Shown: positions 1 through 64,000 of the stretch, piece by piece
Position numbering within the stretch: the stretch's first letter is position 1
How the letters are laid out: each line of letters begins with the position of its first letter
Source of the DNA: Strigamia acuminata
Taxonomy: Eukaryota
Direction of reading: 5' to 3'
Length of the DNA stretch: 64,000 nt
Assembly: GCA_949358305.1 (NCBI GenBank)
Contig: OX442314.1
Span: 3,162,001-3,226,000, forward strand
The notes under the pieces: model-generated
What the model was told of the DNA's origin: nothing
Seen by the model: the letters and a program-made list of their open reading frames with translations, nothing else
The model's database searches: none
Translations under genes and position numbers: made by a program

Positions 1-678
1 AATGAGAATGATTTTAAACCTAAAAAAGAAAGTTTTTTGACTAACCCACGGGAGATCCGGTATCAATTCGAACAGTATTGTAAACAATACCAGTTAAATT
101 CAGCTGAATTTAAAAATATAAACGAAGCGCAACAATTCGTATTTCGAAATCAATACCGTAACCAACGACTAAAACCCGTCCCAGTCGTCAATCTGACGGA
201 GATACAACAATTTGCGTCTGGAAAGCAACCCTGCAATATCCAGAATAATTCATCTCAACGAGAGGAATTAAGAACTTCAAAAAAGCGTTTTCGGTCACCA
301 AGTCCAGCTGGTGATGAAGAAACTTCAAGTACAAACCAACATGTTCAAAAACTGACTGAAAACCCAGGTTTCCAATCATCAGTTCCACGACTTAGAGTCA
401 AATATAGATCCCCTCGTTTGTTGCGGGATTTCACAATTCCAAATATGGGTCCTTTCCACGTATGGTTTTCCAATGAGGGTCCCATTCATGTATGGTTTTC
501 CAGAGATGACCTAAAACAAAAAGTTGGGTCGTCACGGTCATTTACACTGCCAAGTGAGTACACTGTGTGTAACTGCCCAAAGAAAAAACGTCGAAAGAAA
601 TCAGTACAGCAGGCTGAGAGATCTCGGAAATTTGCAAATATGCGAGCTCAATATTTAGCAAAGAATCATGTTGATTAA
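1..678 (+). CDS. C-terminal part of the element A cargo protein (5' end outside the window)
   Basis: Translation identical to the C-terminal part of the 497-codon ORF at 20889-22382. Confidence 0.7.
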   Translation, partial: NENDFKPKKESFLTNPREIRYQFEQYCKQYQLNSAEFKNINEAQQFVFRNQYRNQRLKPVPVVNLTEIQQFASGKQPCNIQNNSSQREELRTSKKRFRSPSPAGDEETSSTNQHVQKLTENPGFQSSVPRLRVKYRSPRLLRDFTIPNMGPFHVWFSNEGPIHVWFSRDDLKQKVGSSRSFTLPSEYTVCNCPKKKRRKKSVQQAERSRKFANMRAQYLAKNHVD

Positions 679-1272
679 CATGATATGATACACAAAGATT
701 CCCCGATTATAGTGTAAACAGAAAATCCTCTTCTAAAAATCATGACCTCTCTTCTAAAGAAAAGGGGGACAAAATATAAAAGTTAGAATTAACAAAATTT
801 TGAAAAGTAATGCTACATTATTAAGACAACTAGTTTAATTAAATTAGTCAATTGTACAAAGAATACCAAGTGACTCCGGTCATGACAATTAAGGGGGACA
901 ATTATGATTTCTTAATTGTCAACTCTTATCATCTAAAAGCTATTTATTGTATATTTATAGCGATACATCTGACTAGGCATATGAAATAAATATTTTGTGA
1001 TAACACAAATGATGATTTTATGTATGACGAAAGTTTCTTCAAAAAGAAGACTTGGAAATAAATTCTGGACTTGAATTTAGGCTATTAGAAAAGATTATTT
1101 CGGCAGAAAATCAGAACTTAGATAATTCAAGTTAGTTTATGTAAGCTCAAATTCGAAATTGGAAGTCACGGTATCTCCAAGATACATCAAGTCCGAAAAT
1201 AGCATTTATGCTAATTAGGAGAATAACGAAAACTCTATAAAATTTTATATAATTGTGTTATTAAGGGGGATG

Positions 1273-3175
1273 TGTGACGGTTTACAATGGCTATAAATGC
1301 CTATTTTCTTAGAAAGAAGCGCTGTTGCGCCATTATCATGATATCTCGAAGATATTCTGTGTAAAACTGATAAATGTCTGGAATAAAGTTATTTATGATG
1401 TTTCAAATACAAAGATGTTCGTTTATTAAGAATAAACACTCATTCCTACTTGATATCAAAGGATTCCGGCCGAATCACGAAGAGTCGTCTGCTAAAACCG
1501 CATTTGTCAATGCGCAATGTTGCCACAAGATGGCGCGATTACGATTTAGCGGCAAATTCAAGATATGAATATAAAACATGTAAATAAATATAAAACTATA
1601 TTTACTAGAATGAAACGAAGCTTTGTGAACATTAATATAAAGATATATTAATGTCTTGTGATGTTAAATACAATGTAACTTCCATTTTCTGCGGGACAGG
1701 ACATTTGGTGATCAATCGATCAACCAATAGATCTGATTGGTGGATCCATTTCCGGTCCTGGGTATCCAGTTCCGGTTGTGGTGAGAATTAGCACATTGTT
1801 CCTCCGTATCCACTTCCGGTGATACGGGATTGGAGGGATTCGTGGAACCCATGTTCCAATTGGATAACTGGATTAATCCTTAATCCAGTCAGGTTATATA
1901 AACCCAAACAACCGGCCATTCTGCAGCTCTGTTTGATTATTTTCTGTTTGGTATTGTTACTTAAGAAATATGATTCGTTGTTCACGTAAAAAAACCTTTT
2001 GGTTCTTTGTTGATTTATTCGCAAAGAACCGTTGCATGATTCTACAGAATCATGCCACCGCCGGCAATTGAAGTCGAAGTGCTGGGATCATTATGTTGCA
2101 TAAATGTTACAGTTTACGGTTGCGACGCCGAAGGAGAACCCGCCGTTGTGCAATTCAGTATCCTCCGGACAGGACCAAGTTGTCTTTTTCGGTATGAACG
2201 TATTCCGTTACCACGAGTAGCATCGGTATTGTTGAGAATCGGTTCCTTCACCTGATGGTGCCAAAGCAGTCTGTTTTACAGTAACCACGAGTAGCACCAA
2301 GTGTTTGGCAAGCTGATTCTCATGGTATTCGATGCCAAAGCAGTCGGTCTATTATTAGTACCGCGAGAGATAAAACTGCTGTGCGGAGCCGCGAGCTATC
2401 GACCCCTGTGTACGTGGTACCGTCAACCACTCGATGGACGACCGTGCTGCGACGCCGGGGACGCTTGATACCGTTCTGCATGGCAAGGCGTATATTCTAA
2501 TCGATGGCAATTGTGTGTTGCGACGGGAAGCTTAATCTTCATTTTATTTATAACAGAAAAACTTAAACTCGACAACCAGTTGGACCAAAATCAAGTCAGA
2601 AGACTTAATCTCATATTGAACTCAATATAACCGATAAGTTGACGACAACTTATTCCCGAAATATCTAAATAAGAATTCACAACGATATGAATTAAATATA
2701 ATTCATAAGTGGAATATTGATAAGTAAATGAATACATTTACTTACACCAATATCCTCCCAAAGTTGTGGCGGTGCAGACAAAGTCAACCGCAATGCTCAG
2801 ATCATTCGATTTATCGACGTGCGATAGTTTACACAGCGAACCAAGGAAACCAGCGAAGCCGTATCGGACTCCAGGACACAGCCATCCGGCTTAAGATGAC
2901 ATCTATAATCAGGTCGAGCGATGGGGAAACCGCTCCCATATTCCAGACCCGTAGTGATATTATTCTAGGGCCAGTTGGCCAATTCTTTGTATAGTTTAAT
3001 AGCTGATTTAACTTGCCAAATGTCGGCATTAGTCCTATGTATAATTTAGCCTTGATATTATTGTTTACCAACAATAAACTGTCTTGTATTTATCTCGTAT
3101 TGTATTCACTGTTTATTTATTGCGATCTCTTCCCGGTACCATTGTTAAATGGGAGTCGTGGTCGTCACCGTCACA
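1273..3175 (+). repeat. Element A LTR (TG-start haplotype, ~1.9 kb)
   Basis: 9-bp terminal inverted repeat TGTGACGGT/ACCGTCACA; follows the PPT; homologous to six other LTR copies in the window. Confidence 0.95.
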
Positions 3176-3614
3176 CCTCCAATTTGTGTTTGACGTCCGC
3201 TAACTTCTTCGCAGCATTCCTAATTTTTGCGGCGAAGACACCAATCGTTTCCGTCGTCGGGTCGTACTTTAAGCTGAAAAATTCGTCCAGCAGACGTATT
3301 ATCCGCGCCCTCGAAACTGGTTCGAAGTTAGTTTGCAGCGTTTTCCAAGCTGCTTGGGCGTCTTCAGTCCCGCTGAGCAATTCGTGGTATTGCTCCTCGA
3401 TTGAGTAGTAGATTAGGCTGAAAGCCCTTCCTTTTCGCAATTTATAATCGGAGCGATCACGCCACGACGCTCCCGGTGCCAGCGCTTCCTCGGTTCCATC
3501 GGTAAATCCCCAACATCCGTGGTGCATCAAAAGCACTTTGATCTGCTGCTTCCAGGCGTCGTAGTTCAGTCTGTTTAGCAAGGTGATTCTCCTCTCCAAT
3601 TTGTCCGAATCCAT
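3176..3614 (-). pseudogene. gag: Copia gag N-terminus (UBN2-type), interrupted by element A
   Basis: MDSDKLERRITLLNRLNYDAWKQQIKVLLMHHGCWGF...AQAAWKTLQTNF matches the typical Copia gag N-terminal pattern (NY..W...L....W; A..AW..L). Confidence 0.85.
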
Positions 3615-4621
3615 TGTGTTTTGAGAATGCTTGTCAAACAACACACACTGATTCCCCCCAACAAAAACACTTTCAATACTGAATAATCACAACAAGGTGC
3701 AGTGTTGTGATGTTAATGCGCTCTTAAACTTATGTTAGTAATAATCCTAGCACAAACTAAGCTAAAAATGGAATAATATTGAAAATAAACATAATTTTTC
3801 AATAATGTGTTCGAAAATGGTGTCTTCGATATATTCCTAGTCGTATCGCTTGTTGTATCACACTTCACGTGTGTTTGCTTCTCTGTATTGACTTCCCTCG
3901 TCGATTCTCGTGTTGTATTGTCTTTTATCCGCAAAATATGCACCAATTGTCCGTCGTTTTCCAGTTCCCTTTAGTTTATTCGTCTCCTAAACCTCGATTC
4001 ACACTTCACGTGTGGTTGGCGAGGATTTCCGCACTGTCGTTGATTCGTTTCCACGGCGTTTTCACGGCAAAAAATGACACGTCGACGATGCGTATCGCGC
4101 CTCGCGATATCGATATTATTGTCCGAAAATTGGAAAAATAAACTCGTAAATAAATAGTTTGGTATTTTTCGAACCCAATTAGTGTTGCTCCTTCGCTTGA
4201 TGGCTGTTTTTCACTTCGCATTCACGGATATCTCGGCTCAAACATAAGCTGGCTGCTTCCTCAATGGGCGCCGCCATCTTGGATGGAAAGGATGAATTTT
4301 CCCTCACGACCTCCAAATGACAGCTGACCTGTAAGAACCGCTCCAGATGTTTTTCCAACGATATTCTGGCCCATAACCTTGTTAATTTGTGGTCCAATGT
4401 AGTGTGGATTAACTCATTCAGCAGTGGTATGAAAAACATCTATTGTGAAAGCAAGCACAAACACCATCTTCACCTGGTTGAAGAGAAACATCAAGTGTGA
4501 TTTATTGTCCAGTCATGTGACTGGGAGAAAGTAAACAACGCCCCCTTTGGGCAGAATACATAAGTTATTTGTGACAAATACTGCAGCCAATCGTGCAGCT
4601 AAGATAGTGTACAAATTAACA
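3176..4621 (-). mobile_element. Copia-B LTR retrotransposon, 5' part (5' LTR, PBS, leader, start of gag)
   Basis: 242-bp LTR 4380-4621 with an 11-bp terminal inverted repeat TGTTAATTTGT/ACAAATTAACA. Minus-strand PBS GGTTATGGGCCAG (4366-4378) resembles the Drosophila copia half-tRNAi-Met PBS GGTTATGGGCCCAG. A gag ORF follows. Confidence 0.85.
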
Positions 4622-5868
4622 AGTATACAATCTAAAGAACAACATCGCTTGATGATACGAAATAATACAGACAGTTATAACACATAAAAGCCTAACAAAG
4701 CGCAATTCGGCTTCGAAAAACCGAATTCTTCTTGAGTAAATCGAGGCTCTTCACTTAAAGCGTTGAAAACGACGTAACAATCAAAAATCGGCGATACTAC
4801 ATGCACGCCGGGGTGCATGAAGCGAGAATCGTCTCGTTTCTCGTTGTAAAACGTCTCGTCGACGTTGTCGCAAAAGAAAATCGTCGAAATTCTGAAAAAT
4901 ACAAAAATTCGCCTCGAAATTTGCGAGACCGCACAATTTCGGACGAAATTAGCCGGAAAATCACGTGAAGTGCAGCGCAGGTTGCTTGTGAACGCCGGTG
5001 GCACGTTGTCGACGTTCAAATCACGGGAATGCAGCTTTGAAAATGGCGAGAAACCTGAAAATATAAATTCGCACGAAAATTCGCGAAACTCGCGGAATTT
5101 TCGGCGATAAATGGTGAAAACAATTGGTGTACAACGTCGTCGTGACGTTGCATGAATCCAGGGTTGATTCGGCGGTGTGAAACGTCCCGAAAATAGCAAA
5201 AATCGTCGCGAACACCTGAAAATACCGAAATGGCCGCGAAAATCGCGAAAAAACGCGAATTTTCTGCAGCGGTTAGTGGAAAATAAGCGTGCAAAGGATG
5301 AAAACCATCCTCTGCTACCAATTGTAGGTCGGTAGCAGAGGAAAACGACCAAGAACCACTCGAAACGTCGAGTGAAACACGGCGAAAACGTCGCAAAGGC
5401 GTCGCACTACTCGTGCGAACGTGTGGGCGATGTCGACGACGGAAAACGAATTGAACGGCCGCGCAAATGCGCTTATATGCCGTGAAATCAAGATACGAAT
5501 GCTTAAAAGCATAAAACAAATTTACTAAAGCAAAAATACTTACAAATAAAGGGTTTACAGAGTGAAAATGGATGGGCGAGAGCCAAAACGATGGTCGCTG
5601 CCATCTTGGAAGGTGATGTAAACACTAACGACACCTGGTGTCGTGAATTGGCGTTACGGAATTGAGAAATTCCGTAAAGCTTAACAAAGCATTAAGACCT
5701 GCATGGTACCTCATGCAGAAACACAATAACATAATGTAAATATTTGGAAATGACATACATAATTGAATATAATAAATATCGGAATAAATAAACGAATATA
5801 ATAAAACAAAATATAATGTGATTCTATATCACATCGACACACATATCATTTGGTTCCTTAGACCAACA
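4622..5868 (-). mobile_element. Copia-D LTR retrotransposon, 5' LTR + PBS + leader; relative of Copia-C; interrupted by Copia-B
   Basis: LTR 5323-5868 (minus strand TGTTGGTCTAAG...GACCTACA; Copia-C starts TGTAGGTCTAAAG). PBS TGGTAGCAGAGGATGGTT (5303-5320) is complementary to the tRNAi-Met 3' end. The CpG-rich leader is visibly homologous to 12486-12930. Confidence 0.82.
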
Positions 5869-6354
5869 GTTTCATCAACACGAATTTTTCCGTCCCTGCG
5901 CCCTGATTGGCCCGATTTCATATTGTCCATGTCGGTTCGAAATTGGACCGTTTCATACATTATTTTCTCTTCTGAGTTCAAATTTGATACAATTTTATTG
6001 TTCCTGACTGTATTTTACCTTGTTCTTGTTACATTTCAGATATTTAAATGTTACATTTAAATTTCAGGTATTTTCTTGCTTTTACATTATTTTTACAATC
6101 ATTGTGAAATGAAGTTTACAATACATTTCCATCCAAAAAAAAATTGATTGGAAACAACATTTCAAACAATAGAATTACAACTAATTGAAAATATGACTTT
6201 TCATCTCTAGGATTTACTACGCATTTTCAGAAGTTTGGAAATATATAAATATTTCCAACATATTTCCAACAAATTTCCGCATCATAGTAAATTCAACTTT
6301 TCCATATAAATTTTCAACTTGGAAATGTTTGGAAATATGCTTTTTTTTCCAGTG
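5869..6354. mobile_element. Right half of a non-autonomous CACTA/CMC-like DNA transposon (same family as 58194-59362)
   Basis: Highly similar to 58877-59362; ends TTTTTTTTCCAGTG; interrupts the BEL gag ORF. Confidence 0.85.
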
Positions 6355-6730
6355 TTTGAGCTGTCATGGCTGCCTCCAATTTTGCTTGTTGCGTGGCGGC
6401 CGTCTCGTTGTTGACGCGGTTATCTTCACTGCGTCGCTGCTCATCAATGGCTATGTTTAAATCTTCTATTTGTTCTATTAACCGCTCTTGGTATACATCT
6501 GCTTGTTCCATGTCGAACTCAGCCGCTTGTTCATCTTCAATCAGGCTGTATATTTGATTGTCCAACATTTGCAATATTTCTTTTTTCGCCAAGAGTTGAG
6601 CTTTTTGCCTTTTTAGTTTTTGCACGTCAACTGGAACCAAAGCGAGCAGTCCACCCGTCTCATTTGTCAGTCTTGTGCAGGCGCCGCGCGCGGTTGTGCG
6701 CTGACGCTTTAACTTGTCAATATCGGCCAT
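6355..6730 (-). pseudogene. gag: BEL/Pao-type gag N-terminus, interrupted by the CACTA-like element
   Basis: MADIDKLKRQRTTARGACTRL... is a coiled-coil N-terminus typical of BEL/Pao gag. It starts ~60 bp downstream of a tRNA-Phe PBS. Confidence 0.7.
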
Positions 6731-7087
6731 ATTTCAACAAAAATTGTTCGACTTACAGTTTTTTGTTCAATCTCCGGTTCAAACCAATGTGCCGGGTTTC
6801 GGCACCAATGTTAAATTCCTCTCGTAACACACTGCAGTCGAGTCCTTGTTGAAAAATTCGTATTGTTGTCGTACAAAAGAATCACCTTTTGTTGTATCCA
6901 AATCGTCCGGTTTGTTCGCAAAAAGAGTCGCCTTTTTGTAGTCTCAAAATAGTTCGTATTTGCAGGTCAGTTTCCAACCAGTCTCGGTTGAAAAAGTGTA
7001 ACAGTCCTTTAGATGTGAAGAAAACACACACACACTCAGGTTAAAGTAAATGTTGCACACTGATTTTATTCTTGTTTCTACAGACTA

Positions 7088-7639
7088 CCGTATATCTGCA
7101 AATAGCACACCCGTGCGCTATTTGCCAAAATTTTTTTTTAACCGCGCGCTATTAGAGGCCCGTGGGCTATTAGAAGCCCGCGGTTTATTTCAAATCTGAA
7201 AAATTGTAACGAAACGTATGGATGACAAATTGATTAAAAATTGTATTAAGTTTATTCTGAATCGATTAACATTTCCTCATTTTCCTCATTTTCCTCATCA
7301 CCTTCTTCAACACGGAGACACACCGAATTTCTTTGCAGCCTTTTCGCCGGAATTCTCCTTGGCATACTGAATTGCTGCCAACTTAAAGCTGAGATCAAAC
7401 GAACGTGGCATCTTGAAGCACAATACTACTCAATCCAAACTGTGCTACTTATATACTGGTACCAACAATTGAAACGTTTCCGAGACATAACACCAATTAT
7501 GGTACGTCTCGGAAACGTAACAATTTGCCCCGTGCGCTAAACAAGGTCCGCGCCTTATTTGTAAAAACGACTTTGACCCCGTGTATTACTTAAGGTCCGT
7601 GGGCTATTAAGGGCCCGTGTAGTAATCGACAATATACGG
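7088..7639 (-). mobile_element. pogo/Tc2-like internally deleted DNA transposon (MITE-like), TA TSD
   Basis: TA-CCGTATAT...ATATACGG-TA termini. The minus strand from 7411 encodes MPRSFDLSFKLAAIQYAKENSGEKAAKKFGVS (Brinker-type HTH start of pogo transposases), joined to an acidic C-terminal remnant. Confidence 0.8.
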
Positions 7640-7645
7640 TATATA

Positions 7646-9284
7646 CAACTACATTTCAAAAGTTTAGAAAGTGAGTGAAAAATTCACTCACTTTGTGAAT
7701 AACACCAAAAATATGACTTAGAAGTTAAGCAAAACCAATTTATATTATCAGATTTGAATGAAACAATTATTTTTCATCTAAAATAGCTTATAGTTACATA
7801 TATTTAGTTATATAGTTTAGTTACAAATCGAGATTTTCAAAACCTCACTTGTGTCAAAAGTTTAGAAAGTTGAAAAAATCATTTCATAAGTTTAGAAAGT
7901 GCAACATAATTCCTTTATTTCGACTTGAAAACAGGACATTTTCATTTTTTTGTTTAGTATTTTGTTGGATGATTTCTGCATTGTATGCCCGCCTTCAATC
8001 TGCAAGGCATTGTAGACAATACAGTAGGGGGCAAAACAATTGCGACATGTTTAATCTCATGGCTGTATCTCGATAAATAAAGGAGGAAAACCAATGAAAC
8101 TTTAACTGAATATTTGTCCAACATTCTGCTTTGTTCACCTAAAATTTTATGACAATCTATTCATTAGTTCTAGAGAAAAAAATTATTTTATGAAGTGACT
8201 GCTCTGAAAAAATAGTTCAGTGTTGGTTTGGGGATGCGAAAGGTTGGAAATCTCCAATCCATTGAAGAAATAATGGATACTAATGTTTACAGAGACAATT
8301 TAGAAAGAAATCTTGGGGAATAAAAAAATATTGGGGTTGGTTGTAGCAACAGGATAACAACCAAAAACATACATTAAAATTTGCGTGAAAATATTTCACA
8401 CAAAAAAAAATCAGACATCTTCAATGGCCTTCTCAGTTATTTGAAACTTAATCCAATTGAACAGTTATGAGATGATTTCTTCATTTAAACCAAAAAGTTT
8501 CTTTAGAGTTGAGAAAAAAATGTTCCAAAGTTGAAATTAGCTTTGCTTGATGTTTGGGTGTAAAGTGTGTCTAAAACAGTGCTACTAAAATTGCTTGAAA
8601 GTCTGGCTGAATAATTGAAAGCAATAGTACAAGCTAAAGGAGGGCAAACAAAGCATTAACAGACATTGTTATAAGGTTTCTCGATGGTTTTCAGAGTTTG
8701 TTAACTTAATTTTGCCTCTTAAATTTTAATGTCACTTCAGAAAATAATTTTTTTCTCTAGAACTAATGAATAGATTGTCATGAAATTTTAGGTGAACAAA
8801 GCAGAATGTTGGACAAATATTCAGTTAAAATTTCATTGGTTTTCCTCCTTTATTTATCGAGATACAGCCATGAGATTAAACATGTCGCAATTGTTTTGCC
8901 CCCTACTGTATTGTCTACAATGCCTTGCAGATTGAAGGCGGGCATACGATGCAGAGATCATCCAACAAAATACTAAACAAAAAAATGAAAATGTCCTATT
9001 TTCAAGTCGAAATAAAGGAATTATGTTGCACTTTCTAAACTTATGAAATGATTTTTTCAACTTTCTAAACTTTTGACACAAGTGAGGTTTTGAAAATCTC
9101 GATTTGTAACTAAACTATATAACTAAATATCTGTAACTATAAGCTATTTTAGATGAAAAATAATTGTTTTATTCAAATCTGATGGTATAAATTGGTTTTG
9201 CTTAACTTCTAAGTCATATTTTTGGTGTTATTCACAAAGTGAGTGAATTTTTCACTCACTTTCTAAACTTTTGAAATGTAGTTG
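7646..9284 (+). mobile_element. Tc1-like DNA transposon derivative with ~554-bp TIRs and a decayed transposase C-terminus
   Basis: Inverted repeats 7646-8199 / 8731-9284 with TA on both sides; empty site at ~54350-54356. Internal remnants read VLVWGC, QQDNNQKH, QWPSQ..LNPIE and AKGGQTKH*, with stops and frameshifts. Confidence 0.92.
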
Positions 9285-9659
9285 TATCTAATCAAATGAG
9301 GTTAATTGGTTGTTCACCATTGGTGAAACAAAATACAAAGAAAATGAAAAACAATAGTTTACAAAAACCCACATCTATTAATAGTAAGGTCAACTAGGGG
9401 TTCCAGGAAATCAACTGAGGTCAACTAGGGGTTCTAAGAAATCAACTGAGGTCAAACAACGACAATTTTTAGGCTAAAGTCAAAGTTCAACCACCTTAAG
9501 CAATCAACAAACTCTTTCTATTTTAAAACCCTAGTTTTCACATGCATTGATAGAAAGGTAAAACAAGTAAATATAAAAAACAAAGTCAGAACACCAGTTG
9601 AAATTCTACTAGGGAACAGAGATAGAGGTAGAGATTTGCAAAGGTTCAAAATTTAAATA

Positions 9660-9752
9660 ATCGACTCTTTGCGAGTAAAAATTGACTTTTTGCGTGTAAA
9701 AATTGATTTTCTGCGTGTAAAAATTGACTTTTTGCGAGTAAAAATTGATTTT
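9660..9752. repeat. Short 21-bp tandem repeat (CTTTTTGCGWGTAAAAATTGA, ~4 copies)
   Basis: Direct inspection; paralog at ~61353-61445. Confidence 0.85.
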
Positions 9753-10077
9753 TTGCTTTTTGTGTGCTTAAAAATAAATACGGAGTACATTTTTAGATTA
9801 AAAATTTCAGTTTGTCTCAAAAACTCATTTTGACACTTAATTTCATAATTCAGTCTCAAAAAGTTATGCATTCTACAAAGAAGTGTGGTATTTGCATCAT
9901 CAAGGCAGAATTCAAGACTGTCAGACGGCAAGAAATGAGACGTCCTTGGTGCCAATAACAGCTGCTGCAGCAAAAGCTTGTGGACTAGGACTACTATGTA
10001 TTCTATGCAAGATTTTATTTTAAAATGTTACATCCCGATTGTCTTACACTGGAGATTTACAATTGTCTTCAATCTTA

Positions 10078-10762
10078 CAAGGGGAGAGCACCAATAAGCT
10101 ATCACAGATTGTTATAATATTAAACAAGAAGGATTGTTATATCATGCTGAATGAGACCCTAAAATAATTTTATTCCATAGACAGCCAACAATGCAAACAA
10201 TGAGCTCAAAGTTGGCACTATTTTGTCTGTGTATACATCAAATCTGAGCAATCAGGCCTAGTGTATGAATACTGTAAACAACAGTTGCTAGGTAAAAAAT
10301 AGTCCCAAGATCCAAGTTCAATTTTATCATTTGAGATTCAATGATGTCATTTCCTCTTTTGATATCACATGACATATGACATCAGAACTTTGTTCAACAA
10401 CATGACTGTCTTCATGAAGACAATAATAGTTTGTAGTGGTGGTCCAGTGGTTCAGGCAATGGACTAGGAATCTTTCCACACAGGTTCAAATCCTGGTGTG
10501 TGTGAAAATTTTTTACTTTTATTTTTTATTTTTTTTTAGCAGTAATTTTAATGTTTGTAATTTTATGTTTGTTAAAAAATTAAAATTAATTAATTAAAGT
10601 TTTCTAAAAACAAACAAAATAGTGCCAACTTTGAGCTCATTGTTTGCATTGTTGGCTGTCTATGGAATAAAATTATTTTAGGGTCTCATTCAGCATGATA
10701 TAACAATCCTTCTTGTTTAATATTATAACAATCTGTGATAGCTTATTGGTGCTCTCCCCTTG
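10078..10762. mobile_element. MITE with 149-bp TIRs and TTA duplication at CTTAG (Tc4/Tc5-type, or PIF/Harbinger)
   Basis: TIRs 10078-10226 / 10614-10762 begin CAAGGGGAGAGC and are flanked by TTA; empty site AATCTTAGTAATG at ~61764-61776. Confidence 0.9.
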
Positions 10763-11145
10763 TTAGTAATGAGCTTAGGTTTCAATTAAAACAACATCCT
10801 TAGCAATGTGTGTTCTTGCATGAAACTGATGCTCTGTTTATTCTCCAAAGACAGATTAAGCCAGAGAAAATGTCAAATTTTCTTTCCAAGTTTTTTTTCT
10901 TTGTGTTTAGCACAAAGATGTCTTCAGTGGACAAAATAAATGTAAACGAGGAAGTACTACTGTCTGATATGTTTCATCTTGCAAGCAGAATTTTTTTTAG
11001 AAAGAATGTTTTTTCTTCTAAAATGGAAGTGAAAGGAATTCTGCCTCTCATGTGAATTCTGCCTCTCATGTGAAATTCTCATGTTTATGAGTTTTTGACT
11101 TTCGACCTTATTCATATAAAAATTTAGAGTTTCCACCTTATTCAT

Positions 11146-11948
11146 GAATCGGGGGTCGACCGACTCGAACCGGGGGTCGACCGACTCGAACCGGGGGTCG
11201 ACCGACTCGAACCGGGGGTCGACCGACTCGAACCGGGGGTCGACCGACTCGAACCGGGGGTCGACCGACTCGAACCGGGGGTCGACCGACTCGAACCGGG
11301 GGTCGACCGACTCGAACCGGGGGTCGACCGACTCGAACCGGGGGTCGACCGACTCGAACCGGGGGTCGACCGACTCGAACCGGGGGTCGACCGACTCGAA
11401 CCGGGGGTCGACCGACTCGAACCGGGGGTCGACCGACTCGAACCGGGGGTCGACCGACTCGAACCGGGGGTCGACCGACTCGAACCGGGGGTCGACCGAC
11501 TCGAACCGGGGGTCGACCGACTCGAACCGGGGGTCGACCGACTCGAACCGGTGGTCGACCGACTCGAACCGGGGGTCGACCGACTAGAACCGGGGGTCGA
11601 CCGACTCGAATCGGGGGTCGACCGACTCGAACCGGGGGTCGACCGACTCGAACCGGGGGTCGACCGACTCGAACCGGGGCTCGACCGACTCGAACCGGGG
11701 GTCGACCGACTCGAACCGGGGGTCGACCGACTCGAATCGGGGGTCGACCGACTCGAACCGGGGGTCGACCGACTCGAACCGGGGGTCGACCGACTCGAAC
11801 CGGGGGTCGACCGACTCGAACCGGGGGTCGACCGACTCGAATCGGGGGTCGACCGACTCGAACCGGGGGTCGACCGACTCGAACCGGGGGTCGACCGACT
11901 CGAACCGGGGGTCGACCGACTCGAACCGGGGGTCGACCGACTCGAACC
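11146..11948. repeat. 21-bp CpG-rich minisatellite (GAACCGGGGGTCGACCGACTC)n, ~38 units
   Basis: Direct inspection; continues in phase at 37941 after Copia-C. Confidence 0.98.
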
Positions 11949-12466
11949 TGTAGGTCTAAAGACCACTGATTTTATCGATATTAAGTATTTACAGCTCTCT
12001 TATATCATAATTATCAATCAAACGATTGCTTTTGTTATTATTCGACATTTCTGTTCAATTTGATGCTGTCACGTATGTAATTCCATACAATTCTCTTATT
12101 TATGATATGATTTGTTCTTTTGTTGACCGATATTGTCAATTACTGGCACCAGGGTGCCATATGTATTAACTTTACTTATCCAACATGGCGCTACACACGG
12201 GCGTCTGTAGCTCAACTTCTTTATCCAGTTATGGACTCAAATGTAATGTATTTTCCAATATTAAATTGTTTTTATTATTTTAATTCATTGTGTCCACTTT
12301 AAAGCACATTAGGTGCTATTAGTTTGCGCATATAAGCGGCAATTTCCGCGCGCCCGTATCGCATTCAAACGACACGTCGTCGTTACGTCCGTGCGAGTAG
12401 CACGGCCCCGTTTCTCCACGCTTCCCGGCGATATATCGCCGATATTTTGCGCACAACTCTGCTACA
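11949..12466 (+). repeat. Copia-C 5' LTR
   Basis: TGTAGG...CTACA; direct repeat of 37423-37940; followed by the PBS. Confidence 0.97.
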
Positions 12467-13362
12467 TTGGTAGCAGAGGATGGTTGCTACTTGTTACGAA
12501 TTATTTCCGCCTAATTATCGACGCAGTTCGCGCGAAATTCGCGAATTTGCGGCGACATTTATATTTTCAGATCGCGTCCGCCATTTTGGATCCGATTTTC
12601 GTCTCGACGACGTCGCCGACGTCCCACAGACGTTCTGTAGAAGTCCGTGCTGCTTCCCACTCAATTCTGCGTCTAATTTCGATCAAAATTCCGCGGTCTC
12701 GCGAATTTTGTGTCGAATTTTCTTTTTATTTTCAGTTTTTGACGATTTGCGATTCGACAACGTCGAAACAACCATTTTCACCGAGAAACGAGACGATTCT
12801 CGCTGTGTCATACCCCGGTGTATGCACAGTATCGACAATTTTGATTTATTTACGTCGATTTTGCACTTTTCTTGCGAAGAGCCTCATTTTATGAGAAGAA
12901 TTTGGACTTTCGAGTCCAAATTGCGCTTTTTCTCCGGTTTTTTCGAGAGAAACCGCGCCGTGCCCTCATTTGCACGAGGACTGCAGCCGCAGTTGATTCA
13001 TCTATTTCTCCTATTTTCGCAATTACCTTTGTTAATATTAAGTGGGGATTTTGGTGGGTCATTTAGAATCCTTGGTGCCCTACGCTCGATTCCGAGCACC
13101 GCGCCATTGTATTCCGTGATAAGGCTGAGCCCTGCGCCACCTGACACTCCCGCGATCCTAGGTGATCACAAAGGACGTCAGGGGGACACTTATCACGGGT
13201 TATCAGGCAATTGTAGCATTGCCTCCCAACTCTGGTCTTTCCGCCTCGAACCTCAAGTGCTAGTGAAGTGCGACAGTTCAGTGCTCCAATTCAGTGCCTT
13301 TCGCCTGTGCCATTCTCTGAGCCTTTGTGTTTTCTGCGTTGTGTTTTGTGCTTCGTCCAACG

Positions 13363-15465
13363 ATGCAGAAAGCAGCCAATTCATCGGGCGGTCTAATTCC
13401 CGTCCTAGGAGTCAGGAATTATGAACAGTGGCAGAGAGCAATGCGTATGTTGCTCAAGTCCGAAGGCTTTTGGAGGCACGTGACTGAAGAAAAAGAAGCG
13501 GAACATCTCGCCACTTTAACGGTCAAGGAAACCGAAAGATATATGACTAAAAAGGAGAAGGCGCTCGGACATATATATATTTATGTTAGTGAAGGTAAAC
13601 GTTCGGTTCTCGACAATTGTGATACGCCGAAACAGGCGTGGGACACGCTAGCCAAAATATATGCGCCAAGTTCCAGGGCACGTCAAGCGTCCATGCGCTG
13701 GGAGTTTTTGAGCTTGCATCTTGAGCCCAACGAGGACATGCCCGATTTCATTGCCCGTGTTGACAACTACGCTCGTCAATTACGTGATGTCGGCGAAACT
13801 GTTACGGAAATTCATCAAGCGTACCAGTATTTGAAGTGTTTGCCGCCTGAGTACGCGCAAGCCACGTTCGCTATTTACCATTGGCCAGATCCTCAATTTA
13901 CGCCCACTTTAGTAGCCGAACAATTAATTTCCGAACATCTACGCTTGAAATCATCTGGATTACTTGGGACAGTTTCATCAACGGCTCACGCTTCAGCGAA
14001 GGGACAATTTCGACAGCGTAATAAATCTGGTCCTCGTGATTTATCAAACGTCAAATGTTTTAACTGCGACCAGTTGGGGCACTATGCCAATCGATGTCCG
14101 CTCCCACGCCGTCAAAGTCAGGGCCAACCAACGGCTTCATTTCAACGCACGTCCCGTAGCAAGAGTCGCAGGCGTAATAAAAACGCTGCTACGAAATCTA
14201 ACCCCAACCGACCACGCGAGAGTTCACATCCGCACCGAGAGGGGACATTTTTCGTCAATGCACCACAGGTCATTCATCCACCAGCTGTCCATTTCATGCA
14301 ATCCAATGAATGGATAGTAGATTGTGGTGCAACGGACCATGTATCCCACGTACGCGCATGGTTTACCGATTTCACTGACGTCATTCCTTTCGACATCGAG
14401 TTGGGGCAGGGCAAGTCCCAAGTTACGGGCAAAGGAACAGTTCGACTTCTCACCGCAATTGACAAGGCCCGATGTGTTGTTAATTTAACGAATGTTCTCT
14501 ACGCGCCGAATTTTGAAGCAAATTTGATTTCGGTTTCGAAGATTGATAAGACTCGTCATCACACGCACATCTTTAACGGTGAAATTCACGTGTATCAAAC
14601 GGACATTCGTAGCCCTCTGATTCGTGCGAAAGAAAGAGGTGGTCTATATTACGTGGACGGCTTGTGTTCTACACCGACACTTGCGACGACAGTTTTTACG
14701 ACAATTCCACCGACCACTCCACCGGTCCAAACATTTGTAACGACCGAAGAGGACTTTATTAAGATTCCGAAACAGAAGAAGGGGAACAGACCGATCACGG
14801 ATTTTCGGATAGAGATGCCGATTGTTGAGAAGTTGAAGCAAACTCCCATCCAACAAGCTCCTATCCCAGTCAATCCGATCCCTCCTCCTGTTCCTACACT
14901 CACACACACTCTCACCAACCCGCCTACTCTTCCGTCATATTCAAATGCATTGCAATCAATTCCAACCGTGAACGCCTTCCCTCCGCTTGGCAGCAATTTA
15001 CAATCTCAAAAGAAAGTCATCGCGAATCCGGCTTCTGTCAAAGATGCCACTGGTTTGTGGCATAGCCGATTAGGACATCTCCACACCAACGCGATGAAGC
15101 TATTAGCTGCTAATGATCAAGTATACGGTATGGAACCAGCGGAAGTGAGTCGGGAACTAGCCTGTAATGACTGCCGAATCGCAAAGTCTACGAGGGCATC
15201 GCACAAACCAGATCCAAATCCTTCTACTTCTAAGCCATTGGACCTCCTTCACATGGACGTCTGGGGACCGGCCCCCGTCCCATCATTTGGAGGAGCGCGT
15301 TTTGTACTCACTATCATAGACGACGCCACCCGTTATTGTTGGATTATTCCATTGGCTCAGAAATCTCAAGTTTTCGCATCTTTCAAGGACTTTGTTGCAA
15401 GGGTTGAGCGGATACAAGAAACGAGCGTCAAAGCCATACGTACTGATCGAGGCGGTGAATTTTTA
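13363..15465 (+). CDS. gag-pol: Copia gag-pol polyprotein, N-terminal part (gag, CCHC knuckle, protease, GAG-pre-integrase, first half of integrase core), split by element A
   Basis: NYEQWQRAM, CFNCDQLGHYANRC, WIVDCGATDH, WHSRLGH, LLHMDVWGP, IRTDRGGEF. Confidence 0.95.
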
Positions 15466-17376
15466 TATGACGGTTTACAATGGCTATAAATGCCTATTTT
15501 CTATCAAGAAAGCGCTGTTGCGCCAATATGATGGTATTTTTACAATATTCTGTGTAAAACTGATAAATGTCTAGAATAAAGTCATTTATGATGTTTCAAA
15601 TACAAAGATGTTCGTTTATTAAGAATAAACACTAATTTCCACATGATACTAAAGTATCACGGCATAATTACGAAGATTCGTCTGCTAAAACCCGCATTTG
15701 TCAATGCTCCATATTGCCACTAGATGGCGCGATCGCAATTAGCGATAAATTCGAATACGAACTTGAAAACCTCATGATTAAATATAAACGTATATTTAAT
15801 CAAGTGAATAAATTGTGTTAAATATTAATATAAATATATATTAAATATCTGACATTGTTAAATACAATGTAACTTCCATTTCTGCGGGACAGAATGTTTA
15901 GCGATCAATCGGTCAACCGATCAATCTGATTGGTGGAACCCATTTCCGGTCCTGGGTATCCAGTTCCGGTTGTAACAAGGATTAGCATAATTTGCATAAA
16001 TGCTCCTCCGTATCCACTTCCGGTGATACGGGATTGGAGGGATTCGTGGAACCCATGTTCCAATTGGATAACTGGATTAATCCTTAATCCAGTCAGGTTA
16101 TATAAACCCAAACAACCGGCCATTCTGCAGCTCTGTTTGATTATTTCTGTTTGGTATTGTTACTTAAGAAGTATGATTCGTTGTTCACGTAAAAAACCTT
16201 TTGGTTCTTTGTTGATTTATTCGCAAAGAACCGTTGCATGATTCTACAGAATCATGCCACCGCCGGCAATTGAAGTCGAAGTGCTGGGATTATTATGTTG
16301 CATAAATGTTACAGTCTACGGTTGCGACGCCGAAGGAGAACCCGCCGTTGTGCAATTCAGTATCCTCCGGACAGGACCAAGTTGTCTTTTTCGGTATGAA
16401 CGTATTCCGTTACCACGAGTAGCATCGGTATTGTTGAGAATCGGTTCCTTCACCTGATGGTGCCAAAGCAGTCTGTTTTACAGTAACCACGAGTAGCACC
16501 AAGTGTTTGGCAAGCTGATTCTCATGGTATTCGATGCCAAAGCAGTCGGTCTATTATTAGTACCGCGAGAGATAAAACTGCTGTGCGGAGCCGCGAGCTA
16601 TCGACCCCTGTGTACGTGGTACCGTCAACCACTCGATGGACGACCGTGCTGCGACGCCGGGGACGCTTGATACCGTTCTGCATGGCAAGGCGTATATTCT
16701 AATCGATGGCAATTGTGTGTTGCGACGGGAAGCTTAATCTTCATTTTATTTATAACAGCAAAACTTAAACTCGACAACCAGTTGGACCAAAATCAAGTCA
16801 GAAGACTTAATCTCATATTGAACTCAATATAACCGATAAGTTGACGACAACTTATTCCCGAAATATCTAAATAAGAATTCACAACGATATGAATTAAATA
16901 TAATTCATAAGTGGAATATTGATAAGTAAATGAATACATTTACTTACACCAATATCCTCCCAAAGTTGTGGCGGTGCAGACAAAGTCAACCGCAATGCTC
17001 AGATCATTCGATTTATCGACGTGCGATAGTTTACACAGCGAACCAAGGAAACCAGCGAAGCCGTATCGGACTCCAGGACACAGCCATCCGGCTTAAGATG
17101 ACATCTATAATCAGGTCGAGCGATGGGGAAACCGCTCCCATATTCCAGACCCGTAGTGATATTATTCTAGGGCCAGTTGGCCAATTCTTTGTATAGTTTA
17201 ATAGCTGATTTAACTTGCCAAATGTCGGCATTAGTCCTATGTATAATTTAGCTCATCCATATTGTTTGCCAACAATAAACTGTCTTGTATTTATCTCGTA
17301 TTGTATTCACTGTTTATTTATTGCGATCTCTTCCCGGTACCATTGTTAAATGGGAGTTGTGGTCGTCACCGTCACA
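15466..17376 (+). repeat. Element A copy 2, 5' LTR (TA-start haplotype)
   Basis: TATGACGGT...ACCGTCACA, followed by CG and the PBS. Confidence 0.95.
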
Positions 17377-17378
17377 CG

Positions 17379-17397
17379 TGGAGGTCCCACCGAGATT
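17379..17397 (+). promoter_or_regulatory. Primer-binding site complementary to the tRNA-Gln 3' end
   Basis: TGGAGGTCCCACCGAGATT is the reverse complement of AATCTCGGTGGGACCT-CCA. It lies 2 bp after the LTR and is repeated at 17614-17632. Confidence 0.88.
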
Positions 17398-20300
17398 AGG
17401 TTGCAATTAAATTCGATTGAATTGCAACAGTGAATATTGGAGATAAATATTTAACTAAAAGATTTAAGTTAAAAATAGACAGATTAAATTTTCAGTTTAT
17501 ATTTCCATGTGAAGAAGTTAAACTGATGAAATAGAAATACGTAGTAGATTTTCCTTCATTATTTTCGTTTGAAGATTTTAGGGATTTCAAAGACTACCAC
17601 CTAATCTCACACGTGGAGGTCCCACCGAGATTAGGTTGCAATTAAATTCGATAGAATTGTAAAAGTGAATTTTGAGATAAATATTTAACTAAAAGATTTA
17701 GTTAAAAAACAGACAAGTTTCAAACCATGTTTATTTTCTTGAGAAACACCAAAACAGTCCTTTAACTAGGAATTTCGGAAGTTATAGACCTATCACACGA
17801 TCACTGAAATAGGTTGCAAATTAATTCGATCGAATTGCAAAAGCGAATCTTGAATCCGATATTAACTAAAAAATTTTAGTTAAAACAGACAAATAGATTT
17901 TCAGTTTATATTTTCATGTGAAAAGTTAAACTGACGAAATGGAAACGTTTAGTGAACTCTCTTTACTATTTTCGTTCGACAATTTAAGGAATACGAAGTA
18001 TTTTAAATAAGAAATCAAAAAAGTTTCGAGTGAAATAAGAATACAGATATTTTTTTTCGAAGTTTGTTTTATTTCGAAAAGCTAAAAACATACAAGTTTA
18101 GAAGGCGGACTTCTTACGAATTTATCTTTCCACCTGAAAAGTTAAAACGAAGAAAACACCGCAACTATTTGGAAATATTTACAAGAAATTAAGTTTCTTG
18201 TAACTGTACGTCGACACCGATAGCCAGCGACCACGCGCCATAGCAATACGCGTCGATCTCCGTATCAAACGCAGCAGGGAAGCTACTCAAACCTTCAACG
18301 CAAGGTGCGAACGAATGCTTGGAAATTATGGCGGACAACAGATAAAAGACAGCAGAGAAATGTTACAGAAGGTTCGTAGAGATTTATTTAAGTGTCGCGA
18401 ACTAATTTTTCCACTGCCATCGGTACCAAAGATAATTTAGTTGTTGGAGAAAAACAACACACTCCATTTCGCAGAAAAGATTTGCAAATCGAAATGAATA
18501 TTACCTTTATTTGAAGGAATTAACTATTTTCACAAAAAGGAAAATTTTTCCTTCGGGACAATGGAAATTAAGAAAATATAAAATGGCGGCGAATGAAGTT
18601 GCCGACCACGTAGAATAGTATTTTTTACATTGAAAGTTACGAATCACGATAAACGCTTTCCCTCGGAAAAGTAAAAGGATTTCATTCAATCTTTCCTTTC
18701 GGAAATTTAACAGTGTTTTAAGTTTCCAACGATATTTGGGTCTCCCAAATTTTGAGAATTTCTAAATGAAATTTAGCTGTTTGAAAAACAACGAATATTT
18801 TTAGTAATCTAATCGGACATTTTCCCACATGATTTCTTAAAACCGGAATAACAAATCCATTTGTGGCTATGAACTTTGCCACATGAAATATTTACGGAGC
18901 GAATATTTTTTGATTGGATTGAAGCTTTAAAATCAGATAGCTGATTTAAACGAAGAAAATAAGTTTCAAAGTAATTATTTTTCTTTCGGAAAAATCAAAT
19001 AAATCACCGCTGATGAAAAGTTGTATTTTTCCATTCGAAAAAACTAAGAATTGCACAAGATTTATCTTCTATTTTGAACATAGATTTTATTCGGAAAAGG
19101 AAAGATTCTAGATACATTATTTTTCTCTAAAAATTAAGAATTTAGTCAATTTTCCTAAAGGTTAATGGAATGTCATCATATATTTCGTTCGTAATTTACG
19201 TGTTAAAGTTTAATCAGAAAAACGATTGAATATGTTTTATTTGCGATAAGTAAAAGAAAGGTTCTTTAAAAATGGAATTTCGATGCAAATCCCACAGTAA
19301 AGGGAATGTTATGTGTGAGCAATTAACGAAAAGTTGGAATAACTTCATTTTATTTCATTCAAAAGTAGTTGTGAAAAATCAATTTCAAATATTTTTCAAA
19401 GAAAAATTATTTTTATCGGAAAAAAGTAATTTACATGTCCTCGCGCGGACCGAGTAGTAAACTGCTTAATTGTGACATCGATACTGTTATTGTGTCACGT
19501 GTTATACGGAATTCCAAACCAGTGAATTACGAATTTTGGCGCGATAGGAATAGAAGTTTGACAGTGAAAGTTCTCCAGATTTGTCTTTTCATTTGAAAAG
19601 TTCAAATTGAGGAAATGCTGCAGCAGATGAAGGTATTTACGACAATTGAGATTTAAATATTCTTTCATTCAAAAGATAAAAGATCTCTGCAAAAACATCT
19701 CGTTATTAGAGATAAGGGGGACGAAAATTATTAAAACGAATAATCAAAGACACGTCCTTCGTAAATATCGCAAAGGAATAACTAATTGTGAAAACAATTG
19801 TCCGCTCAGGAAAAGTGGAATTTAGCTAGATATTTTCTTTCGAAAAATCAAAGCAATTGTCATCAAAAAAGAAAGATTTGATGAATAATTTTTACCCAAA
19901 AGTCTAAAGGATTGTCGAATAGTTTTCTCCCGAAAAACAAGTACACATTTGTACCAATAACTTTATCGTTTAAAGTAAAATTTCGAATATTTTCTTTTGG
20001 AAGATTAGAGAATTAGATAATTTTTCTCGCAAAACAAATTTAAAGAATTTTAACGAATTTTTATTTGTTAAAAAAATTTGTTAAAAAAGGGGGAGATGGA
20101 TGGTGAAAATTTATTTTTTCACACTCGAAAAATGGAATTTAAACCCGAAAAAGTAAAGACTTGGTCAAATTATTCTTCCTATTGGAAATGAATACACAAT
20201 GTTGGGAATCGAAAATAGATTTCAATTACAAAGGAATGATTATTTGAACGATAATTGAATAAGAATAAGAAAAATTGAGAGTTTGAGAAAACTTTATTAA

Positions 20301-20560
20301 AGTTGTGGTTGTAACGATATCACACACTAACGGAATAATTAAAAGAAAAATATTTTTTGAAGAAAAGTTATTTAATTATTTGGATTGGTAAAAATCCCAA
20401 AGTTCAAGAAGATTGAAGTAAGTTTATTTTATTTTCATTTGAAAAATACAATATTTTACGAATGTCTTCCCGAAGGAATTTTATTTTATCGGTAAAATTG
20501 AATCTCGAAGGGAACGGACTTAGTAGAGAACTACTAAATAGATGTAACGTCCTTTATACC

Positions 20561-20658
20561 ATTGGCCGACACTAACATCCGCCAATCAGAAGTTGGGAGA
20601 TCTAGGGATCCCCAGCCCCCTGCTATTAAAGGAGGACCAGATCAGATACTGATCATTC
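20561..20658 (+). promoter_or_regulatory. Putative internal Pol II promoter of the element A ORF
   Basis: ATTGG 20561, CCAAT 20582, TATTAAA 20624 and initiator-like TCATTC 20653 at canonical spacing; GC-richer island in AT-rich DNA, ~250 bp upstream of the ATG. Confidence 0.5.
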
Positions 20659-20900
20659 GCATCCAGACCAGACCAGAAGACGTGTTCCAGAGTCATCTTG
20701 ACCACGCCGTCCCGATTTCAGTCACGATTCGAATTTTGTGTGCCGTGTAACCTGCAAAAGCTAACACGTGTCAAACAAACGCGAAGTTTAATTTTATTTT
20801 GTCAAAAGTAAAGTTTAGAAGTGTTTCTTGTTGAAAAGTGTATTATATTCGTCTTCTTTATAAATTAAAGAATTAAAATCGTCAGATTTTGAATTTTTTT

Positions 20901-22382
20901 ATGGCTCAAAAACCATTGAATATGATCGATCCAAAAGGAAATAATAAGCAGACAAACTTAAATTTAAGTTCTGTACCACTTGGCGATCAAACAGAAAAGA
21001 TTCCCGATCATTTTACTCTGTATTGTAATCGTCATGGACTGGATAAAACCAAGTTTAAAAATATAATCGAAGCTTCAGACTATGTAAAAGCTAGGAACTG
21101 GCGAGATCGTACCCAATCTCAATCTTCACATCAAGATCCAGTACGGAATCCACAAACATACAGCCGAAACTTAGTGAATCAAGATTCTCATACTATGTTT
21201 CAAACATCCAGTAGGGGATCTAAGTTAGAAAAGTTTAAACCACCTAATTCGGTAGATAAGGGGGAAGAGAATTATAAACCTAATAATTCTCGTCCAGAGA
21301 GTTCGTTAACTAACCAGTCGGTTGTTCAGAACAAATTAAAACTCGTTTACAATCGAGATCAGCTAATTTCAGTTCGATATGCTAATCCAGCTGAAGCACA
21401 ACGATATGTGGCTAGCCTTAATCTGTCGATTAACCTACCGCTATCAAAAGAATTGGGAACCGTAAACAAAAGTTTTGGGCCACCAATATCAACGCAAAGG
21501 AAAGATATTCGGACTCCAAACAAACATTTGCAGTCAAATAACGTACAACAACGTGCCCGATCGCCGATCACAAACTCATGTTTGCGGACGTATGATTTGT
21601 CTACCAAGAAGAGTCCCCAGCCAAGACAATTCTACCTAACGCCCATTTCAAATCGAAAAAAGGTCAAGCAAACTTTTCCCTTGAAAAAGTATTACCAACA
21701 CGATAATGAGAATGATTTTAAACCTAAAAAAGAAAGTTTTTTGACTAACCCACGGGAGATCCGGTATCAATTCGAACAGTATTGTAAACAATACCAGTTA
21801 AATTCAGCTGAATTTAAAAATATAAACGAAGCGCAACAATTCGTATTTCGAAATCAATACCGTAACCAACGACTAAAACCCGTCCCAGTCGTCAATCTGA
21901 CGGAGATACAACAATTTGCGTCTGGAAAGCAACCCTGCAATATCCAGAATAATTCATCTCAACGAGAGGAATTAAGAACTTCAAAAAAGCGTTTTCGGTC
22001 ACCAAGTCCAGCTGGTGATGAAGAAACTTCAAGTACAAACCAACATGTTCAAAAACTGACTGAAAACCCAGGTTTCCAATCATCAGTTCCACGACTTAGA
22101 GTCAAATATAGATCCCCTCGTTTGTTGCGGGATTTCACAATTCCAAATATGGGTCCTTTCCACGTATGGTTTTCCAATGAGGGTCCCATTCATGTATGGT
22201 TTTCCAGAGATGACCTAAAACAAAAAGTTGGGTCGTCACGGTCATTTACACTGCCAAGTGAGTACACTGTGTGTAACTGCCCAAAGAAAAAACGTCGAAA
22301 GAAATCAGTACAGCAGGCTGAGAGATCTCGGAAATTTGCAAATATGCGAGCTCAATATTTAGCAAAGAATCATGTTGATTAA
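20901..22382 (+). CDS. Element A cargo protein, 493 aa from first ATG, unknown family; duplicated module and C-terminal NLS-like PKKKRRKK
   Basis: Long intact ORF in very AT-rich DNA, conserved in all copies; no gag, PR, RT, IN or env motif recognised. Confidence 0.75.
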   Translation: MAQKPLNMIDPKGNNKQTNLNLSSVPLGDQTEKIPDHFTLYCNRHGLDKTKFKNIIEASDYVKARNWRDRTQSQSSHQDPVRNPQTYSRNLVNQDSHTMFQTSSRGSKLEKFKPPNSVDKGEENYKPNNSRPESSLTNQSVVQNKLKLVYNRDQLISVRYANPAEAQRYVASLNLSINLPLSKELGTVNKSFGPPISTQRKDIRTPNKHLQSNNVQQRARSPITNSCLRTYDLSTKKSPQPRQFYLTPISNRKKVKQTFPLKKYYQHDNENDFKPKKESFLTNPREIRYQFEQYCKQYQLNSAEFKNINEAQQFVFRNQYRNQRLKPVPVVNLTEIQQFASGKQPCNIQNNSSQREELRTSKKRFRSPSPAGDEETSSTNQHVQKLTENPGFQSSVPRLRVKYRSPRLLRDFTIPNMGPFHVWFSNEGPIHVWFSRDDLKQKVGSSRSFTLPSEYTVCNCPKKKRRKKSVQQAERSRKFANMRAQYLAKNHVD

Positions 22383-23382
22383 CATGATATGATACACAAA
22401 GATTCCCCGATTATAGTGTAAACAGAAAATCCTCTTCTAAAAATCATGACCTCTCTTCTAAAGAAAAGGGGGACAAAATATAAAGTTAAAATTAACAATT
22501 CTCGAAAAGTAATATTACAGTATTAAAAGACAACTAGTTTAAATTAAAATTAGTCAATTGTACAAAGAATACCAAGTGACTCCGGTCATGACAATTAAGG
22601 AGGACATTTTGATTCTTAAATTGTCAACTCTTATCATCTAAAAGCTATTTATTGTATATTTATAGCGATACATCTGACTAGGCATATGAAATAAATATTT
22701 TGTGATAACACAAATGATGATTTTATGTATGACGAAAGTTTCTTCAAAAAGAAGACTTGGAAATAAATTCTGGACTTGAATTTAGGCTATTAGAAAAGAT
22801 TATTTCGGCAGAAATCCAGAACTTAGATAATTCAAGTTAGTTTATGTAAACTCAAATTCGAAATTGGAAGTCACGGTATCTCCAAGATACATCAAGTCCG
22901 AAAATAGCATTTATGCTAATTAGGAGAATAACGAAAACTCTATAAAATATTATATAGTTGTGTTATTAAGGGGGATGTATGACGGTTTACAATGGCTATA
23001 AATGCCTATTTTCTATCAAGAAAGCGCTGTTGCGCCAATATGATGGTATTTTTACAATATTCTGTGTAAAACTGATAAATGTCTAGAATAAAGTCATTTA
23101 TGATGTTTCAAATACAAAGATGTTCGTTTATTAAGAATAAACACTAATTTCCACATGATACTAAAGTATCACGGCATAATTACGAAGATTCGTCTGCTAA
23201 AACCCGCATTTGTCAATGCTCCATATTGCCACTAGATGGCGCGATCGCAATTAGCGATAAATTCGAATACGAACTTGAAAACCTCATGATTAAATATAAA
23301 CGTATATTTAATCAAGTGAATAAATTGTGTTAAATATTAATATAAATATATATTAAATATCTGACATTGTTAAATACAATGT

Positions 23383-26300
23383 TATGACGGTTTACAATGG
23401 CTATAAATGCCTATTTTCTATCAAGAAAGCGCTGTTGCGCCAATATGATGGTATTTTTACAGTATTCTGTGTAAAACGGATATAATTCCTAAATAAAGCT
23501 ATTTATGAGGTTTCCATGATAAAAGATGATGTATTAATTAGTATTAATAACATTCCTACATGATATCAAGATATCACGACCAAATCACGATGATTCGTCT
23601 ACTAAAACCGCATTTGTCAATGCGCAATGTTGTCGCCAGATGGCGCGATCACGATTTAGCGGTAAATTCAAGATATGAATATAAAACATGTAAATAAATA
23701 TAAAACTATATTTACTAGAACGAAACGAAGCTTTGTGAACATTAATATAAAGATATATTAATGTCTTTTGATGTTAAATACATTATAACTTCCATTTTCT
23801 GCGGGATAGAACATTTGGTGATCAATCGATCAACCGATCGATCTGATTGGTGGATCCATTTCCGGCCCTGGGTATCCAGTTCCGGTTGTGGTGAGAATTA
23901 GCATAATGCTCCTCCGTATCCACTTCCGGTGATACGGGATTGGAGGGATTCGTGGAACCCATGTTCCAATTGGATGACTGGATTAATCCTTAATCCAGTC
24001 AGGTTATATAAACCCAAACAATCGGCCATTCCGCAGCTCTGTTTGATTATTTTCTGTTTGGTATTGTTACTTATGAAATATGATTCGTTGTTCACGTAAA
24101 AAACCTTTTGGTTCTTTGTTGATTTATTCGCAAAGAACCGTTGCATGATTCTACAGAATCATGCCACCGCCGGCAATTGAAGTCGAAGTGCTGGGATTAT
24201 TATGTTGCATAAATGTTACAGTCTACGGTTGCGACGCCGAAGGAGAACCCGCCGTTGTGCAATTCAGTATCCTCCGGACAGGACCAAGTTGTCTTTTTCG
24301 GTATGAACGTATTCCGTTACCACGAGTAGCATCGGTATTGTTGAGAATCGGTTCCTTCACCTGATGGTGCCAAAGCAGTCTGTTTTACAGTAACCACGAG
24401 TAGCACCAAGTGTTTGGCAAGCTGATTCTCATGGTATTCGATGCCAAAGCAGTCGGTCTATTATTAGTACCGCGAGAGATAAAACTGCTGTGCGGAGCCG
24501 TGAGCTATCGACCCCTGTGTACGTGGTACCGTCAACCACTCGATGGACGACCGTGCTGCGACGCCGGGGACGCTTGATACCGTTCTGCATGGCAAGGCGT
24601 ATATTCTAATCGATGGCAATTGTGTGTTGCGACGGGAAGCTTAATCTTCATTTTATTTATAACAGCAAAACTTAAACTCGACAACCAGTTGGACCAAAAT
24701 CAAGTCAGAAGACTTAATCTCATATTGAACTCAATATAACCGATAAGTTGACGACAACTTATTCCCGAAATATCTAAATAAGAATTCACAACGATATGAA
24801 TTAAATATAATTCATAAGCGGAATATTGATAAGTAAATGAATACATTTACTTACACCAATATCCTCCCAAAGTTGTGGCGGTGCAGACAAAGTCAACCGC
24901 AATGCTCAGATCATTCGATTTATCGACGTGCGATAATTTACACAGCGAACCAAGGAAACCAGCGAAGCCATATCGGACTCCAGGACACAGCCATCCGGCT
25001 TAGATGACATCTGTAAACCAGGTCGAGCGATGGGGAAACCGCTCCCTTATCCCAGACACGTAATGATATTATTTTAGGACCAATTGGCCTATGCTTTGTA
25101 TAGTTTAATAGTCAGTTAACTTGCCAAATGTTGGCATTAGTCTTATGTATAATTTAGCTCACTGCATATTGTTTGCCAACAATAAATTGTCTTGTATTTA
25201 TCTCGTATTGTATTCACTGTTATTTATCGCGATCTCTTCCCGGTACCATTGTTAAATGGGAGTTGTGGTCGTCACCGTCACACGTGGAGGTCCCACCGAG
25301 ATTAGGTTGCAATTAAATTCGATTGAATTGCAACAGTGAATATTGGAGATAAATATTTAACTAAAAGATTTAAGTTAAAAATAGACAGATTAAATTCTCA
25401 GTTTATATTTCCATGTGAAGAAGTTAAACTGATGAAATAGAAATACGTAGTAGATTTTCCTTCATTATTTTCGTTTGAAGATTTTAGGGATTTCAAAGAC
25501 TACCACCTAATCTCACACGTGGAGGTCCCACCGAGATTAGGTTGCAATTAAATTCGATAGAATTGTAAAAGTGAATTTTGAGATAAATATTTAACTAAAA
25601 GATTTAGTTAAAAAACAGACCAGTTTCAAACCATGTTTATTTTCTTGAGAAACACCAAAACTGTCCTTTAACTAGGAATTTCGGAAGTTATAGACCTATC
25701 ACACGATCACTGAAATAGGTTGCAAATTAATTCGATCGAATTGCAAAAGCGAATCTTGAATCCGATATTAACAAAAAAATTTTAGTTAAAACAGACAAAT
25801 AGATTTTCAGTTTATATTTTCATGTGAAAAGTTAAACTGACGAAATGGAAACGTTTAGTGAACTCTCTTTACTATTTTCGTTCGACAATTTAAGGAATAC
25901 GAAGTATTTTAAATAAGAAATCAAAAAAAAGTTTCGAGTGAAATAAGAATACAGATATTTTTTTCGAAGTTTGTTTTATTTCGAAAAGCTAAAAACATAC
26001 AAGTTTAGAAGGCGGACTTCTTACGAATTTATCTTTCCACCTGAAAAGTTAAAACGAAGAAAACACCGCAACTATTTGGAAATATTTACAAGAAATTAAG
26101 TTTCTTGTAACTGTACGTCGACACCGATAGCCAGCGACCACGCGCCATAGCAATACGCGTCGATCTCCGTATCAAACGCAGCAGGGAAGCTACTCAAACC
26201 TTCAACGCAAGGTGCGAACGAATGCTTGGAAATTATGGCGGACAACAGATAAAAGACAGCGGAGAAATGTTACAGAAGGTTCGTAGAGATTTATTTAAGT

Positions 26301-29300
26301 GTCGCGAACTAATTTTTCCACTGCCATCGGTACCAAAGATAATTTAGTTGTTGGAGAAAAAACAACACACTCCATTTCGCAGAAAAGATTTGCAAATCGA
26401 AATGAATATTACCTTTATTTGAAGGAATTAACTATTTTCACAAAAAGTACATTTTTTCCTTCGGGACAATGGAAATTAAGAAAATATAAAATGGCGGCGA
26501 ATGAAGTTGCCGACCACATAGAATAGTATTTTTTACATTGAAAGTTACGAATCACGATAAACGCTTTCCCTCGGAAAAGTAAAAGGATTTCATTCAATCT
26601 TTCCTTTCGGAAATTTAACAGTGTTTTAAGTTTCCAACGATATTTGGGTCTCCCAAATTTTGAGAATTTCTAAATGAAATTTAGCTGTTTGAAAAACAAC
26701 GAATATTTTTAGTAATCTAATCGGACATTTTCCCACATGATTTCTTAAAACCGGAATAACAAATCCATTTGTGGCTATGAACTTTGCCACATGAAATATT
26801 TACGGAGCGAATATTTTTTGATTGGATTGAAGCTTTAAAATCAGATAGCTGATTTAAACGAAGAAAATAAGTTTCAAAGTAATTATTTTTCTTTCGGAAA
26901 AATCAAATAAATCACCGCTGATGAAAAGTTGTATTTTTCCATTCGAAAAAACTAAGAATTGCACAAGATTTATCTTCTATTTTGAACATAGATTTTATTC
27001 GGAAAAGGAAAGATTCTAGATACATTATTTTTCTCTAAAAATTAAGAATTTAGTCAATTTTCCTAAAGGTTAATGGAATGTCATCATATATTTCGTTCGT
27101 AATTTACGTGTTAAAGTTTAATCAGAAAAACGATTGAATATGTTTTATTTGCGATAAGTAAAAGAAAGGTTCTTTAAAAATGGAATTTCGATGCAAATCC
27201 CACAGTAAAGGGAATGTTATGTGTGAGCAATTAACGAAAAGTTGGAATAACTTCATTTTATTTCATTCAAAAGTAGTTGTGAAAAATCAATTTCAAATAT
27301 TTTTCAAAGAAAAATTATTTTTATCGGAAAAAAGTAATTTACATGTCCTCGCGCGGACCGAGTAGTAAACTGCTTAATTGTGACATCGATACTGTTATTG
27401 TGTCACGTGTTATACGGAATTCCAAACCAGTGAATTACGAATTTTGGCGCGATAGGAATAGAAGTTTGACAGTGAAAGTTCTCCAGATTTGTCTTTTCAT
27501 TTGAAAAGTTCAAATTGAGGAAATGCTGCAGCAGATGAAGGTATTTACGACAATTGAGATTTAAATATTCTTTCATTCAAAAGATAAAAGATCTCTGCAA
27601 AAACATCTCGTTATTAGAGATAAGGGGGACGAAAATTATTAAAACGAATAATCAAAGACACGTCCTTCGTAAATATCGCAAAGGAATAACTAATTGTGAA
27701 AACAATTGTCCGCTCAGGAAAAGTGGAATTTAGCTAGATATTTTCTTTCGAAAAATCAAAGCAATTGTCATCAAAAAAGAAAGATTTGATGAATAATTTT
27801 TACCCAAAAGTCTAAAGGATTGTCGAATAGTTTTCTCCCGAAAAACAAGTACACATTTGTACCAATAACTTTATCGTTTAAAGTAAAATTTCGAATATTT
27901 TCTTTTGGAAGATTAGAGAATTAGATAATTTTTCTCGCAAAACAAATTTAAAGAATTTTAACGAATTTTTATTTGTTAAAAAAATTTGTTAAAAAAGGGG
28001 GAGATGGATGGTGAAAATTTATTTTTTCACACTCGAAAAATGGAATTTAAACCCGAAAAAGTAAAGACTTGGTCAAATTATTCTTCCTATTGGAAATGAA
28101 TACACAATGTTGGGAATCGAAAATAGATTTCAATTACAAAGGAATGATTATTTGAACGATAATTGAATAAGAATAAGAAAAATTGAGAGTTTGAGAAAAC
28201 TTTATTAAAACTGTGGTTGTAATGATATTACACACTAAACGGAATAATCAAAGAAAAATATTTTTTGAAGAAAAGTTATTTAATTATTTGGATTGGTAAA
28301 AATCCCAAAGTTCAAGAAGATTGAAGTAAGTTTATTTTATTTTCATTTGAAAAATACAATATTTTACGAATGTCTTCCCGAAGGAATTTTATTTTATCGG
28401 TAAAATTGAATCTCGAAGGGAACGGACTTAGTAGAGAACTACTAAATAGATGTAACGTCCTTTATACCATTGGCCGACACTAACATCCGCCAATCAGAAG
28501 TTGGGAGATCTAGGGATCCCCAGCCCCCTGCTATTAAAGGAGGACCAGATCAGATACTGATCATTCGCATCCAGACCAGACCAGAAGACGTGTTCCAGAG
28601 TCATCTTGACCACGCCGTCCCGATTTCAGTCACGATTCGAATTTTGTGTGCCGTGTAACCTGCAAAAGCTAACACGTGTCAAACAAACGCGAAGTTTAAT
28701 TTTATTTTGTCAAAAGTAAAGTTTAGAAGTGTTTCTTGTTGAAAAGTGTATTATATTCGTCTTCTTTATAAATTAAAGAATTAAAATCGTCAGATTTTGA
28801 ATTTTTTTATGGCTCAAAAACCATTGAATATGATCGATCCAAAAGGAAATAATAAGCAGACAAACTTAAATTTAAGTTCTGTACCACTTGGCGATCAAAC
28901 AGAAAAGATTCCCGATCATTTTACTCTGTATTGTAATCGTCATGGACTGGATAAAACCAAGTTTAAAAATATAATCGAAGCTTCAGACTATGTAAAAGCT
29001 AGGAACTGGCGAGATCGTACCCAATCTCAATCTTCACATCAAGATCCAGTACGGAATCCACAAACATACAGCCGAAACTTAGTGAATCAAGATTCTCATA
29101 CTATGTTTCAAACATCCAGTAGGGGATCTAAGTTAGAAAAGTTTAAACCACCTAATTCGGTAGATAAGGGGGAAGAGAATTATAAACCTAATAATTCTCG
29201 TCCAGAGAGTTCGTTAACTAACCAGTCGGTTGTTCAGAACAAATTAAAACTCGTTTACAATCGAGATCAGCTAATTTCAGTTCGATATGCTAATCCAGCT

Positions 29301-32300
29301 GAAGCACAACGATATGTGGCTAGCCTTAATCTGTCGATTAACCTACCGCTATCAAAAGAATTGGGAACCGTAAACAAAAGTTTTGGGCCACCAATATCAA
29401 CGCAAAGGAAAGATATTCGGACTCCAAACAAACATTTGCAGTCAAATAACGTACAACAACGTGCCCGATCGCCGATCACAAACTCATGTTTGCGGACGTA
29501 TGATTTGTCTACCAAGAAGAGTCCCCAGCCAAGACAATTCTACCTAACGCCCATTTCAAATCGAAAAAAGGTCAAGCAAACTTTTCCCTTGAAAAAGTAT
29601 TACCAACACGATAATGAGAATGATTTTAAACCTAAAAAAGAAAGTTTTTTGACTAACCCACGGGAGATCCGGTATCAATTCGAACAGTATTGTAAACAAT
29701 ACCAGTTAAATTCAGCTGAATTTAAAAATATAAACGAAGCGCAACAATTCGTATTTCGAAATCAATACCGTAACCAACGACTAAAACCCGTCCCAGTCGT
29801 CAATCTGACGGAGATACAACAATTTGCGTCTGGAAAGCAACCCTGCAATATCCAGAATAATTCATCTCAACGAGAGGAATTAAGAACTTCAAAAAAGCGT
29901 TTTCGGTCACCAAGTCCAGCTGGTGATGAAGAAACTTCAAGTACAAACCAACATGTTCAAAAACTGACTGAAAACCCAGGTTTCCAATCATCAGTTCCAC
30001 GACTTAGAGTCAAATATAGATCCCCTCGTTTGTTGCGGGATTTCACAATTCCAAATATGGGTCCTTTCCACGTATGGTTTTCCAATGAGGGTCCCATTCA
30101 TGTATGGTTTTCCAGAGATGACCTAAAACAAAAAGTTGGGTCGTCACGGTCATTTACACTGCCAAGTGAGTACACTGTGTGTAACTGCCCAAAGAAAAAA
30201 CGTCGAAAGAAATCAGTACAGCAGGCTGAGAGATCTCGGAAATTTGCAAATATGCGAGCTCAATATTTAGCAAAGAATCATGTTGATTAACATGATATGA
30301 TACACAAAGATTCCCCGATTATAGTGTAAACAGAAAATCCTCTTCTAAAAATCATGACCTCTCTTCTAAAGAAAAGGGGGACAAAATATAAAAGTTAGAA
30401 TTAACAAAATTTTGAAAAGTAATGCTACATTATTAAGACAACTAGTTTAAATTAAAATTAGTCAATTGTACAAAGAATACCAAGTGACTCCGGTCATGAC
30501 AATTAAGGGGGACATTTTGATTCTTAAATTGTCAACTCTTATCATCTAAAAGCTATTTATTGTATATTTATAGCGATACATCTGACTAGGCATATGAAAT
30601 AAATATTTTGTGATAACACAAATGATGATTTTATGTATGACGAAAGTTTCTTCAAAAAGAAGACTTGGAAATAAATTCTGGACTTGAATTTAGGCTATTA
30701 GAAAAGATTATTTCGGCAGAAAATCAGAACTTAGATAATTCAAGTTAGTTTATGTAAACTCAAATTCGAAATTGGAAGTCACGGTATCTCCAAGATACAT
30801 CAAGTCCGAAAAATAGCATTTATGCTAATTAGGAGAATAACGAAAACTCTATAAAATATTATATAGTTGTGTTATTAAGGGGGATGTATGACGGTTTACA
30901 ATGGCTATAAATGCCTATTTTCTATCAAGAAAGCGCTGTTGCGCCAATATGATGGTATTTTTACAGTATTCTGTGTAAAACGGATATAATTCCTAAATAA
31001 AGCTATTTATGAGGTTTCCATGATAAAAGATGATGTATTAATTAGTATTAATAACATTCCTACATGATATCAAGATATCACGACCAAATCACGATGATTC
31101 GTCTACTAAAACCGCATTTGTCAATGCGCAATGTTGTCGCCAGATGGCGCGATCACGATTTAGCGGTAAATTCAAGATATGAATATAAAACATGTAAATA
31201 AATATAAAACTATATTTACTAGAACGAAACGAAGCTTTGTGAACATTAATATAAAGATATATTAATGTCTTTTGATGTTAAATACATTATAACTTCCATT
31301 TTCTGCGGGATAGAACATTTGGTGATCAATCGATCAACCGATCGATCTGATTGGTGGATCCATTTCCGGCCCTGGGTATCCAGTTCCGGTTGTGGTGAGA
31401 ATTAGCATAATGCTCCTCCGTATCCACTTCCGGTGATACGGGATTGGAGGGATTCGTGGAACCCATGTTCCAATTGGATGACTGGATTAATCCTTAATCC
31501 AGTCAGGTTATATAAACCCAAACAATCGGCCATTCCGCAGCTCTGTTTGATTATTTTCTGTTTGGTATTGTTACTTATGAAATATGATTCGTTGTTCACG
31601 TAAAAAACCTTTTGGTTCTTTGTTGATTTATTCGCAAAGAACCGTTGCATGATTCTACAGAATCATGCCACCGCCGGCAATTGAAGTCGAAGTGCTGGGA
31701 TTATTATGTTGCATAAATGTTACAGTCTACGGTTGCGACGCCGAAGGAGAACCCGCCGTTGTGCAATTCAGTATCCTCCGGACAGGACCAAGTTGTCTTT
31801 TTCGGTATGAACGTATTCCGTTACCACGAGTAGCATCGGTATTGTTGAGAATCGGTTCCTTCACCTGATGGTGCCAAAGCAGTCTGTTTTACAGTAACCA
31901 CGAGTAGCACCAAGTGTTTGGCAAGCTGATTCTCATGGTATTCGATGCCAAAGCAGTCGGTCTATTATTAGTACCGCGAGAGATAAAACTGCTGTGCGGA
32001 GCCGCGAGCTATCGACCCCTGTGTACGTGGTACCGTCAACCACTCGATGGACGACCGTGCTGCGACGCCGGGGACGCTTGATACCGTTCTGCATGGCAAG
32101 GCGTATATTCTAATCGATGGCAATTGTGTGTTGCGACGGGAAGCTTAATCTTCATTTTATTTATAACAGCAAAACTTAAACTCGACAACCAGTTGGACCA
32201 AAATCAAGTCAGAAGACTTAATCTCATATTGAACTCAATATAACCGATAAGTTGACGACAACTTATTCCCGAAATATCTAAATAAGAATTCACAACGATA

Positions 32301-32786
32301 TGAATTAAATATAATTCATAAGCGGAATATTGATAAGTAAATGAATACATTTACTTACACCAATATCCTCCCAAAGTTGTGGCGGTGCAGACAAAGTCAA
32401 CCGCAATGCTCAGATCATTCGATTTATCGACGTGCGATAATTTACACAGCGAACCAAGGAAACCAGCGAAGCCATATCGGACTCCAGGACACAGCCATCC
32501 GGCTTAGATGACATCTGTAAACCAGGTCGAGCGATGGGGAAACCGCTCCCTTATCCCAGACACGTAATGATATTATTTTAGGACCAATTGGCCTATGCTT
32601 TGTATAGTTTAATAGTCAGTTAACTTGCCAAATGTTGGCATTAGTCTTATGTATAATTTAGCTCACTGCATATTGTTTGCCAACAATAAATTGTCTTGTA
32701 TTTATCTCGTATTGTATTCACTGTTATTTATCGCGATCTCTTCCCGGTACCATTGTTAAATGGGAGTTGTGGTCGTCACCGTCACA
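23383..32786 (+). mobile_element. Element A copy 3 (complete), nested in the 3' LTR of copy 2
   Basis: LTRs 23383-25282 and 30887-32786; PBS at 25285; TSD ATGT (23379-23382 / 32787-32790); the host LTR resumes exactly after the TSD. Confidence 0.95.
28809..30290 (+). CDS. Element A cargo protein (copy 3)
   Basis: Translation identical to 20901-22382. Confidence 0.75.
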   Translation: MAQKPLNMIDPKGNNKQTNLNLSSVPLGDQTEKIPDHFTLYCNRHGLDKTKFKNIIEASDYVKARNWRDRTQSQSSHQDPVRNPQTYSRNLVNQDSHTMFQTSSRGSKLEKFKPPNSVDKGEENYKPNNSRPESSLTNQSVVQNKLKLVYNRDQLISVRYANPAEAQRYVASLNLSINLPLSKELGTVNKSFGPPISTQRKDIRTPNKHLQSNNVQQRARSPITNSCLRTYDLSTKKSPQPRQFYLTPISNRKKVKQTFPLKKYYQHDNENDFKPKKESFLTNPREIRYQFEQYCKQYQLNSAEFKNINEAQQFVFRNQYRNQRLKPVPVVNLTEIQQFASGKQPCNIQNNSSQREELRTSKKRFRSPSPAGDEETSSTNQHVQKLTENPGFQSSVPRLRVKYRSPRLLRDFTIPNMGPFHVWFSNEGPIHVWFSRDDLKQKVGSSRSFTLPSEYTVCNCPKKKRRKKSVQQAERSRKFANMRAQYLAKNHVD

Positions 32787-34300
32787 ATGTAACTTCCATT
32801 TCTGCGGGACAGAATGTTTAGCGATCAATCGGTCAACCGATCAATCTGATTGGTGGAACCCATTTCCGGTCCTGGGTATCCAGTTCCGGTTGTAACAAGG
32901 ATTAGCATAATTTGCATAAATGCTCCTCCGTATCCACTTCCGGTGATACGGGATTGGAGGGATTCGTGGAACCCATGTTCCAATTGGATAACTGGATTAA
33001 TCCTTAATCCAGTCAGGTTATATAAACCCAAACAACCGGCCATTCTGCAGCTCTGTTTGATTATTTCTGTTTGGTATTGTTACTTAAGAAGTATGATTCG
33101 TTGTTCACGTAAAAAACCTTTTGGTTCTTTGTTGATTTATTCGCAAAGAACCGTTGCATGATTCTACAGAATCATGCCACCGCCGGCAATTGAAGTCGAA
33201 GTGCTGGGATTATTATGTTGCATAAATGTTACAGTCTACGGTTGCGACGCCGAAGGAGAACCCGCCGTTGTGCAATTCAGTATCCTCCGGACAGGACCAA
33301 GTTGTCTTTTTCGGTATGAACGTATTCCGTTACCACGAGTAGCATCGGTATTGTTGAGAATCGGTTCCTTCACCTGATGGTGCCAAAGCAGTCTGTTTTA
33401 CAGTAACCACGAGTAGCACCAAGTGTTTGGCAAGCTGATTCTCATGGTATTCGATGCCAAAGCAGTCGGTCTATTATTAGTACCGCGAGAGATAAAACTG
33501 CTGTGCGGAGCCGCGAGCTATCGACCCCTGTGTACGTGGTACCGTCAACCACTCGATGGACGACCGTGCTGCGACGCCGGGGACGCTTGATACCGTTCTG
33601 CATGGCAAGGCGTATATTCTAATCGATGGCAATTGTGTGTTGCGACGGGAAGCTTAATCTTCATTTTATTTATAACAGCAAAACTTAAACTCGACAACCA
33701 GTTGGACCAAAATCAAGTCAGAAGACTTAATCTCATATTGAACTCAATATAACCGATAAGTTGACGACAACTTATTCCCGAAATATCTAAATAAGAATTC
33801 ACAACGATATGAATTAAATATAATTCATAAGTGGAATATTGATAAGTAAATGAATACATTTACTTACACCAATATCCTCCCAAAGTTGTGGCGGTGCAGA
33901 CAAAGTCAACCGCAATGCTCAGATCATTCGATTTATCGACGTGCGATAGTTTACACAGCGAACCAAGGAAACCAGCGAAGCCGTATCGGACTCCAGGACA
34001 CAGCCATCCGGCTTAAGATGACATCTATAATCAGGTCGAGCGATGGGGAAACCGCTCCCATATTCCAGACCCGTAGTGATATTATTCTAGGGCCAGTTGG
34101 CCAATTCTTTGTATAGTTTAATAGCTGATTTAACTTGCCAAATGTCGGCATTAGTCCTATGTATAATTTAGCTCATCCATATTGTTTGCCAACAATAAAC
34201 TGTCTTGTATTTATCTCGTATTGTATTCACTGTTTATTTATTGCGATCTCTTCCCGGTACCATTGTTAAATGGGAGTTGTGGTCGTCACCGTCACATTTA

Positions 34301-37201
34301 TCAAATGAGTTTCTCCGCTACCTTCAAGACAAGGGTATTCAGGGACAGCGAACAAACCCGTCATCGCCACAAATAAACGGCACGGCCGAGCGCATAAACC
34401 GAACAATGGCCGACAATTTTCGCGCAGTTTTATCCGAAACCAAATTGCCGGAAGCGCTCTGGGCCGAACTCGCAGTCTCGTTTTCTTATATCAAGAACCG
34501 GAATCCTCATTCACGACTCAACAATCAAGTCCCCTTCATCCTTTGGCGGCAGAGAGCATTGTCATTACGACACTTACGTAAACTGGGCTCCAAATGCTGG
34601 GCGCATTTCACTGCACCAGGCCGCAAGAAACTGGATCCGTGGGCCTGGGAGGGGTATTTAGTCGGCTACGCCACAGGGACCCGTGGATACAGAATTTGGA
34701 ATCCGTCTGATAACAAAGTCTACGAATCTATTTATGTCAAGGTCGATGAACGGCAATCGTATCGAAAATCTATCAAAGTTTCAACCCAACGACCTGAGGA
34801 ATCATTTACCAATCCTGGACAACAGCAATCAGTTTCGTTCAGTGATGATGCCAAGTATCATGCTTGGCCGAGGGGATCCGACTCTGAAGGATCAAATCGC
34901 TCTGACAATGATTCCGATAATGGGGACAATGGCAATCAGACATCAACGTCTGCATCCATGCACACGCCGCTTATCCAATTACCTCCGCCGACAACGCCTG
35001 AGAGATTATTATTGGAAGCATGCTCGTTGGAATTGCCCTCTTCGGCCAGCTTAAGACAATCAATGTCATATCCCACTCTTTTTCAAGCAGATGACACGGA
35101 TGCTGACATTGCACAAATGGATAACATATCGTTATATCCCGGGACATCCGAATTTACCGGCACATCCGCGGAACAATCACCGCGCCAGTCACCTCCGGTA
35201 ACGCCTCATCCATCTGCACCACCGTCCCCACAACGTTCTCCGACTCGTTCACCTTCACTTGATCCGCCAAGATTTGTTACAACACGTCGCAGACAACGTG
35301 CTGATGATCCAATGACTCACACTTTGCAAATCTTTGATCCCGCGCCCATGTCACCAGCACCTATATTGGGGACTGAAGTTGCCGCAGCAACTGCACGCCA
35401 TACAACACATATGTGGCGATTAGTCGGCGGAGATGGACCATGTAGTGAATGGATCCGTGAAGAACATCTTCGAAAAGATCAGAAGCCTGGATCTATTTTA
35501 ATCGATGTTTATTATTTCCCGACTCCAAAGATTCGACTCAGATCTTACAAGGATATTGAGGATTACTGCATGTTGAATAACATCGATTATGAACCAGAAC
35601 TTTTCTTTTTCGGTAACCTCGAACATAAATTGCCAACTCTTCCGGGCGTTCGTCATGCGGCTCACTTATGCCGAACTGAACCAGCTTCATATGCTGAAAT
35701 TCCGAAGTTTAATGACGCTCCGAAATGGCGCGAAGCCATACAGGAAGAATTAGATACATTCAAAGAAAGGGAGATTTATGAAGAAGTTCCGAAACCACCG
35801 AACACAACGATACTCGGCTGCAAGTGGATTTTTAAGTTGAAGACCGATGCAGCCGGAACCGTCACCCGATATCGAGCACGCCTAGTAGCGCAAGGTTTTC
35901 GCCAAACCCTCGGTGTGGATTTCGACGAAGTGTTTAGTCCGGTTGTGAACTTCATTCTCATTCGTTTATTCTTCTGTCTTCTCGTGGTATTACGCGGCTG
36001 GAAGGACGCCCATCTCGACGTTAAATGTGCGTACCTGTACGGGGAGTTAAAGCATAAGGTTTACATGCGAATCCCGGCAGGTGCCACATGTTTCGATCCA
36101 AACAACGTATGGCTACTCATCAAGTCATTATATGGGCTCCACCAGTCCGGAAGACAGTGGTTCGAAAAACTCGACGAAACACTTCGGGCCCTCGGATTTC
36201 GAAAGATGCCGGCATGCAACTGCGTTTACGTATTCGGCAATACCGCTGTCATGCTGGTTTACGTGGACGATATAGTTTTATTTTATGCATCCGACAGTGC
36301 CTTTAAACAACTGATTCAACTCATCAGTTCGAAATTCGACATCGTAAATCTTGGCCCGATCACGAAACTCCTAGGCGTCGAATTCATCCGTGACGCCGGA
36401 CGCACGTTCATCACCCAACGTGCTTACATCGCAAAGATTGTTAAGAAGTTCGGGACGACGACTAACAACCTCGTTAAAGTGCCAGTGACCCCTGGAACTA
36501 CACTCGTCAGAGGGTCAACCGAAAATCTAGAGGACTTTCCTTACCGATCTCTAATTGGTTCATTGTTGTTCCTGGCATCGAGAACTCGCCCCGACATCTT
36601 ATACTCCGTCATCGCTCTGGCACAGTTCAACACGTGCTACAATCGAACCCACATCCGTGCTTTGTTACAGGTTCTGCAGTACGTGGCAAATACTGCAGAC
36701 CTCTGCATCGAATTATCCGATTGCGCTTCCAGCCAACTCTCAGCTTTTACCGATGCATCGTGGGCGAGCGACCCGGAAACGTCATTGAGTTTCGGAGGAT
36801 ACATTGTTTATGTCGGAAACGTGCCCATTGGCTGGTCATGCCGCAAACAATCGACAGTGGCATGCTCTACTATGGAAGCGGAATTTATCGCCCTAGTAGA
36901 GTGTGTGAAAGAACTTTTCTGGCTCGACCATGTTTACACTGACTTTCCAATTCTCAATCGTCTCTCTCGACCCATCGTATATTCCGACGCCCTGGCCTCC
37001 ATTCAATTTACGTCCAACGACATCGAGAACGCGAAAACAAAACACATTCGCGTGAAATATCATTGGCTCAGGGAGTGGTTTACGGCTGGAGTCTTCGATC
37101 TTCGAAAAGTGGCCGGCGAGATTAATATCGCGGACATTTTTACAAAATGGCTCGCATCAGAACGTTTGCGATCGCTGATTTCGAAGATCTTCCGAGCATA
37201 A
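34301..37201 (+). CDS. pol: Copia pol C-terminal part: rest of integrase, SH3-like region, MBD-like domain, reverse transcriptase, RNase H
   Basis: NGTAERINRT, GYLVGY..GYRIW, EWIREEHLRK..IDVYYFP..RLRSYKDIEDYC, YRARLVAQGF, KSLYGLHQSGRQW, LVYVDD, FTDASW, NIADIFTK. In frame with 13363-15465 once element A and one TSD are removed. Confidence 0.95.
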   Translation, partial: SNEFLRYLQDKGIQGQRTNPSSPQINGTAERINRTMADNFRAVLSETKLPEALWAELAVSFSYIKNRNPHSRLNNQVPFILWRQRALSLRHLRKLGSKCWAHFTAPGRKKLDPWAWEGYLVGYATGTRGYRIWNPSDNKVYESIYVKVDERQSYRKSIKVSTQRPEESFTNPGQQQSVSFSDDAKYHAWPRGSDSEGSNRSDNDSDNGDNGNQTSTSASMHTPLIQLPPPTTPERLLLEACSLELPSSASLRQSMSYPTLFQADDTDADIAQMDNISLYPGTSEFTGTSAEQSPRQSPPVTPHPSAPPSPQRSPTRSPSLDPPRFVTTRRRQRADDPMTHTLQIFDPAPMSPAPILGTEVAAATARHTTHMWRLVGGDGPCSEWIREEHLRKDQKPGSILIDVYYFPTPKIRLRSYKDIEDYCMLNNIDYEPELFFFGNLEHKLPTLPGVRHAAHLCRTEPASYAEIPKFNDAPKWREAIQEELDTFKEREIYEEVPKPPNTTILGCKWIFKLKTDAAGTVTRYRARLVAQGFRQTLGVDFDEVFSPVVNFILIRLFFCLLVVLRGWKDAHLDVKCAYLYGELKHKVYMRIPAGATCFDPNNVWLLIKSLYGLHQSGRQWFEKLDETLRALGFRKMPACNCVYVFGNTAVMLVYVDDIVLFYASDSAFKQLIQLISSKFDIVNLGPITKLLGVEFIRDAGRTFITQRAYIAKIVKKFGTTTNNLVKVPVTPGTTLVRGSTENLEDFPYRSLIGSLLFLASRTRPDILYSVIALAQFNTCYNRTHIRALLQVLQYVANTADLCIELSDCASSQLSAFTDASWASDPETSLSFGGYIVYVGNVPIGWSCRKQSTVACSTMEAEFIALVECVKELFWLDHVYTDFPILNRLSRPIVYSDALASIQFTSNDIENAKTKHIRVKYHWLREWFTAGVFDLRKVAGEINIADIFTKWLASERLRSLISKIFRA

Positions 37202-37422
37202 ACATATCGTGACATTCCTAATTTATTTTCACCCGACTTCGAGGATCATCGAGTTTCTGAGGGAATTTTCGGGCTTCCTTTGAGAAGAGTTCTTCAATGA
37301 CAGTACCCGGCTCGGTGATTCGTAATTTTTATTGTTTTCCATTTTTCAAATGTTTATATACTGTAATTCCAGTACCCGATTGTATTTTTCCCCTGCAAAA
37401 ACTTAAGATCGAAGAGGGGATT

Positions 37423-37940
37423 TGTAGGTCTAAAGACCACTGATTTTATCGATATTAAGTATTTACAGCTCTCTTATATCATAATTATCAATCAAACGAT
37501 TGCTTTTGTTATTATTCGACATTTCTGTTCAATTTGATGCTGTCACGTATGTAATTCCATACAATTCTCTAATTTATGATATGATTTGTTCTTTTGTTGA
37601 CCGATATTGTCAATTACTGGCACCAGGGTGCCATATGTATTAACTTTACTTATCCAACATGGCGCTACACACGAGCGTGTGTAGCTCAACTTCTTTATCC
37701 AGTTATGAACTCAAATGTAATGTATTTTCCAATATTAAATTGTTTTTATTATTTTAATTCATTGTGTCCACTTTAAAGCACATTAGGTGCTATTAGTTTG
37801 CGCATATAAGCGGCAATTTCCGCGCGCCCGTATCGCATTTAAACGACACGTCGTCGTTACGTCCGTGCGAGTAGCACGGCCCCGTTTCTCCACGCTTCCC
37901 GGCGATATATCGCCGATATTTTGCGCACAACTCTGCTACA
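37423..37940 (+). repeat. Copia-C 3' LTR
   Basis: Preceded by the PPT, followed by TSD GAACC. Confidence 0.97.
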
Positions 37941-38696
37941 GAACCGGGGGTCGACCGACTCGAACCGGGGGTCGACCGACTCGAACCGGGGGTCGACCGA
38001 CTCGAACCGGGGGTCGACCGACTCGAACCGGGGGTCGACCGACTCGAACCGGGGGTCGACCGACTCGAACCGGGGGTCGACCGACTCGAACCGGGGGTCG
38101 ACCGACTCGAACCGGGGGTCGACCGACTCGAACCGGGGGTCGACCGACTCGAACCGGGGGTCGACCGACTCGAACCGGGGGTCGACCGACTCGAACCGGG
38201 GGTCGACCGACTCGAACCGGGGGTCGACCGACTCGAACCGGGGGTCGACCGACTCGAACCGGGGGTCGACCGACTCGAACCGGGGGTCGACCGACTCGAA
38301 CCGGGGGTCGACCGACTCGAACCGGGGGTCGACCGACTCGAACCGGGGGTCGACCGACTCGAACCGGGGGTCGACCGACTCGAACCGGGGGTCGACCGAC
38401 TCGAACCGGGGGTCGACCGACTCGAACCGGGGGTCGACCGACTCGAACCGGGGTTCGACCGACTCGAACCGGGGGTCGACCGACTCGAACCGGGGGTCGA
38501 CCGACTCGAACCGGGGGTCGACCGACTCGAACCGGGGGTCGACCGACTCGAACCGGGGGTCGACCGACTCGAACCGGGGGTCGACCGACTCGAACCGGGG
38601 GTCGACCGACTCGAACCGGGGGTCGACCGACTCGAACCGGGGGTCGACCGACTCGAACCGGGGGTCGACCGACTCGAATTGGGGGTCGACCGACTC
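37941..38696. repeat. 21-bp minisatellite, ~36 units
   Basis: Direct inspection. Confidence 0.98.
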
Positions 38697-39908
38697 GGGA
38701 TGGGATACTTGGGTCGAAATGAATAAGGTCGAAACAAGAACTCGACCTTATTCATTTCGACCCTAGTCATTTCTGTATGTCTAATTTTGACCTTCTTCAT
38801 GAATAAGATCGAAACATCATTTTGACCTTAGTCATTTCGACCTTATTCATGAATAAGATCGAAATAGGATTTCGACCTTAGTCATTTCGACCCTAGTCAT
38901 TTCGGTGTATGTAATTTCGACCTTATTCATGAATAAGGTCGAAACTTTAAATTTTTATATGAATAAGGTCGAAAAACAAAAACTCAAAAACATGAGAATT
39001 TCACATGAGAATCTCGTGTCTTCTCTCGTTTTCTAATAACAATGTAAAAAATGTTTTTTATTTTATCACTTGTTTTATATTTGCAGGAAACCAGAGCTTC
39101 TAGAAGAAACTATTTCATATTTTTCTCATTTATTTTATAATTAAGTAATAAAATAACCTTATTTTAGCCTACATAAAGTTGTTTTTATTTTGATATTAAT
39201 TTAATTTTTTTTTGAACGTTAATTGGCAGTATAAAGTGTGTACACACTGGCCTGATCAAACAATGCAAAAAACACCGCCCAAAACACCGTATCTATTAAA
39301 GAATGCGCGCCGGCAGGCTGCTTAGCGCATTTACCCGGTGCTTCACTGCATCAACGCCATTTTTTTTCTCGGTTTTTCATGTTTTTCACATCGTTTTAAC
39401 TCGTTTTTATCATTTTTTTATGATTTCTTAATTTTTTTTTCATTTTTAAACCGTTTTTTTACGGCTTTTAATGTTTTTTTCCCATTTTTTTTCCATTTTT
39501 TGATGATTTTTCAGGTTTTTTTTTAAGTTTTAATTGGTTTTTCGTGGTTTTTAATATTTTTATTGGTTTTAATGTGTGTTTTATGATCTTTTACGTGTTT
39601 TTCCAGAAGACACAAGATTCTCATGTGAAATTCTCATGTTTATGAGTTTTTAACTTTCGACCTTATTCATATAAAAATTTAGAGTTTCGACCTCATTCAT
39701 GAATAAGGTCGACCTTATACATATTTCGACCTTATTCATGAATAAGATAGAAACAGCATTTCGACCTTAGTCCTTTCGACCCTAGTCATTTCTGTATATG
39801 TAATTTCGACTTTAATCATTTCACCCAGGGATGGGATACTTGGGTCGAAATTAATAAGGTCAAAACAGGATTTCAACCTTATTCATTTCGACCTTAGTAT
39901 GAAATCCC
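38697..39908. mobile_element. 1.2-kb non-coding foldback (MULE-like) element H, copy 1
   Basis: Termini GGGATGGGATACTTGGGTCGAAATGAATAAGG...CCTTATTCATTTCGACCTTAGTATGAAATCCC, flanked by ACCGACTC on both sides. Subterminal TTCGACCTTATTCAT repeats and ~110-bp internal inverted repeats. The superfamily call is inference. Confidence 0.6.
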
Positions 39909-40903
39909 ACCGACTCGAATCGGGGGTCTTCCGACTCGAATCGGGGGTCGACCGACTCGAACCGGGGGTCGACCGACTCGAACCGGGGGTCGACCGACTC
40001 GAACCGGGGGTCGACCGACTCGAACCGGGGGTCGACCGACTCGAACCGGGGGTCGACCGACTCGAACCGGGGGTCGACCGACTCGAACCGGGGGTCGACC
40101 GACTCGAACCGGGGGTCGACCGACTCGAACCGGGGGTCGACCGACTCGAACCGGGGGTCGACCGACTCGAACCGGGGGTCGACCGACTCGAACCGGGGGT
40201 CGACCGACTCGAACCGGGGGTCGACCGACTCGAACCGGGGGTCGACCGACTCGAACCGGGGGTCGACCGACTCGAACCGGGGGTCGACCGACTCGAACCG
40301 GGGGTCGACCGACTCGAACCGGGGGTCGACCGACTCGAACCGGGGGTCGACCGACTCGAACCGGGGGTCGACCGACTCGAACCGGGGGTCGACCGACTCG
40401 AACCGGGGGTCGACCGACTCGAACCGGGGGTCGACCGACTCGAACCGGGGGTCGACCGACTCGAACCGGGGGTCGACCGACTCGAACCGGGGGTCGACCG
40501 ACTCGAACCGGGGGTCGACCGACTCGAACCGGGGGTCGACCGACTCGAACCGGGGGTCGACCGACTCGAACCGGGGGTCGACCGACTCGAACCGGGGGTC
40601 GACCGACTCGAACCGGGGGTCGACCGACTCGAACCGGGGGTCGACCGACTCGAACCGGGGTTCGACCGACTCGAACCGAGGGTCGACCGACTCGAACCGG
40701 GGGTCGACCGACTCGAACCGGGGGTCGACCGACTCGAACCGGGGGTCGACCGACTCGAACCGGGGGTCGACCGACTCGAACCGGGGGTCGACCGACTCGA
40801 ACCGGGGGTCGACCGACTCGAACCGGGGGTCGACCGACTCGAACCGGGGGTCGACCGACTCGAACCGGGGGTCGACCGATTCGAATCGGGGGTCGACCGA
40901 CTC
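39909..40903. repeat. 21-bp minisatellite, ~47 units
   Basis: Direct inspection. Confidence 0.98.
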
Positions 40904-42096
40904 GGGATGGGATAAGGTCGAAACAGGAACTCGACCTTATTCATTTCGACCCTAGTCATTTCTGTATGTCTAATTTTGACCTTCTTCATGAATAAGATCG
41001 AAACATCATTTTGACCTTAGTCATTTCAACCTTATTCATGAATAAGATCGAAATAGGATTTCGACCTTAGTCATTTCGACCCTAGTCATTTCGGTGTATG
41101 TAATTTCGACCTTATTCATGAATAAGGTCGAAACTTTAAATTTTTATATGAATAAGGTCGAAAAACAAAAACTCAAAAACATGAGAATTTCACATGAGAA
41201 TTTCGTGTCTTCTCTCGTTTTCTAATAACAATGTAAAAAATGTTTTTTATTTTATCACTTGTTTTATATTTGCAGGAAACCAGAGCTTCTAGAAGAAACT
41301 ATTTCATATTTTTCTCATTTATTTTATAAATAAGTAATAAAATAACCTTATTTTAGCCTACATAAAGTTGTTTTTATTTTGATATTAATTTAATTTTTTT
41401 TGAACGTTAATTGGCAGTATAAAGTGTGTACACACTGGCCTGATCAAACAATGCAAAAAACACCGCCTAAAACACCGTATCTATTAAAGAATGCGCGCCG
41501 GCAGGCTGCTTAGCGCATTTACCCGGTGCTTCACTGCATCAACACCATTTTTTTTCTCGGTTTTTCACGTTTTTCACATCGTTTTAACTCGTTTTTATCA
41601 TTTTTTTATGATTTCTTAATTTTTTTTTCATTTTTAAACCGTTTTTTTACGGCTTTTAATGTTTTTTTCCCATTTTTTTTCCATTTTTTGATGATTTTTC
41701 AGGTTTTTTTTTAAGTTTTAATTGGTTTTTCGTGGTTTTTAATATTTTTATTGGTTTTAATGTGTGTTTTATGATCTTTTACGTGTTTTTCCAGAAGACA
41801 CAAGATTCTCATGTGAAATTCTCATGTTTATGAGTTTTTAACTTTCGACCTTATTCATATAAAAATTTAGAGTTTTGACCTCATTCATGAATAGGGTCGA
41901 CCTTATACATATTTTGACCTTATTCATGAATAAGATAGAAACAGCATTTCGACCTTAGTCCTTTCGACTCTAGTCATTTCTGTATATGTAATTTCGACTT
42001 TAATCATTTCACCCAGGGATGGGATACTTGGGTCGAAATTAATAAGGTCAAAACAGGATTTCAACCTTATTCATTTCGACCTTAGTATGAAATCCC
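40904..42096. mobile_element. Element H copy 2 (18-bp deletion near the left end)
   Basis: Near-identical to 38697-39908. Confidence 0.6.
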
Positions 42097-42973
42097 ACCG
42101 ACTCGAATCGGGGGTCTTCCGACTCGAACCGGGGGTCGACCGACTCGAACCGGGGGTCGACCGACTCGAACCGGGGGTCGACCGACTCGAACCGGGGGTC
42201 GACCGACTCGAACCGGGGGTCGACCGACTCGAACCGGGGGTCGACCGACTCGAACCGGGGGTCGACCGACTCGAACCGGGGGTCGACCGACTCGAACCGG
42301 GGGTCGACCGACTCGAACCGGGGGTCGACCGACTCGAACCGGGGGTCGACCGACTCGAACCGGGGGTCGACCGACTCGAACCGGGGGTCGACCGACTCGA
42401 ACCGGGGGTCGACCGACTCGAACCGGGGGTCGACCGACTCGAACCGGGGGTCGACCGACTCGAACCGGGGGTCGACCGACTCGAACCGGGGGTCGACCGA
42501 CTCGAACCGGGGGTCGACCGACTCGAACCGGGGGTCGACCGACTCGAACCGGGGGTCGACCGACTCGAACCGGGGGTCGACCGACTCGAACCGGGGGTCG
42601 ACCGACTCGAACCGGGGGTCGACCGACTCGAACCGGGGGTCGACCGACTCGAACCGGGGGTCGACCGACTCGAACCGGGGGTCGACAGACTCGAACCGGG
42701 GGTCGACCGACTCGAACCGGGGGTCGACCGACTCGAACCGGGGGTCGACCGACTCGAACCGGGGGTCGACCGACTCGAACCGGGGGTCGACCGACTCGAA
42801 CCGGGGGTCGACCGACTCGAACCGGGGGTCGACCGACTCGAACCGGGGGTCGACCGACTCGAACCGGGGGTCGACCGACTCGAACCGGGGGTCGACCGAC
42901 TCGAACCGGGGGTCGACCGGCTCGAACCGGGGGTCGACCGACTCGAACCGGGGGTCGACCGACTCGAACCGGG
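42097..42973. repeat. 21-bp minisatellite, ~42 units, interrupted by element A copy 4
   Basis: Direct inspection; resumes at 51969. Confidence 0.98.
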
Positions 42974-45900
42974 TGTGACGGTGACGACCACAACTCCCAT
43001 TTAACAATGGTACCGGGAAGAGATCGCAATAAATAAACAGTGAATACAATACGAGATAAATACAAGACAGTTTATTGTTGGCAAACAATATGGATGAGCT
43101 AAATTATACATAGGACTAATGCCGACATTTGGCAAGTTAAATCAGCTATTAAACTATACAAAGAATTGGCCAACTGGCCCTAGAATAATATCACTACGGG
43201 TCTGGAATATGGGAGCGGTTTCCCCATCGCTCGACCTGATTATAGATGTCATTTTAAGCCGGATGGCTGTGTCCTGGAGTCCGATACGGCTTCGCTGGTT
43301 TCCTTGGTTCGCTGTGTAAACTATCGCACGTCGATAAATCGAATGATCTGAGCATTGCGGTTGACTTTGTCTGCACCGCCACAACTTTGGGAGGATATTG
43401 GTGTAAGTAAATGTATTCATTTACTTATCAATATTCCACTTATGAATTATATTTAATTCATATCGTTGTGAATTCTTATTTAGATATTTCGGGAATAAGT
43501 TGTCGTCAACTTATCGGTTATATTGAGTTCAATATGAGATTAAGTCTTCTGACTTGATTTTGGTCCAACTGGTTGTCGAGTTTAAGTTTTGCTGTTATAA
43601 ATAAAATGAAGATTAAGCTTCCCGTCGCAACACACAATTGCCATCGATTAGAATATACGCCTTGCCATGCAGAACGGTATCAAGCGTCCCCGGCGTCGCA
43701 GCACGGTCGTCCATCGAGTGGTTGACGGTACCACGTACACAGGGGTCGATAGCTCGCGGCTCCGCACAGCAGTTTTATCTCTCGCGGTACTAATAATAGA
43801 CCGACTGCTTTGGCATCGAATACCATGAGAATCAGCTTGCCAAACACTTGGTGCTACTCGTGGTTACTGTAAAACAGACTGCTTTGGCACCATCAGGTGA
43901 AGGAACCGATTCTCAACAATACCGATGCTACTCGTGGTAACGGAATACGTTCATACCGAAAAAGACAACTTGGTCCTGTCCGGAGGATACTGAATTGCAC
44001 AACGGCGGGTTCTCCTTCGGCGTCGCAACCGTAAACTGTAACATTTATGCAACATAATGATCCCAGCACTTCGACTTCAATTGCCGGCGGTGGCATGATT
44101 CTGTAGAATCATGCAACGGTTCTTTGCGAATAAATCAACAAAGAACCAAAAGGTTTTTTTACGTGAACAACGAATCATATTTCTTAAGTAACAATACCAA
44201 ACAGAAAATAATCAAACAGAGCTGCAGAATGGCCGGTTGTTTGGGTTTATATAACCTGACTGGATTAAGGATTAATCCAGTTATCCAATTGGAACATGGG
44301 TTCCACGAATCCCTCCAATCCCGTATCACCGGAAGTGGATACGGAGGAACAATGTGCTAATTCTCACCACAACCGGAACTGGATACCCAGGACCGGAAAT
44401 GGATCCACCAATCAGATCTATTGGTTGATCGATTGATCACCAAATGTCCTGTCCCGCAGAAAATGGAAGTTACATTGTATTTAACATCACAAGACATTAA
44501 TATATCTTTATATTAATGTTCACAAAGCTTCGTTTCATTCTAGTAAATATAGTTTTATATTTATTTACATGTTTTATATTCATATCTTGAATTTGCCGCT
44601 AAATCGTAATCGCGCCATCTTGTGGCAACATTGCGCATTGACAAATGCGGTTTTAGCAGACGACTCTTCGTGATTCGGCCGGAATCCTTTGATATCAAGT
44701 AGGAATGAGTGTTTATTCTTAATAAACGAACATCTTTGTATTTGAAACATCATAAATAACTTTATTCCAGACATTTATCAGTTTTACACAGAATATCTTC
44801 GAGATATCATGATAATGGCGCAACAGCGCTTCTTTCTAAGAAAATAGGCATTTATAGCCATTGTAAACCGTCACACATCCCCCTTAATAACACAATTATA
44901 TAAAATTTTATAGAGTTTTCGTTATTCTCCTAATTAGCATAAATGCTATTTTCGGACTTGATGTATCTTGGAGATACCGTGACTTCCAATTTCGAATTTG
45001 AGCTTACATAAACTAACTTGAATTATCTAAGTTCTGATTTTCTGCCGAAATAATCTTTTCTAATAGCCTAAATTCAAGTCCAGAATTTATTTCCAAGTCT
45101 TCTTTTTGAAGAAACTTTCGTCATACATAAAATCATCATTTGTGTTATCACAAAATATTTATTTCATATGCCTAGTCAGATGTATCGCTATAAATATACA
45201 ATAAATAGCTTTTAGATGATAAGAGTTGACAATTAAGAAATCATAATTGTCCCCCTTAATTGTCATGACCGGAGTCACTTGGTATTCTTTGTACAATTGA
45301 CTAATTTAATTAAACTAGTTGTCTTAATAATGTAGCATTACTTTTCAAAATTTTGTTAATTCTAACTTTTATATTTTGTCCCCCTTTTCTTTAGAAGAGA
45401 GGTCATGATTTTTAGAAGAGGATTTTCTGTTTACACTATAATCGGGGAATCTTTGTGTATCATATCATGTTAATCAACATGATTCTTTGCTAAATATTGA
45501 GCTCGCATATTTGCAAATTTCCGAGATCTCTCAGCCTGCTGTACTGATTTCTTTCGACGTTTTTTCTTTGGGCAGTTACACACAGTGTACTCACTTGGCA
45601 GTGTAAATGACCGTGACGACCCAACTTTTTGTTTTAGGTCATCTCTGGAAAACCATACATGAATGGGACCCTCATTGGAAAACCATACGTGGAAAGGACC
45701 CATATTTGGAATTGTGAAATCCCGCAACAAACGAGGGGATCTATATTTGACTCTAAGTCGTGGAACTGATGATTGGAAACCTGGGTTTTCAGTCAGTTTT
45801 TGAACATGTTGGTTTGTACTTGAAGTTTCTTCATCACCAGCTGGACTTGGTGACCGAAAACGCTTTTTTGAAGTTCTTAATTCCTCTCGTTGAGATGAAT

Positions 45901-48900
45901 TATTCTGGATATTGCAGGGTTGCTTTCCAGACGCAAATTGTTGTATCTCCGTCAGATTGACGACTGGGACGGGTTTTAGTCGTTGGTTACGGTATTGATT
46001 TCGAAATACGAATTGTTGCGCTTCGTTTATATTTTTAAATTCAGCTGAATTTAACCGGTATTGTTTACAATACTGTTCGAATTGATACCGGATCTCCCGT
46101 GGGTTAGTCAAAAAACTTTCTTTTTTAGGTTTAAAATCATTCTCATTATCGTGTTGGTAATACTTTTTCAAGGGAAAAGTTTGCTTGACCTTTTTTCGAT
46201 TTGAAATGGGCGTTAGGTAGAATTGTCTTGGCTGGGGACTCTTCTTGGTAGACAAATCATACGTCCGCAAACATGAGTTTGTGATCGGCGATCGGGCACG
46301 TTGTTGTACGTTATTTGACTGCAAATGTTTGTTTGGAGTCCGAATATCTTTCCTTTGCGTTGATATTGGTGGCCCAAAACTTTTGTTTACGGTTCCCAAT
46401 TCTTTTGATAGCGGTAGGTTAATCGACAGATTAAGGCTAGCCACATATCGTTGTGCTTCAGCTGGATTAGCATATCGAACTGAAATTAGCTGATCTCGAT
46501 TGTAAACGAGTTTTAATTTGTTCTGAACAACCGACTGGTTAGTTAACGAACTCTCTGGACGAGAATTATTAGGTTTATAATTCTCTTCCCCCTTATCTAC
46601 CGAATTAGGTGGTTTAAACTTTTCTAACTTAGATCCCCTACTGGATGTTTGAAACATAGTATGAGAATCTTGATTCACTAAGTTTCGGCTGTATGTTTGT
46701 GGATTCCGTACTGGATCTTGATGTGAAGATTGAGATTGGGTACGATCTCGCCAGTTCCTAGCTTTTACATAGTCTGAAGCTTCGATTATATTTTTAAACT
46801 TGGTTTTATCCAGTCCATGACGATTACAATACAGAGTAAAATGATCGGGAATCTTTTCTGTTTGATCGCCAAGTGGTACAGAACTTAAATTTAAGTTTGT
46901 CTGCTTATTATTTCCTTTTGGATCGATCATATTCAATGGTTTTTGAGCCATAAAAAAATTCAAAATCTGACGATTTTAATTCTTTAATTTATAAAGAAGA
47001 CGAATATAATACACTTTTCAACAAGAAACACTTCTAAACTTTACTTTTGACAAAATAAAATTAAACTTCGCGTTTGTTTGACACGTGTTAGCTTTTGCAG
47101 GTTACACGGCACACAAAATTCGAATCGTGACTGAAATCGGGACGGCGTGGTCAAGATGACTCTGGAACACGTCTTCTGGTCTGGTCTGGATGCGAATGAT
47201 CAGTATCTGATCTGGTCCTCCTTTAATAGCAGGGGGCTGGGGATCCCTAGATCTCCCAACTTCTGATTGGCGGATGTTAGTGTCGGCCAATGGTATAAAG
47301 GACGTTACATCTATTTAGTAGTTCTCTACTAAGTCCGTTCCCTTCGAGATTCAATTTTACCGATAAAATAAAATTCCTTCGGGAAGACATTCGTAAAATA
47401 TTGTATTTTTCAAATGAAAATAAAATAAACTTACTTCAATCTTCTTGAACTTTGGGATTTTTACCAATCCAAATAATTAAATAACTTTTCTTCAAAAAAT
47501 ATTTTTCTTTGATTATTCCGTTTAGTGTGTAATATCATTACAACCACAGTTTTAATAAAGTTTTCTCAAACTCTCAATTTTTCTTATTCTTATTCAATTA
47601 TCGTTCAAATAATCATTCCTTTGTAATTGAAATCTATTTTCGATTCCCAACATTGTGTATTCATTTCCAATAGGAAGAATAATTTGACCAAGTCTTTACT
47701 TTTTCGGGTTTAAATTCCATTTTTCGAGTGTGAAAAAATAAATTTTCACCATCCATCTCCCCCTTTTTTAACAAATTTTTTTTTAACAAATAAAAATTCG
47801 TTAAAATTCTTTAAATTTGTTTTGCGAGAAAAATTATCTAATTCTCTAATCTTCCAAAAGAAAATATTCGAAATTTTACTTTAAACGATAAAGTTATTGG
47901 TACAAATGTGTACTTGTTTTTCGGGAGAAAACTATTCGACAATCCTTTAGACTTTTGGGTAAAAATTATTCATCAAATCTTTCTTTTTTGATGACAATTG
48001 CTTTGATTTTTCGAAAGAAAATATCTAGCTAAATTCCACTTTTCCTGAGCGGACAATTGTTTTCACAATTAGTTATTCCTTTGCGATATTTACGAAGGAC
48101 GTGTCTTTGATTATTCGTTTTAATAATTTTCGTCCCCCTTATCTCTAATAACGAGATGTTTTTGCAGAGATCTTTTATCTTTTGAATGAAAGAATATTTA
48201 AATCTCAATTGTCGTAAATACCTTCATCTGCTGCAGCATTTCCTCAATTTGAACTTTTCAAATGAAAAGACAAATCTGGAGAACTTTCACTGTCAAACTT
48301 CTATTCCTATCGCGCCAAAATTCGTAATTCACTGGTTTGGAATTCCGTATAACACGTGACACAATAACAGTATCGATGTCACAATTAAGCAGTTTACTAC
48401 TCGGTCCGCGCGAGGACATGTAAATTACTTTTTTCCGATAAAAATAATTTTTCTTTGAAAAATATTTGAAATTGATTTTTCACAACTACTTTTGAATGAA
48501 ATAAAATGAAGTTATTCCAACTTTTCGTTAATTGCTCACACATAACATTCCCTTTACTGTGGGATTTGCATCGAAATTCCATTTTTAAAGAACCTTTCTT
48601 TTACTTATCGCAAATAAAACATATTCAATCGTTTTTCTGATTAAACTTTAACACGTAAATTACGAACGAAATATATGATGACATTCCATTAACCTTTAGG
48701 AAAATTGACTAAATTCTTAATTTTTAGAGAAAAATAATGTATCTAGAATCTTTCCTTTTCCGAATAAAATCTATGTTCAAAATAGAAGATAAATCTTGTG
48801 CAATTCTTAGTTTTTTCGAATGGAAAAATACAACTTTTCATCAGCGGTGATTTATTTGATTTTTCCGAAAGAAAAATAATTACTTTGAAACTTATTTTCT

Positions 48901-51900
48901 TCGTTTAAATCAGCTATCTGATTTTAAAGCTTCAATCCAATCAAAAAATATTCGCTCCGTAAATATTTCATGTGGCAAAGTTCATAGCCACAAATGGATT
49001 TGTTATTCCGGTTTTAAGAAATCATGTGGGAAAATGTCCGATTAGATTACTAAAAATATTCGTTGTTTTTCAAACAGCTAAATTTCATTTAGAAATTCTC
49101 AAAATTTGGGAGACCCAAATATCGTTGGAAACTTAAAACACTGTTAAATTTCCGAAAGGAAAGATTGAATGAAATCCTTTTACTTTTCCGAGGGAAAGCG
49201 TTTATCGTGATTCGTAACTTTCAATGTAAAAAATACTATTCTATGTGGTCGGCAACTTCATTCGCCGCCATTTTATATTTTCTTAATTTCCATTGTCCCG
49301 AAGGAAAAAATGTACTTTTTGTGAAAATAGTTAATTCCTTCAAATAAAGGTAATATTCATTTCGATTTGCAAATCTTTTCTGCGAAATGGAGTGTGTTGT
49401 TTTTCTCCAACAACTAAATTATCTTTGGTACCGATGGCAGTGGAAAAATTAGTTCGCGACACTTAAATAAATCTCTACGAACCTTCTGTAACATTTCTCC
49501 GCTGTCTTTTATCTGTTGTCCGCCATAATTTCCAAGCATTCGTTCGCACCTTGCGTTGAAGGTTTGAGTAGCTTCCCTGCTGCGTTTGATACGGAGATCG
49601 ACGCGTATTGCTATGGCGCGTGGTCGCTGGCTATCGGTGTCGACGTACAGTTACAAGAAACTTAATTTCTTGTAAATATTTCCAAATAGTTGCGGTGTTT
49701 TCTTCGTTTTAACTTTTCAGGTGGAAAGATAAATTCGTAAGAAGTCCGCCTTCTAAACTTGTATGTTTTTAGCTTTTCGAAATAAAACAAACTTCGAAAA
49801 AAAATATCTGTATTCTTATTTCACTCGAAACTTTTTTGATTTCTTATTTAAAACACTTCGTATTCCTTAAATTGTCGAACGAAAATAGTAAAGAGAGTTC
49901 ACTAAACGTTTCCATTTCGTCAGTTTAACTTTTCACATGAAAATATAAACTGAAAATCTATTTGTCTGTTTTAACTAAAATTTTTTAGTTAAATATTTAT
50001 CTCCAATATTCACTGTTGCAATTCAATCGAATTTAATTGCAACCTAATCTCGGTGGGACCTCCACGTGTGACGGTGACGACCACAACTCCCATTTAACAA
50101 TGGTACCGGGAAGAGATCGCAATAAATAAACAGTGAATACAATACGAGATAAATACAAGACAGTTTATTGTTGGCAAACAATATGGATGAGCTAAATTAT
50201 ACATAGGACTAATGCCGACATTTGGCAAGTTAAATCAGCTATTAAACTATACAAAGAATTGGCCAACTGGCCCTAGAATAATATCACTACGGGTCTGGAA
50301 TATGGGAGCGGTTTCCCCATCGCTCGACCTGATTATAGATGTCATTTTAAGCCGGATGGCTGTGTCCTGGAGTCCGATACGGCTTCGCTGGTTTCCTTGG
50401 TTCGCTGTGTAAACTATCGCACGTCGATAAATCGAATGATCTGAGCATTGCGGTTGACTTTGTCTGCACCGCCACAACTTTGGGAGGATATTGGTGTAAG
50501 TAAATGTATTCATTTACTTATCAATATTCCACTTATGAATTATATTTAATTCATATCGTTGTGAATTCTTATTTAGATATTTCGGGAATAAGTTGTCGTC
50601 AACTTATCGGTTATATTGAGTTCAATATGAGATTAAGTCTTCTGACTTGATTTTGGTCCAACTGGTTGTCGAGTTTAAGTTTTGCTGTTATAAATAAAAT
50701 GAAGATTAAGCTTCCCGTCGCAACACACAATTGCCATCGATTAGAATATACGCCTTGCCATGCAGAACGGTATCAAGCGTCCCCGGCGTCGCAGCACGGT
50801 CGTCCATCGAGTGGTTGACGGTACCACGTACACAGGGGTCGATAGCTCGCGGCTCCGCACAGCAGTTTTATCTCTCGCGGTACTAATAATAGACCGACTG
50901 CTTTGGCATCGAATACCATGAGAATCAGCTTGCCAAACACTTGGTGCTACTCGTGGTTACTGTAAAACAGACTGCTTTGGCACCATCAGGTGAAGGAACC
51001 GATTCTCAACAATACCGATGCTACTCGTGGTAACGGAATACGTTCATACCGAAAAAGACAACTTGGTCCTGTCCGGAGGATACTGAATTGCACAACGGCG
51101 GGTTCTCCTTCGGCGTCGCAACCGTAAACTGTAACATTTATGCAACATAATGATCCCAGCACTTCGACTTCAATTGCCGGCGGTGGCATGATTCTGTAGA
51201 ATCATGCAACGGTTCTTTGCGAATAAATCAACAAAGAACCAAAAGGTTTTTTTACGTGAACAACGAATCATATTTCTTAAGTAACAATACCAAACAGAAA
51301 ATAATCAAACAGAGCTGCAGAATGGCCGGTTGTTTGGGTTTATATAACCTGACTGGATTAAGGATTAATCCAGTTATCCAATTGGAACATGGGTTCCACG
51401 AATCCCTCCAATCCCGTATCACCGGAAGTGGATACGGAGGAACAATGTGCTAATTCTCACCACAACCGGAACTGGATACCCAGGACCGGAAATGGATCCA
51501 CCAATCAGATCTATTGGTTGATCGATTGATCACCAAATGTCCTGTCCCGCAGAAAATGGAAGTTACATTGTATTTAACATCACAAGACATTAATATATCT
51601 TTATATTAATGTTCACAAAGCTTCGTTTCATTCTAGTAAATATAGTTTTATATTTATTTACATGTTTTATATTCATATCTTGAATTTGCCGCTAAATCGT
51701 AATCGCGCCATCTTGTGGCAACATTGCGCATTGACAAATGCGGTTTTAGCAGACGACTCTTCGTGATTCGGCCGGAATCCTTTGATATCAAGTAGGAATG
51801 AGTGTTTATTCTTAATAAACGAACATCTTTGTATTTGAAACATCATAAATAACTTTATTCCAGACATTTATCAGTTTTACACAGAATATCTTCGAGATAT

Positions 51901-51968
51901 CATGATAATGGCGCAACAGCGCTTCTTTCTAAGAAAATAGGCATTTATAGCCATTGTAAACCGTCACA
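42974..51968 (-). mobile_element. Element A copy 4 (complete, minus strand), inserted in the minisatellite
   Basis: 5' LTR 50067-51968, single PBS 50046-50064, PPT 44876-44885, 3' LTR 42974-44875; TSD CGGG (42970-42973 / 51969-51972). Confidence 0.96.
45470..46951 (-). CDS. Element A cargo protein (copy 4; one Q>R change, KQYQL>KQYRL)
   Basis: ORF track comparison with 20889-22382. Confidence 0.75.
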   Translation of the reverse strand: MAQKPLNMIDPKGNNKQTNLNLSSVPLGDQTEKIPDHFTLYCNRHGLDKTKFKNIIEASDYVKARNWRDRTQSQSSHQDPVRNPQTYSRNLVNQDSHTMFQTSSRGSKLEKFKPPNSVDKGEENYKPNNSRPESSLTNQSVVQNKLKLVYNRDQLISVRYANPAEAQRYVASLNLSINLPLSKELGTVNKSFGPPISTQRKDIRTPNKHLQSNNVQQRARSPITNSCLRTYDLSTKKSPQPRQFYLTPISNRKKVKQTFPLKKYYQHDNENDFKPKKESFLTNPREIRYQFEQYCKQYRLNSAEFKNINEAQQFVFRNQYRNQRLKPVPVVNLTEIQQFASGKQPCNIQNNSSQREELRTSKKRFRSPSPAGDEETSSTNQHVQKLTENPGFQSSVPRLRVKYRSPRLLRDFTIPNMGPFHVWFSNEGPIHVWFSRDDLKQKVGSSRSFTLPSEYTVCNCPKKKRRKKSVQQAERSRKFANMRAQYLAKNHVD

Positions 51969-52216
51969 CGGGGGTCGACCGACTCGAACCGGGGGTCGAC
52001 CGACTCGAACCGGGGGTCGACCGACTCGAACCGGGGGTCGACCGACTCGAACCGGGGGTCGACCGACTCGAACCGGGGGTCGACCGACTCAAACCGGGAG
52101 TCGACCGACTCGTACCGGGGGTCGACCGACTCGAACCGGGGGTCGACCGACTCGAACCGGGGGTCGACCGACTCGAACCGGGGGTCGACCGATTCGAATC
52201 GGGGGTCGACCGACTC
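51969..52216. repeat. 21-bp minisatellite, ~12 units
   Basis: Direct inspection. Confidence 0.97.
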
Positions 52217-53427
52217 GGGATGGGATACTTGGGTCGAAATGAATAAGGTCGAAACAGGAACTCGACCTTATTCATTTCGACCCTAGTCATTTCTGTATGT
52301 CTAATTTTGACCTTCTGCATGAATAAGATCGAAACATCATTTTGACCTTAGTCATTTCAACCTTATTCATGAATAAGATCGAAATAGGATTTCGACCTTA
52401 GTCATTTCGACCCTAGTCATTTCGGTGTATGTAATTTCGACCTTATTCATGAATAAGGTCAAAACTTTAAATTTTTATATGAATAAGGTCGAAAAACAAA
52501 AACTCAAAAACATGAGAATTTCACATGAGAATTTCGTGTCTTCTCTCGTTTTCTAATAACAATGTAAAAAATGTTTTTTATTTTATCACTTGTTTTATAT
52601 TTGCAGGAAACCAGAGCTTCTAGAAGAAACTATTTCATATTTTTCTCATTTATTTTATAAATAAGTAATAAAATAACCTTATTTTAGCCTACATAAAGTT
52701 GTTTTTATTTTGATATTAATTTAATTTTTTTTGAACGTTAATTGGCAGTATAAAGTGTGTACACACTGGCCTGATCAAACAATGCAAAAAACACCGCCCA
52801 AAACACCGTATCTATTAAAGAATGCGCGCCGGCAGGCTGCTTAGCGCATTTACCCGGTGCTTCACTGCATCAATGCCATTTTTTTTCTCGGTTTTTCATG
52901 TTTTTCACATCGTTTTAACTCGTTTTTATCATTTTTTTATGATTTCTTAATTTTTTTTTCATTTTTAAACCGTTTTTTTACGGCTTTTAATGTTTTTTTC
53001 CCATTTTTTTTCCATTTTTTGATGATTTTTCAGGTTTTTTTTTAAGTTTTAATTGGTTTTTCGTGGTTTTTAATATTTTTATTGGTTTTAATGTGTGTTT
53101 TATGATCTTTTACGTGTTTTTCCAGAAGACACAAGATTCTCATGTGAAATTCTCATGTTTATGAGTTTTTAACTTTCGACCTTATTCATATAAAAATTTA
53201 GAGTTTTGACCTCATTCATGAATAAGGTCGACCTTTTACATATTTCGACCTTATTCATGAATAAGATAGAAACAGCATTTCGACCTTAGTCCTTTCGACC
53301 CTAGTCATTTCTGTATATGTAATTTCGACTTTAATCATTTCACCCAGGGATGGGATACTTGGGTCGAAATTAATAAGGTCAAAACAGGATTTCAACTTTA
53401 TTCATTTCGACCTTAGTATGAAATCCC
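52217..53427. mobile_element. Element H copy 3
   Basis: Near-identical to 38697-39908; followed by ~4 minisatellite units (53428-53510). Confidence 0.6.
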
Positions 53428-53797
53428 ACCGACTCGAATCGGGGGTCTTCCGACTAGAATCGGGGGTCGACCGACTCGAATCGGGGGTCGACCGACTCGA
53501 ATCGGGGGTCGGCACCAATGTTAAATCCCTCTCGTAACACACTGCAGTCGAGTCCTTGTTGAAAAATTCGTATTGTTGTCGTACAAAAAAATCACCTTTT
53601 GTTGTATCCAAATCGTCCGGTTTGTTCGCAAAAAGAGTCGCCTTTTTGTAGTCTCAAAATAGTTCGTATTTGCAGGTCAGTTTCCAACCAGTCTCGGTTG
53701 AAAAAGTGTAACAGTCCTTTAGATGTGAAGAAAACACACACACACTCAGGTTAAAGTAAATGTTGCACACTGATTTTATTCTTGTTTCTACAGACTA

Positions 53798-54349
53798 CCG
53801 TATATCTGCAAATAGCACACCCGTGCGCTATTTGCCAAAATTTTTTTTTAACCGCGCGCTATTAGAGGCCCGTGGGCTATTAGAAGCCCGCGGTTTATTT
53901 CAAATCTGAAAAATTGTAACGAAACGTATGGATGACGAATTGATTAAAAATTGTATTAAGGTTATTCTGAATCGATTAACATTTCCTCATTTTCCTCATT
54001 TTCCTCATCACCTTCTTCAACACGGAGACACACCGAATTTCTTTGCAGCCTTTTCGCCGGAATTCTCCTTGGCATACTGAATTGCTGCCAACTTAAAGCT
54101 GAGATCAAACGAACGTGGCATCTTAAAGCACAATACTACTCAATCCAAACTGTGCTACTTATATACTGGTACCAACAATTGAAACGTTTCCGAGACATAA
54201 CACCAATTATGATACGTCTCGGAAATGTAACAATTTGCCCCGTGCGCTAAACAAGGTCCGCGTCTTATTTGTAAAAACGACTTTGACCCCGTGTATTACT
54301 TAAGGTCCGTGGGCTATTAAGGGCCCGTGTAGTAATCGACAATATACGG
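53798..54349 (-). mobile_element. pogo/Tc2-like element, duplicated copy
   Basis: Same sequence and same flanks as 7088-7639. Confidence 0.8.
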
Positions 54350-54881
54350 TATATATCTAATCAAATGAGGTTAATTGGTTGTTCACCATTGGTGAAACAA
54401 AATACAAAGAAAATGAAAAACAATAGTGTGGAGTTTTTCGGGTGTAACGGGCGATAACGATCGCCAGGGGGCGGGCGGACACAAACGGAATATGTCCGAT
54501 AAACGTTTTGGGGGTGAACAGCCAATTGGGGGCCGTTCTTTGTAATCAACCAATCAGGGTTGACCAGTGTGATATATAATCAGTTTGTTTTGTTTAATAA
54601 AATCACTTGAAGTTAACTAGAGCTTGTAGTTGTGTCTTGGTAATTTTGGGTCAGCTAGTCTCAGCTTTGAGATAGTTTACATCAGAAGTGGGATAGAAGG
54701 ATTTGATGCGACGATAGACGATAAAGTAGACGAGAAAGTAGAAGAAGTAAGAGGCGACGACTGTTTTTGGCGACGGGAACGAAAATCGGGGTAACAAATA
54801 GCGCGTGGACGGTTCGGGAAACAAGAGACGATTCGCCGAATAAACACGTGCTACGAAGGTTAGCCGAACTTCGAACGAGAG

Positions 54882-57800
54882 ATGGCCGACGCGGAAGCAG
54901 TATTAGCAAAAATCCAACGTAAAGAGATTCCATCGTACGAAGATTTAAACGTGCTGAGGACCCGAGAGATTAGACCGCTATTACGGGAGCGGAAAATTGT
55001 GCCACAGAAGTTGAAAACAGACATGTTGGGACAATTATGGCGCGCGTTACGTACGGAAGCGGGAATAGTAGAACGAGTAGAAAGCGACGACGAGGATGAC
55101 GACGACAAAGAAGAAGAAGAAGAAAAGAACGATTTAGAAAACGACGACGACAAGTCGAAGACAGAAGAGAACGTGTCGCTAGAAGCAGACGGCGTGTACA
55201 GTAAAGATCTGATGATGACAAAGATGTTGCAGATGATGTAAACCATGCAAAAATCGCAGAGAGAGCCGAAGGAAGTAAAGAACGCGCCGAAGTTGCCACG
55301 ATTCTCGGGCGAACGAAGCGAGCTGCGTACGACCACGCAATGGTTATAAGATGTTCGCGAATACGCCAAAGAATATAAGTGGACGAATGTGTCCAAAGTA
55401 ACGACGGCGGCAGCAGCGTTAGAAGGACCAGCGAAGGTGTGGCAAGACAGCGCAGGAACGACGATCCGGAACTTCGACAAATAAGCGATCGAGCTGACGA
55501 AGAATTTTCCAGATCGACAACTGTCTTACGAAGATAAAGAACGATTGATTCGAGCTCCACAGAAGAACGACGAGACCACCGAAACCTATTTACGGCAAAA
55601 ATGGGCCACGTGCGAAAGACTGGGAATGTCGATCAGCGACGCGCAGAATTATCTGTTAGACGGACTAAGAAGCAAAGCAGCGACGGCGCCGATGTACGTT
55701 GTCCAATATCAACACATCAGCGAGATGGTTGGAACGGCGCAAAACCTGGAAGCTCGAGCGAAGGGGACAACGATCGAAGCAAAGACGAAAACGAGCTCTA
55801 CGAAGCCAAACGGGAGAGGATTCGACGCAGGGCCGAAGTGTTTTAGGTGCGGCGAGAAGGGGCACCAGAAGTCAGATTGTCCGAACGAGCTGAAGTGTTT
55901 TAAATGCCACGAATCGGGCCATCTGGCGAATGCGTGTCCAAATGAAGTAAAATGCTTCAATTGTAACGGGTTTGGACACATGGCAAACGCGTGTCCAGAG
56001 CCGAAGAAAGAGCGGAAGCAGCCATCAAAAAACAAGTTGGACGTTAAAACGAAGAAGATTTACAAAATCGAAGCCGAGGAGATGCAGCCAGAATTCGAGA
56101 CCATGATGTGGGTCGATGGAAAGAAATGCAGCGCGGGAATCGATACGCAAAGCGCCGTGTGTCTGATTAGTAAGACGTTTTCGCAACGTACAAAGATCGA
56201 GGAGCCGGACTACGAATACGTGATCGAAGGTTTTAATCAAGATGCAAGTCGTTATCGTGGGCGAACGAGATGTGATGTAGAAAGCGCAAACGTGAAATTG
56301 GCGGGTGTCGAGTTCTATGTGGTCGACGACGCCAGAATGCCGACGGAAGTCTGGATAGGGAAACCATTCTTGAAACACCCGACGATCACGATGCAATCAG
56401 ACGGAGGTTACGTGACGTTCAGACCGAGGGAAGGGATGCGAGACGAATCAGGAATTTCAAGAATCGAGCCAAAGATCACTGCAGCAAAGCCGCGAGCGCT
56501 CGTGATCGACGAAAACAAAGTGGTACCAGCCCACTCGATAAGTTTGGTGACGGTACGAGCGAAGAGTCAGTCAGACGGATTGTTTTACGTAGAAAACGAG
56601 CACGCGGTGACGGATCGGTTGGAAGTACCGGAAGGCCTGATCGAAGTGAAGAACGAGCGGGCAACGATGCCGATAATCAACAACGAACCAGAAGAAGTAC
56701 GAGTCACACGAGGTCGAAAGCTTGGGCATGTTGAAATCACCGAAGAAGAACCGTTGTTGCACCAGGTACAAGTCAAGAAAGTCACGACGATCGAGGCAAG
56801 TTCGAGGATGCGAATAACGGCCGACGAAATTAATTTGGGCAAGTCAGTGACGCCGGAAGAAAAGGAGATCGTACTGACGATGATTAACGACGAATTTCGA
56901 GACTGTTTCGCAACGAATTTGGAGGAGGTCGGATGTTTTCCAGATCTCAAGATGGATATCGAAGTTACGACGACGAGGCCAACGAATTTGCGGCGATACC
57001 AGTATTCAGCAGCGCAGCAAAAAGAGATTGACAAGATGGTCGCCGAGTTGGAAGGAGCAGGATTCGTGACGCGATCAAAGAGTCCATTCAACAGTCCGAT
57101 CGTGATGGTGCGCAAGAAAACCGGCGAATGGAGAATTTGTATTGATTTCAGATCGCTCAACGAAATAACGGTGAAGGAACACTTTCCGTGCCCCAGGATG
57201 GATGAGTTACTCGACGGGACGCACGAATGAAGAGTTTTCCTAGTGTTCGATTTGGCGTCGGGTTACTACCAGATCGAATTGACAGCTAAAGCGCAAGAGA
57301 AGACAGCATTTTCGACAATGAACGGCAAATATCAGTTTGTGCGGATGTGGTTTGGGTTGATAAACGCGCCGTTTGTTTTCAATCGAGTGATGGAGTTGGC
57401 GTTCGGACATTTGCCATACGAAGTACTGCGCAGATATATGGACGATCTTCTATCGGGTGCGAAAACGAACGCGGAGTTAATCGAGAAGATGAGGAAGATC
57501 TTAATCGAGGTGAGAAGATCGAAGCTTACATTGAAGTTGAGCAAATGCCACTTCCTCTGCGAGGAAGTACAGTTTCTCGGGTTACGACTGACGAAGGACG
57601 GCCTACGACCAGGATTCGAGAAAACAAGCGCGATCAAGAATTTTGCGAAGCCAAAAGACGTACGAGGCATAAGGAGTTTTCTGGGATTATGTGGATATTT
57701 CCGACGATTCATCGCAGGATATGCGACAAAAACGAGAGCGCTAACGAAATTGACTCGAAAGAACGAAACGTTTGTGTGGACAACTGAGTGTGAAGCAGCG

Positions 57801-58193
57801 TTTCAGGGGTTGATTGGAGAATTGATTGCGGAGCCAGTGTTGAAGATCTACGATAACACACGACTGTGCGAGGTGCATACGGACGCATCACAAGACGGGA
57901 TCGGGGCAGTATTAATGCAGCGAGGCGAAGGAAACGACCTGCATCCGATTATCTATGCGAGTAGAACAACGACCGAATGCGAGAAGCGATACCATTCAAC
58001 GGAGCTCGAGTTAATGGCGGTAGTTTGGGCGGTGTTAAAATTTCGAATGTACTTATACGGCGCAGAATTCACGGTGGTGACAGATTGCGAAGCAGTACGA
58101 TATGGGTTGAAGAAACGGGAGTTGACGCCACGAATCGGGAGATGGGTGTTGGCGCTTTCGGAATATAATTTCAAAGCAATACATCGACCAGGA
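54882..58193 (+). pseudogene. gag-pol: Gypsy gag-pol (gag with three CCHC knuckles, protease, RT, RNase H) with in-frame stops
   Basis: CFRCGEKGHQKSDC / CFKCHESGHLANAC / CFNCNGFGHMANAC; GIDTQSA; WRICIDFRSLN; DLASGYYQI; YMDD; TDASQDGIGAVL. Stops at ~55239, ~55482 and 57228, all in the same frame. Confidence 0.92.
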
Positions 58194-59362
58194 CACTGGA
58201 AAAAAAATCAGATTTACTCACTTGTAAAGAATTGTAAATGTATAGGTAGATGGATTTTACAAGTTTGTAAATTAGATTTACAAACAATTGAAAATAAGTC
58301 TTTTTTAAACATATTTACAATCTGGAAAGAGACCATTTCCGGGACTTTTTTTACAATAACTTTACAAACATTTTCAATTGTGTAATTATAAAATTTCATA
58401 ATATATTTCCAATGTATTTCCAATATATTTCCAATATATTTCCAATATATTTCCAATAAAAAAATCTACTACCCTCCATTTTGAAAAATTTAAATACATA
58501 AACTCAATTTTTTTTTTTAAACTGTTTGATTTTTTTTTCAAACACCATTCAACAATTAGTTTTCATTGATTTGATCACAATTTGCATGTTTTATTAACAG
58601 TTTTATTTAAATTTATTTTAATCTTATAGTTTTCTTTTTTCTAACCTTGACCTCTGCTGGAATTGAACCTGGGACCCTTTGTTCTAAAGACCACTGCCCT
58701 ATCCACTAGGCTAGTATGGCTTGTAATAGCTTTATGCATAACTTCCTATAAATAGTAACTTCTTTGTTAAATAATCTGTTTGAGATTCATCGTATTAAAA
58801 ATACAATCAATCTCACATTGATTACCGTCGATGAAACAATCTGACTCCTGGAGTCGGATTGTTTCATCGACGGTACGTTTCATCGACACGAATTTTTCCG
58901 TCCCTGCGCCCTGATTGGCCCGATTTCATATTGTCCATGTCGGTTCGAAATTGGATCGTTTCATACATTATTTTCTCTTCTGAGTTCAAATTTGATACAA
59001 TTTTATTGTTCCTGACTGTATTTTACCTTGTTCTTGTTACATTTCAGATATTTAAATGTTACATTTCAATTTCAGGTATTTTCTTGCTTTTACATTATTT
59101 TTACAATCATTGTGAAATGAAGTTTACAATACATTTCCATCCAAAAGAAAATTGATTGGAAACAACATTTCAAACAACAGATTTTCAACTAATTGAAAAT
59201 ATGACTTTTCATCTCTAGGATTTACTACACATTTTCAGAAGTTTGGAAATATACAAATATTTCCAACATATTTCCAGCAAATTTCCGCATCATAGTAAAT
59301 TCAACTTTTCCATATAAATTTTCAACTTGGAAATGTTTGGAAATATGCTTTTTTTTCCAGTG
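58194..59362. mobile_element. Non-autonomous CACTA/CMC-like DNA transposon, 1169 bp, TSD GGA
   Basis: CACTGGAAAAAAAA...TTTTTTTTCCAGTG. Removal restores the pol frame HRPGLLMGHVDALSR. Subterminal ATATATTTCCA repeats. Confidence 0.88.
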
Positions 59363-59365
59363 GGA

Positions 59366-60778
59366 TTACTCATGGGCCACGTCGACGCCCTGAGTAGGAA
59401 CGCGGAACCAGCAAGCGGCGAGGAAACGGAGATGGAACGACGGTTCAAAGTTAACCAAATTAAATTTACAGAAGGCGACTGGCTCGTGGCTGCGCAGGAA
59501 AGCGATCCCGAGTGTAAAGAGTTGAAGGACGCGTTGTTGGTAGAAGATAAAAGTTTATTGGACGAACGAATGCAGCACAAGATTCGAGGATACAAGATCA
59601 AGAAGGGACACGTTTACTTCGAGTTAACGGTAAACGGACGGCGAAGAGATGTGTTGTATTTGCCCAAGATGATGAGGAGACAGATCACGAACGAAGTACA
59701 TATTGGAAACGCGCATCCGGGGGTCGACGCAACGATTGAGGCGATTCGAAAGAGGTTTTGGTTCCCCAGGATGCGAAGTTACGTGAAAGCAGCCGTAGGA
59801 GCGTGTATCGAGTGTTTGATGAGGAAGGAACCAGGAGGAAAACGAGCCGGCGAGTTGAATATCGAGAGGCAAAGGGTGCCGTTCCACACGGTTCACCCGG
59901 ATCATGTGGGCCCCTTTCCAAAGAGCGGCATTGGATACCGACACATTTTGGTGGCAGTGTGCATATTTTCGAAATTGGTTTTTCTAATGCCGGTAAAATC
60001 AACGAACGCAACAACTACGTGCAGAGAGATTCGGAAGTTAGGCGCACGAATGTGGATCCCGACGCGGATTATTACAGATCGAGGAACGGCGTTTACCAAC
60101 GCGTTGTTTGCAGAAATGTGCAAAGAATTCGAGATTCGACACGTGCTGACTTTGACGGAAAATCCGAGAGCGAACGGGCAAGTGGAAAGGATGAACCGAA
60201 CGATAGTCCCGATGTTGGCGAGCCAAACAACGAAGAACGACGGGAGCGATTGGAGCAAAGGGATCGACAAGGTCGAAATCGCGATCAACTCAAGAGTCAA
60301 CCAATCGACCAAGAAAACACCATTGGAGGTGTTGTACGGGTTCCAGCCGAGAACGATCATCGAGCCAAAATTAGCAGCGATAGTAGTTGAGGAAAACGAT
60401 GAAGACGAGACGGAAATCGAGGACGTAAGAAACGAAGCGTACGAAACACTGACGGAAAACCAGATCAAGCAGAAAAAGGCGTTCGATAGACATCGAGGAC
60501 CAAACCGGACATACGAAGTCGGGGATATGGTCGTCGTACGAAGGAAAGCGATCGCAATACAAGGCAAAGCGGGGAAACTCAGTAATCTGTATCGAGGACC
60601 ATTGCGAGTAAGTCGGCGGATTTCGAGCACAGTGTACGAGATTACAAGTCTCGAGAACCCGCCTCGATACAAAACGACCGCACCAATCGACCAGATGAAG
60701 AAATGGACATTCGAGGACGACGCGACATCAGGAGCCGAAGACGAATTAACAAGTGTCGGCGGGGACGCCGACATTTAG
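59366..60778 (+). pseudogene. pol: Gypsy integrase (HHCC, DDE core, GPY/F-like LYRGP), cut off from RT by the CACTA-like insertion
   Basis: H..AHPG...C..C, VHPDHVGP, IITDRG, NGQVERMNRTI, LYRGP. Confidence 0.93.
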
Positions 60779-62149
60779 TCGGACAACCGAGTGTGGAGTT
60801 TTTCGGGTGTAACGGGCAATAACGATCGCCAGGGGGCGGGCAGACACAAACGGAATATATCCGATAAGCGTTTTGGGGGTGAACAGCCAATTGGGGGCCG
60901 TTCTTTGTAATCAACCAATCAGGGTTGACCAGTGTGATATATAATCAGTTTGTTTTGTTTAATAAAATCACTTGAAGTTAACTAGAGCTTGTAGTTGTGT
61001 CTTGGTAATTTTGGGTCAGCTAGTCTCAGCTTTGAGATAGTTTACAATAGTTTACAAAAACCCACATCTATTAATAGTAAGGTCAACTAGGGGTTCCAGG
61101 AAATCAACTGAGGTCAACTAGGGGTTCTAAGAAATCAACTGAGGTCAAACAACGACAATTTTTAGGCTAAAGTCAAAGTTCAACCACCTTAAGCAATCAA
61201 CAAACTCTTTCTATTTTAAAACCCTAGTTTTCATATGCATTGATAGAAAGGTAAAACAAGTAAATATAAAAAACAAAGTCAGAACACCAGTTGAAATTCT
61301 ACTAGGGAACAGAGATAGAGGTAGAGATTTGCAAAGGTTCAAAATTTAAATAATCGACTCTTTGCGAGTAAAAATTGACTTTTTGCGTGTAAAAATTGAC
61401 TTTTTGCGTGTAAAAATTGACTTTTTGCGAGTAAAAATTGATTTTTTGCATTTTGTGTGCTTAAAAATAAATACGGAGTACATTTTTAGATTAAAAATTT
61501 CAGTTTGTCTCAAAAACTCATTTTGACACTTAATTTCATAATTCAGTCTCAAAAAGTTATGCATTCTACAAAGAAGTGTGGTATTTGCATCATCAAGGCA
61601 GAATTCAAGACTGTCAGACGGGAAGAAATGAGACGTCCTTGGTGCCAATAACAGCTGCTGCAGCAAAAGCTTGTGGACTAGGAGTACTATGTATTCTATG
61701 CAAGATTTTATTTTAAAATGTTACATCCCGATTGTCTTACACTGGAGATTTACAATTGTCTTCAATCTTAGTAATGAGCTTAGGTTTCAATTAAAACAAC
61801 ATCCTTAGCAATGTGTGTTCTTGCATGAAACTGATGCTCTGTTTATTCTCCAAAGACAGATTAAGCCAGAGAAAATGTCAAATTTTCTTTCCAAGTTTTT
61901 TTTCTTTGTGTTTAGCACAAAGATGTCTTCAGTGGACAAAATAAATGTAAACGAGGAAGTACTACTGTCTGATATGTTTCATCTTGCAAGCAGAATTTTT
62001 TTTAGAAAGAATGTTTTTTCTTCTAAAATGGAAGTGAAAGGAATTCTGCCTCTCATGTGAATTCTGCCTCTCATGTGAAATTCTCATGTTTATGAGTTTT
62101 TGACTTTCGATCTTATTCATATAAAAATTTAGAGTTTCGACCTTATTCA

Positions 62150-62230
62150 TGAATCGGGGGTCGACCGACTCGAATCGGGGGTCCCCCGATTCATGAATAA
62201 GGCCGACTCGAATCGGGGGTCGACCAACTC
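62150..62230. repeat. Short, unexpanded version of the minisatellite (~3-4 GAATC-type units with an inversion)
   Basis: Paralogous position to 11146; contains the inverted pair ATTCATGAATCGGGGG / CCCCCGATTCATGAAT. Confidence 0.85.
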
Positions 62231-62784
62231 GGGATGGGATACTTGGGTCGAAATGAATAAGGTCGAAACAGGATTTCGACCTTATTCATTTCGACCCTAG
62301 TCATTTCTGTATGTCTAATTTTGACCTTCTTCATGAATAAGATCGAAACATCATTTTGACCTTAGTCATTTCGACCTTATTCATGAATAAGATCGAAATA
62401 GGATTTCGACTTTAGTCATTTCGACCCTAGTCATTTCGGTGTATGTAATTTCGACCTTATTCATGAATAAGGTCAAAACTTTAAATTTTTATATGAATAA
62501 GGTCGAAAGTCAAAAACTCAAAAACATGAGAATTTCACATGAGAATCTCGTGTCTTCTCTCGTTTTCTAATAACAATGTAAAAAATGTTTTTTATTTTAT
62601 CACTTGTTTTATATTTGCAGGAAACCAGAGCTTCTAGAAGAAACTATTTCATATTTTTCTCATTTATTTTATAAATAAGTAATAAAATAACCTTATTTTA
62701 GCCTACATAAAGTTGTTTTTATTTTGATATTAATTTAATTTTTTTTTTGAACGTTAACTGGCAGTATAAAGTGTGTACACACTG
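62231..62784. mobile_element. Element H copy 4, left half, interrupted at 62785
   Basis: Matches 38697-39249, then switches abruptly to unrelated sequence starting TGTTGTAG. Confidence 0.6.
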
Positions 62785-64000
62785 TGTTGTAGTAAAAAGT
62801 AGGGGACTGGACCCCATAGGATCCCATGTTAAACTTCATTTCTACTCCACAACCGACATTTGAAATATATTTTGGCATTCGAATATTTTAGCCGTAAAAG
62901 CGTCGGGCTAACCTAACCTAAGCTAACCTAACCTAATCTAACCTCTAACCTCTCGCGATGTAAAGGTAAAAGGTTAGCTGTAAAAGTGTCGAGCTAACCT
63001 AACCTAATCTAACCTAACCTCTTACCTCTTACGGTTAGGTTTAGGTTAGCCAGTGCAATCTACTATCAAAATCGGTAACCAAAAGTCCCAAATTTGGTCC
63101 GAGGGCCAAATGGTCAAAATGGCGGCCGTTTGGTTACGGGCTTGACCAGATGGTCGAATTTCATTAGGATAGGTCCAAAAAAATGGTTGTGTGTATGAAC
63201 CGGTCAGGTGTCATGTTCCCAGGCAATGACTTAGATGGGTTTCAGGAGCATAAATAAAACGATGCTCACCCTTCAAATTTTTTTTTCACGAGTGAAGAGA
63301 GATTTAATTGCGTGACGTTATAAGGTTCCAAAACCGGTTCCAACTGGTTTTGAAGAGACTTTTCTAGAATGCTCCGTTTTGTGGTTCTTCGAAGCAAAAT
63401 AGAAAAATCGAGCGTGGAAACAGTAGCCCTTTCGATCGTAGGGAGGGGGAGCTACTGATTTATCACGGGGTTCGTTGCTCTTTATATACTATTTTGAGCC
63501 GGAAGTAGGTGAAACAGGAAGTGAGTGGTAGCGAGTACCACTCACTTCCGGTTTGGAACATTCTAGAACATTTTAGAAGCTTCTTTTGTACGTCACACTT
63601 CCGGTTTAAAACAGTATATAAAGAGCAACGAACCCCATCATAAATCAGTTCCTCTCCCTCCTTACGATCGAAAGGGCTACTGTTTCCACGCAAAAATTTC
63701 CAATTTTTTTTCCTTAAAAAAATTTTTCTTAAAACGAACCAGTTTGTTTCAATTTCGAAAATTTTTTTTTTTATATATAAAAAAGGACATAATGAATCAA
63801 TTTAACATCAACCATTGCACGGCATTTTTGAAGAAGAAGAGAGAAGAAGGAAGTCTATCTAAAGACTTTAAACTGAATCACATTAGCCTGGATGCTCTTC
63901 AGAAGAAATGTGCCGAATTCGTAGACTATAAGAAGGTAGTGTCTAATCACTACGAACTGTTATCTTCTATTTTCGACGGCCATTCGCGAACATACTCCGT
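62785..64000. mobile_element. Unclassified insertion beginning TGTTGTAG, with (AACCT)n patches, a large palindrome and the start of an ORF
   Basis: Sharp junction inside element H; the other end is outside the window. Confidence 0.4.
63792..64000 (+). CDS. Start of an unknown ORF (MNQFNITNCTAFLKKKREEGSLSKDFK...), open to the window end
   Basis: 69 codons without a stop, ~145 bp downstream of TATA (63615) + TCAGTT (63645); absent from the ORF track because it has no stop in the window. Confidence 0.4.
   Translation, partial: MNQFNINHCTAFLKKKREEGSLSKDFKLNHISLDALQKKCAEFVDYKKVVSNHYELLSSIFDGHSRTYS

Follow-up and report, generated by a model that had tools for sequence, protein, structure and literature searches.

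The 64-kb window analysed here (the whole stretch of DNA, from an invertebrate-like genome, to which all positions refer) contains four copies of an LTR retrotransposon of 9.0–9.4 kb, three of them complete, which carries one long open reading frame (ORF) and no recognisable gag or pol. The question raised by this locus is how such an element is copied, and what its single gene is for. As a rule, non-autonomous LTR elements have been reported to be non-coding or to encode Gag alone, and most of what is known of accessory genes comes from elements in which Gag and Pol are encoded too. An active element in which an accessory gene is the sole gene isolates the question of what purpose such genes serve.

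Copy A (15466–34296, forward strand) is flanked by the target site duplication (TSD) TTTA, at 15462–15465 and 34297–34300, and lies inside a Copia integrase. Its 5′ LTR (15466–17376, 1911 bp) is identical to its 3′ LTR (1911/1911), which is present in two pieces, 22978–23382 and 32787–34296, split by copy B. The span 15466–34296 is therefore A plus B, and A measures 9423 bp without the nested copy. Copy B (23383–32786, forward strand, complete) has the TSD ATGT at 23379–23382 and 32787–32790, LTRs at 23383–25282 and 30887–32786 that match at 1899 of 1900 sites, primer binding sites (PBS) starting at 25285 and 25520, and the ORF at 28809–30290. Copy C (42974–51968, reverse strand, complete) is inserted in a 21-bp tandem array with the TSD CGGG; its LTRs (50067–51968 and 42974–44875) are identical (1902/1902), with the PBS at 50047–50064 and the ORF at 45470–46951. 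Copy D (1–3175, forward strand) is cut by the window edge, leaving only the 3′ part with the end of the ORF (1–678) and an LTR (1273–3175), and is inserted in a second Copia gag. LTR length in the complete copies is 1900–1911 bp, the LTR termini are TA..CA in A and B and TG..CA in C and D, and all three complete copies have a 4-bp TSD. An assembly artefact was ruled out because the copies differ in both TSD and U3 sequence. The insertions are very recent and the element has recently been active. The family is large and nearly monomorphic in two sequencing runs, and appears to be about tenfold more abundant in the samples of one study than in those of a second.

The LTR of copy A is predicted, with borders drawn from well-known motifs, to consist of a U3 reaching to about 16130, a long R, an AATAAA at 17274 and a short U5. 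The U3 contains an octamer-like motif at 15990, CCAAT boxes, and TATATAAA at 16099. The 18-nt PBS of copy A (17379–17396, forward strand), which we take to be complementary to the 3′ end of tRNA-Gln, is followed by a second perfect copy at 17614–17631 and a degenerate third unit near 17795–17890. The 18-nt sequence occurs five times in the window (two sites each in A and B, one in C) and in none of 100 shuffles; 411 nt of the PBS duplication are missing from copy C. The polypurine tract (PPT), AAGGGGGATG at 22968–22977 (forward strand), adjoins the 3′ LTR of copy A. An earlier note on this DNA had described four copies, three of them complete with these TSDs, with paired LTRs identical or nearly so and with PBS and PPT intact, and all of this is borne out.

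While the interiors are nearly identical, the U3 regions differ between copies at 69–99 of 649 sites, in alternating blocks. Such block-wise exchange is what template switching between RNAs packaged together would be expected to leave. Sequencing depth is uneven along the element. In run X1 the single-site depth in R-U5 is about 40,000–60,000, well over twice that of the interior (about 10,000), and in run X3 the additional contigs are deeper over the non-coding interior than over the ORF. These patterns hint at sister families with a common LTR core or array; since contig depth cannot rank the parts of the element, they are given no weight here. Run X6, which yielded 10 short diverged pieces, mostly LTR, was left out.

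A search of all nine frames against Pfam, with stops read as X, gave no gag or pol family at E≤0.1, and tblastn with seven retroelement proteins of the window gave nothing better than E 0.053. The absence of any retroelement enzyme motif noted earlier thus holds up, and there is no trace in these searches of a decayed pol in the interior. The analysis supports a non-autonomous, recently active element with a Gypsy-type signature, since the 4-bp TSD, the long LTRs and the recombinant U3 regions fit such a type, the large and nearly monomorphic family also being in keeping with it. The earlier proposal of a Gypsy-type helper survives as far as this signature goes, but the window's own Gypsy, with whose TSD the note had compared that of the element, is rejected as helper: it has 255-bp LTRs of no similarity and a Leu-type PBS, and shares only the TSD length. 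The helper would therefore be another, unseen element. No autonomous partner sharing the PBS or LTR is present in the 64-kb window. Searching by PBS pattern for the autonomous partner that the note had envisaged produced no match in viral contigs and two loci in metagenomes, which share with the element no more than 22–29 nt around the PBS and have no gag/pol-sized ORF. A further seven bacterial matches to the pattern were put down to chance.

The region between the PBS and the ORF is AT-rich and non-coding (17850–20540, forward strand, 30% GC). It contains dispersed TTTC-N(2–7)-GAAA palindromes, the spacer being mostly 4–5 nt. Fifteen were observed against 3.3±1.8 expected (0 of 200 dinucleotide shuffles gave as many), and TTTC/GAAA is the top-ranked inverted 4-mer pair (z 6.8, 6-nt block shuffle). 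The layout given earlier, AT-rich non-coding DNA before a single ORF, is right, but the region is not featureless. The array has no fixed period and no strand-specific folding. Its resemblance to STAT sites was considered and dropped: the spacers vary in length and no such family was matched. One of the criteria for large retrotransposon derivatives (LARDs) is an interior whose RNA secondary structure is conserved. Here, folding gave a mean z of −0.9 on the forward and −0.7 on the reverse strand over 22 windows, the strongest windows being in R-U5, and an Rfam search gave no match. The consensus CCAAT, TATA and Inr motifs were used to scan for promoters, and the scan predicts a candidate internal TATA/Inr-like promoter upstream of the ORF (20561–20658, forward strand), with CCAAT at 20561 and 20582, TATTAAA at 20624 and an Inr-like TCATTC at 20653.

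The ORF of copy A (20901–22382, forward strand) begins 3.5 kb behind the PBS and lies just before the PPT, in the env slot. It encodes a basic protein rich in S, N, Q, K and R. In 500 shuffles of the ORF DNA the longest open frame was 172 codons, and GC content at codon positions 1, 2 and 3 is 0.46, 0.38 and 0.32 (p=1e-5). The protein contains an internal duplication, aa 38–157 against aa 290–409, with a score of 75 that was equalled by 2 of 1000 shuffles, suggesting that a small helical domain was duplicated in ancient times. Within the duplicated helical core pN is 0.40 and pS is 0.72, a ratio biased by the choice of the block for its similarity. Each repeat is predicted to be shaped as a helix-loop-helix (aa 34–68, 21000–21104, and aa 287–321, 21759–21863, both forward strand), the core of the second being modelled at pLDDT about 90. 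A basic cluster, PKKKRRKK (22281–22304, forward strand), is a predicted nuclear localisation signal and runs into a predicted basic C-terminal helix. The codon-position bias, the old duplication, a frame that is kept in diverged relatives (see below) and the TATA/Inr-like promoter together suggest, at the level of sequence, a real and fast-evolving gene.

No homologue was found. A phmmer search of 1.84 billion representatives gave no match at E≤0.001, and neither did word-based searches at near, shorter and (for the repeat profile) longer lengths, searches of the ESM Atlas with the whole protein and the repeat, or searches of PDB sequences and viral contigs find one. Matches to Pfam and PHROGs were all sub-threshold, the only one in Pfam being APP_N (E 0.39). 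The model of the full-length protein from its single sequence is mostly disordered (pLDDT 41) and was left out of the fold searches, which used the repeat model. With it, the Foldseek search recommended earlier produced no PDB matches and 22 weak viral rows, none at E≤0.001. In a structural comparison the best match to the repeat had Z 4.4 (rmsd 3.2, 50 aligned), and none of 48,161 chains reached Z 5, which is within background. Neither repeat matched a helix-loop-helix family by sequence at E≤10, and the repeat domain matched no known nucleic-acid-binding family; a likeness to HEH/SAP and RNase H hybrid-binding domains also found no matching family. No paper was found that describes the element family, the search being of literature, with Repbase and Dfam outside it. 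Neither the protein nor the small domain repeated within it thus had a relative among 1.84 billion representatives.

The earlier note had called this a conserved orphan gene. It is an orphan in the databases searched, but its conservation finds no support in the window copies, because their non-coding DNA is almost equally identical: the ORF differs at 0–1 of 1482 sites, and the 5′ non-coding region of copies B and C at 1 of 2672. Relatives that are 14–19% diverged do retain the ORF frame. One diverged contig has 57 substitutions and no gaps in 300 nt, and another has 61 substitutions over 430 nt and a net loss of 6 nt. By contrast, all ten of the distinct non-coding pieces listed at below 95% identity from runs X1–X3 carry 7–38 gap letters, along with 16–38 substitutions. 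Treating every non-coding piece as one event gives this contrast a P of only about 0.05. Homopolymers, which are more frequent in the non-coding DNA than in the ORF, weaken it. The only stretch in which dN/dS is measurable is aa 151–211, where it is 0.74 in the diverged contig. That contig shows 22 amino-acid changes there, where 23.6 would be expected at random; as few were seen in 30% of 5000 random placements, and the absence of stops has a P of 0.10. Among close variants of the ORF 8 of 12 are non-synonymous, in a selected subset of 709 rows. The constraint in aa 151–211 is weak and near neutral; the idea of an accessory gene that is being kept is supported in part, the ORF having the look of a real gene.

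The reading that we prefer, at a probability of about 0.4, is that this gag/pol-less element is copied by a related Gypsy-type helper, and that its orphan gene encodes a nuclear accessory protein favouring its own RNA. RNA from the LTR promoter would be packaged in helper particles and primed by tRNA-Gln, and the helper integrase would insert the product, leaving 4-bp duplications. The ORF would be expressed separately, from the internal TATA/Inr promoter. In the weakest step of the model, the protein would enter the nucleus and act on cis sites of the element, for which the TTTC-N4/5-GAAA array is a candidate, and so increase how much full-length RNA is transcribed or exported from the nucleus. 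The ORF most likely began as an accessory gene in the 3′ part of a Gypsy with long LTRs and was retained after loss of gag-pol. By analogy, the accessory genes of Grande/Retand (PMC11963269), CERV (PMC10309623) and VANC (PMC5735166), as those papers describe them, may serve as precedents. Against this reading, the searches of the window, viral contigs and metagenomes gave no helper, the amino-acid changes in aa 151–211 are close to random, and the repeat domain resembles no nucleic-acid-binding family; furthermore the array may be a target of host factors or the remains of tandem repeats that have decayed, which counts against a pairing with the protein. In an extended form, which we consider improbable, the element would be a true retrotransposon satellite that lacks capsid and enzymes and keeps a new nuclear twin-helical protein with its cognate palindrome array in the RNA or DNA of the element, outcompeting the helper or evading silencing and so driving a lineage-specific burst.

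It is also possible, though on balance doubtful, that this is a LARD-like parasite of the ordinary sort with a passenger ORF (a helper accessory or a captured gene), once selected, now idle in this lineage and surviving through the youth of the burst. The near-identity of coding and non-coding DNA among window copies, the dN/dS of 0.74 and the excess of non-synonymous close variants in the selected subset all fit, and codon bias and an old duplication record only past selection. A passenger does not, however, readily account for a frame that stays intact at 14–19% divergence while non-coding pieces gain gaps, for promoter-like motifs that are correctly spaced, or for a 1.8-kb cassette retained in a lineage without gag-pol. 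The targets of the protein might instead be other proteins rather than the nucleic acid of the element: the twin helical domains could bind the helper Gag/Pol or a host factor, biasing packaging or relieving silencing, whether as a helix-loop-helix decoy of the Id/Emc type, say, or as part of a silencing pathway. A disordered, fast-evolving chain that carries short helical modules is well suited to binding proteins, and bHLH/Id domains are frequent among the best 50 structural matches. Those matches are within background, however, and no such family is seen by sequence, and we regard this role as rather unlikely.

A Gag or Env diverged beyond recognition, in an element of the TR-GAG/Bhikhari kind, is very unlikely. 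The single ORFs of zebrafish Bhikhari were reported to be Gag (PMC13269885), and the ORF here occupies the env slot, but its start lies 3.5 kb past the PBS, a separate promoter is predicted for it, and its single-sequence model is mostly disordered. Nor is it a recognisable gag or env: it has no gag/env Pfam match, no CCHC knuckle, no furin site and no hydrophobic segment (maximum 19-residue hydropathy 0.75). Least probable of all is a translational regulator that binds eIF4E. Each of the duplicated halves has a YxxxxL-hydrophobic motif at the matching position (aa 150–156 and 403–409), and we take the first to fit the extended 4E-binding consensus. Such motifs easily arise by chance, however, and the conservation test failed, the diverged contig altering three motif positions (152, 156 and 159), the hydrophobic one included. 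If selection maintains the ORF in the absence of gag-pol, the gene must aid competition for the machinery of the helper, RNA export or anti-silencing, and the tenfold contrast in abundance would allow a test by strain comparison.

Among known systems, LARDs and the non-autonomous, repeat-bearing cqUNK elements of Culex quinquefasciatus are described as over 4 kb, with LTRs, PBS, PPT and TSD, without gag/pol and without coding sequence, the cqUNK LTRs measuring 125–931 bp and two cqUNK families having a Gln PBS (PMC4350172; PMC6696364; PMC3286476). The element resembles both, as described, in its length of more than 4 kb, intact LTRs, PBS, PPT and TSD, lack of gag/pol, interior repeats and the absence of a master copy in view, and differs in its 1.9-kb LTRs and its 493-aa ORF with a predicted promoter. 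It is LARD-like, as proposed earlier, in being non-autonomous and free of gag/pol, but not a LARD in the strict sense of a non-coding interior, since the coding-like ORF is kept. TR-GAG elements likewise have one ORF and are described as non-autonomous, but they are under 4 kb and their ORF, as in Bhikhari, is reported as Gag (PMC4350172; PMC13269885), while the element here is 9.0–9.4 kb and shows no Gag sequence feature. The ORF also lacks the signal peptide, furin site and transmembrane segment of an env-like ORF3. Ty3/gypsy elements of the Osvaldo lineage are reported with LTRs of about 1–2 kb and mostly 4-bp TSDs (PMC3286476), which is similar to the 1900–1911 bp and 4 bp found here. Their PBS is given as invariably tRNA-Lys rather than tRNA-Gln, and an element without pol cannot be put on the tree; by analogy an Osvaldo-lineage element is nevertheless the likeliest kind of helper.

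VANC of the Arabidopsis VANDAL elements is described as an anti-silencing, fast-evolving protein paired with repeated non-coding motifs (PMC5735166). The likeness lies in a fast-evolving element-encoded protein together with a motif array in non-coding DNA, the pairing here being putative; VANDAL is a DNA transposon countering DNA methylation, whereas CpG is not depleted in the window (observed/expected 0.81–1.65, above 1 in seven of eight regions, although young copies need not show depletion). The anti-silencing role suggested earlier is therefore disfavoured in its anti-methylation, VANC-like form. The plant Ty3/gypsy elements Grande and Retand, some Retand being non-autonomous, are described with an extra ORF in the long region before the 3′ LTR and with repeat arrays nearby, the Grande product being nuclear and expressed from its own promoter (PMC11963269). 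The arrangement is similar here, with promoter and nuclear location predicted from motifs, but their ORF, in that account, is antisense, bears TRP28 and usually accompanies gag/pol in a plant, while ours is sense, unrelated, and the sole gene, in an animal-type genome. The accessory protein CERV of C. elegans Cer1 is reported as the product of a spliced mRNA, in an element with Gag and Pol genes as well (PMC10309623), and of CERV and Rev-like export factors the element here shows the basic tail only. In that account CERV is a new kind of accessory protein, nuclear and acting on the RNA of the animal LTR retrotransposon that encodes it, and it is the functional model proposed here for the ORF.

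Self-comparison of the window, with inspection of the junctions, recognised one LTR element family in four copies. Copy A (15466–34296, + strand, 9423 bp, TSD TTTA) has identical LTRs (1911/1911), the 3′ one interrupted by copy B (23383–32786, 9404 bp, TSD ATGT, LTRs 1899/1900). Copy C (42974–51968, − strand, 8995 bp) has TSD CGGG and LTRs matching at 1902/1902 sites, and copy D (1–3175) is truncated by the window edge. The earlier note's four copies, three of them complete with distinct 4-bp TSDs and with identical or nearly identical LTR pairs, are thus confirmed. Because TSDs and U3 sequences differ between copies, assembly duplication as their source is ruled out. In A and B (15466–15467, 23383–23384) both LTRs begin with TA and not TG, yet the TSDs are clean; this start is common to the two although their U3 differ at 99/649 sites.

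The primer binding site (PBS) begins two bases after the LTR, and we take it to be the complement of the tRNA-Gln 3′ end. It occurs five times in the window and in none of 100 shuffles; there are five because A and B hold a duplicated PBS-proximal unit, absent from C (411 nt). At 17377–17890 the LTR end and PBS are duplicated in tandem, so that the primer site of A and B is perfect in two units and decayed in a third. Priming from the inner PBS could yield copies whose 5′ interior is changed. Within the element lie purine tracts that resemble a PPT (20083–20099, 19712–19725, 22460–22474); they may be a central PPT or the remains of earlier rearrangements. The predicted R region (16186–17030) shows strand-specific stable RNA folding (z −2.9 to −4.0 in 4/10 windows), a candidate for packaging or dimerisation signals.

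Every copy is inserted in another repeat: A interrupts the integrase of a Copia, B interrupts A, C lies within a 21-bp array and D within the gag of a second Copia. That four copies of one young family occur within 52 kb, each inside another repeat, suggests a nest that is either targeted or tolerant of insertion, for example heterochromatin or a piRNA cluster. The array, in which both the young Copia and copy C landed, belongs to a repeat family (11146–11948, 37941–42976, 51969–53518, 62069–62784) in which GC-rich 21-bp tandem arrays alternate with AT-rich units of about 1.2 kb that contain inverted repeats. A 138-aa ORF at 6314–6730 (−), in which Pfam found nothing significant, looks like a BEL/Pao Gag N-terminus. 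The young Copia interrupted by A (11949–37940, +; 518-bp LTRs 99% identical; TSD GAACC) has an MBD-like domain at 35405–35647 (+), between integrase and RT in its pol ORF (34406–37201; Pfam MBD E = 0.0038, 17.3 bits, under the cut-off of 21). It resembles CopiaMBD, which the accessible part of PMC6673714 places in Strigamia and Stegodyphus only; the window here lacks CpG depletion.

As previously noted, no retroelement enzyme motif is visible. With stops written as X, nine translated frames, three from the LTR and six from the 3.5-kb 5′ interior, gave no Pfam family at E ≤ 0.1. With seven retroelement proteins from the window, tblastn found nothing better than E 0.053 in the element, while the same proteins recovered one another. 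Stop codons are dense in all six frames of the 5′ interior. Judged by sequence, the interior cannot be recognised as decayed pol; on established LTR biology the element must therefore move in trans.

Its mover is very probably a Gypsy-type helper. The earlier argument from TSDs holds in that the 4-bp length matches the window Gypsy and the Copia has 5 bp, but that Gypsy differs in PBS, LTR size and sequence. Located at 54427–61046 (+; TSD ATAG), it has short LTRs (about 54427–54681 and 60792–61046), a Leu-type PBS and no sequence found in common with the element, and was rejected as helper. It resembles the mdg3-lineage rows in the accessible part of PMC3286476 (264-bp LTR, Leu PBS, 4-bp TSD), and from PBS and LTR size it is classed as mdg3/micropia-type. 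A 486-bp insert (58877–59362), which recurs at 5869–6354, interrupts its pol. In the same part of PMC3286476, the Osvaldo lineage is marked by 1–2 kb LTRs and mostly 4-bp TSDs, like the element, but has a Lys PBS where the element has Gln; animal Helenus elements, in the accessible part of PMC10886601, have 4-bp TSDs and PBS regions in common with Gypsy elements only. The helper is therefore likely a long-LTR, Gln-primed Gypsy, none of which was found within the 64-kb window.

When A, B and C are compared, 69–99/649 sites of the predicted U3 differ, in blocks that vary as to which copy is the odd one out; the ORF differs at 0–1/1482 sites and the promoter region at 0/360. Template switching between RNAs of sister families that are packaged together would be expected to leave such blocks. 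The element is present in three of the six sequencing runs listed, from two studies, one possibly the window's own source. In run X1 long contigs without branches carry the ORF at a depth of about 9,000–10,000, rare diverged pieces being at 60–170, and between 21350 and 21536 one other variant alone reaches at least 1%. The main ORF contig amounts to about 80–115 units in X1 and 6–8 in X3, scaled on two low-depth joints common to both runs; as depth is no copy number, this suggests, and no more, a recent burst, unequal between samples.

The 493-aa ORF (20901–22382, 28809–30290 and 45470–46951 in A, B and C) had been called conserved, which does not follow from the window copies, since non-coding DNA of B and C differs at 1/2672 sites. 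Its 493 codons compare with a longest frame of 172 in 500 shuffles, and GC at codon positions is 0.46/0.38/0.32 (p = 1e-5). An old internal duplication (aa 38–157 against 290–409) scores 75, reached by 2/1000 shuffles; its core, a block picked for its similarity, has 13/35 identical residues, pN 0.40 and pS 0.72, and is modelled as a helix-loop-helix (pLDDT about 90). In diverged ORF contigs, 57 substitutions over 300 nt come without a gap, and 61 over 430 nt come with a net loss of 6 nt. There are 7 gap letters, at positions not given, in an overlapping piece from X2 that reaches 47 nt beyond the stop, and the sole gap in an X3 piece across the stop is the counterpart of a known 1-nt 3′ UTR difference. 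Non-coding pieces below 95% identity from X1–X3 have 7–38 gap letters per 16–38 substitutions in 10/10 distinct pieces among those listed (longest 32 of about 6,850, excluding short X6 pieces, those above 95% and two duplicates); counted most conservatively, the coding versus non-coding contrast has P about 0.05. Several results speak against strong constraint: in aa 151–211 of a diverged contig dN/dS is 0.74 (22 amino-acid changes, 23.6 expected), the absence of a stop there has P = 0.10, and 8/12 of the close variants listed are non-synonymous. The selection evidence is mixed. Probably the ORF is a genuine gene, and the picture fits either a fast-evolving, disordered protein in which small islands are constrained or a gene that is now relaxing. 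A motif scan upstream found TATTAAA at 20624, an Inr-like TCATTC at 20653 and a pair of CCAAT boxes, which we take by consensus as a predicted promoter, suggesting a separate ORF transcript.

No homolog was found in any sequence search made. The product lacks a CCHC knuckle and a furin site, contains no hydrophobic segment, and has PKKKRRKK with a predicted basic helix at its C-terminus; it is not a recognisable Gag or Env, and these features suggest a nuclear protein. The best structural matches of its repeat are many bHLH/Id domains at Z ≤ 4.4 (rmsd 3.2, 50 aligned), a background resemblance, and no chain among 48,161 scores Z ≥ 5. The AT-rich interior (17850–20540 in A) contains 15 dispersed TTTC-N(2–7)-GAAA palindromes against 3.3 ± 1.8, matched by 0/200 dinucleotide shuffles. 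Neither the reverse order (5 against 3.1) nor the window's other AT-rich DNA (2 against 1.9) is enriched. The motif was spotted by eye ahead of testing, and when 6-nt blocks are shuffled it ranks top among inverted 4-mer pairs (z 6.8). Spacers peak at 4–5 nt; neither a fixed period nor strand-specific folding was found, so DNA sites and small RNA hairpins are indistinguishable here. Retrotransposon UTR repeats can serve as enhancers or insulators (PMC3286476, section 14, accessible part).

We hypothesise that the element most likely descends from a long-LTR Gypsy that carried an accessory gene on its 3′ side and then lost gag-pol. The helper would package the element's RNA, reverse-transcribe it from tRNA-Gln and integrate the product. 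The ORF product may act in the nucleus to regulate the RNA of its own element, through transcription or export, with the palindrome array as candidate site of action; we give this reading a probability of about 0.4. It is doubtful that the ORF is a passenger gene, and rather less likely that its product is a protein-binding hijacker or decoy. A diverged Gag or Env is improbable given the missing motifs and basic tail, and a 4E-binding protein most improbable of all, the eIF4E-binding-like motif being altered in the diverged contig. The anti-silencing role proposed earlier is disfavoured in its methylation-reversing form, because CpG o/e exceeds 1 in 7/8 window regions, although copies this young might not yet have lost CpG.

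No published description of the family was found in the literature searched, which did not cover repeat libraries. TR-GAG and Bhikhari were rejected as identities. The earlier LARD-like label fits in mode of working, as in the accessible parts of PMC4350172 and PMC6696364, but the ORF breaks the LARD non-coding criterion; the Culex cqUNK elements work in a similar way and are likewise described as non-coding. Troyka differs in termini and TSD (PMC12440569, in part). The placement of the ORF is similar to that of the 3′ accessory genes of Grande/Retand (PMC11963269) and of bdelloid ORF3s (PMC5408684), and its proposed function may be likened to those of CERV (PMC10309623) and VANC (PMC5735166), on the accessible parts of these four sources. 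The combination is unusual: an actively spreading element whose sole gene is an orphan accessory one, with a motif array alongside.

What the first reader, a model, noticed from the sequence alone, without database searches (positions are those of the whole stretch)
35435..35613. Methyl-CpG-binding domain inside a Copia polyprotein (between integrase and RT)
Seen: GPCSEWIREEHLRKDQKPGSILIDVYYFPTPKIRLRSYKDIEDYCMLNNIDYEPELFFF lies in frame after a Ser/Pro-rich linker at the integrase C-terminus. Established: the MBD consensus is W.RE...RK.G....DVYY..P.G.K.RS..E...Y...FDF. Both mCpG-contacting arginines (RK and RS) and the DVYY motif are present. MBD-bearing Copia elements have been described from a centipede and spiders (de Mendoza et al. 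2019, Genome Research), so the class is known but this family may not be. Inference: an integrase tether to methylated DNA, analogous to chromovirus chromodomains. It also suggests a myriapod or chelicerate host.
Basis: partly seen in the sequence, partly recalled or inferred. Interest (0 to 1): 0.85.

Follow-up and report, generated by a model that had tools for sequence, protein, structure and literature searches.

The report
Centipede-type Copia retrotransposon with methyl-DNA reader
This is a young but interrupted copy of an already published family of arthropod jumping genes (CopiaMBD), and its borrowed methyl-CpG-binding-type domain likely steers new insertions into methylated, CpG-rich DNA, so it is a new member of a known family, not a new kind of element.

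Summary
The domain is real. Window 35414-35632 encodes an MBD in frame between the integrase tail and RT of a Copia element. It scores below Pfam's cut-off alone (17.5 bits against 21), but a profile of relatives, the predicted fold and the four key residues (two Arg, Asp, Tyr) all agree. The element has 518-bp LTRs, 99.0% alike (11949-12466, 37423-37940), and a 5-bp target duplication. In RT/RNase H trees it lies inside one clade (100/99) with the published Stegodyphus CopiaMBD. Its nearest MBD and nearest RT are both from the centipede Strigamia maritima (51% and 54% identical). It is therefore a new member of CopiaMBD (de Mendoza 2019), likely from a centipede. Most likely the MBD stays on integrase and tethers it to methylated CpG-dense DNA; this is inferred. 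For: this copy sits in a 21-bp repeat with 18.7 CpG per 100 bp. Against: an LTR family with no MBD found sits in the same repeat, local repeats show no CpG decay, and the DNA-binding loop is unusual.

The parts
11150..11948 (.). Left part of the target: 21-bp tandem repeat, 38 units, 4 CpG per unit; it ends in the 5-bp target duplication GAACC (11944-11948)
11949..12466 (+). 5' LTR, 518 bp, TG...CA
12468..12485 (+). Primer-binding site; its match to the 3' end of animal initiator tRNA-Met is recalled, not tested
13363..15465 (+). First part of the polyprotein: Gag, zinc knuckle (14053-14100), protease (14311-14553), integrase zinc finger (15022-15189) and the start of the integrase core
   Evidence: Pfam Retrotran_gag_2, zf-CCHC, Pol_BBD, gag_pre-integrs, rve
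15466..34296 (+). Nested 18,831-bp tandem of another LTR family (1.9-kb LTRs, 4-bp target duplication TTTA, 501-codon ORF with no Pfam family), inserted in the integrase core
34298..34762 (+). Rest of the integrase core (rve_3, 34334-34534) and SH3-like domain (34553-34762)
34883..35413 (+). Ser/Pro/Thr-rich linker, 177 residues
35414..35632 (+). MBD. Trp 35450, Arg 35471 (MeCP2 R111 equivalent), Asp 35504 (D121), Tyr 35510 (Y123), Arg 35540 (R133), last Phe 35609
35771..36490 (+). Reverse transcriptase (RVT_2, E 7e-59; YVDD at 36260)
36752..37201 (+). RNase H region to the stop codon, assigned by recalled motifs and by position; no Pfam hit
37411..37420 (+). Polypurine tract
37423..37940 (+). 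3' LTR, 518 bp, 5 differences from the 5' LTR
37941..38697 (.). Right part of the target: second GAACC (37941-37945) and 36 more units of the 21-bp repeat

Best explanation
This is an interrupted copy of a CopiaMBD retrotransposon whose MBD lies just before RT, likely stays on the C-terminus of integrase after processing, and likely binds methylated CpG-dense DNA to bias where new copies insert. Shown here: the anatomy, the MBD sequence and predicted fold, the key residues, the clade, and one insertion into very CpG-dense DNA. Inferred: (1) the protease cuts about 20-30 residues after the MBD, leaving it on integrase; (2) the two arginines grip a methylated CpG, as in MeCP2 and MBD2; (3) this tethers the integration complex to methylated repeats, a safer place for the host. 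This copy is split in the integrase core, so the mechanism describes the family that placed it here.
For: A profile of alignment A1 matches solved MBD4, MBD3, MBD1, MeCP2 and MBD2 domains best (39-28 bits) and BAZ2 domains less well (28-19 bits). The model (pLDDT 86.4) has three strands and a helix; the top 10 of 48,161 chains are MBD-type. The key residues are kept in the query and in most of 31 relatives: Arg 29, Asp 29, Tyr 30, second Arg 27; their roles are from PMC10325892 passages and PMC6673714. RT/RNase H trees put the query in one clade with all MBD-bearing rows, 100/99. Three Strigamia CopiaMBD domains bound methylated CpG-dense DNA by DAP-seq (PMC6673714). Copia-type integrases carry targeting domains at the C-terminus (Ty1, Ty5; PMC7459421 passages). 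Of 17 newly found proteins of 800-1100 residues, 14 run Gag-protease-integrase-MBD and stop 11-38 residues after the MBD with no RT, which ties the MBD to the integrase side. The 150-bp flanks hold 18.7 CpG per 100 bp, against a median of 4.0 over 426 tiles, of which 23 reach 15.
Against: No binding or integration test exists for this domain. The stored Strigamia proteins that match tested CopiaMBD1 and 2 are only 26-27% identical to it. Its loop between the first Arg and the Asp has 10 residues with no SG..AG pattern; relatives have 9 (8 of 31) or 6 (23 of 31). The fold match does not separate methyl-binders from non-binders: BAZ2B and SETDB2 rank among the top hits, no Foldseek row reaches E 0.001, and the best Z is 6.7. 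The CpG-dense site is one event, and an LTR family with no MBD found sits in the same repeat at 42974-51968. Repeat copies in the window show no excess of CpG transitions (50 of 1122 against 206 of 4019 sites, ratio 0.87, p 0.39; 11 pairs, not independent), so there is no sequence sign that the target was methylated. The 2019 authors state that other roles cannot be rejected.
Confidence: 0.6

Rival explanations
1. The domain still tethers integrase, but reads CpG-dense DNA or chromatin without needing methylation, as some host MBD-type domains do.
For: Unusual DNA-binding loop. No CpG decay in local repeats. A neighbouring subclade of 8 unnamed proteins keeps a conserved domain at this position (profile match 97%) yet lacks the Asp, Tyr and second Arg, so the domain can be kept without the methyl-reading set.
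Against: All four key residues are kept in the query. Strigamia transposons are both CpG-dense and methylated (PMC6673714; PMC7343188 passages), so a lack of CpG decay need not mean a lack of methylation.
Confidence: 0.18
2. The MBD binds methylated DNA but acts outside integration, for example by competing with host MBD proteins and easing silencing of the element.
For: Raised as possible in PMC6673714. The local insertion pattern is not specific to the MBD element.
Against: The position at the integrase end is fixed across the clade, and many relatives end the ORF right after it. Competition would need high protein levels (argument of PMC6673714).
Confidence: 0.14
3. In this lineage the MBD is a decaying passenger with no function.
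For: Below Pfam's cut-off. The loop departs from the family. One Araneus gene model with a near-identical RT to an MBD-bearing one has no MBD (P0024 against P0013).
Against: The frame is open and every core residue is kept, while the linker beside it does not align with the two nearest full-length relatives. 51% identity to a Strigamia MBD is close to the 54% in RT/RNase H. Purifying selection was reported in Strigamia.
Confidence: 0.07
4. The stretch is not an MBD, or its join to the Copia frame is an assembly artefact.
For: Sub-threshold Pfam score; no single-sequence hit to solved structures; poor single-sequence model, pLDDT 48.6.
Against: Profile, fold, residues, language-model neighbours (0.89, a lead only) and relatives all agree. 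Contigs of 3 of 3 runs laid, from 2 studies, join linker and MBD.
Confidence: 0.01

Closest known systems
CopiaMBD of Strigamia maritima (de Mendoza, Pflueger, Lister 2019, PMC6673714); nearest proteins UniRef T1IGT7 (P0285) and T1IKL2 (P0312)
   Same: Copia order Gag-protease-integrase-MBD-RT-RNase H; short LTRs; same RT clade; MBD 37 of 73 residues identical to T1IGT7, with the shared (R/K)L(V/I)GG...W.REEHLR start; RT/RNase H 54% over 289 columns; sister in the tree (99). P0312 matches a row of the paper's Table S3 almost letter for letter (read by eye).
   Different: A distinct subfamily at about half identity; longer, atypical loop before the DVYY strand; not one of the three domains tested by DAP-seq; this copy is split by a nested insertion. 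T1IGT7 is a patchwork gene model (RT/RNase H, then MBD, then more RNase H), so its two parts may come from different copies.
Spider CopiaMBDs (Stegodyphus mimosarum KFM74814.1 = P0019; relatives in Araneus ventricosus, Trichonephila clavipes, Uloborus diversus)
   Same: Same clade and the same domain position (Uloborus by domain content only).
   Different: More distant: MBD 29% and RT 43% identical for P0019; most have a 6-residue loop.
Host MBD proteins (MBD4, MeCP2, MBD1/2/3)
   Same: Predicted fold and the Arg-Asp-Tyr-Arg set.
   Different: 17-33% identity in the Foldseek matches; no repression domains; carried inside a retrotransposon polyprotein.
Integrase C-terminal targeting modules (Ty1 TD1, Ty5 TD5, chromovirus chromodomains)
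   Same: A reader module at the integrase end that would pick the insertion site.
   Different: Those read host proteins or histone marks; this one would read a DNA mark directly. An analogy, not homology.

Membership tests
Ty1/Copia LTR retrotransposon | Domain order protease-integrase-RT-RNase H with RVT_2 | tested here: met
Ty1/Copia LTR retrotransposon | Paired TG...CA LTRs, 5-bp target duplication, primer-binding site, polypurine tract | tested here: met
Ty1/Copia LTR retrotransposon | One unbroken polyprotein in this copy | tested here: not met
   Nested insertion 15466-34296 in the integrase core; this bears on the activity of the copy, not on its family
CopiaMBD | MBD in the same ORF, after integrase and before RT | tested here: met
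CopiaMBD | RT in the single CopiaMBD clade with published members | tested here: met
   Clade 100/99 holding P0019, whose MBD matches the paper's Stegodyphus row; sister to Strigamia P0285. The paper's own RT alignment could not be read (cells cut)
CopiaMBD | Arthropod host | tested here: inconclusive
   All named relatives in the clade are arthropod; no host gene in the window and no genome held
CopiaMBD | Insertions biased to CpG-dense, methylated DNA | tested here: inconclusive
   One site, 18.7 CpG per 100 bp, shared with an LTR family in which no MBD was found; methylation not measurable here
MBD (PF01429) | Pfam gathering score of 21 bits | tested here: not met
   16.2 and 17.5 bits, E 0.008 and 0.003; 31 of 32 alignment members match the family at E 0.1 or better
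MBD (PF01429) | Three-stranded sheet plus helix, matching solved MBDs | tested here: met
   Predicted model; all Foldseek rows shown to rank 31 and the top 10 VIA rows are MBD-type, at modest scores
MBD, methyl-binding type | Arg, Asp, Tyr, Arg at the MeCP2 111/121/123/133 positions | tested here: met
MBD, methyl-binding type | Preferential binding to methylated CpG | not testable with these tools
   Needs a binding assay

The most novel reading that the evidence does not exclude
CopiaMBD is a much wider and more varied arthropod clade than published, and its captured reader has been retuned. This subfamily, with a rebuilt DNA-binding loop and a home in repeats that show no CpG decay, would target CpG-dense DNA by a rule other than plain methyl-CpG reading. 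A neighbouring subclade has dropped the methyl-reading residues while keeping the domain, and another lineage ends its first ORF right after the MBD.
Probability: 0.2. Interest if true: 0.6.

Novelty: new member of a known kind. Interest (0 to 1): 0.3.

Why it matters
The class is published, so this copy is not a surprise. Its use is as another natural test of the 2019 hypothesis, which asked for more arthropod lineages: a young, apparently multi-copy subfamily only about half identical to known members, sitting in extremely CpG-dense DNA. With the host's methylome, it would show whether MBD-bearing elements choose methylated targets. The side findings (a wider spider range, a subclade without the methyl-reading residues, ORFs that end at the MBD) suggest that the clade tracks changes in host methylation and deserves a survey.

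Tried and rejected
Single-sequence routes failed: phmmer against solved structures gave no MBD, the single-sequence model had pLDDT 48.6, and the first homolog search on the MBD alone found 0 hits among 8 candidates. No whole genome is held, so copy number and genome-wide flank tests were not possible. No RNA holder was listed among the runs; this says nothing on expression. No table of differences between copies within the MBD was obtained, so dN/dS for this subfamily remains open. The metagenome scan returned 75 loci of distant Copia relatives (best segments 26-50% identical); none of the 75 had an MBD match, so they gave no DNA for selection or flank tests. ARAGORN found no tRNA in the window. 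Pfam gave no MBD hit for 4 of 4 domains of the divergent subclade; the atlas put one of them nearest MBD clusters at 0.82, a lead only. Short TTAGG-type repeats at 62907-63050 were not used as host evidence: too short and common. Of the 120 hits, 110 rows with at least 380 aligned RT/RNase H residues (109 hits and the query) went into the first tree; later trees used hand-thinned sets of 43, 32 and 44 rows. Four rows inside the clade lacked an MBD call: two begin within the end of an MBD, one begins at RT, one truly lacks it. Earlier scan findings by place and by sequence were empty.

Full report
Observation. Pfam finds integrase core (rve_3), the retroviral SH3-like domain and RVT_2 in that frame, with the peptide between SH3 and RT, after a 177-residue linker that is 39% Ser, Pro and Thr. 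Alone it scores 16.2-17.5 bits on Pfam MBD, under the cut-off of 21, and it finds no MBD among solved structures. Relatives settle the matter. A search with the MBD-plus-RT region gave 1661 proteins, of which 120 were listed; 37 of those 120 carry a similar domain at E under 1e-8. A profile from 14 of them, without the query, scores the query 62 bits, against 7.1 for the best of 2000 shuffles and 4.8 for the next of 1179 six-frame segments of the window. The seeds were picked as the query's best matches, so the profile leans towards it; six of the 14 carry a precomputed Pfam MBD hit.

Is it an MBD? A profile of 32 sequences (A1) matches 33 solved sequences at E up to 0.1, 32 of them MBD-type, led by MBD4, MBD3, MBD1, MeCP2 and MBD2. 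With that alignment the model has pLDDT 86.4 and three strands followed by a helix. Foldseek lists only MBD-type domains in the rows shown down to rank 31, but none at E 0.001. VIA-align ranks ten MBD-type chains first of 48,161, at Z 6.7 to 3.6, with unrelated folds from 3.2; the tool warns that Z under 8 can be a common arrangement. Read against the MeCP2 row of the 2019 alignment, the query keeps the equivalents of R111, D121, Y123 and R133, with Asp for E137; 29, 29, 30 and 27 of 31 relatives keep the first four (rows were chosen by profile score). The roles of the two arginines, D121, E137 and loop L1 come from passages of PMC10325892, that of the tyrosine from PMC6673714. The query departs from the family in loop L1: ten residues with no SG..AG pattern, against nine or six in relatives.

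The element. Two 518-bp LTRs at 11949-12466 and 37423-37940 begin TG, end CA and differ at 5 sites; GAACC is duplicated on both sides. A primer-binding site follows the first LTR (its match to animal initiator tRNA-Met is recalled) and a polypurine tract precedes the second. Gag, zinc knuckle, protease, integrase zinc finger and the first part of the integrase core lie at 13363-15465. An 18,831-bp tandem of another LTR family with a 4-bp target duplication then interrupts the integrase core. The Copia-derived parts total about 7.2 kb, within the 4-8 kb of the Strigamia CopiaMBD rows I saw in Table S5. So this is a recent insertion, later broken. Contigs of 3 of 3 public runs laid (2 studies, one organism label) join linker and MBD, and 544 to 2534 contigs per run were laid across a wide range of likeness, which points to a multi-copy family rather than an assembly artefact; part of the stretch laid belongs to other repeats, and one of these runs may be the window's source.

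Family. In a tree of 110 RT/RNase H rows, the query lies in a starred clade of 44 that holds all 33 MBD rows, 7 rows with a divergent domain and 4 rows without a call, three of which are cut short at the N-terminus. A careful tree of 32 rows supports the clade at 100/99. The clade includes P0019 from Stegodyphus mimosarum, whose MBD matches the paper's own row. The full-library search gave 784 proteins at E up to 0.001. Among 202 stored MBD-bearing proteins the two nearest MBDs are Strigamia maritima T1IGT7 (37 of 73 identical) and T1IKL2 (28 of 73). The RT/RNase H part of T1IGT7 is 54% identical over 289 columns and is the query's sister in a quick tree (99). T1IGT7 is a patchwork gene model. 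A centipede host is therefore likely; it is not shown, as the window holds no host gene and no genome is held.

Mechanism. In PMC6673714 (parts 1-4 of 7 of the text read; supplementary table file parts 1, 42, 43 and 164; figures and the supplementary PDF not seen, RT alignment cells cut) three Strigamia domains bound methylated CpG-dense DNA, and young copies lay in CpG-denser, more methylated flanks. The authors inferred targeting but did not show it, and noted that the MBD might be cut from integrase. Two observations here bear on that point. After the MBD the query runs about 20-30 residues to a short hydrophobic stretch and the EP..Y motif that open RT in the relatives printed (that the protease cuts there is recalled from Ty1 and not tested). 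And 14 of 17 new proteins of 800-1100 residues end 11-38 residues after the MBD with no RT, so in that lineage the MBD is made with integrase, not with RT; I did not see their DNA. Targeting modules at the integrase C-terminus are established for Ty1 and Ty5 (PMC7459421 passages). This copy inserted into a 21-bp repeat with 18.7 CpG per 100 bp in both 150-bp flanks, against a window median of 4.0.

Evidence against. That site is a single event. Of five other LTR junctions measured in the window, one, from a family with no MBD found, lies in the same repeat at the same density; the rest have 0.7-10.7. Transitions at CpG are no commoner than at other C/G sites between repeat copies (50 of 1122 against 206 of 4019, p 0.39), and in 172 array units only 2 CpG transitions were seen against 13 elsewhere (neither set is independent). 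That gives no sign of germline methylation, though Strigamia transposons are CpG-dense and methylated at once (PMC7343188 passages). The tested domains are distant from this one (26-27%). The fold cannot tell methyl-binders from non-binders. A neighbouring subclade keeps the domain without three of the four key residues.

Literature. Five searches for MBD-bearing Copia elements listed only the 2019 paper on this class; the library lacks most subscription journals, so later reports may exist. One earlier scan note describes an MBD-like gene in a DNA transposon (e1-6728511); I did not check it, and it does not change the reading.

Verdict. A real MBD in a real, young, interrupted Copia element: a new subfamily of the known CopiaMBD clade (membership about 0.95), likely from a centipede. 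The most likely function is an integrase tether to methylated CpG-dense DNA (0.6), then a methylation-independent tether (0.18), a role outside integration (0.14) and a relic (0.07). Interest 0.3.

Noticed in passing
stored proteins P0006, P0007, P0009, P0010, P0015-P0018 (unnamed ENA and JGI records): A subclade next to the query in the RT tree keeps a conserved domain at the MBD position (profile match 97%) but lacks the Asp, Tyr and second Arg: a possible loss of methyl reading.
   Followed up: partly
stored proteins P0212, P0223, P0224, P0229, P0234, P0236, P0257, P0260, P0265, P0271, P0281, P0286, P0290, P0291: 14 of 17 new proteins of 800-1100 residues run Gag-protease-integrase-MBD and stop 11-38 residues after the MBD (one, P0286, has a cut MBD). 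DNA not seen. One paper search for such a split listed nothing relevant.
   Followed up: partly
P0047 (Trichonephila clavipes), P0013 and P0051 (Araneus ventricosus), P0149 (Uloborus diversus): CopiaMBD-type proteins in spiders beyond Stegodyphus. Nephila (Trichonephila) clavipes is on the 2019 paper's list of searched genomes and was not reported as a carrier; its domain is diverged.
   Followed up: partly
window 1-3175, 15466-34296, 42974-51968: Three insertions of one LTR family with 1.9-kb LTRs and a 501-codon ORF with no Pfam family; 4-bp target duplications at the two complete ones. No RT or integrase was found in its long ORFs, so it may be non-autonomous. Two insertions hit Copia coding regions and one hits the 21-bp repeat.
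   Followed up: partly
window 3176-5869, minus strand: A second Copia with the same primer-binding site, a leader 71% alike and Gag 31% identical; it is cut in gag by the same LTR family. Its 3' part lies outside the window, so whether it has an MBD is unknown.
   Followed up: partly
window 11150-11948, 37941-38697, 39909-40904, 42097-42973, 51969-52217, 53428-53511: Arrays of one 21-bp unit with four CpG and no GpC, inside a small repeated element; only about three units in the related copy near 62154.
   Followed up: partly
window 54427-61046: Gypsy element with LTRs of about 255 bp, a 4-bp target duplication and a broken pol; part of another copy lies at 5869-7645 on the other strand.
   Followed up: no
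whole window: CpG is enriched (observed/expected 1.1-1.6 in all regions measured) and shows no excess of transitions between repeat copies.
   Followed up: partly
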